This document shows positions 1 to 64,000 of a DNA stretch of 64,000 nt, piece by piece; the first letter of the stretch is position 1; the number at the start of each line of letters is the position of its first letter. Below the pieces are notes generated by a model. The model saw only the letters and a program-made list of their open reading frames with translations, was not told where the DNA came from and ran no database searches. Origin of the DNA: Monocercomonoides exilis PA203 (taxonomy: Eukaryota > Protista > Preaxostyla); the NCBI GenBank assembly GCA_001643675.2, contig LSRY02000044.1:434001-498000 (forward strand). The letters run 5' to 3'. A program made the position numbers and the translations under genes.

Positions 1-2
1 TG

Positions 3-2330
3 ACTCGACGAACTGGAAAAATTTCGTCTCTGTCGTCTACAGTTGGAACAGAGTTGCCAGACGATCCTGCTGAATTAAAGAAAATAATTGCGGGGCTACG
101 AAGAGAAGCAGCATTTTCAAAGAAGCAAATGGAAAAAGTTGGGTTTGAGTTTGAAAGAGTAGTGGAGTTGGAAAATGTTGTTGCAGACAAAGAAAGAGAA
201 CTGGAGAACTTACGCACTGAGATGAAGGATGTGCAGTCGGAACTGAAAAGCGCCCAACGAATCATACAGCGCAAAGAAGACGAAGAGGAGAAGCAGCCGT
301 CTACGATCAGCCGACTGACGGGAGATGTGCGAGTGCTGAAGGACCAACTGCGAAAGGAGAAAGAAGGCAAGCGCGAAGTGGAGCAGCAGCTGAAGAACAG
401 CGACATGCGGAACGTGAAGTTGATGAAGGAGAAGGAGAAGATGAGCGACCAAATCAGCCGCCTATGCATGAAGATGAAGGAGGTTGACCCCAGCCGTGCC
501 GGAGAGATCATTGATGAGATTATGGAGGATGAGTATGTCCCTCCACCAGCATCTTCCTCATCGTCTGGAGGTGGATATAACATTGCTTCTTCTTCCCCAG
601 CAAAACCTCGATTTGCTACACAAAGCGAAGCCAAAGCTACGCAAATCGAAGAGCTTCAGGTACGTCTTCAGCAAGTGATGAAGACAAAAGATAACACAAT
701 TAAAGGGCAGCAAAAGCAGATTCATTCATTGCAACTGATGGTACACGAGCTGAAGAAAGAGCTGCAGCAGAAGGAGGCTTCTGTGAATGCGAAGGAAAGA
801 GAGATTAAACTGCTTTCCATTCAACTGTCTGGCCGAGGCGGTGTTGGTGCTGCCGGAGCAAACCGCAGAGACACATTCGGAATGGGCCTGTTCAGCGGAG
901 GTAGTGGAGGAGGAGTTTCTCCGAAGATCACCACAGCCAGTGGCGGGTTTGTGAAAGGCAAGCAGCCGCCACAGCTGTCGCCTCAAATGAGAGCGCTTTA
1001 TTCACCAGGAGGACAAGGAGAAGGGATTTATGCATCAGAGAACTCGAAGTCACTGCTCATTACACCACCATCGACAGATATCAGAACAAATCTGCAGAGA
1101 CTGGCTCCAATGAAGGACAAAGACAGAGGAAAGAGCGAAGATGAGGGCAAGCGTGCATCGTCCGCAGATGCTGCGAAAAGCAGCAAAGCAAATGATTCAG
1201 AAAAGCAGAAAGGGAAAGAGAGGAGGAAAGGCGAGAAATCAATTCCTCCACTATCACCTCCGTCTGTTGTGAAGAGAGACGCGAGTCAGAGTACATTGGA
1301 GATTGAAGGCAAGAAGAAAGGGAAAGGGAGAAGCAAAGAATACAAGGATGAAGAAGGAACAGAAGGAGATGAGGAGGACGAAGAAGAGAATGAAGATCCA
1401 TCAAGAAAAAAGGGAAGCGAAGGGAAGAAGAAGCCAAGACTCTCTGGAAAGCAAGAAAGCAAGGCCAACTTAAGGAAAAAGAGGAGGAACGAAGAGGAGG
1501 AAAGCGAGGAAGGAGCCGAAGATGAAGAAGATGAGAATGACGAAAAACTAGCCAGAAAGTCGAAAAAGAAAGGAAAGAAGGCAAAGAGCAAGAGCGAAGC
1601 GAGCGGAGCTGGCAGAAAGAAGAAGAGAAGTGCTGATGAAGACGAGAAGGAAGAAGAAGAAGGAGACAACGACGATAATTCAGAGGAGGAGGAAGAGCAC
1701 AAAACAAAGAAAGGAGGAAGAGAAGCAGCTAAAAGGCCGAGAAAGAGGAGTGAAAAGGCAGGTAATGATGCAGATAAGGAAAAGAACGTCAAACAAGTTT
1801 CAGAAACTATTTTAGCTCTTTTGGAAGAGAAAGAAGAGAAGGATAAGCACTTCCACGAAGAAATAGAAAAACACAGAGCAGAAAAGCTGAAAAAACTGGA
1901 AGAAGTGAAAAAGAGAGGAGCAAAAGGAGAATCAAACGCGAAGAAAGAGAAAGAAGATGCCTCTGAAGGAGAAGAGAATGACGATGAATACCACGACGAT
2001 CCGTTTGAAGACATGCTGGGAGAACAAGACGATCCACAGCAGACGGCTGACGATGTACATGAATCTCTGAAGAGTGGCAAAGACAGCCGCTCACTTGCAA
2101 CATTTGAGAATGAAATCAAGGCAAAGAAGGAGAAGGACGATGATTCATTTGCTTTGTCTGAGAGCAAAGATACAGAAGAGAAAAACAAAGAGAAGGAGAG
2201 CAAGCAAAACAAGATGGATGATGGAGATGACGACGGATGGGGCGGGATGGACGATGCAGACGTTGGCGGAGCGAACAACAACGATGACGATGACGATGAA
2301 GACGAAGACGATGTGCCATTCCATTTTTGA
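3..2330 (+). CDS. Coiled-coil protein, possibly lebercilin (LCA5)-like, with a long K/E/D-rich disordered tail; 5' end at or beyond the window edge
   Basis: The frame is open from position 3, so the TTG at 54 is not a real start. The N-terminal heptads (ELENLRTEMKDVQSELKSAQRIIQRK...DVRVLKDQLRKEKEGKREVEQQLK) resemble the lebercilin coiled-coil domain by eye. The tail is basic/acidic and low complexity, ending DEDDVPFHF. The ORF is solid; the family call is weak. Confidence 0.55.
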   Translation, partial: TRRTGKISSLSSTVGTELPDDPAELKKIIAGLRREAAFSKKQMEKVGFEFERVVELENVVADKERELENLRTEMKDVQSELKSAQRIIQRKEDEEEKQPSTISRLTGDVRVLKDQLRKEKEGKREVEQQLKNSDMRNVKLMKEKEKMSDQISRLCMKMKEVDPSRAGEIIDEIMEDEYVPPPASSSSSGGGYNIASSSPAKPRFATQSEAKATQIEELQVRLQQVMKTKDNTIKGQQKQIHSLQLMVHELKKELQQKEASVNAKEREIKLLSIQLSGRGGVGAAGANRRDTFGMGLFSGGSGGGVSPKITTASGGFVKGKQPPQLSPQMRALYSPGGQGEGIYASENSKSLLITPPSTDIRTNLQRLAPMKDKDRGKSEDEGKRASSADAAKSSKANDSEKQKGKERRKGEKSIPPLSPPSVVKRDASQSTLEIEGKKKGKGRSKEYKDEEGTEGDEEDEEENEDPSRKKGSEGKKKPRLSGKQESKANLRKKRRNEEEESEEGAEDEEDENDEKLARKSKKKGKKAKSKSEASGAGRKKKRSADEDEKEEEEGDNDDNSEEEEEHKTKKGGREAAKRPRKRSEKAGNDADKEKNVKQVSETILALLEEKEEKDKHFHEEIEKHRAEKLKKLEEVKKRGAKGESNAKKEKEDASEGEENDDEYHDDPFEDMLGEQDDPQQTADDVHESLKSGKDSRSLATFENEIKAKKEKDDDSFALSESKDTEEKNKEKESKQNKMDDGDDDGWGGMDDADVGGANNNDDDDDEDEDDVPFHF

Positions 2331-2826
2331 GCAATCACCTCACTCTCTGTTCCACCTCACAGTGTTAACAATTTTATGTTAAGTTGCCTCTTTGCCTGAA
2401 ACAGGAATTAATGTTATTTTTTGAATAATTCTGACAAATATTTTTCTTTTCTTTTCTTTTTTTTAAAGACTCATTTTGGTTTGCGTATCGAGAAGTTGAA
2501 GATGACATTTGAAGAATATTTATTGGTTTATTTTTTTCAAAATTATTTTTTGTAATTCATTTTTTGGTGAAAAAGCATCATTCACTTCACGAGCTGTTTG
2601 AAGACAATACGACAGATTGACTTCTCAAATCTCTTTGTGAAATGAGCATAATAACTCAAATATTATGCAAGTGATCCCGAATGGATCGAACTTAAAAAAA
2701 GATTAAAAAAGAGGTTTAGCAGTTGAAAATCTCTAATTAGCATTTAACAGAAAAAAAAGATTGGACTTATTAAACTGAAAAGCTTAAAGTTACATGGATA
2801 TTACAAAGACTAATTATCAAAATAAA

Positions 2827-5800
2827 TCAAAATTGAAATAGAAGTTTTTTTAACATTCTCCTCTTTGAAGTGAAAGTTTGAAGAGCATTTTCATTTTTTA
2901 TTGAGGAAGAGGAGGTACAGGAAGACACAGAAGAGGATATTGAGTCGGCTAATGAAGTCTTACAAAATGGATTGCAAGAATCGCAGGAAGAAGAAAAATC
3001 AGATTGAGAAGTGTTTGCTGATGAACTATCTTCATCAGTTGGTGAAGTGCTGTCATCTGTTTGTTCTGCTTTGGCAGATGTTGATTCTTGCAGAAAGAGT
3101 GCATTTTGAGCAAATTGCTCAACCAACATTGAAACATCTTTCAGATTGGCATCATTTGAAATGGTGAGAGCATCAAATAAGCTTCTGTTTTCAATAGAAA
3201 GCTGTCGTATTTGGTTCAACAATTGTTTGTGCTGTTCAATTTCCTTTGTTTTTATGACTGACAAAACAGAATGTGCAAAAGTCGTAATTTCTTTCTCTCT
3301 TTTCAGTGATTCTTCCAAAAGTAGTTTTTCATCTCTGAGCAGTGAGTTCATTATCACAACATCAAGATGCCTCTTTCGAACTCTTTGCGCTTCTTCATCT
3401 ACTTCGATAAGACGCTGCTTCAGCTTTTGAATATCGGCAATGAGTGCTTTTTCTCTTTCAGTTGTTTTTGTGTTCACTTTTTCTTCCAAAATTTGTTCGC
3501 TTTGAAGCGATTCTGAATCACTTCCAGACTGAAACATTGCCAGTGCACTTTTCTGTTCATTGCTTTTTGAACTCAATTGAGCAGATAAATCAGCACCAGA
3601 CGAAACACTCGCCAAGATCTTGTTTGTTTCCTTCGCTGCCTCCAAAGCCAGTTCTACTTCGATGCGCTTTTTGCATTCCTCTCTCAAATCCCTTGTCAGC
3701 TGAACAGACTGTTGGATGTTATACTCTTTCAGTCTTGTCAAACGATCACCCAACACAGCACATTCAGCAGCCGCTTTTTCTTTCTCCTTCAAAATCGTTG
3801 CTGCTCTGAGCTTTTCTGCTTGCACAATCATCTCCCACTCCTTCTCCCTCTTTGAAAACAGTGTTTCTCTTGTTCTGTATTCATTGCACACCTTTTCCAA
3901 ATATTTCATTTGCTCATTCATTGACTGCACTTCATTTTGCCTTTGCAGATCGCCAAGTTGAATGCTTTCCTGAAGATAGAAGCATTTGCTTTGCATAATT
4001 CGAAGTTTATCTTCGGCTTCAACGATACGCAACTCCAGTTCTTTATTAGTACTTTCAAAAAGAGAACATTTTTTGTTGCTTTCACAGATTTCTGCGTCAT
4101 ATTCTTGCAGCTTCTTTTGTTGGTCAGATAGAGAATTATTCTGAGATTTTATAATACTCTCCAAATTCAGCAGTTGCTGTTTGCTTTCTTCAGATTGCTT
4201 CAATGCCTGCTTCATGTTTGTGTTCATTTCACTCATTAAAGATTGAAGAAAACGTACTTCATTTTCTTCTTTAGTCAACTTTGAAGCAAGTTTCTCACAT
4301 TCATCTTTCAGTTTTGTTCCTTCCTGCTTCAAGTCACTATTTTCCTTTGATAACTCGTTGTTTCGATTGTTCAGAGAATCAATGGACCTTTCATTCTCTT
4401 CACTTGTTTGATGAAGTTGTTTCAATATGTCATTGTAAGAATCACTAAGTGATAATAACTGAGCTTGAAGTTCTTTTATTTGAGCTTCAAATCTTTCTTG
4501 TTCATTTTTCCTTTCTTTTTCCAACCGAGCTATTTTTTCTTCATTCAACTTTTGTTTTTTCTCATATTCTGCAATAAGTTGAATATGACTCTGTTCAAGT
4601 TTCTTTTGCTTCTCCAATTCTTTTTCCAAGTTTATTTGAGTTTCTCTCAGTTTCTTTTGCGTTTCTTCTTGCTTTTCGGCTTCCTTTTTCATTTTTTCAT
4701 TATGAGTGTGATCATTCAGCTCAATCACTCCGTTCAATTCTGCAATATTCTTTTCACTGTCTTTTCTGACATTAAGCAACTCCTTTTCAAGTTCTTTATT
4801 CTGTTCTTTAAGTTTAGTTAGTTCTTCATTCGAATAAAGAAGGTTGTTTTGAATTTCAGTTAATTTCTTGCTGCTTTCATCAATCTGATAAGTTGTGGAA
4901 GATTTCATTTCTTGAATTGATTTTTTAAGAATAGAAATACAGTTATGAAGGTCTGCATTTTCATTTTCCAATTCTTTTTCTCTATTTTTCAGTCCAACAT
5001 CATTTGCCTCTGGCTTTTCTTCATCCACTTGTTTCTGCTGCGAAACGTCTTTTTCCATTAGCTTTCTCAAAAGTTCTTCTTTTTCGTCATCTTTTTTCTG
5101 CGCCTCATTTTTGAGCAACAATTCATTTTTCTCGTATTCCACCACACGTTGCTCCAAAATGCCTATCTGTTTGTAATGCTCTTCTTTCAATTTCATCTCA
5201 TTTTCTTTGAGTGTGTTAACAACATTCTGATATTCCTTCATTGATTCTTCGTGACTTTGTTCCAGTTCATTAATTTTCTTCATCAAATTTGCTTTCTCAC
5301 TCTCAAAAACATTTTTGCTTTCCTCAAACTTTTCCTTTTGCTGCTGTGAAATTTTCAATAGCTCACTTTCCAAAGTCTTTACTGAACTTTCGCTCAATTT
5401 TAGTTTTTCCTCTTTCTGTTTCAGCTTTTCTTTCAACAAAGCCAATTCTTCATTCGCTTTCAATAACTTTTCGTTGGCTTGTTTGAATGCAAGTTCTTCA
5501 TGTTGTTGGTAAATCTCTTTCACTTTTGATATTTCCATTTCTTTTTCGGATTTAAACGACTCTTTTTCTGCCATCAATTTTCCGATTTGTTCTTCTAATG
5601 AATTTTTCTGTTCAAAAAGCAAATTTTCCTTTTTCACAGTGCTTTCTGAATAATTCTTGAACTTTGCCTTCTCATTCACTAATTCTTCGTTAATTCTCTT
5701 AAGTTCATCTTCCTTTTCCTTCACTTTCATCTCCAAAATACTCGACATATTCTTCATTTCTCCTTTCAACTCCAATTCTTTTGCTATCCAACTGTTTCGT

Positions 5801-8800
5801 TCCTTCTCAATCTGTTTTTCAAACTCAACCAGTTTTAAATGCGCATCCGCTTTATCTTTTTGCAGCATTTTCCATTCTTCATTCTTTTTCGCTTCTATTT
5901 CTGCCGCCATCTTCTCATTGGTGCGTAAAGATTCTTTCAATGTGCTTATCATCTTTTCTGCAACATTTTGACTTTCTTTGTATTTTCTTTCTTTTTGCTC
6001 TGTTTCTTTCAGCAAGTCATTAATTTTCACATCCATTTCTTTGATTTTTGCTTGCAACTCCAAAATTTTCAAGCATTTTTCATTCACCTCTTGTTCTTTT
6101 TGTGCCTTTTGCAATTGAATTTCATTTTCTAATTCAAAATTCCTTTGATTCAGTTGTTCAACAATTTGTTTGCTTGTGAAAAGTTGCTGCGAAATATCTT
6201 CTTCTTTCATGTGAAGCATTTGAATATTCTGAAGATCCTTATTTGTCTTTTCTTGTGTCGAAAGCTTCATCTGCAAGATATCATCGTTTAATCTTGCAAT
6301 TATTTCTTCTTTCTTTCTTAAGCTTTCTTCGACTTTCAGTTTTTCTGTTTCTGCTTTTTCTGAAAGCATCGTATGCTTTTCGGCTGCCTGTTGGAGTTCT
6401 CTTCTGATTTGAGTCAATTCACTCTGTGTTGACAGCAGGTTTGTTTGAATTTCCACAGATTTGTCTTTCTCCACTTTCAACAAGTGCTGAAGATGAGCAA
6501 ACTTTTCTTCTCCTTCTCTTTGTCTGTTTGCGAATTCATGCTTTTGCAAAAGGAGCTGCTCATTGCTTTGTTTGACGATTGCTTGCTTCTCTTCTTCTGC
6601 TTCCTTCAGTTTTTGCTCGTGAAGTTCTTGCTCTTTCAAAAGGAGATCGGAAAGTTCAGAAAGAGATTTCGCAAGTTTTTCATTGCTTTTTCTTTCTTCT
6701 TCCATTTTTTCTTCATGCTGTTCTTTCAAACTCTTTGTTTGATCATTTAATTCTCTATTTTCGTTTTCAATCTTCGTTATATTTTCAATTAATTCTGCAT
6801 TTCTGCTTTGTTCAACAACGAGCTGTTGATTGAGCATCTCTTCTTTTTTGCGACTGCTCTCAACTTTTTCATCATATTTATTCGAAAGTAGCTTATTTTT
6901 GAAAGTCAAACTTTCCGCTAATTTTTCATGCTCTTCTTTCGTTTTGTTCAGTTCTTGCTTCAAACTTTCAATCTTTTCTAACTGTTGCTCTTGTATTCTC
7001 TTTGAATTGCTCTGCATTTCTTTCAGTTCATTCTCAATCTTCTCTTTCTGTTGCACAGCATTTTCTTCCTCGCTTCTCTGTTTATCGAGTTCTCTTTGCA
7101 AATCTTTAGTTGCCATTTCTTTCTGGATGCTGATAAGTTTCATTTCCGAAGTCATTCTTTCTTTTTCTTTCTTCCATTTTGCTTCTTTCATATCCATTTC
7201 CGTTTTGTGTTGATTTTTCAAGTTTTCAATTTCTTCTTTCAATTTACTGATTTCATCCGATTTGATATTTACAATTCTTTCCCGTTCAATTTGAATGAAC
7301 TGCATCTGTTGATTTTTTCCTTCCAAATCTGACTTCATCATAAGCTCCCTTTCTCTCTCCAACTGAAGCAATTGAATCATCTCTTTCTTTTCTAAATTGT
7401 CCTTTTCCTTTTCCAGACTTCTTTCTTCCTCTTTTATTTTAGCCTCTTTCTGCATTTCTTCCAATTTAACCCGAAGTTCAAGTAATTTCTTTTCTAATTC
7501 TTCATTCTGAAGTTCTTTTTCATGCAATTCGCACTCTCTTCTTTCTTCCTCTCTTCTTTTTTCTTCTTCTTCTCTTTGATTGACAATTAACCTCGAATGA
7601 ATATCTTCTCTGAGAAGATTTGCTCTTTCTTCAGCTTCTTTTTTATTTGCTATTTGAATATCCCCTTTCTCTGCCTCATTTCCAATAGAAATATTCGTTG
7701 GACTATAAAAATCATTTGTTTCATCAGAATCTCCATCACTTTCATTCAGAATGGATGGAATACCATCCTCTTTTTTTATAACTTTCTTATTTTCTTTGCA
7801 TATCTGACTCATTAAATCTTCTATTTTATTTCTTCTGCTCGTAATCATCTTCAGTTTTGCTTCATCCTCTGTGCCAATTTCATTGTCTGCCACAAACATC
7901 GCTATCTCATTTCTGAGTCTGCTGCTAAGCTCATTCAGCTGCAACGGAGTGTGCAATGAAAGAACACCTCTGCAGTGAATTGCCTCAAAACAGCGAGAAC
8001 AGAACGGAGCAAGGCATTCAGCACAAAAGATATCAGCCAACATTCGAGAAGAAGGATTATTCAACAAAATGTCTGAAGATGAATCTATTGAATGGTTAGC
8101 ATTGTGAGAATTGCTGTGATAAGAGCAGACATGACACAAGTTGCTGCAGAACAACTGAGGATGATCAGGATGAATATTCAGAGCACTCAAAGAAGGAGAA
8201 TTTAACAGAAGTGTTGGAGAAGATAGAAGATTCTCTTGAACAGGAATGCAATTTCGAGGGAATTCCACAATTGAACTGTGATCTTCAACAATGCCAGTGA
8301 GATTGTTTGACAAGTCTTTGAAATGACAATTATTTTTATAACCAGTTGAATGGCTGGCTTCCATATGCGCTTTACTTCGAGATGACAACAGAAGAAAAGG
8401 AGAGAAAGAATGAAGGAATGATACATTTCCTTTGATATTTGGAGAAGCTAATGCATTGCTTCCCTGTCTTATCTTGCCAACATAACTGATGCATTCAGAA
8501 CTCGAATGCCTTATTATAGAATCAGAAACAGAACCATCCAGAAAAATACTGTTAACATTTGGCTGTTCCCCAGAAAATGGAGTTGATTCAGCCAAAGAAG
8601 TCAATTGCTTATCATTTGTGTTATTCTCAAGCTGACTTCTAGCTTCTTGATGATTTGAAGCATTATCTGTTTCATTGTTCAATCGGAAACAACTTTTGAA
8701 CTGTTTTTGCCTTTCATTTTGAGAAGTATTTGAAACATCTTTGAAATAAGAGCAGAACAAGTTGGATTCAATCACTGCAGAATCTTCTGTTTGGCTGGAT

Positions 8801-11800
8801 GAGTCAGCTTTTTTTGTCAGAATGACAGATCGAGTCACTTCATCTAGTGTTGTTCGTGCTGATGATGCAGTCGGAATGAATGAATGAATTGAAGCAGAAA
8901 TAGAAGCAGAAGCAGAAGAAGAAGAAGAAGAAGAAGAAGAAGAAGAAGAAGAGGAGGAGGAGGATGATGACACAGAAAAAGAAGAAGTTGAAGCAGAAGG
9001 AGACAAAATTTCCTTTTCAGCAGTTGATTGCTGTTGCGAGTCTTTATCAGCTGACAACGAATCAGGAAGAGATTGTTCAAGCAAAGAAGCAGAAGTATCA
9101 TTAAAATAAGATGAAGGTGAAGCAGACTGGGAAGGAAGCAATGAAGGAGAAGATGCTTCTGTTGAAGAACTTTGAGGAATTGGAGAATTATGTATCACTT
9201 CATCTAATTCTGACTGGGGAAGGATCGAAGGAGCGATGTCTTCAGAACTCATACTTGTGCTTTTGCTGCTTTCTTCATCTAATTTCAAAGAAGAAGAAGA
9301 AGACGACGATGATGATTGAAGTGTTAATGACTCTTCTTTTGTATCTTTGGCATTTTCTACAAAATCTTCTGTGACAAGCGGAATTGCTGGCAGAGCATCC
9401 ACTGAATCACTGAAAGAAGCAGAAGTTGAAGAAGAAGAAGGAAAAAAAGAGAGTGAATTGGTTGAAGGTAATTCGCCTTCTTTGCAGTCAGCACTTGCAG
9501 TTGGATCTGCCTGTTGCTCTCTATTTCCATTTGCACTTAACTTTATAGAATTATCTTGCTGTGACATTTCCAATGGAATTTTTTTGTCATCTGCTTTCTT
9601 CTTTTCTTTTGATGGTGAGTTAACTAACTTATTGCTCAGTTCATTGCTTTCAAATAAAAAGCTGCTTATCTTCTTTCTGTGAGTCGATCGCTTTCCATCT
9701 GATTTCTTCGCTTCCACCAGAAGAGGAGGCGGGGGCTTTGGCACAGCCGGCTGCTGCGAAGAGAACTTGTCAATGATGATACCATTCAGCTCCATAGAAA
9801 GCAGCTGCAACTTCTCATTTTTCGCTTTTTCTGCTCTGAGCTCGCGCTGCAATGTTTGAATGTGCGCTTCGTCTGCCTCGTGTTTGATCTCTGCGGCTCT
9901 TAATTCTTGAAGCAGCAGTGAAAATCCTTCATTTTCTGATGAAATTCCATTCTGCTCGCAGAAATGCTCCTGAAGAAGTTGTCTGTCCATTCGTTCTTTT
10001 ATTTTCCTGTTGAGAAGAGTCAACTGAAGCTGCGTGTTCACTGCGTCTGCCGATTGGAGAGCAGAAGCAACTACCTGCACCAGCTGTGCAGACTGAAATG
10101 CAATTGAAGCATTTGCAAGGAGACGCATCACATCAGAAGAAAGAGGCAGCGAAGAGGATGACTCAGAAGATGGAATGTCTAATTCCTTACATAAAACACG
10201 CAGAATTGAATCAGATTCGCTTAGCTGTGTTTGGGCAGCGCTAAAAATGTCCTGAGCAATCATGCGATCCACAAGCTCCTTCTCTTTTCTTTTGATTATC
10301 CTCTGAACATCGTCATGATGCTCGCGGATGTTTTCAAGTTTCTCTTCTTTTTTTTCGCATTCTCTTTCAGCCTGTGCTTTCACTGATGCATTCTTTCCTC
10401 TTATTTTCTGATTTGTTCTGTGTGTTCGAAGATACGACAGTTCCAGCAGCAGACAAGAAAGAAGCAGAACATAAGGAGAACTGCGGAACATTCGCTGTAT
10501 TTCAAGTAGAACAGGAGAATGCACCGAGACAGTCAAAGGCTGCACAGAAAAAGCAGATGGCGCATTGAAACAAGAACTGACAGAAGAAAACGAATAATCT
10601 GAAAATGATTTGTACAGCAATGCCACTTCAGTCGCTGTGTTGATTTGCTTTGCGGTTCTTTCGGAGTTTCTGTCTGGGAACAAAAAATAAGAGATGTGCG
10701 CTGTTTTGCAGGCTGATTGCTGCAGAAAAAACGGCTTTTCGAAGCAGAAGACATTTTCGAAGTAAGGAAAAATTATTGCTGCGGTTGGTCCGCATTGCGA
10801 AATTGCTGGTAAACGTCTTGTTTTTGCGAGATGCTCCAACATTTCTTCAAATGACAGCAAGTGGTCTGAACTTGATTGCGCCTCCATTCCGCATTCTGTT
10901 TGTCTTTCTCTGCATTCATCAGCAATCGATGCAAAAACGATCGAAGATTCGCTCACTGAGCATTTCTTGAAGCCATCTTCAAAAAAGTTAAATCTGATGA
11001 AGAATGAAAAATTTGCGTTCGAATCATTTTCTTTAGCAGAATCTGAATCGAGTTTTTTTTCATTCAATTTTTCATCTTTAGAAAACAATTCGCTTTGTTG
11101 TTTATCAGTCATTGTCTTCTCATCTTTTAAATTTGCTTTTGGAATTAAGATTTCATTTTCCTTTAACAATGACAATTTGCGATTATGCGATGAAAAATAA
11201 TTTTGACTCTTTTCAAAAGCGGTCTGAATAGCCTTTGTAATATCACCTTCAAAGTTAAATGCAACTTCCGAAGCCGTGCAAGGCCATATGTCATTTTCGA
11301 AATCTGTGCTCAAAGTTTGATAAATATATTGCCCTGTAAAAACATCACTGAAATATTCAAATAAGAATTCAAAAAAATAATAACCTGATAGAGCATCGAA
11401 CATTTCGTTTCCGTCTATGGCAACACACGAAATACAAATTTTTGTTGCATTACTTTCTTTGCAATCGTTTTTGGAGAAAAGAACATTAATGATTGTTTTC
11501 GGAAATAACAAATTGAAGCGGAAAAAAATTTCTTTTGAACGGATCCCATGCATGATAATAATTTTTCTCGTTTTGTTAAATTCTCAAACGTGAATAAATA
11601 TGGATACAATACAAAATATGAAAAATTTCATTGAATGAAAAATCATTCAAAAATAAAAAAAAACACACAAACTTTTTTTATTTTTCCGTGAAATGGCACT
11701 GATGCACTTTAAGAGGGAATCATTTGGTAACAGAGCTTCATTTTCAATAGCTGGTAAATGCTTATAAATGTTTTTATTTATTAAAGAGAAAAAATCTATC

Positions 11801-11840
11801 ACCAAATACAAAAGTTTAATTGGAATTTCGAACATATGAT
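2827..11840 (-). CDS. Giant coiled-coil protein with N-terminal degenerate kinesin-like domain and central B-box zinc finger (5' exon structure approximate)
   Basis: 2908-aa ORF at 2827-11553. A likely splice acceptor lies near 11583 and small upstream exons may extend to ~11840 (MFEIPIKLLYL...HLPAIENE). Kinesin-like segments occur in canonical order (see findings). B-box at ~7940-8140. E/K/Q-rich heptad coiled coil at ~3150-7620. Confidence 0.75.
7940..8140 (-). other. B-box-type zinc finger within the 2908-aa protein
   Basis: CHVC...ADIFCAECLAPFCSRCFEAIHCRGVLSLH fits the CxxC...CxxC-x4-CxxC-x4-H-x7-H B-box pattern, with an enlarged first loop. Confidence 0.8.
8915..8969. repeat. (GAA/GAG/GAT)n triplet tract encoding poly-Ser on the minus strand
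   Basis: Directly visible triplet run inside the 2908-aa ORF. Confidence 0.9.
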
Positions 11841-12542
11841 GATTTACGTTGAATTTCTTTTTCAAATGAAATTATGCATTTTTGAGTATTATTCACTATC
11901 GCTTGCTGATTATCATAATTACAAAAAAACAAAAAATTCGGTTCTCTTAAAGCAGATACGCTCTTATAAATAGTATCAAAACAATATTAATAAATATATA
12001 AATTAGCATTGCAAATATAAAACCATATATAGCAAAATTTACGTAAAAATCAATTATTAACTTTCATAATAAATTAAGGGTCAGATATTCCAAATGAGAC
12101 AAAATACTAGCTTTTTTGATGAAAACAACGATTTGTTCCAAATGTTTTCTCAAACTTTATCATTATAAGTCTTACATTATCGTGCAATATTAAAAAAAAA
12201 AAAAATAAAAAAACGAAAAAAATTCTTTTGAAGAACTGTGTGGAACAAAATTAATAAAACAAAAAATTTTGGCCCAAATGTTATGTGATTGCATGAAATT
12301 TTCATCTGATAAAATCTTTCACAAAAGCACTTTTAAATTATTAATTTACACAAGTTATTTTACATTGATCTTGATTTGCCTTTTTGCAAAAAATCAACCA
12401 AATTAGTTTTTTTTTTCTTTCATGCAATCAAATAAAACAATGTTAACAAAGAATATTACATGCTGGTGAAATCAATCCTGCAAAAATAATCAAACTGAAA
12501 GCGATAAAGGTATGCAAGATAAATGTGTATCGAGAAAATACG

Positions 12543-13070
12543 GGAAGGCAGAAGGAGTGGCTGGCAGAGAAGGCAGATAAGACACGCGAAATGGCATCAT
12601 CCCAAGTGACTGTGAAAATGGCATTGGCTGATTGATCAGCTAAGTTGGATCTGTTTGAGAAGAAGAGATGGATGTTGATGATGATGACATTAATGAAGAA
12701 GGGGAAGAAAAGATCCATTTCAGCGAAGAAACGTGAACAACTTTTATCTCATTGTTCCGCCTATTTTTCCTCCCAATCAAAAAATTCACAACCAAATCTG
12801 CCTGTTCCTTCAGACCGATTTCTGAGCCTTCCATTCCTGTGAATGAAAAAGAAGAAGATGAAGATCCAAAAAAACAGATAAGACGTAGAAGATGATTTTT
12901 TTCCATATCTTTTCTCAGCAGCTCAATCACAAAAGGAATGGCTTGAATTCTCTATAGTTCTCAAGATTATCATTCCCTTTGCATCATTTCTGATGCTGTC
13001 TATGATGATGAAGGAGGTTGTGCAAGGAGGAAGATGACGATGTTTGAGATGTGTTTGAAGAAGAAGAAGA
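12543..13070 (-). pseudogene. Inverted, internally deleted, decayed copy of part of the HPS5/TECPR2-like gene (source ~36320-36510 and ~37920-38220)
   Basis: The reverse complement of 12550-12660 matches 38105-38215 with 9 mismatches in 111 nt by hand count. FTGMEGSEIGLKEQADL corresponds to FTGMEGAESQLEEQADL. gtgattgagctgc is shared with 36491. A CAG-to-TAG nonsense change lies at 12641-12643. Confidence 0.85.
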
Positions 13071-14159
13071 AGCAATCCTTTTCATTTCAATCATTCCTTT
13101 ATCGCTTCTGAGTAGGTGAAAATGAATGCTAATCCATTTCCTCTTCCAAAACGTTGATGATGAACGATGATCCAAAAATGTTCGAAAGAATAGTTTCAAT
13201 GGCATCTTCTTCCATTCTTTTCTTTCGTAATCATCAATGCTGCTTGTTCTTTTCCTTTTCAATCCCTTTTCAATCAAAAAACAGCCTTTAATCTGATTTT
13301 TCTTCTTCATTTTCCCTTCTTCCTTTCTCCAAAACAAATTCTCCCAGCAAATAGAAATCATCAGGTATTTCACTAATGACTTTCATATTCCAATCAAATG
13401 AGAAAAAATAAAAATAAACAAATTCATTTTTTCATGAAAAAAATCGAATAAAACAGAGTTTGCAGCACACCAATCGCAAATTCCATTAATTCCCTGCAAG
13501 CTCTTTGCATCAACAAAAAATATCCATTTTCACTCATTCATCCATTCAGTGTTTTTCTCTTGAATTGAAATTCCATCTCTATCTGTGAGAAAAACACATC
13601 AAAAACCCAATCCAAATGCTCATATAACCATGTTCCATGCATCCCATCCCTTTTGCGAAAAGTGTCCATTTCAGCCAATCGAGGCAAAAACAATCATTTC
13701 TTTCAGAATATCGAAAATCTCTTCAAATAAAAATATCACAAATAATCCACCAAAAGACATACATTAATATGTGGTGCAGGATTACAAAATGTTCATCGCT
13801 CGTTCCTCTTCTATTCATCTGTTTTCATCAATCTTCACATCATTCATTTCTTTCCCAATTGCCATTTCTCATGAATACACAGCCAACAAAATAACATGCT
13901 CTAAATCATATGTTGTTCCATCTCAGAGGCAGATATCGCTGGACGGAGAGTGACGGCTGAAATATCAGAACATCAACAAAAATGGATGATTCATTCTCTA
14001 TTATTCATCGGATCATAAATAAATATTGAAAAACAACAAAGGAAAATATTTATATTGCAAAAATATTATGATATTCAACAAAAGATGAATGTTATTTTTT
14101 TGTTGGAGTGCCCATATTAGTTTGTGATAGAAAAAAGAAAAGAAAGCAGTTGGAGAGGC

Positions 14160-17100
14160 ATGGTATTGAGGCTGTCAGGAATATTATATTGTGTGTGGAT
14201 AATTAATGTGGGGTGCATATGCAAGGGTGCCACAAGTGATGGAGCAGGATTTGTTGAGGAATCAGCGAAAGAAGGAGAATTGGATTATCCAGAAGGCACA
14301 TGGCGAGAGAAGGCTCAAAACAACAAAATTGGAGATGAGAATTTGTTTGACACATATGTTGAAGGAAAAGAAGGTAGAGCGAGAGAAACCTGGAAAGAAG
14401 AGAGAATGATGAAGAAATGCACAAAACAAAGGAATGAAGGAGGTGGAGAGATTGGGAAAGCTGAAAAATGGGGTTTTTGTGATGAGTGGAAAATGTTGGG
14501 AAAGGAGGGTGTGTGTGGTGGGAGTGGGGTTGAGGGAAGTGTTGTTACAGTCAATTCATCGATGAAACTGAATTCATTGGGATTGAGGGAAAGAGGTGGG
14601 GAGTGTGTGCTCAGGGCATCGGATGGATGTTTTGTTGAGGTGAGTGGCTGTGTGATTGGAGTTAAGAGAGAGACACCTCCCTTTGATTTGTGTGGGAGCT
14701 GTGGATTGTTCGCCAACATTTCCCTCAGATCATCTTCAACCTCAACCTCAACCTCGACTGAACAGATATTCCCTCCACTTTTCTCTTCAAAAGCAGCGGA
14801 AGGAGAGATTCCAGAAAAATGCCATGTTTCTGTTTGTTCTTCTCATTTCTCATCTTTTTGTGTGTCTTCAGCCCCATTCATCTCATCGCATTTTGTTTCT
14901 CTTTCCCAACTAGAATTCTTCAACATCTCGACAGGTCCACAGAAAACAAGGCAACTGGCTAAAGGACTGAGTCAAAGAGTGTTTCTGATGAGTGGGTGTG
15001 AGTTTGTGTCGGTGTGGGATGTGTATGATGGGGGCATTGTCCCTTCACTGAACAGCCCCTCATCTTCCCTGGATGCCTCAAACACCTCGTTTGCCAGGTG
15101 CTATCGCTCTCAGAATGTTGAAGTCAATGGGAGTGAAGGGAATCCATCGAAACCAGCGAGACAGCAAATAGCAGACAATGGGGCGAATTCGTTCACCTGG
15201 TGTGTGTGGAATGGGTCAAAAACAACGGGAACCAAGATCGATAATTATTATGGAGACTCAAATGGCGGAGCGATTTACATGTATAATCTGGGATCGGGAA
15301 CACTTTCAGTGAAATTTTGTTCGTTCAATGATTGCTATGCGAACTATGATGGTGGAGGAATTATGTGCAGTTATATCGATTCAGTTAAAATTGAGAACAA
15401 CTCATTCAATGGATGTGTTTCAGCAAAAAATAATGGAGGAGGGGTGTCTGCTTTTTCGATTTCAACATGTGTTGGGATAAGTGGATGCGAATTCAAAAAT
15501 TGCAAAGCAAATTATCAAGGAGGAGGGATTTTTCTTTATGGATTTAATGTTTCTGGATCTTCATGTTTTGAAAAGGAAAGTTGCAAAGGGGAGAGCGCTT
15601 GTGTGTTTGAGTGCTCATTCACGTCGTGTTCTCTGACAAACAAATATGGCGGAGGGATGTATTGTGCTAATGTTCCATCTGCATTCAAAATGAGAAGCCT
15701 CCAGTTTATTTCGTGCTCAGCAGTGTCATATGGCGGAGGATTGTATTTCAGGCCATATCAATCAACAGCTCCAAGCAACAACATTTATTGCTATTTCTTC
15801 TTTTTTCACGACTGCAGATGCAGTAATTCCACTCCATATGGCCACGATGTGTATTTTGAAGATTATTACAAATTTTTTTCATCAAAAAGTCCGTTCTATG
15901 AATCGTATACAACGAATAGTGATGAGAAGAGAGTGTGCAATAATTGTCATGGTTTTCAGCACACAGAAAAGAAATGGTTCCTGAATGATGGAAAATTGTT
16001 ATTTGTTGGAGAAAATGGAAATGACTCAAGTGAGATGTGTGGAATGAATGAGATGATGCCTTGTAAAACGATTGGGCATTCTGTGAATAAATGCAATGAT
16101 GTTGTTAGTTTTGGGGTTTCAGTGCTCGGTGGAAAGTGTGTGAGCGAAGGGGCGACGATCAGTGTTGGGGAAAAGAAGATAACAATAACAGGGAGAGGAA
16201 AGGAGGTGAGTGTGATTGGGACAAGTGCGCTTTCCACCTTTTCAACAACTCTGTTCAGTATATATTCTGGCCAACTGGAGGTGGGGCATGTGGGGATCGA
16301 TCACAACGCGACAAGAAGCCCATCGCCGAGTGTGTTTGTGGTGTCGCTGGGGAGCGGGACACTTTCGCTGGAGGATGTGGTGATTAATTCTTCGACATCA
16401 GGAGGGAGCGTAATATCTTCATTAGTGTTTGAAGTGGCACTGAGGCAGCTGAAGACGATTGATGTGGAGATTGAAAACATGAAAATATCACAGCCTCTTT
16501 TCGCTGAACCATCATCAGTAGGATCGTCATCAGGAGAGAGTTTGCTTGGGAATTTGACAATTCGGAATGTGAATCGTACAGGAGGAGATGGAGTGGTAAT
16601 GGCAAAAAGTGTGAAGGGAGGAGAGACATTTGTGGTGTGGAATACAACAATGGAAGGATGTGAGTGTGTGAATGGGAATGGAGGAGGGATAAAAGTTGAG
16701 TTGGCATCGTCAACAAGCAAAGCTTACATTGGGACATCAACATCGCACAGCGGAGGAGCAACAAAATTCAACAAAACAAAGTGCAGTGGATATGGAGGAG
16801 GGGTGATGCTATGGCTTGCAGATAATTCATTCGATTTTACAATAACGTCAGTGAGTTTTGTTGGTTGCAGTGCTTCATTTGGAGGGAAAGATGTGTTTGT
16901 GAATGGGAGCAGGCTGGTGAGTGGGACAATAACAAGTTCAAAGCTGAACGTTGGACACAATTCATCTGTTTATGATGAGCTGATGGGATATGACCGGAAT
17001 GAGGGAGGGATGGGAATATTCCCATTGAACGTGTTTTTGGATGCATTTTCAGGAGCAGCACATATGGGGAATAAGGTGAATGGGTATGGAGGATATGACT

Positions 17101-20100
17101 CGTGGTTTTGTGGGTTTGGGTATTTTTCATGCAAAACGATCGCGTTTGCTTCCCAGAACAGATTCAGTTCGTCAAAGAAGAATATTGTGTTGGATTCAGG
17201 GTTTGAGCTGGGAGAAGTTGTGTGGATGGCAGGGTCATATGAATGGGAGGTGTATTGTGAGATTAACAAGACGAATGTGAATGTGAAGGTACAGAGTGGA
17301 ATGACGTCTTCGTATTTGATTAATATTGAGAGTGCAAGTTCCATAAAGAACATTGCATTCCAAATTCCATTTTTGTTATCGAGTGCAACATCGCTCATTG
17401 TTTTGACCAGCTCATCACTCACACTCACAGATTGCTCAGTTGCTCATATATCAGAGAGCACATCGAGTGTGGCCTTTGGATACAGCATTGTGAATGCGCA
17501 GAGTGGGAGCCTGAAAATGGAACGATTTGTGATTGGTGGAGCACTTGTGTTTGGAGCTCATTCAGCGATTGAATTTTCTGAAGGAATGACGAGTGTGATA
17601 TGTTCAGGGTGCAATATCAGCGGAATCAAAAGGAATGAGGGAGATGGAGGATGGATGAAAGGAACAGTTGGGTCGAGTGGAATGTTGACAGTTGATGGAT
17701 GCAATGTGAATGGGTGCAGTTGTGCTGGTGGAAATGGGGGAGGAATATATGTTGGATTGAAGGGAAATGGGAAAGTGGTTGTGAGTGGAACGAGTGTGAT
17801 TGATGGGAATAAGGCAGAGAATAATGGAGGGAGAGGAGGGAGAGGAGGAGGGATGTTTGTGTTGATGGAGAGTGGGGGATGTGGATTGACAATTGGGCAG
17901 AATGTGAAGTTTTCGAAAGATCATGGGAATGTTGCAGAATATGGGAAGGATGTGTTTGTTGATTGTGGGAGTGGAGTGTTTTTGGAGTCAAAAGTGAATA
18001 CCAGCTCATTTTCATTTTTTGACACAAGCACCATTCCATCAGATGTGTTGAAACTGAGTGGGAGTGAAAATGGGGAAGAAAGTGGAGTGATTCCACTGTT
18101 TGTGTATTTATGCACAATGGGGGCAAAGGTGCTTGTTGATGGGAGTGGGGGAAATGGGATGGATCACAACCATTGTGGATTTGATGAATTCAGGTGTTTG
18201 ACAGTTGATTATTGTGCGAACTCAAGATTGAGCAGCGCTGTGAATGAAATAGAGATTGTCTCATCTTCGTCAATAACGAAGGAAATAACAGGACCGTCAT
18301 TTGGTGTGAGTATTTCAGGCAGAATAGTATCATCATCATCAGAGGAAGGAGAGAGAATGGGAGTGAATGTGAGTGATGGGGGATCAGCCACACAAGACTG
18401 GCTTGTTGGATGTTTGAGTTCACTGACAATAAGGAGACTTTCATTTGTTGTGAGAGGTCAGTTGAATTCGAGGAGAAGTGCATTCATCCATTCAACATCA
18501 ACACTCAGTGTGACGGACTGTTCAGTCTCATTTGAGAGTGGGGCATTGACTGATGGAAAGATAGGATACAGCATCATTGGCATGGCAGGAGGGAATCTGA
18601 TTGTTAATGGATTTGTGATGGAAAGTGGAGTGACACTGACAATGAATGGGAAATCTCCAATATCAATGACAAGTGGAGTGCAATTGGAGATTTTGAATAG
18701 CAGAGTGAGTGGAGTGGAGGTGGAAGTGGCAGGTGTAAGTGGAGGAGGGGGATGTTTGAATGTTGGGATGGGCGTTAATGGGAATGTGAAAATTGAAGAA
18801 AGCAATTTTTCATCAAGATGCCCAGGTGGAAGTGGAATGAAAGGAGGAGGGATGATGATATCAGTGGGAAATGGAGGAACATTGAGAGTGAAAGGAGTGA
18901 GATTATCGGGATGTGTTGTGCCATCAGAGGATATTGAGAATGGAGGGAGAGGAATTGGAGGAGGGATGTTTGCTGAACTTTCCAATCAAATGGGAACATT
19001 TTCATTGGAGAGCATGACATTTAGTGGGTGCAGCGCATGGAAAGGGAAGAATTTATTTGTGGAAGCACAGGATTTATCAGCTGTCATCAACAGCACATCA
19101 ATTTTATTCAATCCAGAAATTGGAATTAAAGTTGCAGACTTGAATGAACTTTGTGGAAGAGAAAGAGGTGAGGCAGAGCTGATTGTTCCACTTGTTGTGT
19201 TTCTTCGGACATTTTCATCACCAGGATATGTGAGTGGGAGAGAACAAGGAAGTGAATTCAGGCTGTGTGGATATGAAGATTACCCATGCAGAGGAATTGG
19301 GAATGTTGGAGAAGTTCAGTTCCCGAGTTCAAAGAGAGTGATCAGATTGACAAACACATTTTCATTTGATGAAGAAGTGAAGTTGGATGGGCAGCCATAT
19401 GAGATTGATTCGAGCAACAAAGATGTTGGATTGAAAGTTGGAGGAACAGGAACAAAAATACAAGAAGCATTGGTGATGAACAGTGTTTCATCAACATTGA
19501 CAGGGATATTGTTTGAATTGGGAGAATCGATTGGAGAGCGATCATCATTTGTTCATTCTTCAGGAGGGACATTGAGATTTGCTGATTGTGGGATAAAGAT
19601 GGGAAATGGAGTGGATTCTGCGAATTATGTGTTTGTGAGTGCAAGTGGAGGGACATTATCCATTTCGGATTTCAGCATGAGTCATGTGAAATTTGGAATA
19701 AATCCATTCATTGTTGTTGAAGGGAATGGAGAGGCTTCGATTGGGGATGCATTGCTTGAGGGAATGGAAACAAGAAATATGAAGGGATTGATTGAGTATT
19801 CATCATCATCGAGTTCATTGACGATTGGGAATGTGACAGCACAAGAATGTGTGATGGGAGGGAAAGGACTGATATGGGATGAAAATGGAAAGAAGCTGAG
19901 GATGAGGAATTGCACGATTGTGAAAATGAGCAGTTTGGAGGGAAATGGGAGTGTTGTGAGTGGAGAAGTTGGGGATGGATGTGTTGTTGAGGTGAATGAT
20001 GTTGTGATTGAAGAATGTGGAACATTGAAGGGATGTGGAGGAGGGATGAGTGTGATATTGAAGGGAACAGGAGAAATGCGTTTGGGGAAGAGTGGAGTGG

Positions 20101-23100
20101 TGACTTCGTTTGAGAAATGTTCAGCTGGTGGTGAGGGATCAGTTGGGGGATATGGGGGAGGAGTGAATTTGGATTTGAGTGACAATTGCGTGAATAACTT
20201 TGCGTTGACAACATTGACATTCAAAGAGAATGTTGCAGCTGAGGGAAGGGATTTGTTCATTTCGTGCAAGAAACTGAATGGAACAGTGAAGAAGGAGAGG
20301 TTTGGATTTGAATACAAATATGAAAATGGAGAAGGAGAATGGATGGAAGTTGATATGAAAGGGATTGACAGAGACTATTTTGCAGAGAGTGTTGATCTTG
20401 GGCTGTTTCTTGTTGAAATGAAGAGAATGGAGGTGTGTGTGTCGAGAGAAGGGCATGACACATTGGGATGTGGGAGCGATCGATATCCGTGTCAATCGAT
20501 GTGGAGTGGAATAAGCCACGTTGACAGAAGTGGGACAGAAGGAGAAAGGAAAGTGAAAGTTAGGGATGAAGGGGCAATGGAAGATATTTATTTCCTCACA
20601 GATGCACTTGTAATTGAAGGATGTGTGAATAAGGGAGATGAAGAACAATATAAGACTGTTCAATTTTATGAAAAAATCAATACGGATTCTGAATCATCAT
20701 CTTCATCTGTTATTTCATCAACTGCCTCACTCAGCTTGTTATCATTGAAATTGCAGTTTCCAAGTCAATTTGAGTCAAATATGAATTCACTGATCTCATC
20801 GAGCGGGATTCTTCAACTTGGAAGCTGTTTATTTGACATTCAATCAGCAACATATATTGTTCAATACTCATTGATAACCACAACCAGTGGAAGTTGCACA
20901 TTGAAAGGATGCAGTTTAACAGGGCCATCATTTGTCAAATCACCATTGGAAATATTTTCTTCTGTTTTATTTGAAAACAGCAGTTTTTCAAACATTATGA
21001 ACACTGGAAGCGGTGAAGGAGGCATTGCAAAAGTGACATTGAAAGGGAATGAAGAATTGATCATTAAATCAACAAATGCATCATCTTGCTCACTTTTAAA
21101 GAACGGTGGAAAGGGAGGATTTTTGTATTTGGATTGTGAAAATTGTTTGAATGAGAAGCCATTTGTTTTTGATGCTGACGTAACTTTTGAGAACAACAAT
21201 GCGGCCATTGGAAAGAATGTGTTCATTTTGGGAAAGGATTTTAATTCTTCTGTAACAAATGATTCATTCAACTTCAATTATTCTTCAATGAAAGATGATA
21301 AGACTCTGTTTGCTGGAAGTGATGATTTTCATTCAAACAAAGATTTATTCATGTTTCTGATTCCATACAGCTCATTTGAAATATTTATCTCATCAGAAGG
21401 ATTTGATGTTGCAAGATGTGGAAGTGAAGAAGAACCGTGCAAAACAATGTGGAAAGGGATGGAAAACATGGAAAAGGAGACTGGAAATAAAACAATTCAG
21501 ATTGAAGGATCAACAATTATTCAAGATTCATTCAATATTTCCAATTATCAGATCAAAAAGGATGTGAAGATGGGAGAAGAGAATGTTAAAGCCAAATTGA
21601 ATTTTGAAAAAGCAATTGGAAGTCAATTGGAATATTTCATGGTGAATGATATTCATCTTGAATTGTTTAACATCCAGCTCCATCTGACATCGGGATTTGA
21701 CAATTCAGCCAAAACGATTATTTCAAACAAAGGAGGAGATTTGGTGATTACTGGATGTTCATTCCATTCAGAAGCTGGAGTGAACAATGGATTTAATTGT
21801 GTATTTGTGGATGCGATTGGAGGCAGCGTGGAAGTGAATGATTTGTCAATGGAATCGTGCAATGTTGGAAACAGTGTATTTACCATTCATGATGTTGGTG
21901 TTGATTGTCATTTTATGAATGTTCGAGTGGAATCGTTAAATGAAAGCAGAGGATTTCTTCTTCTGATCAAAGGATCTGAATCAACAACAAAGATAAATGA
22001 AGCGGGTGAAGAAATGAGTCTTAACATTGATAATTCGTCATTTTCAGGAGTGAAGAGAAGTAGCAATGGAGCGAGCATTTTGGAGTCGAAGAGTGAGAAC
22101 AAGATTTGTTTTGTTGTGAATGAGAGCAACATCACAGAAGACAAAGCAGAATCAAGTAAAAAAGGAGGGGCAATATTCTTCACATTGGGTGCATCAGGAT
22201 CAATGAAGATGATTGACTCAACAATCAGTCAATGCAGATGCACCAATGGGAAAGGAGGAGGGGTGTATTTGGCAACAAAAGAAAGAGGAGAATTGAATTT
22301 CACATTTGTGGGAATGAAATTCAGTGCAAACACAGCAAGAGTGGGGAATGACATTTTCATTGAATACTTCAACATCTCTTCTCAGATTAATGAAAGCCAG
22401 TTTCAGTTTGATCTTCGAGAAGGTCATTATACGCGTTACAATGCAATTTATGGAATTGATAGTTGTGATCATCCGGGTGACACAGATCTTATTGGATTTA
22501 TTACGATCCATCAGAGTGACACAATCATTGTGAGCAGTGTGGATGGATCGAATGGCAAGCAATGTGGAACAAACACACTTCCATGTGATTCAATTGAGCA
22601 TGGGCTGGTGCATTTGACATCTGAATATGTGAGTCTATTGTATATTGACGCTGAGAGTGTGATTGGAGGAGAAATAGAACTGAAAGAGATGAGTCTGAGT
22701 TCGAAGAGCAGAGAAATGTGTGAAGTTGAAGTGAAATCAAACATTGGAAAAACAAGAGAGGCATTTATTTCAACAACCGGAACAGTCTCATTGGTGAGAG
22801 TGAATTTTGTGTTTGATTCGAACTTCATCTCTTCACATGAATCACTAATATCACCTGAAGGAGGAATTCTTGAAATTGTGAATTGTTCATTCACCTCAAA
22901 ACAATCTAATGAAGAAGGAAATATAGAATTAGCAAACATTCCATTTCACATCATTAATACGGCAGAAGGAGAATTACAAGTTGATGGATGCACAATATCA
23001 AATCTCATTCTTCATAAATCTGCATTATATCTTTCATCACAACTTCCGTCAGTCATTGATTCATTAACGATTTGCAATTCAACAATGAAAACTTTTCTGA

Positions 23101-25538
23101 TGGAAATTAATGAATGTGGACAATTAACAATTAATGATTTCAAAACAGAAAATATCTCAGTTGAGGGAAATGAAGAATCACTTATATCTTGCTTGACAAT
23201 GAAAAAGACGATGCAATTGACAAATTGCACAATTGGTGGAGTCAGTTCAAAGACCACAAAAGGGAAATTGATGAAAGTGGAGGATTGTTTGAATGTGAAA
23301 ATGGACAGTTGCATTTTCGATGGAAGTGCAAAGGAAAGAAATGAAAAGAATTTGAATAGAGAAATTGAGATGTGCAGATGGGAAGGATCTCTTGTGGATG
23401 TTGTGAAGAGTTCTGTGATGATGAAAGATACAACAATATCGAATTCCCCAGAAGGTGGTATTACGATGAGTGGAGGGGCATTGACTGTTAATGATGGAAG
23501 ATTTGAGAACAACAATCCATCAATTGAAGGATATCCATCATTGAGAAGAAACATCATCTGTTCTAATTCTGGAACATTGAATGTGATGAGTTTGAAAGGT
23601 GGAGATGGATTGGAGAGAAATACATCACTTTGGATGTTGAATGAAGGGTGCAGTTTTGAAGGGATTGTTTCTGAGAGGGATTCATCATTCTTCATACCTG
23701 TTCTGGAGAGTGTAGAAGTGAAAGAAGAGACAGATAGAATGAAACTGACATTCAAAGGGATGCTTCTTATTCCTTGCAATCTGTCATTCTCATTTGTGAA
23801 GAGGAAAGGAGAAGAGAAAGAGATTGAAAAATATGATTTTGATTCAAATGGATTCTTGTCCGAAAAAGAAGTTGAAGGAAGTGTGGCAAAAGATCTCATC
23901 AGCAATTGTGGAAGTGATATTGAGGTGAGTGTGTTAGTTTTATTTGGGAATGAAGAATCTCCTTCATCAACAAATCCATTCATTCTGAAGAATGCAAGTG
24001 AAAGTCAGGCAAATGGAGATGAAAGGATTGTTGAAGGAGGAAAAGAAGGGAAATCTTATTGGATTATCATTGTTGTTGTGTTGGTCGTGATATTATTGGT
24101 TGTTCTGATTGTTTCTATTTTTCTGGCTGTTCGATGGAGAAAAGCAAAGAAAGAGAACAAGGATCTGAGAGAGATTGTGAATGATAACATCAAGAAGGAT
24201 CCAAAGGCATTTGAGATGGTGACGATGGATATGTCACATGAGGAGCAGTGGAGGAGAGCAGAGAAGAAGAACGTGGTGAATGCGAAGAAGAGGAGGGTGT
24301 ATGAAAAGAAGCTGGTGCATTCAGAGTCAGAAGAGTATTTGCTGAGTGAAAGTGGATCGACTGAATACATCCTGGGGAGAGACTCGGACAAGATTCCAGA
24401 ATGGGCACTGGAGAAGGTTACAGAGGATAAGGAGGATAAGGTGGAAGAGGAGGATATTGAGGAGATAAGAAAGCAAATGACACTGTCATATGTGTCATAT
24501 GTGGCGACAGGGATAAGATTCACGAGGATCGAAGATCTGTGTCCGACCACTTCGTCAATGTCAAACTTGGTGGATGCGATATCGTGTTCGGTGCCATACG
24601 AGAGTGTGATTGTGGACTTGAGGGATTCGCTGTTCATTCTGCTGCATGGGAGGAGTGGAGGGAATGGAGTGAATGGTGAGAATGAGGGAGAGGAGGAGAA
24701 AGAGAAGAAAGAGAAGAGGAAGAGTTGGGAAGAGCTGTTGCGAGAAAGAGAGCAGAGGGCTGCGCAGATCCTGTTCTGGGTGGCGAATGGGGTGGAGCAC
24801 TGCTTTGATGATCTGGATGATGGGGTGGAGTCGCTGGAGAGCCTGAGCCCGCACATTGTGCTGTTTGGGGAAGGGATGGCGATCTGCATTGCCCTGCGCA
24901 CAGACAGCTTGTCAGACGATGATTTTGATTCATCATCCATCTCTTCATCAACAGCTGTGACATCTGCAAGTGATGATGATGATGATAGTGATGATGATAG
25001 TGACTCTCTTCCCTCATCAGCGTTTGAGGATGAGCTGGAGTACATGGATGAATGCAAGCGGTGGAAGGCGCCGGAGCTGCTGATGAACAGGAAGATGAGG
25101 GCGACGAAGGAGTCAGTTGTGTTTTCGATTGGGATGATGCTGTGGGAGAGCCTGACGTTGGAGGTTCCGTTTGGGGAGGACTCGGCAGAGGGAGCTGGGC
25201 AGAAGATTGTTCGTGGGGAGAGGCCGGAGATGAAGGGGGTGAGGGAGTCTGTGTTTGGGGAGGTGGTGTCGCAGTGCTTGTCGTGGGAGAGGAGCAAGCG
25301 TCCGAGGCTGGGAGAACTGAAGCGAGAGTTTGTTGGAGGATGTGGGGCGAGGGGGATGATGGTGACAGAATCAGATGCAATTGGGATATGCGACAAGGAG
25401 ACGAGCTGTGTGGAGGAGGAAGGTGGAAAAGAAGGGATTGGAGAGAATGAGAAAAGGAGTGAGAAAGGAAATGAGAATGAGAAAGTGAATGTTGCGCAAG
25501 AGGGAAACGAGAGGATTGAGCAAATGGACATAGTTTGA
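14160..25538 (+). CDS. Large single-pass surface receptor-like protein: signal peptide, repeated parallel beta-helix (Pmp/pectin-lyase-like) modules, TM helix, cytoplasmic pseudokinase
   Basis: First ATG at 14160 gives a hydrophobic leader MVLRLSGILYCVWIINVGCICKG. Many GGAI/GGGI and FxxC/FxxN motifs. TM segment WIIIVVVLVVILLVVLIVSIFLAV at ~24060-24130 is followed by RWRKAKK. Kinase C-lobe motifs RWKAPE, VFSIGMMLWESLTLEVPF and RP are present. Single uninterrupted ORF. Confidence 0.85.
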   Translation: MVLRLSGILYCVWIINVGCICKGATSDGAGFVEESAKEGELDYPEGTWREKAQNNKIGDENLFDTYVEGKEGRARETWKEERMMKKCTKQRNEGGGEIGKAEKWGFCDEWKMLGKEGVCGGSGVEGSVVTVNSSMKLNSLGLRERGGECVLRASDGCFVEVSGCVIGVKRETPPFDLCGSCGLFANISLRSSSTSTSTSTEQIFPPLFSSKAAEGEIPEKCHVSVCSSHFSSFCVSSAPFISSHFVSLSQLEFFNISTGPQKTRQLAKGLSQRVFLMSGCEFVSVWDVYDGGIVPSLNSPSSSLDASNTSFARCYRSQNVEVNGSEGNPSKPARQQIADNGANSFTWCVWNGSKTTGTKIDNYYGDSNGGAIYMYNLGSGTLSVKFCSFNDCYANYDGGGIMCSYIDSVKIENNSFNGCVSAKNNGGGVSAFSISTCVGISGCEFKNCKANYQGGGIFLYGFNVSGSSCFEKESCKGESACVFECSFTSCSLTNKYGGGMYCANVPSAFKMRSLQFISCSAVSYGGGLYFRPYQSTAPSNNIYCYFFFFHDCRCSNSTPYGHDVYFEDYYKFFSSKSPFYESYTTNSDEKRVCNNCHGFQHTEKKWFLNDGKLLFVGENGNDSSEMCGMNEMMPCKTIGHSVNKCNDVVSFGVSVLGGKCVSEGATISVGEKKITITGRGKEVSVIGTSALSTFSTTLFSIYSGQLEVGHVGIDHNATRSPSPSVFVVSLGSGTLSLEDVVINSSTSGGSVISSLVFEVALRQLKTIDVEIENMKISQPLFAEPSSVGSSSGESLLGNLTIRNVNRTGGDGVVMAKSVKGGETFVVWNTTMEGCECVNGNGGGIKVELASSTSKAYIGTSTSHSGGATKFNKTKCSGYGGGVMLWLADNSFDFTITSVSFVGCSASFGGKDVFVNGSRLVSGTITSSKLNVGHNSSVYDELMGYDRNEGGMGIFPLNVFLDAFSGAAHMGNKVNGYGGYDSWFCGFGYFSCKTIAFASQNRFSSSKKNIVLDSGFELGEVVWMAGSYEWEVYCEINKTNVNVKVQSGMTSSYLINIESASSIKNIAFQIPFLLSSATSLIVLTSSSLTLTDCSVAHISESTSSVAFGYSIVNAQSGSLKMERFVIGGALVFGAHSAIEFSEGMTSVICSGCNISGIKRNEGDGGWMKGTVGSSGMLTVDGCNVNGCSCAGGNGGGIYVGLKGNGKVVVSGTSVIDGNKAENNGGRGGRGGGMFVLMESGGCGLTIGQNVKFSKDHGNVAEYGKDVFVDCGSGVFLESKVNTSSFSFFDTSTIPSDVLKLSGSENGEESGVIPLFVYLCTMGAKVLVDGSGGNGMDHNHCGFDEFRCLTVDYCANSRLSSAVNEIEIVSSSSITKEITGPSFGVSISGRIVSSSSEEGERMGVNVSDGGSATQDWLVGCLSSLTIRRLSFVVRGQLNSRRSAFIHSTSTLSVTDCSVSFESGALTDGKIGYSIIGMAGGNLIVNGFVMESGVTLTMNGKSPISMTSGVQLEILNSRVSGVEVEVAGVSGGGGCLNVGMGVNGNVKIEESNFSSRCPGGSGMKGGGMMISVGNGGTLRVKGVRLSGCVVPSEDIENGGRGIGGGMFAELSNQMGTFSLESMTFSGCSAWKGKNLFVEAQDLSAVINSTSILFNPEIGIKVADLNELCGRERGEAELIVPLVVFLRTFSSPGYVSGREQGSEFRLCGYEDYPCRGIGNVGEVQFPSSKRVIRLTNTFSFDEEVKLDGQPYEIDSSNKDVGLKVGGTGTKIQEALVMNSVSSTLTGILFELGESIGERSSFVHSSGGTLRFADCGIKMGNGVDSANYVFVSASGGTLSISDFSMSHVKFGINPFIVVEGNGEASIGDALLEGMETRNMKGLIEYSSSSSSLTIGNVTAQECVMGGKGLIWDENGKKLRMRNCTIVKMSSLEGNGSVVSGEVGDGCVVEVNDVVIEECGTLKGCGGGMSVILKGTGEMRLGKSGVVTSFEKCSAGGEGSVGGYGGGVNLDLSDNCVNNFALTTLTFKENVAAEGRDLFISCKKLNGTVKKERFGFEYKYENGEGEWMEVDMKGIDRDYFAESVDLGLFLVEMKRMEVCVSREGHDTLGCGSDRYPCQSMWSGISHVDRSGTEGERKVKVRDEGAMEDIYFLTDALVIEGCVNKGDEEQYKTVQFYEKINTDSESSSSSVISSTASLSLLSLKLQFPSQFESNMNSLISSSGILQLGSCLFDIQSATYIVQYSLITTTSGSCTLKGCSLTGPSFVKSPLEIFSSVLFENSSFSNIMNTGSGEGGIAKVTLKGNEELIIKSTNASSCSLLKNGGKGGFLYLDCENCLNEKPFVFDADVTFENNNAAIGKNVFILGKDFNSSVTNDSFNFNYSSMKDDKTLFAGSDDFHSNKDLFMFLIPYSSFEIFISSEGFDVARCGSEEEPCKTMWKGMENMEKETGNKTIQIEGSTIIQDSFNISNYQIKKDVKMGEENVKAKLNFEKAIGSQLEYFMVNDIHLELFNIQLHLTSGFDNSAKTIISNKGGDLVITGCSFHSEAGVNNGFNCVFVDAIGGSVEVNDLSMESCNVGNSVFTIHDVGVDCHFMNVRVESLNESRGFLLLIKGSESTTKINEAGEEMSLNIDNSSFSGVKRSSNGASILESKSENKICFVVNESNITEDKAESSKKGGAIFFTLGASGSMKMIDSTISQCRCTNGKGGGVYLATKERGELNFTFVGMKFSANTARVGNDIFIEYFNISSQINESQFQFDLREGHYTRYNAIYGIDSCDHPGDTDLIGFITIHQSDTIIVSSVDGSNGKQCGTNTLPCDSIEHGLVHLTSEYVSLLYIDAESVIGGEIELKEMSLSSKSREMCEVEVKSNIGKTREAFISTTGTVSLVRVNFVFDSNFISSHESLISPEGGILEIVNCSFTSKQSNEEGNIELANIPFHIINTAEGELQVDGCTISNLILHKSALYLSSQLPSVIDSLTICNSTMKTFLMEINECGQLTINDFKTENISVEGNEESLISCLTMKKTMQLTNCTIGGVSSKTTKGKLMKVEDCLNVKMDSCIFDGSAKERNEKNLNREIEMCRWEGSLVDVVKSSVMMKDTTISNSPEGGITMSGGALTVNDGRFENNNPSIEGYPSLRRNIICSNSGTLNVMSLKGGDGLERNTSLWMLNEGCSFEGIVSERDSSFFIPVLESVEVKEETDRMKLTFKGMLLIPCNLSFSFVKRKGEEKEIEKYDFDSNGFLSEKEVEGSVAKDLISNCGSDIEVSVLVLFGNEESPSSTNPFILKNASESQANGDERIVEGGKEGKSYWIIIVVVLVVILLVVLIVSIFLAVRWRKAKKENKDLREIVNDNIKKDPKAFEMVTMDMSHEEQWRRAEKKNVVNAKKRRVYEKKLVHSESEEYLLSESGSTEYILGRDSDKIPEWALEKVTEDKEDKVEEEDIEEIRKQMTLSYVSYVATGIRFTRIEDLCPTTSSMSNLVDAISCSVPYESVIVDLRDSLFILLHGRSGGNGVNGENEGEEEKEKKEKRKSWEELLREREQRAAQILFWVANGVEHCFDDLDDGVESLESLSPHIVLFGEGMAICIALRTDSLSDDDFDSSSISSSTAVTSASDDDDDSDDDSDSLPSSAFEDELEYMDECKRWKAPELLMNRKMRATKESVVFSIGMMLWESLTLEVPFGEDSAEGAGQKIVRGERPEMKGVRESVFGEVVSQCLSWERSKRPRLGELKREFVGGCGARGMMVTESDAIGICDKETSCVEEEGGKEGIGENEKRSEKGNENEKVNVAQEGNERIEQMDIV
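16030..22610 (+). repeat. Seven diverged ~320-400-aa ectodomain modules, each opened by a CG-x5/6-C-x-(T/S/G) motif
   Basis: CGMNEMMPCKT (~16038), CGFGYFSCKT (~17109), CGFDEFRCLT (~18174), CGYEDYPCRG (~19266), CGSDRYPCQS (~20469), CGSEEEPCKT (~21417), CGTNTLPCDS (~22563). Most modules end with an N-x-A-x2-G-(K/R/N)-(D/N)-(V/L/I)-F-type motif. Confidence 0.8.
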
Positions 25539-28500
25539 TGGCTTTTTTTGGTTGTGTATTTCGTGGGATTGTGAATGGATTGCGTGTGTGTATGTATGGA
25601 TGTTGAGGATTGTGATGTCTGTGGTCTAAAGACCAGAGAAAGATTCTGTGAGCTTTATGGAGGTGTTTTGGTGTCGAATGCATCTGGGGTGGGTGTCTGT
25701 TATTGTTCGTTTTGAATATGAGTTTTTAAACTTCCTGTTTGTATGTATTCCTTATTCTTCGTTAATACTTTTCATTCATTTGATCTGTCTGTCTGTGTGT
25801 ATGTGTTCATGATGTTCCTTTTTTTTTTTTGTTTGTTTCTATGTGTTATTGTTGGTTTTGTGAAAGCTGGAACAACCACATCACTGCCATTTTCAGTGGC
25901 AAAGTTGTTCCAAAAATGCTCATCAGCATCGACAAAAATTTTGAAAAATTTAACGAATATTAGATTTGGCTCATAAATGCGATTCTATATTAATATTATT
26001 TTGTCACAAAATTTTGAAAAATTGAAAAAGCTAAATTCACTAGAAATTAATAAATAACATTTATGAAATGAACAGAACCCGAATAACTAACAATGAAAAA
26101 CGAAGTCAAAAGAATATTGACTGTTGTTAGGTTGAAGCATCTGAACGCAATTATATCACTCAAATACAGACTGTATAAGAATCAGCCAGAGTGAATGGAT
26201 CATGTTGTTAATGTCGAAGCTGAAAGTGTGGTGGATTCATACAACAGCAAAAAATTTTTATATAATCAAATCAATCGAACCGTGAAGGCTGTTTGACAAA
26301 GCAGATTAGTATCAAAAATTAGAATATCTTCAATGGTAATGATTGAATAAAAGCAAACTGAATTGGAAGAAAATTATAAAACAGCCACACAGAGAAAGTT
26401 TTTCTATCAAGAAAATGCAGAAATTGGTATAAATTTTTTATTTTGTATGAATTAAGACAAAGAATTTATTCACAGAAATTATTTATGATTAATATTTTCT
26501 TAACATCAATGTTGCTAACATTTCTAATTTTGTGACAAACAGTTCAACAGAAGAAAATTTTAGCTGAAGAAAGCATCACGATAAAACTCAAAAGGAAACA
26601 AGCTTGCACTTTCAATCAAACAAGATTCGAAGCCCTGATGTGAAATGTTCAATGGATAAAATCAAAAAATAATGACATTCAAAACTAGAAATGATCCAAT
26701 CGAATATTATCTTGTTCAATTAAACTCACGTTTTTCGATACACCGAAATTTTTTGCTTATTTTTCATTTATTCTCCAAAGTGTATTATCACAGTGTTAAG
26801 AATTTCAAATTGCATGTCTTAATTTATTTTGAAAAGTTCCTTTTGTTTAATTTTCAGATTTAGAAAAAATTACATATTCGATCAAATTTATGTTCCCGCA
26901 TACGAAACTTCACAAAAATGGAAATTATGACATTATTAAGATTATATTTTCATGACAGCGAATTTGGTGAGGAGGAACATAAATTTTATTGAAGAATGAA
27001 ATTTTTATTATTTTTCTGAAATAAAAAATAAACGAAAAAAGCTTTTCAGAAAAATAAAGACACATTTTGTTTTGCTATTTGTGCAAACTTCATGGAAAAA
27101 TCGATTTTTTGATCAAAAATTTCAATTTCATATTTTTTAATATAATGTTTAAAAAAGTCCAAATAATGTGTATTAATGATTTATATTGTTTCCACATGTG
27201 GAAAATGTGTTTTTTAAAGAATTTTTTGTAAAACGGAAAAATTGACCCCAAATTGACTGTTTCAAAAAATTAAGTTGTTTTTGTTTTAATGTGTAAAGTC
27301 ATTTCGCTTAATATTATATGAGAATGCGATTGCAAAAAGTTGTGCAAAATTCGATTTGATTTATTCCGATTTTGGCTGATCATGGTTAATTTTTTATTAA
27401 AAACAAAAAACTGATTTGCATGAATATTTTCAAAAGATGTTCATTTTATTTTCTTTTCAGGATAAAATGAAAATAAATTATTTTCATCCAATTATCATTC
27501 CATCTAACCAAATTTCTCAACGATTGAAATTAAAACATTGCAAAGGATTTGTTTCCATGAAGATGAAAAAAAAAAAAATGAGTTGGAATGGAATTTTTTT
27601 GTGAATATTATGTTTTCATTTCCATTAGAAAATTTAACAAAAGTTACATTTCAAATAATTTAATAAAGTTTGACGCTTATGTCAAAGTGTTAACAGTTAA
27701 GAATAAGCAAGCAATTCTACTGAAACTATTTGGGGGAAAATACGAACTTTCAAGCAATTTATGCACAAGGCATAAAAAAATTGCATCGCTCATAACTTTA
27801 TGTCGCTTTCTCAGATTTCAAAATAAATAATATTTTCAGATCCGTAAATATGCATCATTAAAATCAAAACATAAAGTTTTCCAACATTTCGCGAATGTCA
27901 AAAAATAAGCCCATTTTGTTTAAAATTTCTATTCACAAAATTTAAATCAAAAATGCAAAATTTTTCGATGAAAATGCCTGAAGTTAAATATTTTGCCCCA
28001 TTTTGATTCAAACAAAAATGTTTTTCTGTATTATTGGTTTCAAATTTTCATTTTTCCAGTAAAAAACTATAACCACAAGTTATGAACACACTTCACGTCC
28101 TTTTAATCTCTCCACACCTCCGAAAATCCATATTTTCTTTTTCTTTCTTCCTTTACTGAACTTCCTTGACGTCAAATAATTTCATCTGTTTTTTCTGTGT
28201 TTCTTTCGCCTTCAATAACTGGCTGTCTTTCTTTCCGTTTTTGTGAGGAAGCAGACAAAGAAACACTTCATCAGCATCCATCTATGTCCTCATCCTCAGA
28301 ATGAAGCAAAGAAGTTGTTTTGTTTTCAATAACTTGCCAGTTATATAAGAAGATAAGCTGTGGAATGATCTTTTCAAAATTTATATTGCTGAAAAATGTT
28401 ACAAAATGAATGCTTTTATGTGGAAAGAATTTCGGACAAGCAAAATAAAGAAAATTTTTGTTCTAATAAACATTTAGAAAACATCTGTGGATTTTGCACG

Positions 28501-29163
28501 TAAGATGGCTCACTGCAATAACTTCTTTTTTAGAAAAATTCCCTTTATCTGTTTTCATCGCAGATGCGTTTGTTCGGCAAAGAAATGCTTCCTTCATCCC
28601 GAAGATGATATTCACTTCCTTTGAGATTAATTAATAATATAACACTTCCACAAAACTTTTTTAGTAAATTTTTGTATCAAAATTGTTATTTCTTAATTTC
28701 TGATAAATGAAGGAATAACAATGTTTGTTAATTAGCTTTCTTTTTTTTTTTTTAATAACGATGAGCAAACGAATATATTTTCATTTGACTTTGAAGCTGT
28801 TCCAATATTGTCGGAACAGGACAAATTGAAATGATCTTTTGAGAAAAATATAAATTTCTTTTTCTTATTGGGGAACTTTTTTTTGATCAAAACTCGAACG
28901 AAAGAATGATTTCAAAAACGATCAGCCTTATTTTCAATAATACAAATGAAATGATGGAAATAAAACATTAATGAATAGAACGCAATTTTAAAGAAAAAAA
29001 TAAATTCTTGATTTTTCGAATTGATAGAATCAAGTTAAGTGTGCAAGTTGTAAAATCATAAATAAGAATATCGAATGTATTATATTATAATGTTGGTTAA
29101 AATTGTCGCATTCCTTGTTTGTTTGAATACTCTTTCAAAAAGACGGACAACACAACATCAAAT

Positions 29164-30307
29164 TTACAACTCATCATCATCCTCTCTTTGACTTTGAGCT
29201 TTCTTCTTCTTTTTGTCTTTCCTTGCTGCCTTTTTCTTCTCCTTTAATTCCTGTCTTTTCTTTCTATCTTCTCTAACTCGCTCTCTGTCAGCCTGTTGTC
29301 GTCTTTTCTGCTCAGCTAACCGTTCTGCTTCCATATCTTCCTTTGGCTTTACAAGAGCAAACTCAAGAACACGCTTGTGCACTTCAGCAAAATTGATTTT
29401 CCCGTTATATCTAACAATCCTCCTTTTCATTTCTCCTGATTCTGTTCCGTTGCCTTTTTTCTCTTTGCCCTTGTTCGCTCTCCAGTCCAAGAAAAATACT
29501 GTTGGATATTCAACCAAAAACCCTTTTTCCTCGGGTTCTTCTTGGGTCTCCTGCTCTTCTGTGTTTTCTACGTTTTCTCCCTTTGGTTCTTCCGGCTGAC
29601 CAGCTTTTTGTTTTTCTTTAGCTTCAAATTCTTCAATAATCTCATCATCTTCGTCTTGTAGATTTTTCACTCTTTCCCAGACTTTTTCAACATTATCATC
29701 TTGTTCATTTGAATAACCACACATAACTCCTCTTCGATGCTTGTAGCATAACTGTTTGAACATTGGTGGAATTGTAGACTTTGAAGAAAATAGTAAAACA
29801 CGAGGTATCTTAGCTGATGTGTTAAAGAATTTATCAAGAATTTTATCATTGCTTAAAAGAGTTATTTGCTTTTGCCCAAGTTGATTGTCGTTTATAAACT
29901 TTCCCATGGCCTTTGCAGAACGTTCCTTTGCGTATTCCAAAGGTTCTTTGTTTGGCCTAAACAAAAGAAGTTTTGGAACCTGTGTGCATTGGTATGTTGT
30001 TGCAATCTCCGGGTAATTATCCAGATTTATTTGGCCAACCTTAATACCAATAGCTTTCATGTTTTTCGCTAATTTTTCAAGTTGAGGCATCATATCATGA
30101 CATGGTTCACAATTTGTCATATAGAACACTGAGACAAAGTTACAATACGAGCAAACACTGAAAAATCAAGAAAAAATACAAACTCACAAAATATGTATTA
30201 TCGTTCCCAAGAACATCCTTTTTAAATGATTCTGTTGTCAACTCAATGGTAGCATTAGCATAGATATTTTGAACAACACTCAATATCGACAAAATCGAGG
30301 AAATCAT
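29164..30307 (-). CDS. ER-resident thioredoxin/PDI-family protein (CEPC active site, second Trx-like domain, charged tail, C-terminal DDEL)
   Basis: Exon 1 30307-30184 encodes a signal-like MISSILSILSVVQNIYA then IELTTESFKKDVL. Intron 30183-30129 (GTTTGT...CAG). Exon 2 30128-29164. The spliced sequence reads YFVMFYMTNCEPCHDMMPQLEKLA, has the cis-Pro motif QVPKL, and ends DDDEL*. Confidence 0.85.
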
Positions 30308-30509
30308 CAAAAAAACTCACAATCCTGTTTATGATTATAAATTATTATTTCGATCAGCAAATAATGAAAAAAGTAGTTTCATCATTCCATATTAATTCCA
30401 CATTACCAAAATATTATTTAAAATAAATTTCACTTCTTAATTCTAAGTAATTTTTGGAAAATTTCAAACAAAACGTTAATATGTTCGCAAATCTGTCTAT
30501 TTAACTTTT

Positions 30510-30519
<10 letters not shown>

Positions 30520-30540
<21 letters not shown>

Positions 30541-30546
30541 GAAGAA
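30520..30546. repeat. (GAA)9 microsatellite, intergenic
   Basis: Directly visible between the PDI-like and cofilin genes. Confidence 0.9.
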
Positions 30547-30649
30547 AGAAAGAAGAACATATAGCTCCTAAACAATAGCAAATACTTCAAATTTGATTAA
30601 AAGTTCTTAACTTCAGTTACAACCCGAAAAACTGGGATAGCCTTTCAGA

Positions 30650-31238
30650 TTACACTCGAGTGGCTTTCTCAGTCAAATCCTCTTCACGGAATGATTCATC
30701 AACCTACAGATAAATTCATGTTAATTTATTGATTATTACAAAAAAGTAACGTTCGCTAATAACATTTAAAAAAGTTCACCAGAACATACATCAAGATCAT
30801 TTTGAATTCCGGTGAATGCTGATTTGATAGCACTTTTTGCTGATGCATAAAGCATACGCTTTCGAACTGGTGTTGTTGAAGGAGTATATAAAATCAGGAA
30901 TATTTTTGTTCTTGTTGTGGTATCAACGGCATAATCGTGATTTACAATAATATATCTTGGCTCATTTTCAGGAAGAGCAGCTTTCAAATCCTAGTTTGTT
31001 GCGCAATCAAAATAAAATTTTTTAATAAAGTGTTTAAAAGAAAAATGAAAGCAAGTCATCATTAAAATTATGAAATCATTCCACAAACAGCAAAAGTTTT
31101 GCCTTTTTCTCCTTCAACATCAATGACAATGTCTTTATCACCTTGAATCTTGTAAATAACGAAATACAACTTGTGTGCAAATTTGAATTCGTTAAATTTG
31201 GCAACTGCCTCGTCAGTTGGAACAATACCGATTTGCAT
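30650..31238 (-). CDS. COF1: Actin-depolymerising factor / cofilin (~134 aa, 3 exons)
   Basis: Exons 31238-31089, 30990-30790 and 30703-30650 join in frame via GT-AG introns. Sequence includes GIVPTDEAVAKFNEFK, FVIYKI, LPENEPRY, KIFLILYTP and PVRKRMLYASAKSAIK, which are hallmark ADF-H motifs. Confidence 0.93.
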
Positions 31239-32945
31239 GAAAAATGTACAAATTTGCTGATCTGACCCATAATATGAATAAAATATTATCAAAACAATTT
31301 TAATCAATTTTTCAGATATTACAAAGATATTTGTTGTTTCAAATTGCTTTGATTTGGAAATATATATTGAAAAGTCTTGTTCTCGTAGTTTCTTTTGATT
31401 GCATTTTTAGAATCAACTATTTTTTCTCTTCGAAATTTCTGATACAAAAAATTTTTTTTAAATCGATATTTCATTTATGTTTTTTTGTTCAAACAGTTTT
31501 GATAGAATTTATTTTTAAATTGGTTTTGTTTTTTAACAATTCAATCAAGAATGCTTTACGAGTTTTCACTTCATGAAAAAGAAGTTTGGCAAGGAGAATT
31601 CACATAAAGGAGTAGAAGTTGCACGTTCGAAAATGCATTTCATTTTTCCAATAAAACAATCATATGCACAGGGAACAATTTCAAGCTGTTGATTGTGATT
31701 GTCATATTTCACGCAAGAATGGAGTATTTATCAGCAAACATTTCAATAGCCATTATAAAAATTTGCGTATCAATTGACGGAGTGATTTTTATGAATATAT
31801 TTTCAAATTAATGTATTTTATGTGGCTGCTCTTTTTTCATCAAATTGATGTTTCTGAATTTCAATATCTCGAATCGAAACTTAAACAGTTTGTTTCAAAA
31901 TTTAGCTTGTCATTTGATAAAATAAGTTATGCTTTTGTTTTTATATTATTATTTACAGCACTCTTTCATATCAATACACTGAAATATCTTCATTCATCAG
32001 AAAAATGCCGCCTTAATTGGGAATTGTGTACTTTTGAAATCAGAGATTTACAGAGTATTTTTGATGAGTTTTGTAATTTCCTGCGAGTTATAAATACCAT
32101 TGTATACCTTTTTCCCCTTTGGATTGAGAAGCAATGAGGATTACTCGATGGCTTAAATTAAAGAAATGATTGACACTGGGAGATAAAGTGTGTGCTGAGG
32201 ACAAATGCTCGAGAAGCAGATTCTGATTTTCATATTGCCACCAGCTGAGCATGGTGTGAACGAGATAAAGAAAGAACGCGAAAGAAGAGGAAAGAAAGTC
32301 AGAACTTTATCCTTGTATGAAAGAAAAGAAGTTACCATATGAAAATCAACTGCATACAGTTGTATTGAACGATACAATTGTTATCGGAAGAAGTTGCATC
32401 TCTGAAAGTGAGGAAGACAAAGGCGAAGATGAGGTTGTTGTATTTATTTCGGGGAAAAAGAACAGATCAAATCGAAGCAAAGATCAACTTTAAAGGAAGA
32501 AATAGAAAAAAGAAGGGATTAACATTCAAGAGAAATTACAATTTGAGTGCTATTTGCATTTCTTCTTCCAATATAACCGATTTTTCAGTTGCACAAAGCT
32601 TCAGCTCAACGTCGGTTCATCTGTATAAGCTGACGCATTTTGAGGTGAAGGTTTTAGCATTTTGATAATTCCAATTCAATTTAACAAGTGACATTGAATT
32701 TGGTTTTCTGAAATTTTGATTGTGAATTAATGCATTATTCATTTTTAATGAACAAACAATTTTTTATTTATTTTGATTTTTTCTAACAATGAAAGTTAAT
32801 AACGCTTGAATGCACAGCTGTAAAGTTTGATTTTATTTATATTTTTATATTTTAAATTTTTATTTTTATTTTTTTATTTTTTATTGAAAAAAAGTACAAA
32901 TAAAATAAAAGAAAATAATTTCAAAGAAATTTATTTATTTCATAT

Positions 32946-34711
32946 TTATACAAAAGTTCTCCATTTGAAAAATGACACTTTGTCTCCATTCGGAGCTTCA
33001 AGAGGTTCTTGAATCATTACAAAAAGATTTAAAGTTATGCTAGTTCCTTTATTTCCTCCACGAACCTATGACAAGCACAAGCAGATTTATGCAAATGCGA
33101 AAATTCGTCCATCAATTTTCAAAATTCCACAGCATTTGATACAGTTTCATTGATTAATAATTCAAAAATTCATTCAAAATTTTAAAAAATTGATTCAAAA
33201 AATGAAGAAGAAAATGACATAATATTAAAAAATAAATTTACACACCGCTAATTGAAGTTCTGGTGGTATTTCGTTGAACCCTGTCAGCATCGCCTTTCCA
33301 TTCTTAAAAAAGCGAATTTCTTTTCTTATTGTGTTAATTTCCACTGCCACAGTATCTCCTGACTCAAACGGCTCATTGGCGCGATAATTTTGATTGTTGC
33401 AAACAACAGCTCCACTGAAAATTTGAGTGAATGACGTGAGAAAGAGAACACGAAATCATTAATCAGTTTCAAGAATTCAGTTTTTTTTAAAAAAAATTCT
33501 CAGATTTCATACACAATCAAATAAAAATAATCACAAAATAATTCAACCACAATGCATTCTCACACTCATATTCCAATGCTATTCAAAATAACCATATACA
33601 CAAATGCAGCTCTAACAGAATGTCATACTTTTGCTGATATCTCACCCCGTCAATATCGCTTCCTCCAACAGATAATGGTGTTATTTCACAAGGTGATTTC
33701 ACGACGCAAATACATAGCTTTGAGCAAGTTTCAGAAGTGAAGTGAAAAGAAAATTCACTAAAAATGCAAAGAAATATAAATATTTGTTCAACAACATTTA
33801 AGCAAAAAAATTTTTTGAAAATTGTTGAAAAATTTTCAAGTCAGATAACTCAATTAAAGTATCAAATTCAAACGCAACATATATTCCGCCAGTGATAATT
33901 TTATCTAAAGCAACAGTACGCATAGGTGGAAGAACCCATGTTAATGTTTTATTGCTTAGCTTATATTCCATACAATTGGGATCTGGTATGAATGCAACTA
34001 TATTAAATCGAAAATTTTCAAACAAAAAATTAAAACAATATTCTTTGAATTTATTCAAAGATATGAAACCTTCTTGAGGATAAGCCACATTTTTTCCATT
34101 TTGCACTTCGGAGCGAGGTCTTATTGATTGACTATCCGTAATGTTTGTACTTATTGACATTGTGTCACTTGGTTGTTTCACAGCAACAGGTTTTCTTGGA
34201 AATGAAGAAAGATCTGCATCAACATCAGAATTCATTTTTTCCAAAGGAACAGAAAAAGAAGACGATTGAGGCATAGAATCAAACGGCATTGCAGAGCCTA
34301 TTCTCTCACTAAAAGCAGATCTGGAAGAAGATGGAAAAGATTCATCATGAAGATCAGAAGTTAATGATATTGATGATGGTGGTCTTGGAGTTGCGGTTGG
34401 TAGAGACATATAGATATTTGGACGTTCAATATCTGTATGATTGAAATGATGTTATGACAACAAATAATAAATAAATACAGACCGAAATAAGAGAAAATAT
34501 TGTCCGTGATCTTTAACGCCTTAGCAAGTGATACACACAAAACAACTTGAAGATGAAACGCAAGTTTCCCTCTGTCTTCACTTGAAATATACTCCTGAAT
34601 AAAAAATGTTTCATCTTCAAGCAGCATTTCCACAATTTTGATTTGTCTTTCATTTAAAAATGTGATTCCATTTAATATTTTATTTGTTTTTTCTGGTGAA
34701 GCGAATGACAT
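32946..34711 (-). CDS. Six-exon protein with Ser/Pro-rich linker and C-terminal SPRY/B30.2-like beta-sandwich
   Basis: Five GT-AG introns give one continuous frame: MSFASPEK...SYFDIERP...RTVALDKIITGGIYVAEFSFHF...LCICVV...GAVVCNNQNYRANEPFESGDTVAVEINTIRKEIRFFKNGK...LQLAV...WRTFV*. The F-x-x-GD-x-V-x-V-E-x-N...FF-x-NG pattern is typical of SPRY domains. Confidence 0.7.
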
Positions 34712-35397
34712 CGGCAAAAAAAGGTAAATTCACGCAAAATAAGGATAGATATATAACATGAGACCATAACATATTTTTGACGTTCTCAAATCTAATCTTT
34801 TTTTTCTTATTGATAAAGCTTAACCATATCGGTTTTTGAATGATAACATTCACAATCGAAAATATTATTTATAGAATTGCTTTTAAAATATATTTTTAAT
34901 CCAGCATTAATTAATTCAACACAAAATGAAAATTCAAGAGAGGAATAATTCGTAAAGATTAATAGTTCGCATTGTTTCTATTAAGAAAGATATATCATTG
35001 AGTTTTATGAGACAAAAAAATGCATTTTATGCAATGAAAAGAAATGATATCGATGTCAAACAATTGATTGGAATCACAAATCTGACTAAATAATTATTTC
35101 ACAAAAAGAAAAATAAAATTCTCTATCCATAAACGAAAAATTTACCATTCCTTGTTGTTAAACGCATATTATATATTTTTTCTATTTTTTTATTTGTCTT
35201 TTGACATGTAAATATTCAATTTTTCAATTCATTCAAATAACATTTTTGAAATATCGTGAAGAAAAGTGATAGTTTTATGTTTCAAGCATTTCACAAGAAT
35301 TTTATATTAGATATTTTCATGTTTATTCTTAAAATAAACTGAAAATGAATGTTATGGTTATTTTTTCTTTTTATTTGGCATTGAACGAAAGGAGGAG

Positions 35398-38300
35398 ATG
35401 TTTTCTTTTTCAATTATTCCAGTTAGGGAAAGCACAACTAGAGTTAAAAATACGACCATATGTACAAGTCCATCTTTTTTAGCTGTTGGCGTATCAACTG
35501 GCTCAATTTATCTTTATAAATATGGACAGTATACCACGCCTTCCATTCTTTCAGTAATTGCCGAAGCTCCTTCTATAATGACAATTTCACCAAATGAGCA
35601 ATTAATTGCAATAGCGACAAAGACGACAGTTTATATTGCTGATATTTCGAAAAAATCCATTGTACAAACAATAACAAATCACAAATCAGAAATAACTGCT
35701 ATAGCATGGGGTTTCATAACTTATTAATTGTTGGTACTATTTTTAACATCATTATTGACTTATTATTATTTTGTATTTAGGTCAACGACCATTTCGAAGA
35801 GAAGTTCCTGTTCTTTTAAGTGGGGATTCAAGTGGCTTTGTATATTTAACAAATCCAACTTCACTTTTAAATGCAACTTCGTTGCTTTATCAATTTGAAT
35901 CAGGAGTTGTTTCACTTGACGCTTGGGACAGTACACATTTTGTTGCTTCCTCATTTAATCTCGCTGTTGTTATTGACACAAAGAAAAATGAAGCTCATCA
36001 AATGGGGAATCAACCTCGCAAGGGAGCTCAAGGAGCTGTATTCGAGAAATTTACTGAAGAATGGCTAAGTGAAGCCGATGTTCCTCTTGGAAAGATATTT
36101 GCTGCAAGACCGGGTACCAATCCATTACGTATGTGGGTTGCAGATTCAGAAACGGCAAGAGTTTTAGAGACACTTAAAATGACTCCGCCAATGCAGGTTT
36201 TATCTCCTTGCCATCCTCTATCTGCCCCTGCTCCATTTTCATCTCATTTTCACGCTTCATCACAAACTCCTTCCACTTCATCATCATCATCTTTAACTCT
36301 TTCTTCCTCAACACAGAAGCCTTCAAGCACACCTCAAGCATCATCAGCCACTCCCTCACAATCTTCACCAGCGCCATCAGCAGCACCAGAAAAGCCCCAA
36401 ATACCTCGTCCTCCGCTGTCACTTCTGCTGTACAGCCACACAGCACACACACTTGTCTCGTGGATTCCTGGCGATCCTGGCCATCTTCTGGTGATTGAGC
36501 TGCAGAGGAGAGGAAGAGAACCAGAAAAAGAAAAAGAGAAAGAGAAAGAATCAGCTCCTTCAGCTCCACAGTCACCTGTTCCATCAACCCAGCCATCTTC
36601 TTCGACACCTTCAGCCACTTCTTCCTCTCCACCCAGTTCTTCATACAATGCATCGCCAGCCCCATCAACTCCATCAACTGCTCCAGTCACAGCCAGCAGC
36701 AGTGCAAGTGTGAGTGGGAGTGGGCTTATCGGGCAGGTGCGTCTGTGGACGGTGCTGCCGTGTCTGTCGCGTGTGTGTGTGTCAGAGACAGAGGTGTTTG
36801 TGCTGCACGGGCAGAGCGGGGCAGTTGGGGTGCTGAAGGCGTCGTGGGTGGAGAGGGAGATGGAGGAGAGGAGGAGGCAGAAGGAGGAGGAGGAGAGGAG
36901 GAGGAGAGAGGCAGAGGAGAAGAGGAGGAGAGAAGAGGAGGAGAGAGTGAGGAGAGAAAGAGAGGAAGAGGAGAGAAGAAGAAGAGAAGAGGAGAAAAGA
37001 ATTGAAGAAGAGAGAATAAAAGCAGAAGAGGAGAGGAAGAGGAAAGAGGAAGAGGAAAGAAGGAGAAGAGAGGAAGAAGAGAAGAGACGAAGAGAAGAGG
37101 AAGAGAGAAGAAGGAAAGAAGAAGAAGAGAGGAAGAGAGAAGAAGAGGCGCGTCGGATTGAAGAGGAGAGAAAGCGAGCAGAAGAAGAGAAGAGAAGAGA
37201 AGAGGAAAGAAGAAGAATAGAAGAGGAAAGGAAGAAAGAGGCAGAGCGGAGGAAGAAAGAAGAGGAGAAGAGGAAAGAAGAGGAAAGAAGGAAGGAAGAA
37301 GAGAGAAGGAAAGAAGAAGAAAGAAGAAAAGAAGAAGAGAGGAAGAGAGAGGAAGAGAGGAAGAAGAGAGAAGAAGCATTGAGAGAGGAAAGAAGAAAGA
37401 AAGAAGAGGAAGAGAGAAAGAGAAAGGAAGAAGCGAGAAAGAGGGCAGAGGAAGAGAAGAGAAGAGAAGAAGAAGAAGAGCGGAAGCGATTGGAGCAGAT
37501 TGAGAGGGAAAGAGAAGAAGAGAAGAAGAGAGAAGAAGAGAAGCGAAAAGCAGAAGAGGAGAAGAGGAGAAGAGAGACGATTGTTATTAAAGTGGCAGAG
37601 CCTGTTCAGTCATTCGAGGAAGAGGAAGAAGACACAGCGCCTTCTAATCAGACATCATCATTGGCAAATCAAACTGCTTCTTCATTGTCGCTATCTGCAT
37701 CCACTTCATCCATTTCCACTTCATCCTCACCCACTTCATCTCCTTCTATTTCCTTTTCTCCTTCTCCTTCTCTTCCTTCTCTTCCTTCTCTTCCTTCCTC
37801 TTCCTCTTCTTCTCCATCCTCTTCACCTTCTTCTTCTTCTTCTTCTTCTTCCACAATCCCTTCCTTTACTCCTTCCTCTTCTCCTCCTGTCTCCATCCGT
37901 TTTATTCCTCGATCTGCTGCGTCTTCCTCCTCCTCGTCTGCATTCACAGGAATGGAAGGGGCAGAGAGCCAGCTGGAAGAACAGGCAGATTTGGACTCGA
38001 CTTTTCTGATCCCGCCGAGAAAGAAGCGGAGCAGCGAGACAAGAATTGTTGCTATTTCTCCACTGACATCATCATCATCATCACTATCATCAACCATCTC
38101 TTCTTCTCAAACAGACCCAACTCAGCTGATTAATCAGCCAGTGCCATTTGCACAGCCACTTGGGACGATGCCATTTCGCGTGTCTTATCTGCCTTCTCCT
38201 CCAGCCACTCCTTCTCCTTCGTATTCTCCTTCTTTCACTCCCTCTGCTTCACCACACGCACCCACCACACTTCAAAGCCAGCCATCTACCCCTCTTCTAT

Positions 38301-41300
38301 CATCATCCTCTTCCTCTTCCTCTTCCTCTTCCTCTTCCTCTTCCTCTTCTTCTATTTCAGCCTCTTCCATCGCAAAGAAGCTGAGCAGCGTGCTGTTTTC
38401 CACCGCTTCTTCACAGCCATCCACATTCAGCGTGAGCAATCTGCCTTCTTCGTCTGATGCTTCGTCTGTTGTTGTGCCGCAGCTGATGAGTCAGTCTTAT
38501 TCTTCTGGTGTGAATGACACACAGGAGACAAGTGGGCTGGCAGAGGACGAAGGAATGAAGGCATTTCACGAGATGCTTTTGGTGAGGCAGGCTGAGGCGA
38601 GGAAGAAGAAGGAGGAGAAGGAGAAAGAGAAGGAAGAGAACAAAGAAGAAGACAAAGAAACAGAAGGGAGTGAAGCAAATATTAATCAGAACAGTTCTAT
38701 TTCATCTTTATCTGATTTGAAGGCGAATGCAGCTGAAAAGAAGGCCAGTGCTTCAAACAGACAGCCATATGCCAATCTCTTCCAGGAAATTAAGAGTCTG
38801 TCTGCTGTTTACAACACACAAGTGCCTGAAATACCAGAAATGCCTTTGTCATTTGCTGTTGTGGAAGATGAAGAGAAGATGAGAGAGAAGGAGAAGGAGA
38901 AAGAGAAAGAGAAGGAAATTGATAAAAAAACAGAAGAGAAAGACAATAAAATAGGTGCTTTATCAACAAACTCAAGCACAACCTCTTTGAAAGAAGTGGA
39001 TTCAGTTACAATCTGTGTTGATAAGCCCAACCATTCTCAATCGTCATTTGGGTCTTCTTCTTCTTCCTCTTCCTCTTCATCCTCTTTCACTTCAAGTTCT
39101 TCATTCGCCCTTTTGAAAGGGCTGACTGACGAAGGTGTGATTGAAAAGCGAAGACTGAGAAAAGAACAGTTGAAGATTACAATTGAAGAGAAGTCTGCGA
39201 AAGAAGAAGAGGCAATTGTGATTGATTTGGATGCGCTGCTTGAAAAGAAGAGGAGGAAGAGGCAGATTCTGGGAGAAGATGAAGATGAAGAGAGAGAAGA
39301 GGAGAAAGAAGAAGGAGAGGAAGGAGAGGAAGAAGGAGACGAGAAAAAACACGAAGGAAGTAATAATAGCGATAATGAAGGTGATGATCGAATACAAAGA
39401 AGAAGAGAACGACAAAAGGCAAAAGAAGGAGAAAGAAGACAGAGAAATTGGAGAAAGAAAAGCGATGCCAAAAGAGAGAGCAGAAAGAACAAGAAGAAGG
39501 CAGAGATTGAATGGGAAGAGCAGCTGAGGAAGGAGTGGAAGAGGATGCTGTTGATTGAAAAGGAGGAGAGGCAGAAAAGGAGAGGAGAATTAACAGAAGA
39601 ACAAGAATTGCATTTGGAAGAAGATGAAGAAGAAGAGAAAGGAGAAGGAGGAAAGGAGGAAATTTTGATGGAATTTGGGTATTGCGATGGAGAAGACTTG
39701 AGAAAACAGCTTGGAGATGACAGAACAGAAAGGGAAGGAAGCAGAATGAATAAGAGAATGGAAGATGACATTTATGCGCTTTCGAGTGAAGAAGAATCAG
39801 ATGATAATGAAAATGAACTGGAATTTGAACTGTCGCTGCTGAGGGAGGAGGAAGAGGAAGAGGAGAAAGAGGAGAAGGAAAAGATAGAAAGAGAAAGAGA
39901 AAGAGAAAGAGAAAATGAGGGGTTGAAACGGGAACAAGAAGAAAATGGAGAGAAAACAGAGAACGCTGAGAAAGAAGGAGATGCAGAAGAAGAAGAAAGG
40001 AAGAAAGAGGAACTTGCAAAGAAGAAGATGGAAGAGGCAATGAGGAAGGAGAGGAGGAGAGAAGAAAGAGAAAGGAAGAAGGAAGAAATGAGGAAGCGGA
40101 AGGAGTTTAAGAGTATTGAGAAGAGATGGAAGGAAGAGAAGAGGAGGAGAAGGATGCAGCAAGTGGGGAGGGTTCAGCATTGGATGTTTGTGAGGAAGAT
40201 GGAGAAGATGGCAGAGGGACTGATCGAGGAAGTGGGGAAAGAGAAAGAGGAAGGAAAAATAAGAGAATTTAATGATGAATTAGACAAGTCATATGAAGAA
40301 GAAACACAAAAGGAAGACGAAAAAGAAAGCGAACTGAAAGAGGAAGAACTGAAGCCACAACCTCTTGTGCAGGATGAGGAGGCAGGCAATGCAGTTGAAG
40401 CAAGAGCAAAAGAAGGAGCTGCAACAATGTCAACAACGGAATCTGCAGCACATCAGGATGTATTGAAGCATTCTTCAATGGATTCTGATGATTTAAATGA
40501 AGGTGATAATGATATTAATAGCAATGGCATTTCAATTTATGTTCCAATGTTTTCCTCGAATCCATTTTCAATTTCATCATCATCAGCATCGACAACAGTT
40601 ACATCTCCTTCTTCTGAGCACCAAAACCAATTGGAAAATTCATTATCTTCTTCTTTTTCATTGCAGCCGATGCTTCTTCAGTCTCCTCATGGAATGCTCC
40701 AACAATTATTTGAGAGTTCTTCAGCCTCTTTAATTTCAAGTCAATTGGCTTCAGTGAACAAAAAGTCATCTCGATTTTTGGCTTCAGAGACTGAAGTATT
40801 TGAGTTCTGCTGCACTCTGTTTCCTTCCATTCGTGAACGATTCCTGGCACAAGTGAGCAGAATCATGAGTGCTGGAGAAGAAGAGGCGAAGCAAAAGGAA
40901 ATAACTGAAAGAATGAAACAACAGAAGATTGAAGGCGAAGGAGAATTTGACAGAAATGAGAATGAGAATGAGAAAGAGAAAGGGAACAGCGAAAATGAGA
41001 CAGGAAAAGGATCAAGCACGATATGTGGAGGAAATAGCGAAAAAGCAGTGAGGATAAGCAAGAGTGTACCAACGATGACAATGCAGTTTGTTGAAGAGAC
41101 CATTCGCAGACAGGAAATTGAGAGTGAAATGAAACAGATGAAGGAGTTTCATAGCAACAACATTACAAACAATAACCATTATGAAGCGATAAATGATAAT
41201 GCAATTGAGAGAAAAGGAGAGAAAGACAGAGCAGATGAAGCACAATTATATGAGAATGGAAGTGGTATTGTACCAGAGGTTGATTCAGCAATGACATTCC

Positions 41301-44300
41301 GCAGTGGAGTGAAGGTTTGGAGTGCTTTCGCAGGAGCATTTAGTTCGAAGGCATCAACTTTTTCTCTCAACGGATCAAACAACTCAACAGTCTTTGCAAT
41401 TTCTGGTAACATTTTTGGGCCGAAGAACATGAACGAAAAATCAGCAAGCTATTCAGGCTATTCAAATGTGCAATCCAGCTGTTCTTCACACAAAACGCAA
41501 GGAGAAGCAGACGATGATTGCTCATCTCCTCTTCACAACACACGACTTCTCCGTGCAATGGCTACACATCTGGCAGCTTGGATGTGGGGCTATGAGCGTT
41601 CAGCTGCATATTGTTCTTCATTTTTAAGCAGCTTTATTTCTGAAAGAGAATTAACAGATGCATTGGAAAAGAGAATATTAGATCTGAAACATTTGGCGAG
41701 CGGAGATGTTGTTGGCACGTGGGATCATTGCCGAAAAGCGCAGCTAAATACTCTTTGCCTGGAGCTTCAGATTCCTCATCCACAAATGATCGCCTTTAGA
41801 GGAACTAACACCGCACAGAAGACAGAAGAGAAAGCAGGTGAGAGAGGATGCTGGCCAATGGCTAAGGCAGATTGGACAGATGCTGTCTCACTTTCGTTTC
41901 TGATGTGCACTTATCCTGTGATTGATGTTGACCAAGCGTTGCATGTGTGCTGCTTAAGATCGCACTGGATGAGTGTGGAGTTTCTTTTGTATGAAGAGAA
42001 AAGGAGGAAAGAGGAAGAGAAGAGGAAGAGAGCTGAAGGGAGCATTTGGGATGAAACCGAGACTGACACTGAGATTGATGGGAATGCTGTGCTGAATATG
42101 GAAGAGAAAGGGATGAAAATGCTGCGATTTGAGTGCATTCCTCGCTCAGAGCTTGGAACAAGCGGCAATTTGGATGCAACAAATCTGTGCGGAGCTGTAA
42201 CTGGCCAAGGGTTCCAAAGGAGTTTATTCAATGTTGCATGCAAAATAGCATTGAGCAAGTTATCATCGAATGAAAATCGACAAATCTCTAATTTTGCATC
42301 AGTTGCTTTCAATTTGAGCCAACACGATTTGAGTGATTCTTCTGCTGCGTCTTCTTCCTCCTTTTCTTTGAAAAATGTTGGCTTTATTTGCCCTGTTGCC
42401 CCACGTTACATTGCCACTTTAACAAAATATTCTTCAGGTAATGAAAATTGCACAAATTTACAAGCTAATGAGGAAACATTCAAAGAGATCACGTTTTGTC
42501 AAATGCTGAACATTCTTTCAAGCAAATTAAAGATGTTTTGCTCGGATAAGCAGAGCCAAATCAAAATGCTATCGAACTCGATTCAATCCACTTCAACTGC
42601 ATCACTTCACTCTCCACTCACTTCAATACAACCTCATTTCGATATATCATCATCTCTTTCTTCCACATCACTATATTCTCTTCTGTCTTCAGCTGCTCAT
42701 CTCTTCCCTGTGCTTTCTCCAATGCATGTTATCAACTCTCTTGGCGGATTCAGCTGCAAAGCCATTCGAATGCTGTGTGCTTCCACTCCTGGCAGATTAC
42801 CCAGATTCATTTGTGGAAGGCAGCGGCTGGCGGCACTCAGCTGCGGAGATGAGAAATGCAACTGCGAGGAGATTGCCAGCATTGTGGTTCTGTATCTGCA
42901 TCTGGCTTTGTCTTGCTCTTCAATGCAATGTTGCTCAGAAAATCATTCTCTCAGTTGTGGTGGCTCAGCATATTCGAGAGTGATGTGGCTGCTTTTGGTG
43001 TTTTTAGTTGCAACAAGCAATGTTTCTGGAAAAGCTGTATTTGCGGAATCGAGGAATATTCAATTTGAAGAACAGATTTCTGAAGCAAATGATAAGTGCA
43101 GAACATGCGAAGAGGATCATTCTTCGTCTTTCTTTAAAAATGACTTTGTCCTTAATCCAATTCGTGAATTTCTTCCATTTGGCAAGCCATTACCTTTGCA
43201 ACAACTTGCTTTGGATGAAGAATCAGATATAATCAAAAATTCAGAAGGAGAAGATGAAGTTGGAGTTCTGTGGAGGCATGCAAATTTCATTGATTGGATA
43301 CTTGAAAGAATTGTAACACGCTTTTCAGCACAGAGGGAGAAATACAGCGGAAGGATGTGGAAAGTTGACGTTGAAGGATTTTGTGATGGAGAATGCGAAG
43401 AGAAGAGGATGAAATTGGAAAAAGCAATTGAAGAAGCAGAAGAAGAGATAAGTGATCTTGGTGGAGAAGGAGCGTGGGAAGGAGAAAATAGCGAAGCAGG
43501 AGTAGTTTTATGTGGAGATTGGGGTAGCGATGAGTGGGAAAGTGACGAATGGGTGGTATGTGGGGTAGTTCATCTTCTTTCTGCAATTGGGTATTGGAAA
43601 GGCGTTGTGATGGTATGCACAGCGACTGAACAGTTATGTGCAGCGATGATCGTTTCAATGCTGATGCAGGATTTTGATTGCTTGGAAATGATCGCGACAA
43701 GAGCTGATTGCACTCCATTGATAAGTGATTGGATTCTGCTGTTTCGGTTTGCATTTGGAGTGAAGGCAGAGAGTAGATGGAATTGCGTATTTAAGGAAAG
43801 AAGATTGAGAAGCGAGAAGGAGAAGCAGTTGAGGAGTGGGATTGTACAAAGTGCAAAAGCAAGTTCCACATTCACTGATGCTGAAAGGGAAAGCAGTACG
43901 AAAATCTCAGAGCAAGAAAAATCCAAAGAGTTGAAATATTCAATAGATCCTCATTCGAATTCGGAAGACTGCTCAATCTCTGCGAAAGGGCAGGATCAAA
44001 TACGCAGAATTTGTACTCATGGAGGAATGATTTTACCTGGTATAACTGATTTTCATGAGCACGGATCTCGACTCATCTGGATTGCAGAGAAAACACTTGG
44101 AATGGAAAGTACTCTTTGGTGTCTGCTTTGGAGCGGATGCAACGTGTCTGGTGCAGATTTGCGGAGTGTTATTATGGCAATGTGGAGCAGTGGAAGACGA
44201 TCAGCTCAGCAAAGAAAGTGCTATTCAAGCGAATGCATGTACGATGATGATATGCTTAATGAGGAGAAAAATGAAGATGATGAGAGGAGCATAGGAGGAT

Positions 44301-45268
44301 GGAGCGGAAGAGGAGGAAGTTACTACGAAAATGGACTGAAAGGAAAAGAAAGCATGAAAGACAAAATGAAGTGGCAAATGCTTTGGAATGTGGACGGTTT
44401 AATGTGGAGCAGAAATAAAAAAAGGGGAAGGAGCATGGACGGGAGTTATGAGAGAGGAAGCATCGGAGAATTTTTATTAAGGGAATTGAGAGCTTCCGAG
44501 GAAATGCAGAGAAAGAGCTTAGCAAAGAGGGACAGTTATATGGGAAAGCAGAAAGTTCTGCACGGAACATGGATGAGCGAGATGGGAGATGAGCACGAGC
44601 ATGAAGATAAGGAGATTGAACGTGAACAGATTGGGCAGAACATTAAAGAGCAAGAGCAAAGCAAGCTTGATGATTATGAATTTGATAGAACATTTGAAGA
44701 GAAAAACGATCAAAAGAAAGAAAAAGAGAATGGAAGGAACAAAAGATTGAATGTTCCAGAAGATCCAGTTAAAGCTAAAGATAGAAAATTGAAGAACACT
44801 GAAACAAAAGAAAACAGTGATTTTGCTGATGAAAGTGGAATTTCTGTTGGCTGCATTAATTTAAACAAGTGGATGAAAATTGGATGCACTTCAAAACTTC
44901 CAAAATGGAACAGACTCACTTCCATTCAATCAAAAATTACATACGATGAAGACGTTACAAAAGAACTGAAAGATGTTATAGAAATCGAAAAAAATAGTGA
45001 AGAAGAAGAAGAAGATTTCAGACAAACACAAACATTAGAGTTAGATGTTCAAAAGAGTTTAGCAAATAAACCGACAAACGCAGATTACGAAAGTACTATT
45101 GGAAATGATAACAGAGAAAATAAAATAAGCGATTCTCAATTTGAGGAATGGAAAGATAACGAATTTGCGCTTTATGACGATTGCTCATTTTTCACTGGAG
45201 TGGAGGAAAGAGATAAACAGTGGGGCATGCTATATCCTTCTTCAATTAATTTTGCTTCCTCATTTTAG
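35398..45268 (+). CDS. HPS5/TECPR2-family WD40 beta-propeller protein (BLOC-2-subunit-like), ~3270 aa with very large low-complexity insertions
   Basis: Exon 1 35398-35710, intron 35711-35780 (GTTTCA...TAG), exon 2 to 45268. Motifs FLAVGVSTGSIYLY, HKSEITAIAW, SGDSSGFV, VVSLD, GNQPRKGAQGAVF and KIFAARPG..RMW follow the HPS5/TECPR2 N-terminal propeller (GNKERDGEYGACF, IYCARPGSRMW). A tiny upstream exon near 35345 is possible. Confidence 0.8.
36850..37578 (+). repeat. Near-pure purine tract encoding a ~240-aa ER/K single-alpha-helix-type segment
   Basis: EEEERRRR/EEEKRR/RRKEEE periodic charge blocks. The DNA is almost exclusively A/G on the plus strand. Confidence 0.85.
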
Positions 45269-46002
45269 CTTTAGAGAGATTTGTTTACAATTTTTTATAC
45301 AATTTTTATTTTCTTTTATGTTTTTTTGTGAATGAGTGAATTAACAAAGAAAAAGAAATACTTCAATATTTTATGTGATTAAATGGTTAAACATATAAAT
45401 TTCCTTTAAAAAGAAAATAAGTTCACATTTTTTCACAAAAAAAGAGAGCAAAATGGCTTTTTGAAAATTTAAAGAAAATACTCTTTGAATGTTCTCAAGG
45501 AAGATTATTAAAAAAGCTTGTTATCCATCAAAAACTGCGTTTTCAAACGTTACAACAGCAACAACAACAAATATAATTTCAATTCCAAAATAACTTTTCT
45601 TAAATAACTATTTGAATGGTCATTTGCTTGATGGTATTATTTCTCAATAAACTCCTTGGATAACACATTTCTCACCTTCACTTTCCATTTTTCAACAATT
45701 TTGATTTCACAAAGTATATGTTTGAACCCAAACAAATTTCATTGGCGATAGAGAAACGTCATGTTTCACAAAGAATGCAAACCTCATTTCGATTGTTTAT
45801 AATTATTAAAAAAAGTCAAAATGAAAAACTTTAAAAAATTGAATCTTTTTGATAACTCAAAAATTAAACTTGAAAAATTTCATTTTACAACAGATTGAAA
45901 CGCTATTCGATGATTTGACAAAAGCAAAACACAAATAAAAACGATCACTCAATAAATCAATTCTCTATTAACTCAAAATTCAAAGAAAAACGATTTTCGA
46001 AC

Positions 46003-46939
46003 TCACCATCTTGTTTGAGGGCAAACGTGATTGTACTTCTGTGCATGAGCAAGACTGTGATTTTGGGTTCGGCAATTCTTCCCCCACCAGCAATCTGGCT
46101 TCCCTTTCATTGCAGCAGGAATTAAATTAGGATCAATTTGCTCTCTAAATTTCAAGAAAAGTACACCCGCAACTTTGTTGAAACAATAAGTACAGCATTC
46201 AGTATTCTGCGTTATTTTTATGTTTGTTTGAGGTATTTCAAAATTTTTCCAATTGTCGTCGATTTCAACATTTTGTAAAATTTCTTTCCAAGCTTGACCT
46301 GGTGTGACATGTAAAACATCTTTCATTAATACTCTTAAATTTTGCGTTTCAACTTCATTTTCCATTAAAATTCCAATCGGCAGATCGTTCAAAACTTTTG
46401 AAGACAAAGGTTCACCTGGAAATACCCCACAACGTTCGCACATTTTTGTTCCCGGTGCAGTCAAAATATTAAATGGAATTGGAGTAATTTTCTTCATTGT
46501 AAAAACATCTTTATTCTTTCCTGGATTTGCTTTTATGCCGTCATGATTAAAATGGACGGTGCCGGCTCCAGAAATGGTTGCAGTAACCAAACTGTTAAGT
46601 TCATCGTCCGCTTTTATTGCTAAAAGAATGTGACGTGGACACACTCTCTTTGATTTCATTTTCTTACAAGCTCCCCCAGCTAATTCTAGTATTTCTGCAG
46701 CAAGATATTCCTAATGAAATGAATTTAAAATATTTTAAAAATTGAAAGTTCAAATTCAAATTCAAAAAATCCATTCACAATATGCAAACCAGAACTCCTG
46801 CTGTGTAAATAGCGGCTGACGGACTAACTCTGGATTTGTTATATAAATAATTCTTTAAATAACGATGAATACGTCCAACAGGAAATATTAGTCCTGATTT
46901 AATAGAACGTGAATGAATTCTTGCCTTTGGATGATTCAT
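46003..46939 (-). CDS. H2A.Z-type histone variant fused to CHFR-like cysteine-rich domain with C-terminal PAR-binding zinc finger (285 aa, 2 exons)
   Basis: Exon 1 46939-46790: [50 protein letters not shown]. Phase-0 intron 46789-46711 (GTTTGC...TAG). Exon 2 46710-46003 starts [50 protein letters not shown] and runs without a stop into ...CCTYC...[11 protein letters not shown]...[32 protein letters not shown]. Confidence 0.92.
46027..46092 (-). other. PBZ (poly(ADP-ribose)-binding zinc finger) motif, CHFR type
   Basis: [22 protein letters not shown] fits C-x-(Y/W)-G-x-x-C...H-x5-H and closely resembles the CHFR PBZ (CYWGRNCRTQ...HAMKFNH). Confidence 0.9.
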
Positions 46940-47465
46940 AAAGTTTTTTTCTTTGTAAAAATTAAATGCTAAAAAGAATTTATGTCAAAAAAGTGCGATT
47001 AATATCCGCAACGAAAAAGAATTTGCGATTTTTCAAACAAACAATATTTGAAATAGAAAACAACAATTCTTATTAATTTTATGATGGGAATTGACTGTTG
47101 TTCAATTAGAATTCCTCTTTGAGTTTTTTGTACGATAAATAAGAAATACAACGACTGCATATCTCTGAGATTTATAAAAATTGTATAATGATATCGGAAT
47201 GACTAAATTGTAATATTTATTCCTCAAAAAATAATCTAAAAGTTCTGAATATTGAAAAAAAAAAGAAAGAAAAAGAAATTGATGAATAACGCATGAAATA
47301 ATAATAAAAATATTTTAAATAAATCAATTAGTAATAAACAAAACAACAAAAAAGAAGAAAAAAATTATTTCTATCGATTGCAAACTTAAACTAAATACAA
47401 ATATTTCCTCTTTTTTCACTTAATCACCAAAAACAAATTCAAAACAACTAAAACAGAATAAAATA

Positions 47466-48669
47466 TTACTCAATTTTTGAATCAGCTTTCTCTTCATCTG
47501 TCATTAAGAATGTTCCGTTGAAAAAAACCCTATTCACCATCCTTCCAACAGCACTTTCCATATTTGACCAATTCAAAACTTCCTTTGCAGCTTTTTTCGC
47601 AACATCAAAAGAATTTGACGGAGCAAATGATAATCCGCTCATTTCGAGCTAATAATATTTTCATTAATAAATTTGAATATGTAAACATTTATCATGTTAG
47701 AGAAAAAATAATTGATAACATCAACAGTTTGTTAATCTGTCATACCATATCAACGTCATTTGCCGAATCTCCTATTGATACAACTTCATCCATTTCACAA
47801 TGAATATAATTTCTACACAGCCACTGAAGAGCTGGTCCCTTCCCTCCATCTGTTGGAATAACCTCACAAAAATACGCTTTTGTAATTAAAGCACGAGAAG
47901 ACAAAGGCAACACTTTGCTTATTTCAGGTAAAATTCTATTGAATAAAAATATTTTGTATCAAAACCGAAAAAACAATACTCAACAAAAGCAAACTTTGAT
48001 GATACAGCAATTGGATCTTCTGTGATAAACAATTTCGTTGGTGGGGATTCGAGACACATTTTCCGTATTGCTTCATAATCAACCTTTAGAGGCTGAATGT
48101 TTGTTATTCTTAAATGTTCAAGATTGTAAGGATTTTGGCAAGTATAAACCAAATGAGTTGTACTGTAATAAAACTCTTTAAATTGTGAAATAAAGATTGA
48201 ATAATGAAACAAATTCCTACCAAGATTGAGATTGTTTTTTTGAGCATAATCAACAACAACATTTATCGTATCATTTGAAAGGACTTTTGTGCAAATCGGC
48301 TCCATTTTGTCCACCTTCACTATTTCACATCCACATGAACCTTGAAAAAAATATGAAAATTTCTTTAAAAATTTCAAAAGGTTCATAAACGCCAACCGAT
48401 TATAAATGCTCCATCCTTTTCGAGTCCAATTTGTTTGAAACGATTTTCAATATCATAAGCCCTTCTTCCTATTAAATTATTTAAACACGACTTCAACTTG
48501 AATTGGTTGTAATCTCCGAAAGCACACCACTTGACAAAACAACATTTACTCCCAATTTCTGTAATTCTCTCAGAATTCTGGAATCATATTTTGAAATTGT
48601 CATATCTTCTCTCAAAAGAGTGTCATCTAAATCGCAAGAAAGAACTTTATAATCCTTTGTTAAAGTCAT
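47466..48669 (-). CDS. Cof-type HAD-superfamily (subfamily IIB) phosphatase, 6 exons
   Basis: Five GT-AG introns give one frame containing motif I (KVLSCDLDDTLL), motif II (VVLSSGR, across intron 48527-48469), motif III (EVIPTDGGKGPAL) and motif IV (SIGDSANDVDML), followed by LSFAPSNS. Confidence 0.88.
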
Positions 48670-48962
48670 TAAACAAAAGAAAAAATTTTATTGAAAAAGA
48701 GTTTTATAATGGAATACAAAAACAAATGAAATTGACGAATGGTTTCAAATATAAATTTGAATAATCTATCACAAATAAATGAATAACAGCAATAACAAAA
48801 AACATAATTTAGGCAGTTACACATTTTAAAATGTGAAAATAAAATTTTAACTTTCTGTACTTGACAAAAAAAGAATACAACACAACGAAAAATTGAAAAC
48901 AAATTCAACAAGAACAAATTTGAAAGATAAGCACCATTGAAGAAAAATTATGTTTTCTAGTA

Positions 48963-51900
48963 TCAACTTAATTCAAAATCGTTGAATGAGCCAGAAAAGC
49001 GTCCTTGGCTTATAATTCCTGAATTAAAGATTTCTGAAAAGCATTTTTCACAAGTATTAACTTCTTTTCTCTTTGCTGCAGAAACGCCAACAAGCGAAAA
49101 TGTCTTTTCACTCAGACAATTTGTACAAAACATGTTTCCGCACACTCCACATGCGCTTCCGCTTGTAAGGCCTCCCAATTTCTTTCCGCACTTGAAGCAA
49201 ACAGTATCTTTTTCTTTCTTCTCTTCTGAAAAATCTTTTCTTTTGAATTCAACAGGCATCAAAACATTGATAGCGCTAACTCCATTCCCGCAAACGAGGC
49301 TGAGGCCGTCTTTTGAGGAAAACAGTTTTGTGACGCTTCCTCTGCTTTTGACCATAAATGGAATGAAGTTTGATAAAACGGATTTATATGTGTCGTTCTG
49401 AAGATGAATGGAAGGGTGAGGATTAAGATCAATAAACATAAGAGATCCATTCTTGCGAAGGATAGATAATGATTCGAATACTCGACAGAAAGAAAAACGA
49501 GAAACCAATTTTTTTGGAATCATCGAAGAGCTAATTTCATTGCAAGATGGAAATTGAATTTTATCAATATGATTTGAACTTTGCGTCAAATAGTGATCAT
49601 ATTCAGGCAAATCTTCATTTGGTGTTAATATTCGAACTTTCACTAACGAAACAGGCTTTGAAGCAGAACCAAAAAGTGCCCCCTTTCTAAAATACCTTTT
49701 CAGATCTGCAGAAGAAGAGAATGTGGCTGAAGAAAAACTAAAAGATGATCGAGAAGGCGGAGGAACAGGATATTTGCGAAGGTCGATAGAAATTGTGCTT
49801 GGATCAAATGTCAAATGCTTTCGACTTGTCCTGTTGGAAATAATAGAAAAAGCAGAAGAAGGTTTTTCATCAGAGCAAATGAAGAGCTCTCTTTCCACAT
49901 CGCGCTTTTCATTCAGTTCTTTTTCTGCTTCGGGCATCTTGATGTTCCAAATAAGTTCTGTCTCTAATTCCCTTCTGCTTTCAGACACCTGAGCAGTTGC
50001 ATGCTCAATGCAATTGCTGAAGATGTGCTCAACGATACAGCTGCTGATTTCAGAAGAAGAAGAAGCAGCTCTCCAAAACAGAGAGATCGGAAGGGAAGAA
50101 GAATAAGGGAAAATGGAAGAATCAAGAGATGCTTTTGAGGAAATTGAATAATTTGAAGGAGAGATTGAAAGATCAACTTCATCAGATGTCTCAAGACATG
50201 TTGATGACAAGTGAAGAGAAGAAGATGAAGCAGCCGAGTAATGTTTGTCTTTGGTCAAAAAATTGTTTTTCTTCTTCTCTAATTGAGTTTCAGACGAACT
50301 CTGACTAACATTTCTCATTTTTGTTTCATTCTTCATAGCAATATCCAAATAACAAGCAGGCAAACATTTGGAAATATTCCATATAACTCCACCTTTTTCT
50401 GCATTTGAGACGATATGTGCGACCTGTCGCCAACTCAATCCTTTTAACTGTGGCCGTTGAGCTCCTTCAAAAACAAGCACAGAACCTTTTGATGTGCCAA
50501 TAACATAACACGAACTAATGGATTTTTCATGAACCTTGCGATATTCAGCTAAATATTCAATGACTTTTTCTCTGATTTCTTTCAATGAAAATTCTGTCTT
50601 CTGCTCTTCTTTTTGTTCATCTTGACTACTAGAAATCGAAAGAGAATCTGCTTCATATTCGTTTTTGTTCTCTTCATTTTGTTCTTTTGGAGAATCTATC
50701 TGCTCCATATCTATATTTTCTTTCCCCTTTTCAATTTCTTCATCATGTTGAGTTTTAGTTTCTCCGAAAAAGTCAAGCGACTTTATGCTCAGATTGCAAC
50801 TTCTTGATTTTTCCAACCCTTTTCTTGAAATGCTTAACGCTGTTATTTCCTCGTCATCTGATACAACAGCTTCTCCACAAATGACAGCAGAGCCATTTGA
50901 ATTCCACTTCCAAAGCTTATTTCCATTGCTTGCAATGATCGAAGTTGAACCTTTTTCAATGATGAGCGTTTCTATTGGATAGCTTTCAGGTAAATGTATT
51001 GGAAGTGTTTCGAAGTTAAACATGCATTCGTTTTCATCAACAGGTGCGTCTTTTTCAATTGTCTCACAATTGTTTCCATTGATATTGTTCATTTCCTCGA
51101 ATAATCCTTCATTTGAATCAGATGCGCACCGATCGTTCATTAATGAGAAATTTCTTTTTGTCTCGATATTATTGCATTCATCATATTCATTTTCGTTTCT
51201 CATCAATTGACTTTTATGTTCGGCAACAATATCCCTGAGTGTATTTGTAACAATGCAATTTGCGTAAAGTGGTCTACGAGAAACAACAAGATCGTTTGGA
51301 AGACATCCACCTGACTTGTTTTTGACTTGAGATCCGTTTGCAATGCAAGCCAATGGCAATTCATTTCCACCATTTCTCCACTTTGATTCATCAGCATTTT
51401 CGCTGTCAGTTCGAAATTGAGCAATTTGGGGAGTTGACAAGCTCGGCACAACAGACACACACCAGCGCAGCTGCAGCCTCTTCATATCCCACACAACAAC
51501 CATTCCGCTGCAATCACCAGAAGCACAAATTCCGGCTGAAGAATCAGTGGCGATGGATATTACAGGATGACGATGAGCATATAATCGAGCAATTACATCA
51601 CATCGCATTTCATTGAACAAAATTTGAGGCTGAACAAAGGATGCAGTCTTTGTTGAGATAGAATCCAAAAATTGATTGGAATTTTGTCTAAAGATAGATT
51701 GGATGTCTGACTTTTGATTCAAAAAGTTTGGCGATGAAGCTTTCTCTCTCTCTCGTTCATTTGCGCCTTTTACAGACAAAGCATGCACCCACTCTTCATA
51801 ATCGTTGTCCTCTGGAGGGAAGAAGCTGGATGAAGATTCAGAAGGAAAAGGAGAATTCCTGAATATGAATCCTGACGCCGCCCTCCCTATAAACCGCTGC

Positions 51901-54900
51901 TGATAAATATTGTTATAATGGCGAATGATTGAGGCACCTGGGCCCATTACAAGATATGTGTGCTTTATTAACGAAGCAAGTGACTGAGGAGTGTTTGATA
52001 CTGATGGGGAGGACGGAGCAACATTTGAAGAATGCGCAGAAGGCGGAGAAGTGACAGAGTGAGGAAGGAGCATTGACACAGCAGATGTTAAAGTCGATAA
52101 TGAAAGAGAAGAAGCTTGACGAGTTAATAGAGCCTTTCTTGAAAAAGACATAGATCTGACCAAACGCTTTGGAGGCGAGCTTGTTGAATCTTTTTCTTCA
52201 GCCATCTGAGCTGAAGCGAAAAAGTTTTGATTGGCTGAAGTTGTTTGTTTTGGGGTTTGAAGAGAAGATGCATCAAAAGATGCGCATCCATTTTTTGGTG
52301 GAGAGACTTGTGATGAATGTGCTTCAGGCATTAGATATGAATCTGTTGAGTTATTCATTTGCATCGAAGACGGGAGAATTGAAGTGTCAGCTGAAAATTG
52401 ATTCACCATTCCCTGATTCGAAGGTGTCGATACAGACATATACCCCATCAGATACGATTCGTCGTCATTTTTGCCTTCATCATAGGATGAATTCAACTGT
52501 GAGAACTTTTGTTGTGATGAAGGGCTAAAGCTATTCTTATCAGGAGCAGACATCTCATTCTGTAGCACTTTGACAAGACCTGTCATTGAACTATCCCACA
52601 AGCCGAATCCCAGAGACATACCGCTCCTCTTCTCAATCGAAAACAATGTTGAATACAAACTCTGCAACAGTGACTTATCAGCAGCAGAAGAAGACAGCTG
52701 ACCTAGCGAAGCAGCTGCCATCTGAGCTGCTTCCTGAGCGTCTGCAATGTCTACAATTTGAGCAGTTTGTGACTGCTGCAGTGAGCGTGCTGATGAATAT
52801 GAGTGCTGTTCGAGCAATGCGCGGTCAATATCAAATCCAGAACCAACTGCAAAGCCGTTGACATCCACAGACACAATCTCTCGATTGCCGCTGAGTGATC
52901 TTATGCTCACGTCTTTTGAAGCATTCTTTTTGACCTTTCCTAAAGCCATTTCCCCTAATTCAGCAGATAAAGATGGATTAATTGTTATATATCCGTAACC
53001 TTCAAATTCTTCTTTTCTGTTTTTCCGACTCTTTCGTTCACATATCCCAAATCCATTCGTTCCAATTTTCCATTTCATTCCTGTGCTTGCCCAATCGCTT
53101 AACTCTCCACCAAACATGCCTCCAAACGCTTTTGCTCGCTCTCTCTCTTTCTGTCTCCTTTTCTCATCTCTCTCTTTTTCCTTTTCCTTTTCCTTTTCCT
53201 TTAGCTCACCACAAACTGTTGCACCAACGAGCGGAGTAACTGTTGACAGTACAGAAGAGCTGGGGAAGAAAGGAGAGCAGCCAAATAGTGTCTTTTGCTG
53301 AGACTCATCCGACGTTGTGAATCTCCACACAGCCACAACACCATCTTCACCGCCTGTGATTAGTGTGAATCCAAGATCAGATGACGTATGCGTCTTGACT
53401 TCCTGTCTACTTTGTGACGAATACAAATCGCTTTTGGAAGAGTGGGAGAATTGGTGAAGGCCGACAGGATGTACCATTGTTTTGTATGGGTGTGCAGTTG
53501 ATGTGGATGTGGGAGATATAAACACATGTGTCGATTGCGAAGGAGTGGGAATTGACAACGAAAATTCTTCCTGTTCCTTTGTTGGTAATGTTGACCGTAT
53601 TGGACTAACAGAATATGAAAGAGAAGGAGAAAGAATCTTTCGCGAAACAGTTGAAGAGAATGATGTTGATCGTGAAACAGGCTGATAATTTGTATCAGAA
53701 GCTGGCATTGCAACTGAAGAAGTGCGAGATTGGATTGATGATTTGGACGAAGAATCTTCTGGTAATTGCTGAGGGCGAGAAGCTTCAGATGTTGATGAAT
53801 CAAGAGATGGATGAGAAGATACATCTTCTTTTGTTGTTGCTTCTGTTATTTGAGTTGTGTCAACATTTTGTGCTTCTTTTTGAGCTTCTGTCGCATCTAA
53901 CTGTGCTTCACTTTCAGAAGATGAAGATTGTTCATTTGGATGAACTTCTCTATGCTTGATAGTAAAAGGAGACATTGTTGATAGATCATCTGTCTGCAAC
54001 GATATTGGCAAAGACAGCGCATTCATTGAAGGAATTATGAATGATTCGTTCGCTTCTCCATCTTCAATACTTTGTTGTGTATGGCTCAATGATAGGTCAT
54101 TAGTCAGATCTTCTTTTGAACTTTTGTCATTTGATGAATCAGAAGAAAAATCGAGAGGAAGAGGAAGCGGTGGAGTAGACAGAAGGTCATGCTGTTTTGC
54201 CTCTTCTTCTTTCACTAATTTTTCAATATTTCTTTTCTTTTCGTTCTCTTTCTCTGTATTAAGTTTTGTATTAATTTCTGTGTCAGGTGATGAAGAGCTT
54301 GCTTGCTGTAATGATTCCGTTGAAATTTCATCACCAGTGCTATCAGAACCAATGACAAGCATGCAAGATTTTTCTGTTATGCTTTTTTTATTTTTTTCTT
54401 CGTTTGCCTTTCTTTTTGCGATCTTTGAGCTTCTTATCTCCTCTACAACACTCAAAAGATAGTCACTTCCACCAAATTGAGCAAAATCCACCTGCTTCTT
54501 TGGAAGCTGAGGAACAGAACCTGTTTTTAAAGAAAGACTCGATGAAAAATCAACAAAAAGAGTGTCAAGTGTCAAAAGCAGTGTCCGTGACAGCCCCTTT
54601 GCGATTGTGCGATTTGTGAGAAGAGAAATAAGTTGCTGGGCTGTTTCATCGTTGCTTTCCTTTAATTCTAAGTCAACTGCAGATTGATGAATATTGCTAC
54701 GTGAAATCGACTGAGGAGAGAGTTTTCTTTTTAATTTGAATAAATGTTGCTCAGAATCACAATCCTTATTATTCTTAACTTCATTCGTTTGTACTGAAGG
54801 ACCAGCAAACAACTGAGACAGCATGTCGAATGAGGAGTGAGGAAACAGCATTCCATTGTCCATCAATTTCAATGACTTCACGCTCAGCTCACACAACAAC

Positions 54901-57900
54901 TGGCTCTCCTCTTCAGAAATCTCGTCCACAATCGCATTCTGCTTTTCCCAGCCAATTCCACAGCCAACGTAAGGAAATATCTCGCTTTTGTCTTTAGCCT
55001 GCACAGCTCCTCCATAAAACGCAGCTGCTGTGATTGCGCCATTGTGCATGTTTTCGTGTACAGACAGGACTGACGATGAAGAAGTAGAAGAGCACACACG
55101 AAGAGCATTGTCACTCCCTGCAAAGCTGATATACATTCCTTTGCTGTTTGGTATGAAAATGCGTTTTGGACCAATGCTTTCGATTCGATTCTGAAGAAGA
55201 TCTGTATTCTGTTTGACTCTAATGTCAGATATTGACAAAGACAACGAAGGATGAGGCATCTGAGAAGAAAACTGAGTCACTTGCGGTAAAGACGATGATG
55301 ACATGGTCAGTGCCGATGATTTCAAAGGCAAATATGGATCAGACGGTGCTGCTGCTGAAGACATTGATGCTGAGCGAGCGGACGTCAACGAAGAAAGAAC
55401 TCCAGAAGCACTCGCTGAAGAAGCTGATGAAGGAAGTGATTGCGAAAAGCTTTTAACAGAAAGAGCATCAAGCGGATAATCAAACAAATTTGGCTGAGGA
55501 GCATGCACCTTCTTTGAAGGATGGGGTTTGAGAAACAGCTGAGAAGGTGTTTGACCGAAGTTGTTTATCTGTGCAATAACACTCTTTTTAGTGATCTTGT
55601 CATTGATTGAAGCAATGTCAACAGAACCTTCATATGTCAGGAAATGGAATGTGTTCAGTGCTTTCACTGCTTTTGGTCCTCGCTGTAGGCATCCGAAGAT
55701 GAGATCAATCCAGTGATTGAGATTCTCAGAAACATATTGTGATTCAAGAGCAGCTCTGTGAATGGCTATGAATCTCTCAGGGTCTTTGTGTGCCCATTGA
55801 GGCAGAATGACATCATGTGTGGGTGTGCCAATTGGGGGAGATGGTAAAATAGCTGATGAGATTGACGAAGGCAGCTGATCAAGAGATAAAAATGATGAAA
55901 GAGATTCTGTGTAATGATGACTGACTCTGTCTTTTGATAAGTCAGAAAGGTTCTTTTGTTTTCTACTGTGCCTGTTACGACGGCGAGGTCGAAGCCTTTG
56001 CGGATTTGAAAGATACATCTTAGTTTTTTCTCTAATCAAAGACATCACAGAAGAAGAAGTCGGTAGCGCTGAGCTTGGGGATGAATGAGAATCTGATAAA
56101 GACTGTTCATTTGACGAAGGAAGGACAAGTCCACTTTCCAGAACGGATGTTCGATAACCCAGTTGTGCAAATGGCAGATGAGAGCGGAGGAAATTGGCAG
56201 TTGTGAAGAACTCTGGAATCAGCTCTTTAAAGTCATACACAAATCCTTCGCTTGCGCACTGCCAAACTTCTCCAACTGAATGGAATATTCTGTCTGGCAC
56301 ATCAAACTTTCCACTGTGAATGTGCTTTTCAAGAGTGGTATATGGCTCAATTCTAGTCAGATAGAAAAGCACAATCCCTGCATTCGAATAATGCGAACCG
56401 AAATGATACGGCTGAGACTGGAATGTGAAGTTGATCGAGGGAGAAGGTATTGTGGGAACTGATGAAACAAAGCCAGATCCTGATGAAGATGAAGCTCCTG
56501 ATGATTGCTGATTTGATATTTGCGCTTTTTCCTTGGTTCTTTCTTTCATTCGTTCGTTTTGAAGCTGCTTTAAAGTGGTTTCAATATCATGCCATCTTCT
56601 GAAGTTCTGCTTTGAACGGAAAAACGATTGGTCTTCAATAACTCGATTGGTGTTCACAGCTTCTGAATGGATGGAGTTTATCAGCAGCAATGAATCCGCT
56701 GGAATTACTATAGGCTCATCAGACGTTCCACTCATTCCGTCTCCGCTCTTCAAAGACTGTACAGCATCCATCTTAGCAACTGTCAGCATGTTCTCAAATT
56801 GGTCTTTCGCTTTTTTCCTTCTTTTCTCAGTCTGCGCTCCCATTGGCTTCGAAAGATCTCTATAAGAATCTTTGTTTATCAAATCCAGATCAGGAGACAT
56901 TGAATTATACTCCTTCAGAACCCATGGAAACACAGGGTATTGGTTCAGATCTTTCATTGTTCTACCTGCTGCTGTGTTCAAAAGCATTAAATAGCGGAAG
57001 TTGGACATCTGCCCTTTTTGCCATTTTTCTGTTGCTTCGTTCAAAGTGGTGAAACGATAGTACCCGTCTTCATCTTGTTCGAGCAATGGAGTCGTTCCAG
57101 AAACAGATGCAATAATGCCAGGCTCTGCTGAGGCTGCAACAAACTCTTTGTGATGAGGTTGATAATACGGATTTAGAGCTGACACAGCAATTGATAGCTG
57201 AGTGTATGCTGCTTTTCTAACCAAAGCATCAGGGAAAATGAGAAACAGAGAAGTTTGTGTTAGAGAAATTAGCTCAAGTGCTGTAGGCATCAGAGTAAAG
57301 CGGAGAGGCTGTATTTCAATGATGTCTGAAAGCTGATATGTTTGAGTGAACGGTAGAAGTTGATGACATCCACTTCGTTTAGCTAAATCAGATGATTGAA
57401 GAACATGGAATGCTCGACGTAATGTTTCAGTCCCATCTGCAAGTGAGTTGAATATGGAAGAGAAATCTGAGTTAGACAAAAGCTTTGAAGTCAAATCAAT
57501 TCCTTCCTTGATATCTGTTGTGGAATTATAAACACAATTATTTCCATCAGTTGCACTGACAATTGGTGAAGAAGAAGATGATGAAGCACACATTGCACAC
57601 TCACAAACAGTTTTAAGCTGATGCTGAACAAATTCATTGTAATATTTCACAAAAGAACTTGAATTTATACAACCACTATCTTCGTATTTTGAAAGGAAAA
57701 GCATTGAAGCTATTGCGAATAAAGAAAATGGTGCATGAATCAAAGCAGAATCAGGATGATTAAGAGGATACTTATTTATTTCATTACCAGCTTTATTCGT
57801 TCCTTTTTCACTTTCAGAGGATAATAAGAAATTAGAGTCATCATCCAATCTTTCTTCTTCGTCCTCAAAGTAACTGCTGATTGAGTTTGTCTTTTCATTT

Positions 57901-60900
57901 CCATTATTATTATTTCCAAAATCGTGAAATTCAGAACAATCGTTTCCAATAACTTTTGGCTTATCATCAGAAAAGTTTGATCTTTGAATTTCTTTTTTCT
58001 TCTTTTCTTCCAAATGCTTTCTTTCCTTCTTTAACTCACTCATCCAGTCATGCTGAGCTGCTATCTTGATAAGTCTCTTTGCAACCCTCTTCGCATCATA
58101 CCAAATCCGAACAGGTTCTGCAGAAGGAAGCACCACACAATCAGGAGACATTCGCAGATCGTCCACAACAACAGCAGTTGTCTCAGTGACAAAGAGAACT
58201 CCGTCTGTTGCATCGACTCCGCCAACCAGCCGAGACACATTGCTCATAAACAACAAAGGCGAGGAGAAAAGAGGGAAGAGCAGAGAAGAAATACTACGAT
58301 TCAAGAAGTCAAGATCTGGAGAGCGAATTGGATAAAAGAGGGAAGAAGAAGGAGGATTTTGTAAGTAAAGAAATCGATTATTTGGATGGTAGCTGTGTAA
58401 AGGCGGTTGATGTTCGAGCTTCTGTGGTAAAAGCTCAGATGATTCCTCTTTGGATTTTGCAAATAAATCGACGCAATCAGACAATTGAGTGGTCAGACTG
58501 TCATTATTCTTTTCTTCTTCTGAAACTTGAATTAAATGATTTCCTTTTTGCTTTTCACTAACATTAAGATTGGAAGATTCCATTTTCAATGCATTTTTCA
58601 GAAGATAAATGTATGATTTGTCTGTATTTCCTTCAACTGTCTCTTTGTTCAGATATTTCAAAGGACCAAACTTCGAAGGAATATTGCCAAATGAAAGTTT
58701 ACAATCTTCAGTTGTTCCTCTTTCTCTGCACAAAGACTGTGCAACGAGTGGAGATTGGTTTCGATACACATCGCTATGCCAGCCAATCAGACGTTCTTCA
58801 TCATCTTCAATCAAACGACTCAATAGCTCTTTTTGCAGCAACGATGCAATCAAATCTTTTCCTCTGTCATTCGAGTTTCGATCCGATACCTCTTTTTCAT
58901 CTTGACAACTACAGCTTTCTTCTTCTTCTGACATTGATGAACTCATATCATCCTCCTCTTCTTCTTCAGACGTGTCTTCATCATATGATTCAGAATCTAT
59001 GCGTTTATCTTTGTGCAACAATCCTTTCGCATTTGAATAATTTTCTTTTTTGCTGTTCTTTCTGAATACAATATCCAAGCTATCACTAACAAGCGATAGA
59101 AGATCATCCACATTCATCATCTGAATTCCATATACTCCTCCTTCGCTTTTGACAGTGTTCATTTCATCAATCCATTTTGAGTGTGCCTGCGAATGCATCG
59201 ACAGAGCAGAAGAAATCCACAAGCTGTGTCTCCGCGCAAACATCAGCTGCACTCTTCCAATCAGCGCTGCTCTGTGATATCCAGTGGACGATGCAATCAT
59301 GCGCGCTCTGTTGGTCTTCGTGCTCCAACGCCTCAGTCTCTCTTGTGAACGAGAAAGTGCTGCTAATCGAGTGTTTCTGTTGGTCTCCCATCTTCTTTTG
59401 CACAAAGCAAAAATGACAGCTGCTATACCACCAGGAGAATGAGTCAGGCATTGTCTAATGGAGGCTTCTTTTCTCTGGAAATAACTGGAAAATTCATTTG
59501 CCTTACAGTTTTGTACGATAAGCATGTCCATTCCTTCTGTCCAGCAATCCATCGCTCCTTCACAATAAGCCTCCAATCCTTGCTTTGTGAGGAACAACTG
59601 AGAAAGTGACTGCAGAAAAGCTTGATATGTCATTGAGCTTAGACTGTCAGCTGTTCCAGGAATTATCGTGGGAACGGGCAATCCATATACGTTTGACGAA
59701 GAAGTAGCCATAGACAATGAGCGCCCCTGTGGAGTGTAAAATGACTGTTCAGATGGAAGCATCGAAGTTGATGCAGTTAAGAATGATGAACTTGGAGTTT
59801 GAGACTGTCCATTTCTCGAATATGTTGGAGTCATTGAAGACATCGACGGAATACGAGAGATCGCATTTTGCGATGATTGAGGAAGAAGAGAATACAAACT
59901 TGTATTCGCTGAACTCACAGCAGGCTCATTAGTGTCTTTGTCTTCCTCGCGCCTTTCCAACTGAGCCATCAATTCCTGGAGCGAAACGAAGTCCTTGTTG
60001 AGTGAATCTTGATAAGGAAGAGGCACAGAGCAGCACTCTCTCATCAGCTGCATTGCTGTTGGGATGAGCATCGACGAGGCAACAGGAGCTTCTTCCACTT
60101 CGCTTGTGGGCTTCACCAAAGCAAGAAAACTCGACCAATCTTTTTTCTTGTTTGTTGCTCCGCTTTTCTCTTTTTCTTTCTCTTTCTCTTTCTCTTTCAT
60201 TTTTTCTCTCGCTTTGAGCTTTTCTTTCTCCTTCTCTTTCTCCTTTTCCTTTTCTTTGTCAACTGGGAAAAAGAATAGCTGTTGAAAGATGCTTGTGTAT
60301 GTGACAGCTACAAAAGACAGAAGCGAAAAGACAGCTTTTGAAAACCATTCATCTTTTTCGTACAAATCATTCATTGACAGTGCAAAAGCAACAACATATG
60401 CAATGAATGGAATATCCTGAATTGTTATGTTTTTATCCTTCTCCTTCTCCTTCTCCTTCTCTTTTTTCAGCCATTTGACTGAAGCAGTTGAAGGGTTGTG
60501 CCAAATGTCTGTCACATTTTCACACAAAAGAACTGAATTAAGTGAGGAAGCTGACAAAGCATTGGTTGAATGTGGATTCAGTAAGGAATGCATCGAACCT
60601 GATTGAGAAAAAATCTGAGTTTGATGTGAACGATCAATTGATTGTTCTTTCAGAGTGGAACTATGCTGCGATGTGGAGGCACTTTGAGAGGATGATTGAG
60701 ATTTTCTAAAGAATGAGAATCCTAATGTTTTGGATGACTGAGAACTTTTGGATGAGGAGCTTGATCCAACAGATGCTTTTGAATTACTTTCGCTTTCTCG
60801 TTTTCCTCTTCTTTCTTTCACAGCAGCAGAGTCCGAACTGGAAAGAGGAGCGGTGAACGAAAAGAGAGGCAGACGCAGTGAATAAATGAGTGTTATCAAA

Positions 60901-63900
60901 TGCTTCGCAGATTCTTTTATTTCGTTCTGAGTTCTGTTTATACACAGACGAATGCACGTCATCACCATCGTCCTCATTGCATACACAAGAATAGGCAGCG
61001 ATTGCTCAGCAAAGCGCGAATCTGGAGCAGAAGACGCATTCATGGAGAAGCTGACATTTGAACCAGTCTGTGAAAATGCTGACTGAGAAGGCATGACAGA
61101 TCGTCCTGAGTGCAGAATGTCAAATGCAAGCACAGGGAAAGATTCGACTGAACTTTCAAAAGCAGGCTGAGGATAGATGTGTGGATGAGTTTGCATTGAA
61201 TATTCATCAGAGAACGCTGAGTCCAGAAAAGTTGAATGTGTCTTAGGAACTGAAAGAGAATACTGAATTTTTGGTGATTGTTTTTCACTTGAAGAAGATG
61301 AAGAAAAATGAGTGCTCTGCGGTGAATGAGAAGATACTGGCGAAGAAAGAGGAGAAAGAGTTGTTCCTTCCTTGTTTATTGTCGAGTAATCCGAAACGAG
61401 AGAAGAAGGATGTGAAGTTCTTGGCGGAGGGGGGGGTGGAGGCGGTGGTGGTTGCTTTGAAGAAGATGGGGTCAAAAGAGGAGGTGGAGGAGGTGGTGGA
61501 GAAGGAGCCAAAGAAGTTGGTCTGGTTGGAGTTGATACAGTTGGACTTGATAATTGTGACTGAGGATTGTTTGAAGATTGCAATGCAACTGAGCTTCGTT
61601 CATTATCTGCACACGTTTTGCAACTGCTTAAGTCATTTGTGTTTAAAACATTTGGCTTCTCTGTTTGAATTTTTTTCTCTTCACAGACATCGTTGTTCTC
61701 TTTATCGGTTTCTATTCCTTCCATTTCGTCTGATCTTATCCATGAATAGAAAAACGAAGGCTGACTCACATCTCCCCATCCAATGGGCACATCAAAAGTG
61801 GAGAAAGAAGCAAAAGAAGAATGATTGACTTGTTCATTGTGCTCTTCATACAACATAAACGGAGCTTTGGATGTGTTGTCGTTTGGCAGAATTTGCTGAA
61901 CAACTGAAGTCAAAGAACAAATTAGTTTCAGCAGCTTTTCAGTGTTAACAGGAATAGCCCCGGCTTCTGCTTCTTCAGCAAGAAAGCAGGAAACGCTTGT
62001 TGCATTGGAGATTATAAGCTGATTGCTAAGAAATAGTTCTGGTTCAAACGATAGATAGCTTAGGAGAGAACGAACGAACTCATCGATAATACGTTTTTTG
62101 TGGATATGCTGTTCAAGTAAACTGAGATGTGGATGAATTCCTTCTAAAAGTTCTGTGAAAATATCGCAGAATGTGACAGAGCGAGAGAAGAAACTCAACA
62201 ATTGAGTGGAAGAAGCATTAAAAGAACTCGAAGAAGAAGCTGAGGAAGTTGTTTGGGAAGGCAACGTTGAATAAGAGGAGGAAGAAGACAAGCCAGCGGA
62301 AGAGGAAGAAGAAGGAGGAGGAGTGAAAGGCGGAATAGACGATGCGGTTGAAGACAGCTGTGCAGAAACACAGTCAGAATACAAAGAAGGCTTCTTGTCA
62401 AACAAATTTCCAGCCACACGCAAAGCAAAAAGCAGACAATCGTTTATCAGATGATAAATAGAGTTCTCAATGAAAGTGTATCTGTCAGCATTTGCTTCAT
62501 TCAAATTTTCAACTGAAGTAGCGTCGTTTGAATAAGTCGATTCTGAGGGATGCAAAAGAGAATAAGATCCGTCAGAGCTTTGCTTTGACTGCAAAGAAGA
62601 TGAAGAAAGAGAGCAAAAAGTTGGGAGGCAGTTGATTGTAGTTGTTGAATCCTTCTGTTTCTGTGCATCGGATACTGATGATGCTGAAGATGCTCCTTCA
62701 ACATCTGAAAATTCAGATAGATCAGTTGATTCATATGAAGGAATATTGATTATCAGAGAATCGTTTGTTTGAGTCTTTCTTTGCTTTTGGAACTGTTTGA
62801 AAGACACTCCATTTGAAAATGAGACAGTCGGAGTGAACGAATGAATTTGCTCATTGATATCCATTTCTGGTAAGATGGGTGTTGCTTCATCGAATTGGGT
62901 GCTAGATGAATCAGGGACAGATGTGTAATCAGTCATCTGTAATGAAGATGCTGATGAGGAAGGAGATTTGTCAAACTGAAACGTTTGCTCAACTGGCGTG
63001 CTTTGTGGATTTAACGTGAACAAAGTTGAAGTTTGTTTATCATCTTCTTTTCTCTTTGGATTTGTTGTGTTGAAGAGATCATTGCCGAGATCCAATTCAT
63101 CCACTGGAACAGCATCTGCATCGCTTTCATCGAAGTCAGACATTCCACACGTTGATTCAAGCTTGTTTGCTTTTTTTGTCTCCGAATTGTTTCCTTTTGC
63201 AATTAACGAGGTTTCTCCACCTAATTTTGAGTTTTCTTTTGTTTGGTTCATTTCTTCACCAGGAGAAGTTGCAAAAGAAGGTGCAAAAAGCAAAGTGAGC
63301 AAAGACATCCCTTCGACATATGGATTCAACAGCAGCATGTCAAACAGCAGTGCTGCTATTTCGTCCTTCCCTTCGTTCACACAAAGGAGCACAATTGCAT
63401 TCAGTGCTTCAATCACAACACGCACCAACAGACGCGAATGATTCACCACATCACACGGAAGACAGGGGAACAGAACACACAGATGAGAAGAGTTGAGTGA
63501 GAGAACAGAAGGAAAGAGTTCAGAATTCAGAGTGGCGGAGTGCCAAAACCCGCAATGGCCGGCAGACACAAATGGAGAGTGGGAGAAGAAGCGGTGTTCT
63601 TCTGGAGATAAAGTGGAATTACAAGAAGAAGAGGAAGAAGAGGCAGAGGAATATAGAGAAGATGGAGAATGATCTGTTAATTTCGTGTTCGAAGAAAACG
63701 GAAAGTCTTCTTGCTTTTCGAATTCATCAGGCGTCAAAACAGGAATGCAAAAGGAAAGATCAGTTAAGGAATTGTTATTGCCACTTGATTCCTTTGTCAT
63801 TGAATGACTATCCGTTTGAGAAGCAGAAGCAGATGGAGCAGATGAAGAAGCAACAGATGCAAATGATGGAGATTGCTTGTAAATTGTTTCACGTTTGTGA

Positions 63901-63998
63901 ACATTCTTTGAACGAATATCATTTGCATTCAAAAGATGAGGCCTCCAATCAACACAAGCATCTGAAGAAAGATAGCAGCAGTTGTGTGCAGCTGTTAG
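48963..63998 (-). CDS. BEACH-domain protein with PH-BEACH, WD40 repeats and C-terminal FYVE-like finger (WDFY3/ALFY-like architecture); 5' end beyond window
   Basis: The frame is open to the window edge. BEACH motifs at ~57030-55520: WQKGQMSNFRYLMLLNTAAGRT, DLNQYPVFPWV, RDLSKPMGAQ, HFGSHYS, KFDVPDRIF, KELIPEFF, ALESQYVSENLNHWIDLIFG, FGQTPSQLF..PHP. WD motifs LITGGEDGVVAVW and AHRHPVISI...SGDCSGMVVVWD. Eight-Cys finger at ~49040-49205. Confidence 0.92.
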   Translation of the reverse strand, partial: LTAAHNCCYLSSDACVDWRPHLLNANDIRSKNVHKRETIYKQSPSFASVASSSAPSASASQTDSHSMTKESSGNNNSLTDLSFCIPVLTPDEFEKQEDFPFSSNTKLTDHSPSSLYSSASSSSSSCNSTLSPEEHRFFSHSPFVSAGHCGFWHSATLNSELFPSVLSLNSSHLCVLFPCLPCDVVNHSRLLVRVVIEALNAIVLLCVNEGKDEIAALLFDMLLLNPYVEGMSLLTLLFAPSFATSPGEEMNQTKENSKLGGETSLIAKGNNSETKKANKLESTCGMSDFDESDADAVPVDELDLGNDLFNTTNPKRKEDDKQTSTLFTLNPQSTPVEQTFQFDKSPSSSASSLQMTDYTSVPDSSSTQFDEATPILPEMDINEQIHSFTPTVSFSNGVSFKQFQKQRKTQTNDSLIINIPSYESTDLSEFSDVEGASSASSVSDAQKQKDSTTTINCLPTFCSLSSSSLQSKQSSDGSYSLLHPSESTYSNDATSVENLNEANADRYTFIENSIYHLINDCLLFALRVAGNLFDKKPSLYSDCVSAQLSSTASSIPPFTPPPSSSSSAGLSSSSSYSTLPSQTTSSASSSSSFNASSTQLLSFFSRSVTFCDIFTELLEGIHPHLSLLEQHIHKKRIIDEFVRSLLSYLSFEPELFLSNQLIISNATSVSCFLAEEAEAGAIPVNTEKLLKLICSLTSVVQQILPNDNTSKAPFMLYEEHNEQVNHSSFASFSTFDVPIGWGDVSQPSFFYSWIRSDEMEGIETDKENNDVCEEKKIQTEKPNVLNTNDLSSCKTCADNERSSVALQSSNNPQSQLSSPTVSTPTRPTSLAPSPPPPPPPLLTPSSSKQPPPPPPPPPPRTSHPSSLVSDYSTINKEGTTLSPLSSPVSSHSPQSTHFSSSSSSEKQSPKIQYSLSVPKTHSTFLDSAFSDEYSMQTHPHIYPQPAFESSVESFPVLAFDILHSGRSVMPSQSAFSQTGSNVSFSMNASSAPDSRFAEQSLPILVYAMRTMVMTCIRLCINRTQNEIKESAKHLITLIYSLRLPLFSFTAPLSSSDSAAVKERRGKRESESNSKASVGSSSSSKSSQSSKTLGFSFFRKSQSSSQSASTSQHSSTLKEQSIDRSHQTQIFSQSGSMHSLLNPHSTNALSASSLNSVLLCENVTDIWHNPSTASVKWLKKEKEKEKEKDKNITIQDIPFIAYVVAFALSMNDLYEKDEWFSKAVFSLLSFVAVTYTSIFQQLFFFPVDKEKEKEKEKEKEKLKAREKMKEKEKEKEKEKSGATNKKKDWSSFLALVKPTSEVEEAPVASSMLIPTAMQLMRECCSVPLPYQDSLNKDFVSLQELMAQLERREEDKDTNEPAVSSANTSLYSLLPQSSQNAISRIPSMSSMTPTYSRNGQSQTPSSSFLTASTSMLPSEQSFYTPQGRSLSMATSSSNVYGLPVPTIIPGTADSLSSMTYQAFLQSLSQLFLTKQGLEAYCEGAMDCWTEGMDMLIVQNCKANEFSSYFQRKEASIRQCLTHSPGGIAAVIFALCKRRWETNRNTRLAALSRSQERLRRWSTKTNRARMIASSTGYHRAALIGRVQLMFARRHSLWISSALSMHSQAHSKWIDEMNTVKSEGGVYGIQMMNVDDLLSLVSDSLDIVFRKNSKKENYSNAKGLLHKDKRIDSESYDEDTSEEEEEDDMSSSMSEEEESCSCQDEKEVSDRNSNDRGKDLIASLLQKELLSRLIEDDEERLIGWHSDVYRNQSPLVAQSLCRERGTTEDCKLSFGNIPSKFGPLKYLNKETVEGNTDKSYIYLLKNALKMESSNLNVSEKQKGNHLIQVSEEEKNNDSLTTQLSDCVDLFAKSKEESSELLPQKLEHQPPLHSYHPNNRFLYLQNPPSSSLFYPIRSPDLDFLNRSISSLLFPLFSSPLLFMSNVSRLVGGVDATDGVLFVTETTAVVVDDLRMSPDCVVLPSAEPVRIWYDAKRVAKRLIKIAAQHDWMSELKKERKHLEEKKKKEIQRSNFSDDKPKVIGNDCSEFHDFGNNNNGNEKTNSISSYFEDEEERLDDDSNFLLSSESEKGTNKAGNEINKYPLNHPDSALIHAPFSLFAIASMLFLSKYEDSGCINSSSFVKYYNEFVQHQLKTVCECAMCASSSSSSPIVSATDGNNCVYNSTTDIKEGIDLTSKLLSNSDFSSIFNSLADGTETLRRAFHVLQSSDLAKRSGCHQLLPFTQTYQLSDIIEIQPLRFTLMPTALELISLTQTSLFLIFPDALVRKAAYTQLSIAVSALNPYYQPHHKEFVAASAEPGIIASVSGTTPLLEQDEDGYYRFTTLNEATEKWQKGQMSNFRYLMLLNTAAGRTMKDLNQYPVFPWVLKEYNSMSPDLDLINKDSYRDLSKPMGAQTEKRRKKAKDQFENMLTVAKMDAVQSLKSGDGMSGTSDEPIVIPADSLLLINSIHSEAVNTNRVIEDQSFFRSKQNFRRWHDIETTLKQLQNERMKERTKEKAQISNQQSSGASSSSGSGFVSSVPTIPSPSINFTFQSQPYHFGSHYSNAGIVLFYLTRIEPYTTLEKHIHSGKFDVPDRIFHSVGEVWQCASEGFVYDFKELIPEFFTTANFLRSHLPFAQLGYRTSVLESGLVLPSSNEQSLSDSHSSPSSALPTSSSVMSLIREKTKMYLSNPQRLRPRRRNRHSRKQKNLSDLSKDRVSHHYTESLSSFLSLDQLPSSISSAILPSPPIGTPTHDVILPQWAHKDPERFIAIHRAALESQYVSENLNHWIDLIFGCLQRGPKAVKALNTFHFLTYEGSVDIASINDKITKKSVIAQINNFGQTPSQLFLKPHPSKKVHAPQPNLFDYPLDALSVKSFSQSLPSSASSASASGVLSSLTSARSASMSSAAAPSDPYLPLKSSALTMSSSSLPQVTQFSSQMPHPSLSLSISDIRVKQNTDLLQNRIESIGPKRIFIPNSKGMYISFAGSDNALRVCSSTSSSSVLSVHENMHNGAITAAAFYGGAVQAKDKSEIFPYVGCGIGWEKQNAIVDEISEEESQLLCELSVKSLKLMDNGMLFPHSSFDMLSQLFAGPSVQTNEVKNNKDCDSEQHLFKLKRKLSPQSISRSNIHQSAVDLELKESNDETAQQLISLLTNRTIAKGLSRTLLLTLDTLFVDFSSSLSLKTGSVPQLPKKQVDFAQFGGSDYLLSVVEEIRSSKIAKRKANEEKNKKSITEKSCMLVIGSDSTGDEISTESLQQASSSSPDTEINTKLNTEKENEKKRNIEKLVKEEEAKQHDLLSTPPLPLPLDFSSDSSNDKSSKEDLTNDLSLSHTQQSIEDGEANESFIIPSMNALSLPISLQTDDLSTMSPFTIKHREVHPNEQSSSSESEAQLDATEAQKEAQNVDTTQITEATTKEDVSSHPSLDSSTSEASRPQQLPEDSSSKSSIQSRTSSVAMPASDTNYQPVSRSTSFSSTVSRKILSPSLSYSVSPIRSTLPTKEQEEFSLSIPTPSQSTHVFISPTSTSTAHPYKTMVHPVGLHQFSHSSKSDLYSSQSRQEVKTHTSSDLGFTLITGGEDGVVAVWRFTTSDESQQKTLFGCSPFFPSSSVLSTVTPLVGATVCGELKEKEKEKEKERDEKRRQKERERAKAFGGMFGGELSDWASTGMKWKIGTNGFGICERKSRKNRKEEFEGYGYITINPSLSAELGEMALGKVKKNASKDVSIRSLSGNREIVSVDVNGFAVGSGFDIDRALLEQHSYSSARSLQQSQTAQIVDIADAQEAAQMAAASLGQLSSSAADKSLLQSLYSTLFSIEKRSGMSLGFGLWDSSMTGLVKVLQNEMSAPDKNSFSPSSQQKFSQLNSSYDEGKNDDESYLMGYMSVSTPSNQGMVNQFSADTSILPSSMQMNNSTDSYLMPEAHSSQVSPPKNGCASFDASSLQTPKQTTSANQNFFASAQMAEEKDSTSSPPKRLVRSMSFSRKALLTRQASSLSLSTLTSAVSMLLPHSVTSPPSAHSSNVAPSSPSVSNTPQSLASLIKHTYLVMGPGASIIRHYNNIYQQRFIGRAASGFIFRNSPFPSESSSSFFPPEDNDYEEWVHALSVKGANEREREKASSPNFLNQKSDIQSIFRQNSNQFLDSISTKTASFVQPQILFNEMRCDVIARLYAHRHPVISIATDSSAGICASGDCSGMVVVWDMKRLQLRWCVSVVPSLSTPQIAQFRTDSENADESKWRNGGNELPLACIANGSQVKNKSGGCLPNDLVVSRRPLYANCIVTNTLRDIVAEHKSQLMRNENEYDECNNIETKRNFSLMNDRCASDSNEGLFEEMNNINGNNCETIEKDAPVDENECMFNFETLPIHLPESYPIETLIIEKGSTSIIASNGNKLWKWNSNGSAVICGEAVVSDDEEITALSISRKGLEKSRSCNLSIKSLDFFGETKTQHDEEIEKGKENIDMEQIDSPKEQNEENKNEYEADSLSISSSQDEQKEEQKTEFSLKEIREKVIEYLAEYRKVHEKSISSCYVIGTSKGSVLVFEGAQRPQLKGLSWRQVAHIVSNAEKGGVIWNISKCLPACYLDIAMKNETKMRNVSQSSSETQLEKKKNNFLTKDKHYSAASSSSLHLSSTCLETSDEVDLSISPSNYSISSKASLDSSIFPYSSSLPISLFWRAASSSSEISSCIVEHIFSNCIEHATAQVSESRRELETELIWNIKMPEAEKELNEKRDVERELFICSDEKPSSAFSIISNRTSRKHLTFDPSTISIDLRKYPVPPPSRSSFSFSSATFSSSADLKRYFRKGALFGSASKPVSLVKVRILTPNEDLPEYDHYLTQSSNHIDKIQFPSCNEISSSMIPKKLVSRFSFCRVFESLSILRKNGSLMFIDLNPHPSIHLQNDTYKSVLSNFIPFMVKSRGSVTKLFSSKDGLSLVCGNGVSAINVLMPVEFKRKDFSEEKKEKDTVCFKCGKKLGGLTSGSACGVCGNMFCTNCLSEKTFSLVGVSAAKRKEVNTCEKCFSEIFNSGIISQGRFSGSFNDFELS

Positions 63999-64000
63999 TA

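What the first reader, a model, noticed from the sequence alone, without database searches (positions are those of the whole stretch)
46003..46939. Histone H2A.Z-like variant carrying a CHFR-type Cys-rich/PBZ module: a candidate poly(ADP-ribose)-reading nucleosome and macroH2A analogue
Seen: after removing one 79-nt GT-AG intron, a complete H2A fold continues in frame through a short linker into a ~145-aa Cys-rich domain ending in a PBZ. The ORF track misses the first 67 aa. Established: the C-terminal segment matches the CHFR C-terminus motif by motif ([12 protein letters not shown] vs VLNNNSYESDIL; [11 protein letters not shown] vs VTGDTVLCYCC; FREQID..LIP vs YRQNIP.SELP; [13 protein letters not shown] vs RPDCYWGRNCRTQ; [11 protein letters not shown] vs KFNHICEQTRF). 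The CHFR PBZ binds PAR. The only ADP-ribose-reading histone I know is macroH2A, which uses an unrelated macrodomain. Inference: this lineage independently evolved a PAR-sensing histone variant, without CHFR's FHA and RING domains, that could link PARP signalling or DNA damage to chromatin. I am not aware of this architecture being described.
Basis: partly seen in the sequence, partly recalled or inferred. Interest (0 to 1): 0.93.

Follow-up and report, generated by a model that had tools for sequence, protein, structure and literature searches.

The report
Histone H2A.Z fused to PAR-binding finger
The oxymonad protist Monocercomonoides exilis has a real gene in which an H2A.Z-type histone is joined to the poly(ADP-ribose)-binding end of the checkpoint protein CHFR; a second oxymonad has a similar fusion, so these cells may build nucleosomes that sense PARP signalling by a different route from macroH2A.

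Summary
On the minus strand, exon 1 (46939-46790), a 79-nt GT-AG intron and exon 2 (46710-46003) encode 285 aa. This is exactly the deposited model 'Histone H2A [Monocercomonoides exilis]'.

- **Domains:** Pfam finds Histone, zf-CRD and PBZ above threshold. PDB searches give H2A.Z for both exons and human CHFR for the C-terminus.
- **Intron:** it sits at the same codon as in the genome's two ordinary H2A.Z genes.
- **RNA:** contigs from four runs (one study) run colinear from the H2A C-terminal half through the linker, CRD-PBZ and stop into the 3' UTR. None reaches the intron or exon 1.
- **Other species:** an exhaustive search of 1.84 billion representatives found one other such protein, in Blattamonas nauphoetae, encoded by one uninterrupted ORF.
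- **Genome context:** it also has canonical H2A, H2A.Z, a full CHFR, PARPs and PARGs.
- **H2B pairing:** a complex model pairs the histone part with the organism's H2B (0.88 against a best control of 0.00).

PAR binding and nucleosome incorporation are inferred, not shown. The M. exilis CRD lacks its N-terminal ~65 positions. Whether the two fusions share one origin is unresolved. I found no paper describing this, and the scan's other notes do not mention it.

The parts
46790..46939 (-). Exon 1: Met1 to Leu50. It encodes a very short N-tail, alpha1, loop L1 and the start of alpha2 of an H2A.Z-type histone fold.
   Evidence: Translation. phmmer against PDB hits H2A.Z/H2A.V at E 2.8e-10 to 1e-8, ungapped over residues 4-50. 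It is 55% identical and ungapped to the M. exilis H2A.Z exon. The chance of 49 open codons at the local base composition is 0.016. No RNA contig covers it.
46711..46789 (-). 79-nt GT-AG intron, phase 0, lying between '...GVL' and 'EYL...'.
   Evidence: Sequence. The two ordinary H2A.Z genes of the same genome have an intron at the same codon boundary (L011 and L010). The six canonical H2A genes have none there. Read unspliced, the frame stops four codons into the intron (ORF 46775-46939). No spliced RNA was seen.
46546..46710 (-). Exon 2, residues 51-105: the rest of alpha2, alpha3, alphaC and the docking domain of the H2A.Z-type histone. The acidic-patch residues are kept.
   Evidence: phmmer against PDB hits H2A.Z at E 1.9e-15, ungapped over 1-68. 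AF2 helices 40-67, 75-84 and 86-97 have pLDDT 72-93. Foldseek top hits are H2A.Z chains, TMt up to 0.78. RNA contigs cover the region up to 46652-46670.
46447..46545 (-). Linker, residues 106-138: predicted disordered, net basic (6 Lys, 2 Asp).
   Evidence: AF2 pLDDT is below 50 for residues 101-138. There is no Pfam hit. RNA contigs in all four runs are colinear here.
46111..46446 (-). Truncated CHFR-type Cys-rich domain, residues 139-250. It keeps a 'CERC' vestige and the C-terminal helical subdomain with CxxC (Cys223, Cys226). It lacks about 65 N-terminal positions of the domain.
   Evidence: Pfam zf-CRD covers residues 150-242, matching model positions 66-158 of 158. phmmer against human CHFR 2xoc gives E 1.1e-14. 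It is 43% identical to M. exilis CHFR. See also alignments A1 and A2. AF2 pLDDT is 66-85 over 166-250, and Foldseek hits 2xoy_A and 2xoc_A.
46027..46101 (-). [quoted passage not shown] Ligand candidates are Cys257, Cys263, His272 and His278.
   Evidence: Pfam PF10283, 27.5 bits against a cut-off of 22.7. A six-frame search of the genome hits the same place (C41:480027-480101). The aligned residues include both cysteines (human C623 and C629) whose mutation makes the CHFR PBZ* mutant that no longer pulls down PAR/PARP1 (PMC4741567; alignment).
46003..46026 (-). Last seven codons (VCPQTRW) and the TGA stop (46003-46005). The TGgtgagt that looks like a splice donor is not used in the assembled RNA.
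   Evidence: Translation. RNA contigs continue colinear across 46003 down to 45872-45901. CHFR proteins end at the same motif.
45872..46002 (-). 3' UTR of about 100-130 nt, estimated from where the contigs end.
   Evidence: Contig ends are at 45872 (X2), 45892 (X4) and 45901 (X3). Contigs cannot fix a true RNA end.

Best explanation
This is a genuine protein-coding gene of Monocercomonoides exilis. It arose when a duplicate of the lineage's H2A.Z gene became joined to the C-terminal PAR-binding module of the lineage's own CHFR (the rear half of the Cys-rich domain plus the PBZ finger).

Shown here: the gene structure, the homology of both halves, an RNA that spans the junction, a counterpart in a second oxymonad genus, and the presence of PARP and PARG enzymes.

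Inferred mechanism:
- The histone half pairs with H2B and enters nucleosomes in place of H2A or H2A.Z.
- Its docking domain leaves the octamer near the DNA entry/exit site, as in other H2A proteins.
- A roughly 35-residue basic, disordered linker holds the CRD-PBZ module outside the core particle.
- There the PBZ binds poly(ADP-ribose) made by WGR-type PARPs at damaged DNA.
- Marked nucleosomes would then capture PARylated proteins or PAR chains, or be held or reorganised by them.

This would be a functional analogue of macroH2A built from an unrelated reader domain. It lacks CHFR's FHA and RING, so it has no ligase activity.
For: **Gene and domains**
- Exons, intron and ORF are as described. 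The result is identical to deposited protein P0001.
- Pfam Histone, zf-CRD and PBZ are all above their cut-offs.
- PDB searches give H2A.Z for both exons and CHFR for the C-terminus. The fold search agrees.

**H2A.Z ancestry**
- The alignment to H2A.Z is ungapped, against one gap each at L1 and the docking domain for canonical H2A.
- The protein sits inside the H2A.Z clade with support 100, 99 and 97/98.
- The intron is at the same codon as in both M. exilis H2A.Z genes.

**CHFR ancestry**
- The C-terminus is 43% identical to the M. exilis CHFR C-terminus.
- The three oxymonad CRD-PBZ sequences group together at 80/87.

**Not a chimera, and selected**
- RNA contigs from four runs are colinear over 45872-46670.
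- Exon 1 is as conserved as the histone part of exon 2, 55% against 54%.
- Blattamonas nauphoetae encodes H2A + full CRD + PBZ in a single uninterrupted ORF.

**Signalling context**
- The genome has at least 5 PARP loci, one of them WGR + PARP_reg + catalytic; at least 3 PARG loci; and a complete FHA-RING-CRD-PBZ CHFR.

**H2B pairing**
- ipSAE is 0.88 against a best control of 0.00. That mark was reached by 51 of 78 solved complexes and 2 of 108 mismatched pairs.
- The runs agree in at least 92% of contacts, and partner pLDDT is at least 85.

**Established knowledge**
- The CHFR PBZ, not the CRD, is what brings CHFR to PAR at damage sites (PMC3561977).
Against: - No binding, localisation or proteomic data exist. 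PAR binding and nucleosome entry are inferred from homology.
- RNA contigs stop at 46603-46670 in all four runs. The intron, exon 1 and the 5' end are therefore unconfirmed.
- The N-tail is very short and lacks the Lys cluster typical of H2A.Z.
- The CRD is truncated, matching Pfam positions 66-158 only, and its score barely passes the cut-off.
- The PBZ is modelled at low confidence.
- The H2B complex pass may come from the model's memory of solved H2A-H2B dimers (caveat stated).
- The histone domain sits on a long branch of 1.3-1.4 changes per site. It is evolving far faster than a core nucleosomal histone usually does.
Confidence: 0.55

Rival explanations
1. The protein is a soluble adaptor rather than a nucleosome component. 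The H2A-like half holds an H2B (or a free H2A-H2B-type partner) off chromatin, and the PBZ brings that cargo to PAR at lesions. This would be an APLF-like link between PAR and histone supply.
For: The histone half diverges fast and has lost its N-tail. H2B pairing is predicted, but that says nothing about octamer entry. APLF combines PBZ fingers with H2A-H2B chaperoning (PMC6101569, listed).
Against: The docking domain, the acidic patch and the DNA-contacting arginines of H2A are retained (alignments). These are needed only inside a nucleosome.
Confidence: 0.18
2. The CRD-PBZ module no longer reads PAR. It would serve as a zinc-stabilised protein- or nucleic-acid-binding tail, so the variant marks chromatin independently of PARP signalling.
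For: The CRD is truncated and the PBZ is modelled at low confidence. In Blattamonas the PBZ scores below Pfam's cut-off, 19.6 against 22.7.
Against: The PBZ signature is intact in both fusions: C-x-W-G-x-x-C-R-T-Q ... H-A-Q-K-Y-N-H. It includes the two cysteines whose mutation abolishes PAR/PARP1 pull-down in human CHFR. PARPs and PARGs are present.
Confidence: 0.12
3. The main product lacks exon 1. Transcription would start in or after the intron and translation at Met68, giving a 218-aa CRD-PBZ protein with only half a histone fold.
For: In all four runs the RNA contigs end at 46603-46670, close to the internal ATG at 46659. None covers the intron or exon 1.
Against: - Contigs cannot show RNA ends, and two of the four do not even reach that ATG.
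- Exon 1 keeps an open frame (chance 0.016). It also keeps the start codon, an in-phase donor and 55% identity to H2A.Z, the same as the histone part of exon 2.
- The Blattamonas protein has the whole fold in one ORF.
Confidence: 0.1
4. It is a neutral or decaying chimeric duplicate, or an assembly or annotation artefact.
For: It is single-copy, is found in only two species, lies on long branches and has a truncated CRD.
Against: RNA is colinear across the junction. Frames are intact and the zinc ligands are conserved. A counterpart exists in another genus at 31-38% identity. The same model appears in two annotation releases.
Confidence: 0.05

Closest known systems
macroH2A (core histone macro-H2A.1/2)
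   Same: Both are an H2A-family histone fold followed by a basic linker and a globular C-terminal domain from an ADP-ribose/PAR-binding family. Both coexist with ordinary H2A and H2A.Z.
   Different: There is no PF01661 hit. The histone parent is H2A.Z-type, and the protein is confined so far to oxymonads.
CHFR (E3 ubiquitin ligase with FHA, RING, CRD and PBZ)
   Same: The C-terminal 125-130 residues are homologous: E 1.1e-14 to human CHFR structures, and 43% identity to M. exilis CHFR. The protein ends at the same ...NH-x-C-x-Q-T-R-aromatic motif.
   Different: It has no FHA and no RING, so no ligase activity, and the first ~65 CRD positions are missing. A complete CHFR is encoded elsewhere (C11; P0270).
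Histone H2A.Z
   Same: It has the fold, the H2A.Z-type lengths of loop L1 and the docking domain, clade membership, and the shared intron position.
   Different: It has only about 55% identity, a minimal N-tail without the Lys cluster, cysteines in alpha2/L2, and a 180-residue C-terminal extension.
Blattamonas nauphoetae 'putative Histone H2A' KAK2959521.1 (P0122)
   Same: It has the same three-part architecture (H2A fold, CRD, PBZ), and there is also exactly one such gene per genome in the data seen.
   Different: It is 356 aa, has no intron and has a full-length CRD. Its histone half has canonical-H2A-type indels and motifs rather than H2A.Z-type. There is no shared synteny.
APLF
   Same: It couples PBZ-mediated PAR recognition to histones.
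   Different: APLF binds histones through an acidic chaperone domain and is not itself a histone.

Membership tests
Histone H2A.Z | Histone fold (alpha1-L1-alpha2-L2-alpha3) plus alphaC and the docking domain. | tested here: met
   Pfam Histone covers residues 10-83. AF2 places helices at 21-33, 40-67, 75-84 and 86-97. Foldseek gives H2A.Z chains with TMt up to 0.78.
Histone H2A.Z | L1 one residue longer, and docking region one residue shorter, than in canonical H2A. | tested here: met
   Alignments to H2A.Z are ungapped. Alignments to M. exilis canonical H2A need one gap in each part.
Histone H2A.Z | Falls inside the H2A.Z clade. | tested here: met
   SH-aLRT 100, 99 with the other fusion removed, and 97/98 in the careful tree. 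The branch is long.
Histone H2A.Z | Lys-rich, acetylatable N-terminal tail. | tested here: not met
   Only about 8 residues (MNHPKARI) precede the conserved HSRS...GL.FPV core.
Histone H2A.Z | Pairs with H2B and is deposited into nucleosomes (by SWR1-type remodellers). | tested here: inconclusive
   The H2B pairing model scores 0.88 against a best control of 0.00 (51 of 78 solved complexes and 2 of 108 mismatched pairs reached the mark). It may reflect memory of solved dimers. Deposition cannot be tested with these tools.
CHFR | N-terminal FHA domain. | tested here: not met
   There is no FHA hit in P0001. The true M. exilis CHFR has one.
CHFR | RING finger (E3 ligase). | tested here: not met
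   There is no RING hit in P0001.
CHFR | Complete multi-zinc Cys-rich domain. | tested here: not met
   Only model positions 66-158 of 158 are matched. The N-terminal Cys clusters are absent in alignment A1. The Blattamonas fusion has positions 1-158.
PBZ (PF10283) PAR-binding zinc finger | C2H2 signature: [K/R]xxCx[aromatic]GxxC...HxxxYxH. | tested here: met
   [25 protein letters not shown] scores 27.5 bits against a cut-off of 22.7. It aligns with human and M. exilis CHFR.
PBZ (PF10283) PAR-binding zinc finger | Binds poly(ADP-ribose). | not testable with these tools
   This needs a PAR overlay, ITC or pull-down assay with Cys257/Cys263 mutants.
macroH2A | C-terminal macrodomain (PF01661). 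| tested here: not met
   There is no Macro hit. macroH2A proteins match only through the histone part.

The most novel reading that the evidence does not exclude
Oxymonads build PAR-reading nucleosomes, and they arrived at them more than once or by swapping modules. In this reading, Monocercomonoides joined CHFR's PBZ module to an H2A.Z, and Blattamonas joined it to a canonical-type H2A. That would be repeated, convergent invention of a macroH2A-like function from unrelated parts, implying strong selection to wire PARP signalling directly into the nucleosome.
Probability: 0.3. Interest if true: 0.85.

Novelty: new variant of a known kind. Interest (0 to 1): 0.72.

Why it matters
macroH2A is, to my knowledge, the only histone known to carry an ADP-ribose-binding domain, and its role is still debated. 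A second, independently built histone-reader fusion offers a natural experiment on what is gained by attaching a PAR reader to the nucleosome itself. This one uses a PBZ finger that recognises PAR chains.

It is easy to test biochemically through nucleosome reconstitution and PAR binding with zinc-ligand mutants. It adds a new class to the list of histone variants. It also bears on how DNA-damage signalling works in a deeply divergent, mitochondrion-free eukaryote. If the two oxymonad fusions have different histone parents, it would be a rare case of recurrent domain capture by core histones.

Tried and rejected
- **Word-indexed search, CRD-PBZ of the Blattamonas protein.** It returned only the query itself.
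- **Profile search with A1.** It returned only four CHFR-like proteins. The CRD-PBZ tree therefore has five taxa and cannot order the two fusions and M. exilis CHFR. It gives a trichotomy, and all three pairings have p-AU about 0.38. The CHFR and H2A.Z of B. nauphoetae could not be reached with these tools.
- **Histone trees.** The quick 77-row search was unreliable, because constrained trees scored higher than the free one. I rely on the careful 33-row tree. One constraint wrongly left out an H2A.Z row, and I repeated it correctly.
- **'PAA' before the PBZ as a shared derived character of the two fusions.** Rejected, because human CHFR has 'PVA' at that place.
- **Splice-donor look-alike at the stop codon (TGgtgagt).** Rejected as an intron, because RNA contigs run straight through it.
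- **Synteny between the two species.** None beyond the gene itself.
- **Structure paper on the CHFR CRD-PBZ.** It is not held, so I make no residue-level claims about ligand contacts.
- **Literature.** Nine searches found no description. The 2019 genome paper only counts 'H2A, seven variants'.
- **ESM Atlas.** There is no cluster of 50 or more members with Histone + zf-CRD.
- **Joined step.** I did not splice the exons together myself. The exons were searched apart by reference. The full-length protein was used only as P0001, which the database search returned.

Full report
**What is in the sequence**

The gene lies on the minus strand. Exon 1 (46939-46790) reads [50 protein letters not shown]. 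It is followed by gt...ag over 46789-46711. Exon 2 (46710-46003) continues in phase 0 with [13 protein letters not shown]... for 235 codons to a TGA.

They were searched apart by reference. The first protein search returned a deposited 285-aa protein, P0001, 'Histone H2A [Monocercomonoides exilis]'. It is exactly exon 1 plus exon 2. It is present in two NCBI releases, UniProt and EukProt as MONOS_5715. The window is therefore from the oxymonad M. exilis, contig C41:434001-498000 of an 82-Mb assembly.

On P0001, Pfam finds three domains, each above its gathering score, though zf-CRD only barely:

| Domain | Residues | E-value |
|---|---|---|
| Histone | 10-83 | 1.4e-7 |
| zf-CRD | 150-242 | 8.6e-6 |
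| PBZ | 254-278 | 3.1e-6 |

- Against solved structures, exon 2 hits H2A.Z at 1.9e-15 and human CHFR (2xoc, 2xp0) at about 2e-14.
- Exon 1 hits H2A.Z/H2A.V at 2.8e-10.
- The C-terminal 161 residues alone hit CHFR at 1.1e-14.
- An AlphaFold2 model gives confident histone helices, a disordered linker (residues 101-138), a reasonably confident helical CRD remnant (166-250) and a poorly modelled PBZ.
- Foldseek returns H2A.Z chains first (TMt up to 0.78) and the CHFR CRD structures 2xoy and 2xoc at E about 6e-5.
- There is no macrodomain, FHA or RING.

**The histone half descends from H2A.Z**

- It aligns without gaps to H2A.Z. Canonical H2A needs one gap in L1 and one in the docking region.
- It falls inside the H2A.Z clade with support 100, then 99 with the other fusion removed, then 97/98 in the careful tree.
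- Its intron sits at the same codon boundary (…IL|EYL…) as the introns of the genome's two ordinary H2A.Z genes (C47 and C69).
- The six canonical H2A genes have no intron there.
- It even shares 'H-I/L-L-L-A-I' with M. exilis H2A.Z, where the human and representative H2A.Z sequences aligned here have 'HLQLAI'.
- It is nevertheless only about 55% identical to those genes, has almost no N-tail, and lies on a long branch.

**The C-terminal half descends from CHFR, and is cut down**

- M. exilis has a complete CHFR (P0270: FHA, RING, full CRD, PBZ).
- The fusion's last 128 residues are 43% identical to the end of that protein.
- The alignment shows that the fusion has lost the N-terminal ~65 CRD positions with their Cys clusters. 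It keeps a 'CERC-G-V-F' vestige, the CxxC at residues 223/226 and the whole PBZ.
- The PBZ keeps the two cysteines (human C623 and C629) whose mutation gives the PBZ* mutant that no longer pulls down PAR/PARP1 (PMC4741567).
- In human cells the PBZ, not the CRD, is what brings CHFR to PAR at damage sites (PMC3561977).

**Is it one transcript?**

Logan contigs from four RNA runs of one study lie colinear on 45872-46670.

- They cover the second half of the histone fold, the docking domain, the linker, the CRD-PBZ, the stop codon and about 100-130 nt of 3' UTR.
- This excludes an assembly chimera at the domain junction. It also shows that the donor-like TGgtgagt at the stop codon is not spliced.
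- The upstream intergenic region has no coverage, which fits transcription rather than DNA carry-over.
- No contig reaches the intron or exon 1. All four stop at 46603-46670. Contigs cannot define RNA ends, so this is an open point rather than a contradiction.

Indirect support for exon 1 comes from several directions:

- It is as conserved against H2A.Z as the histone part of exon 2 (55% against 54%).
- An open 49-codon frame has a chance of 0.016 at the local base composition.
- The intron position is inherited from H2A.Z.
- The start codon and the in-phase donor are intact.

**A second species**

An exhaustive HMMER scan of 1.84 billion cluster representatives found seven proteins below 1e-30. 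Apart from the query and tandem-H2A mispredictions, the only two-domain match is P0122.

- P0122 is 'putative Histone H2A [Blattamonas nauphoetae]', KAK2959521.1.
- It has an H2A fold, a full-length CRD (positions 1-158 of 158) and a PBZ.
- It is encoded by one uninterrupted ORF (L023 5001-6071).
- The fusion therefore does not depend on any splice prediction, and it is kept in two oxymonad genera.
- Each genome shows exactly one such gene.
- No cluster of 50 or more members in the ESM Atlas combines Histone with zf-CRD.

**One origin or two?**

This is unresolved.

- The Blattamonas histone half has canonical-type indels. It also has motifs peculiar to oxymonad canonical H2A ('YLAAVLEYL', 'ELQKLFG', 'IIPSSG' against M. 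exilis 'TVPSGG').
- The careful tree places it beside M. exilis canonical H2A. The AU test disfavours a direct sister relation with the M. exilis fusion (p 0.0175).
- A looser constraint that puts it with all H2A.Z is not rejected (p 0.22). A quick test on 77 rows did not reject sisterhood (p 0.52).
- The CRD-PBZ tree groups both fusions with M. exilis CHFR (80/87) but is a trichotomy inside.
- One fusion per genome favours a single capture followed by divergence or replacement of the histone module. The discrete characters favour different histone parents.

**Context for the proposed function**

- The genome encodes at least five PARP catalytic domains, one of them in a WGR-PARP_reg-PARP protein of the DNA-damage type. 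It also encodes at least three PARG loci and three PBZ loci.
- A complex prediction of the histone half (residues 1-118) with M. exilis H2B gave ipSAE 0.88 against a best control of 0.00. That mark was reached by 51 of 78 solved complexes and 2 of 108 mismatched pairs. The runs agree in at least 92% of contacts, and partner pLDDT is at least 85.
- Because H2A-H2B dimers are solved, this shows likeness, not proof of binding.
- The acidic-patch residues, the docking domain and the DNA-contacting arginines are retained.

**Verdict**

The most likely reading is a nucleosomal H2A.Z-derived variant that displays a PAR-binding finger on a flexible basic linker. This would be an analogue of macroH2A made from unrelated parts.

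- The fusion itself is about 0.9 certain.
- The full mechanism is about 0.55.
- Rivals are a soluble PAR-recruited histone adaptor, a module that no longer reads PAR, a truncated product starting at Met68, and a neutral chimera.

I found no paper describing the architecture. The protein is nevertheless already deposited, under the uninformative name 'Histone H2A'. I did not test it.

Noticed in passing
L020:988-2280 (G000:C69, about 1920658-1921950): This is the third PBZ gene of the genome. It encodes a 430-aa, largely disordered, acidic/basic and Ser-rich protein with a single strong PBZ (37.9 bits) and no other Pfam domain. It could be an APLF-like PAR-recruited factor.
   Followed up: partly
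L005 (G000:C38:462441-465746), the 155-aa H2A ORF: One of the six near-identical canonical H2A genes has a longer C-terminus ending ...EDEDQQSQIM. The SQ motif near the end may make it the H2A.X-type copy.
   Followed up: no
window 48963-63932 (-) and 35771-45268 (+): Two giant uninterrupted ORFs flank the histone gene. One is 4989 aa with a BEACH domain (326 bits). The other is 3165 aa with an HPS5-type beta-propeller at its N-terminus.
   Followed up: partly
L010 and L011 (G000:C69:258351-258735 and C47:1582361-1582750): These are two ordinary H2A.Z genes, nearly identical in protein. Each appears to have a further upstream exon, because the reading frame enters at an 'ag' before VQAQKAP... 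They carry the unusual 'HLLLAI' instead of 'HLQLAI'.
   Followed up: partly
window 45745-46006: Separate low-depth RNA contigs (depth about 4) in two runs extend beyond the main 3' end of the gene. They could be a longer 3' UTR isoform or read-through from the neighbouring gene.
   Followed up: no
If real, it would be a second chromatin/PARP domain fusion in this organism.
   Followed up: no
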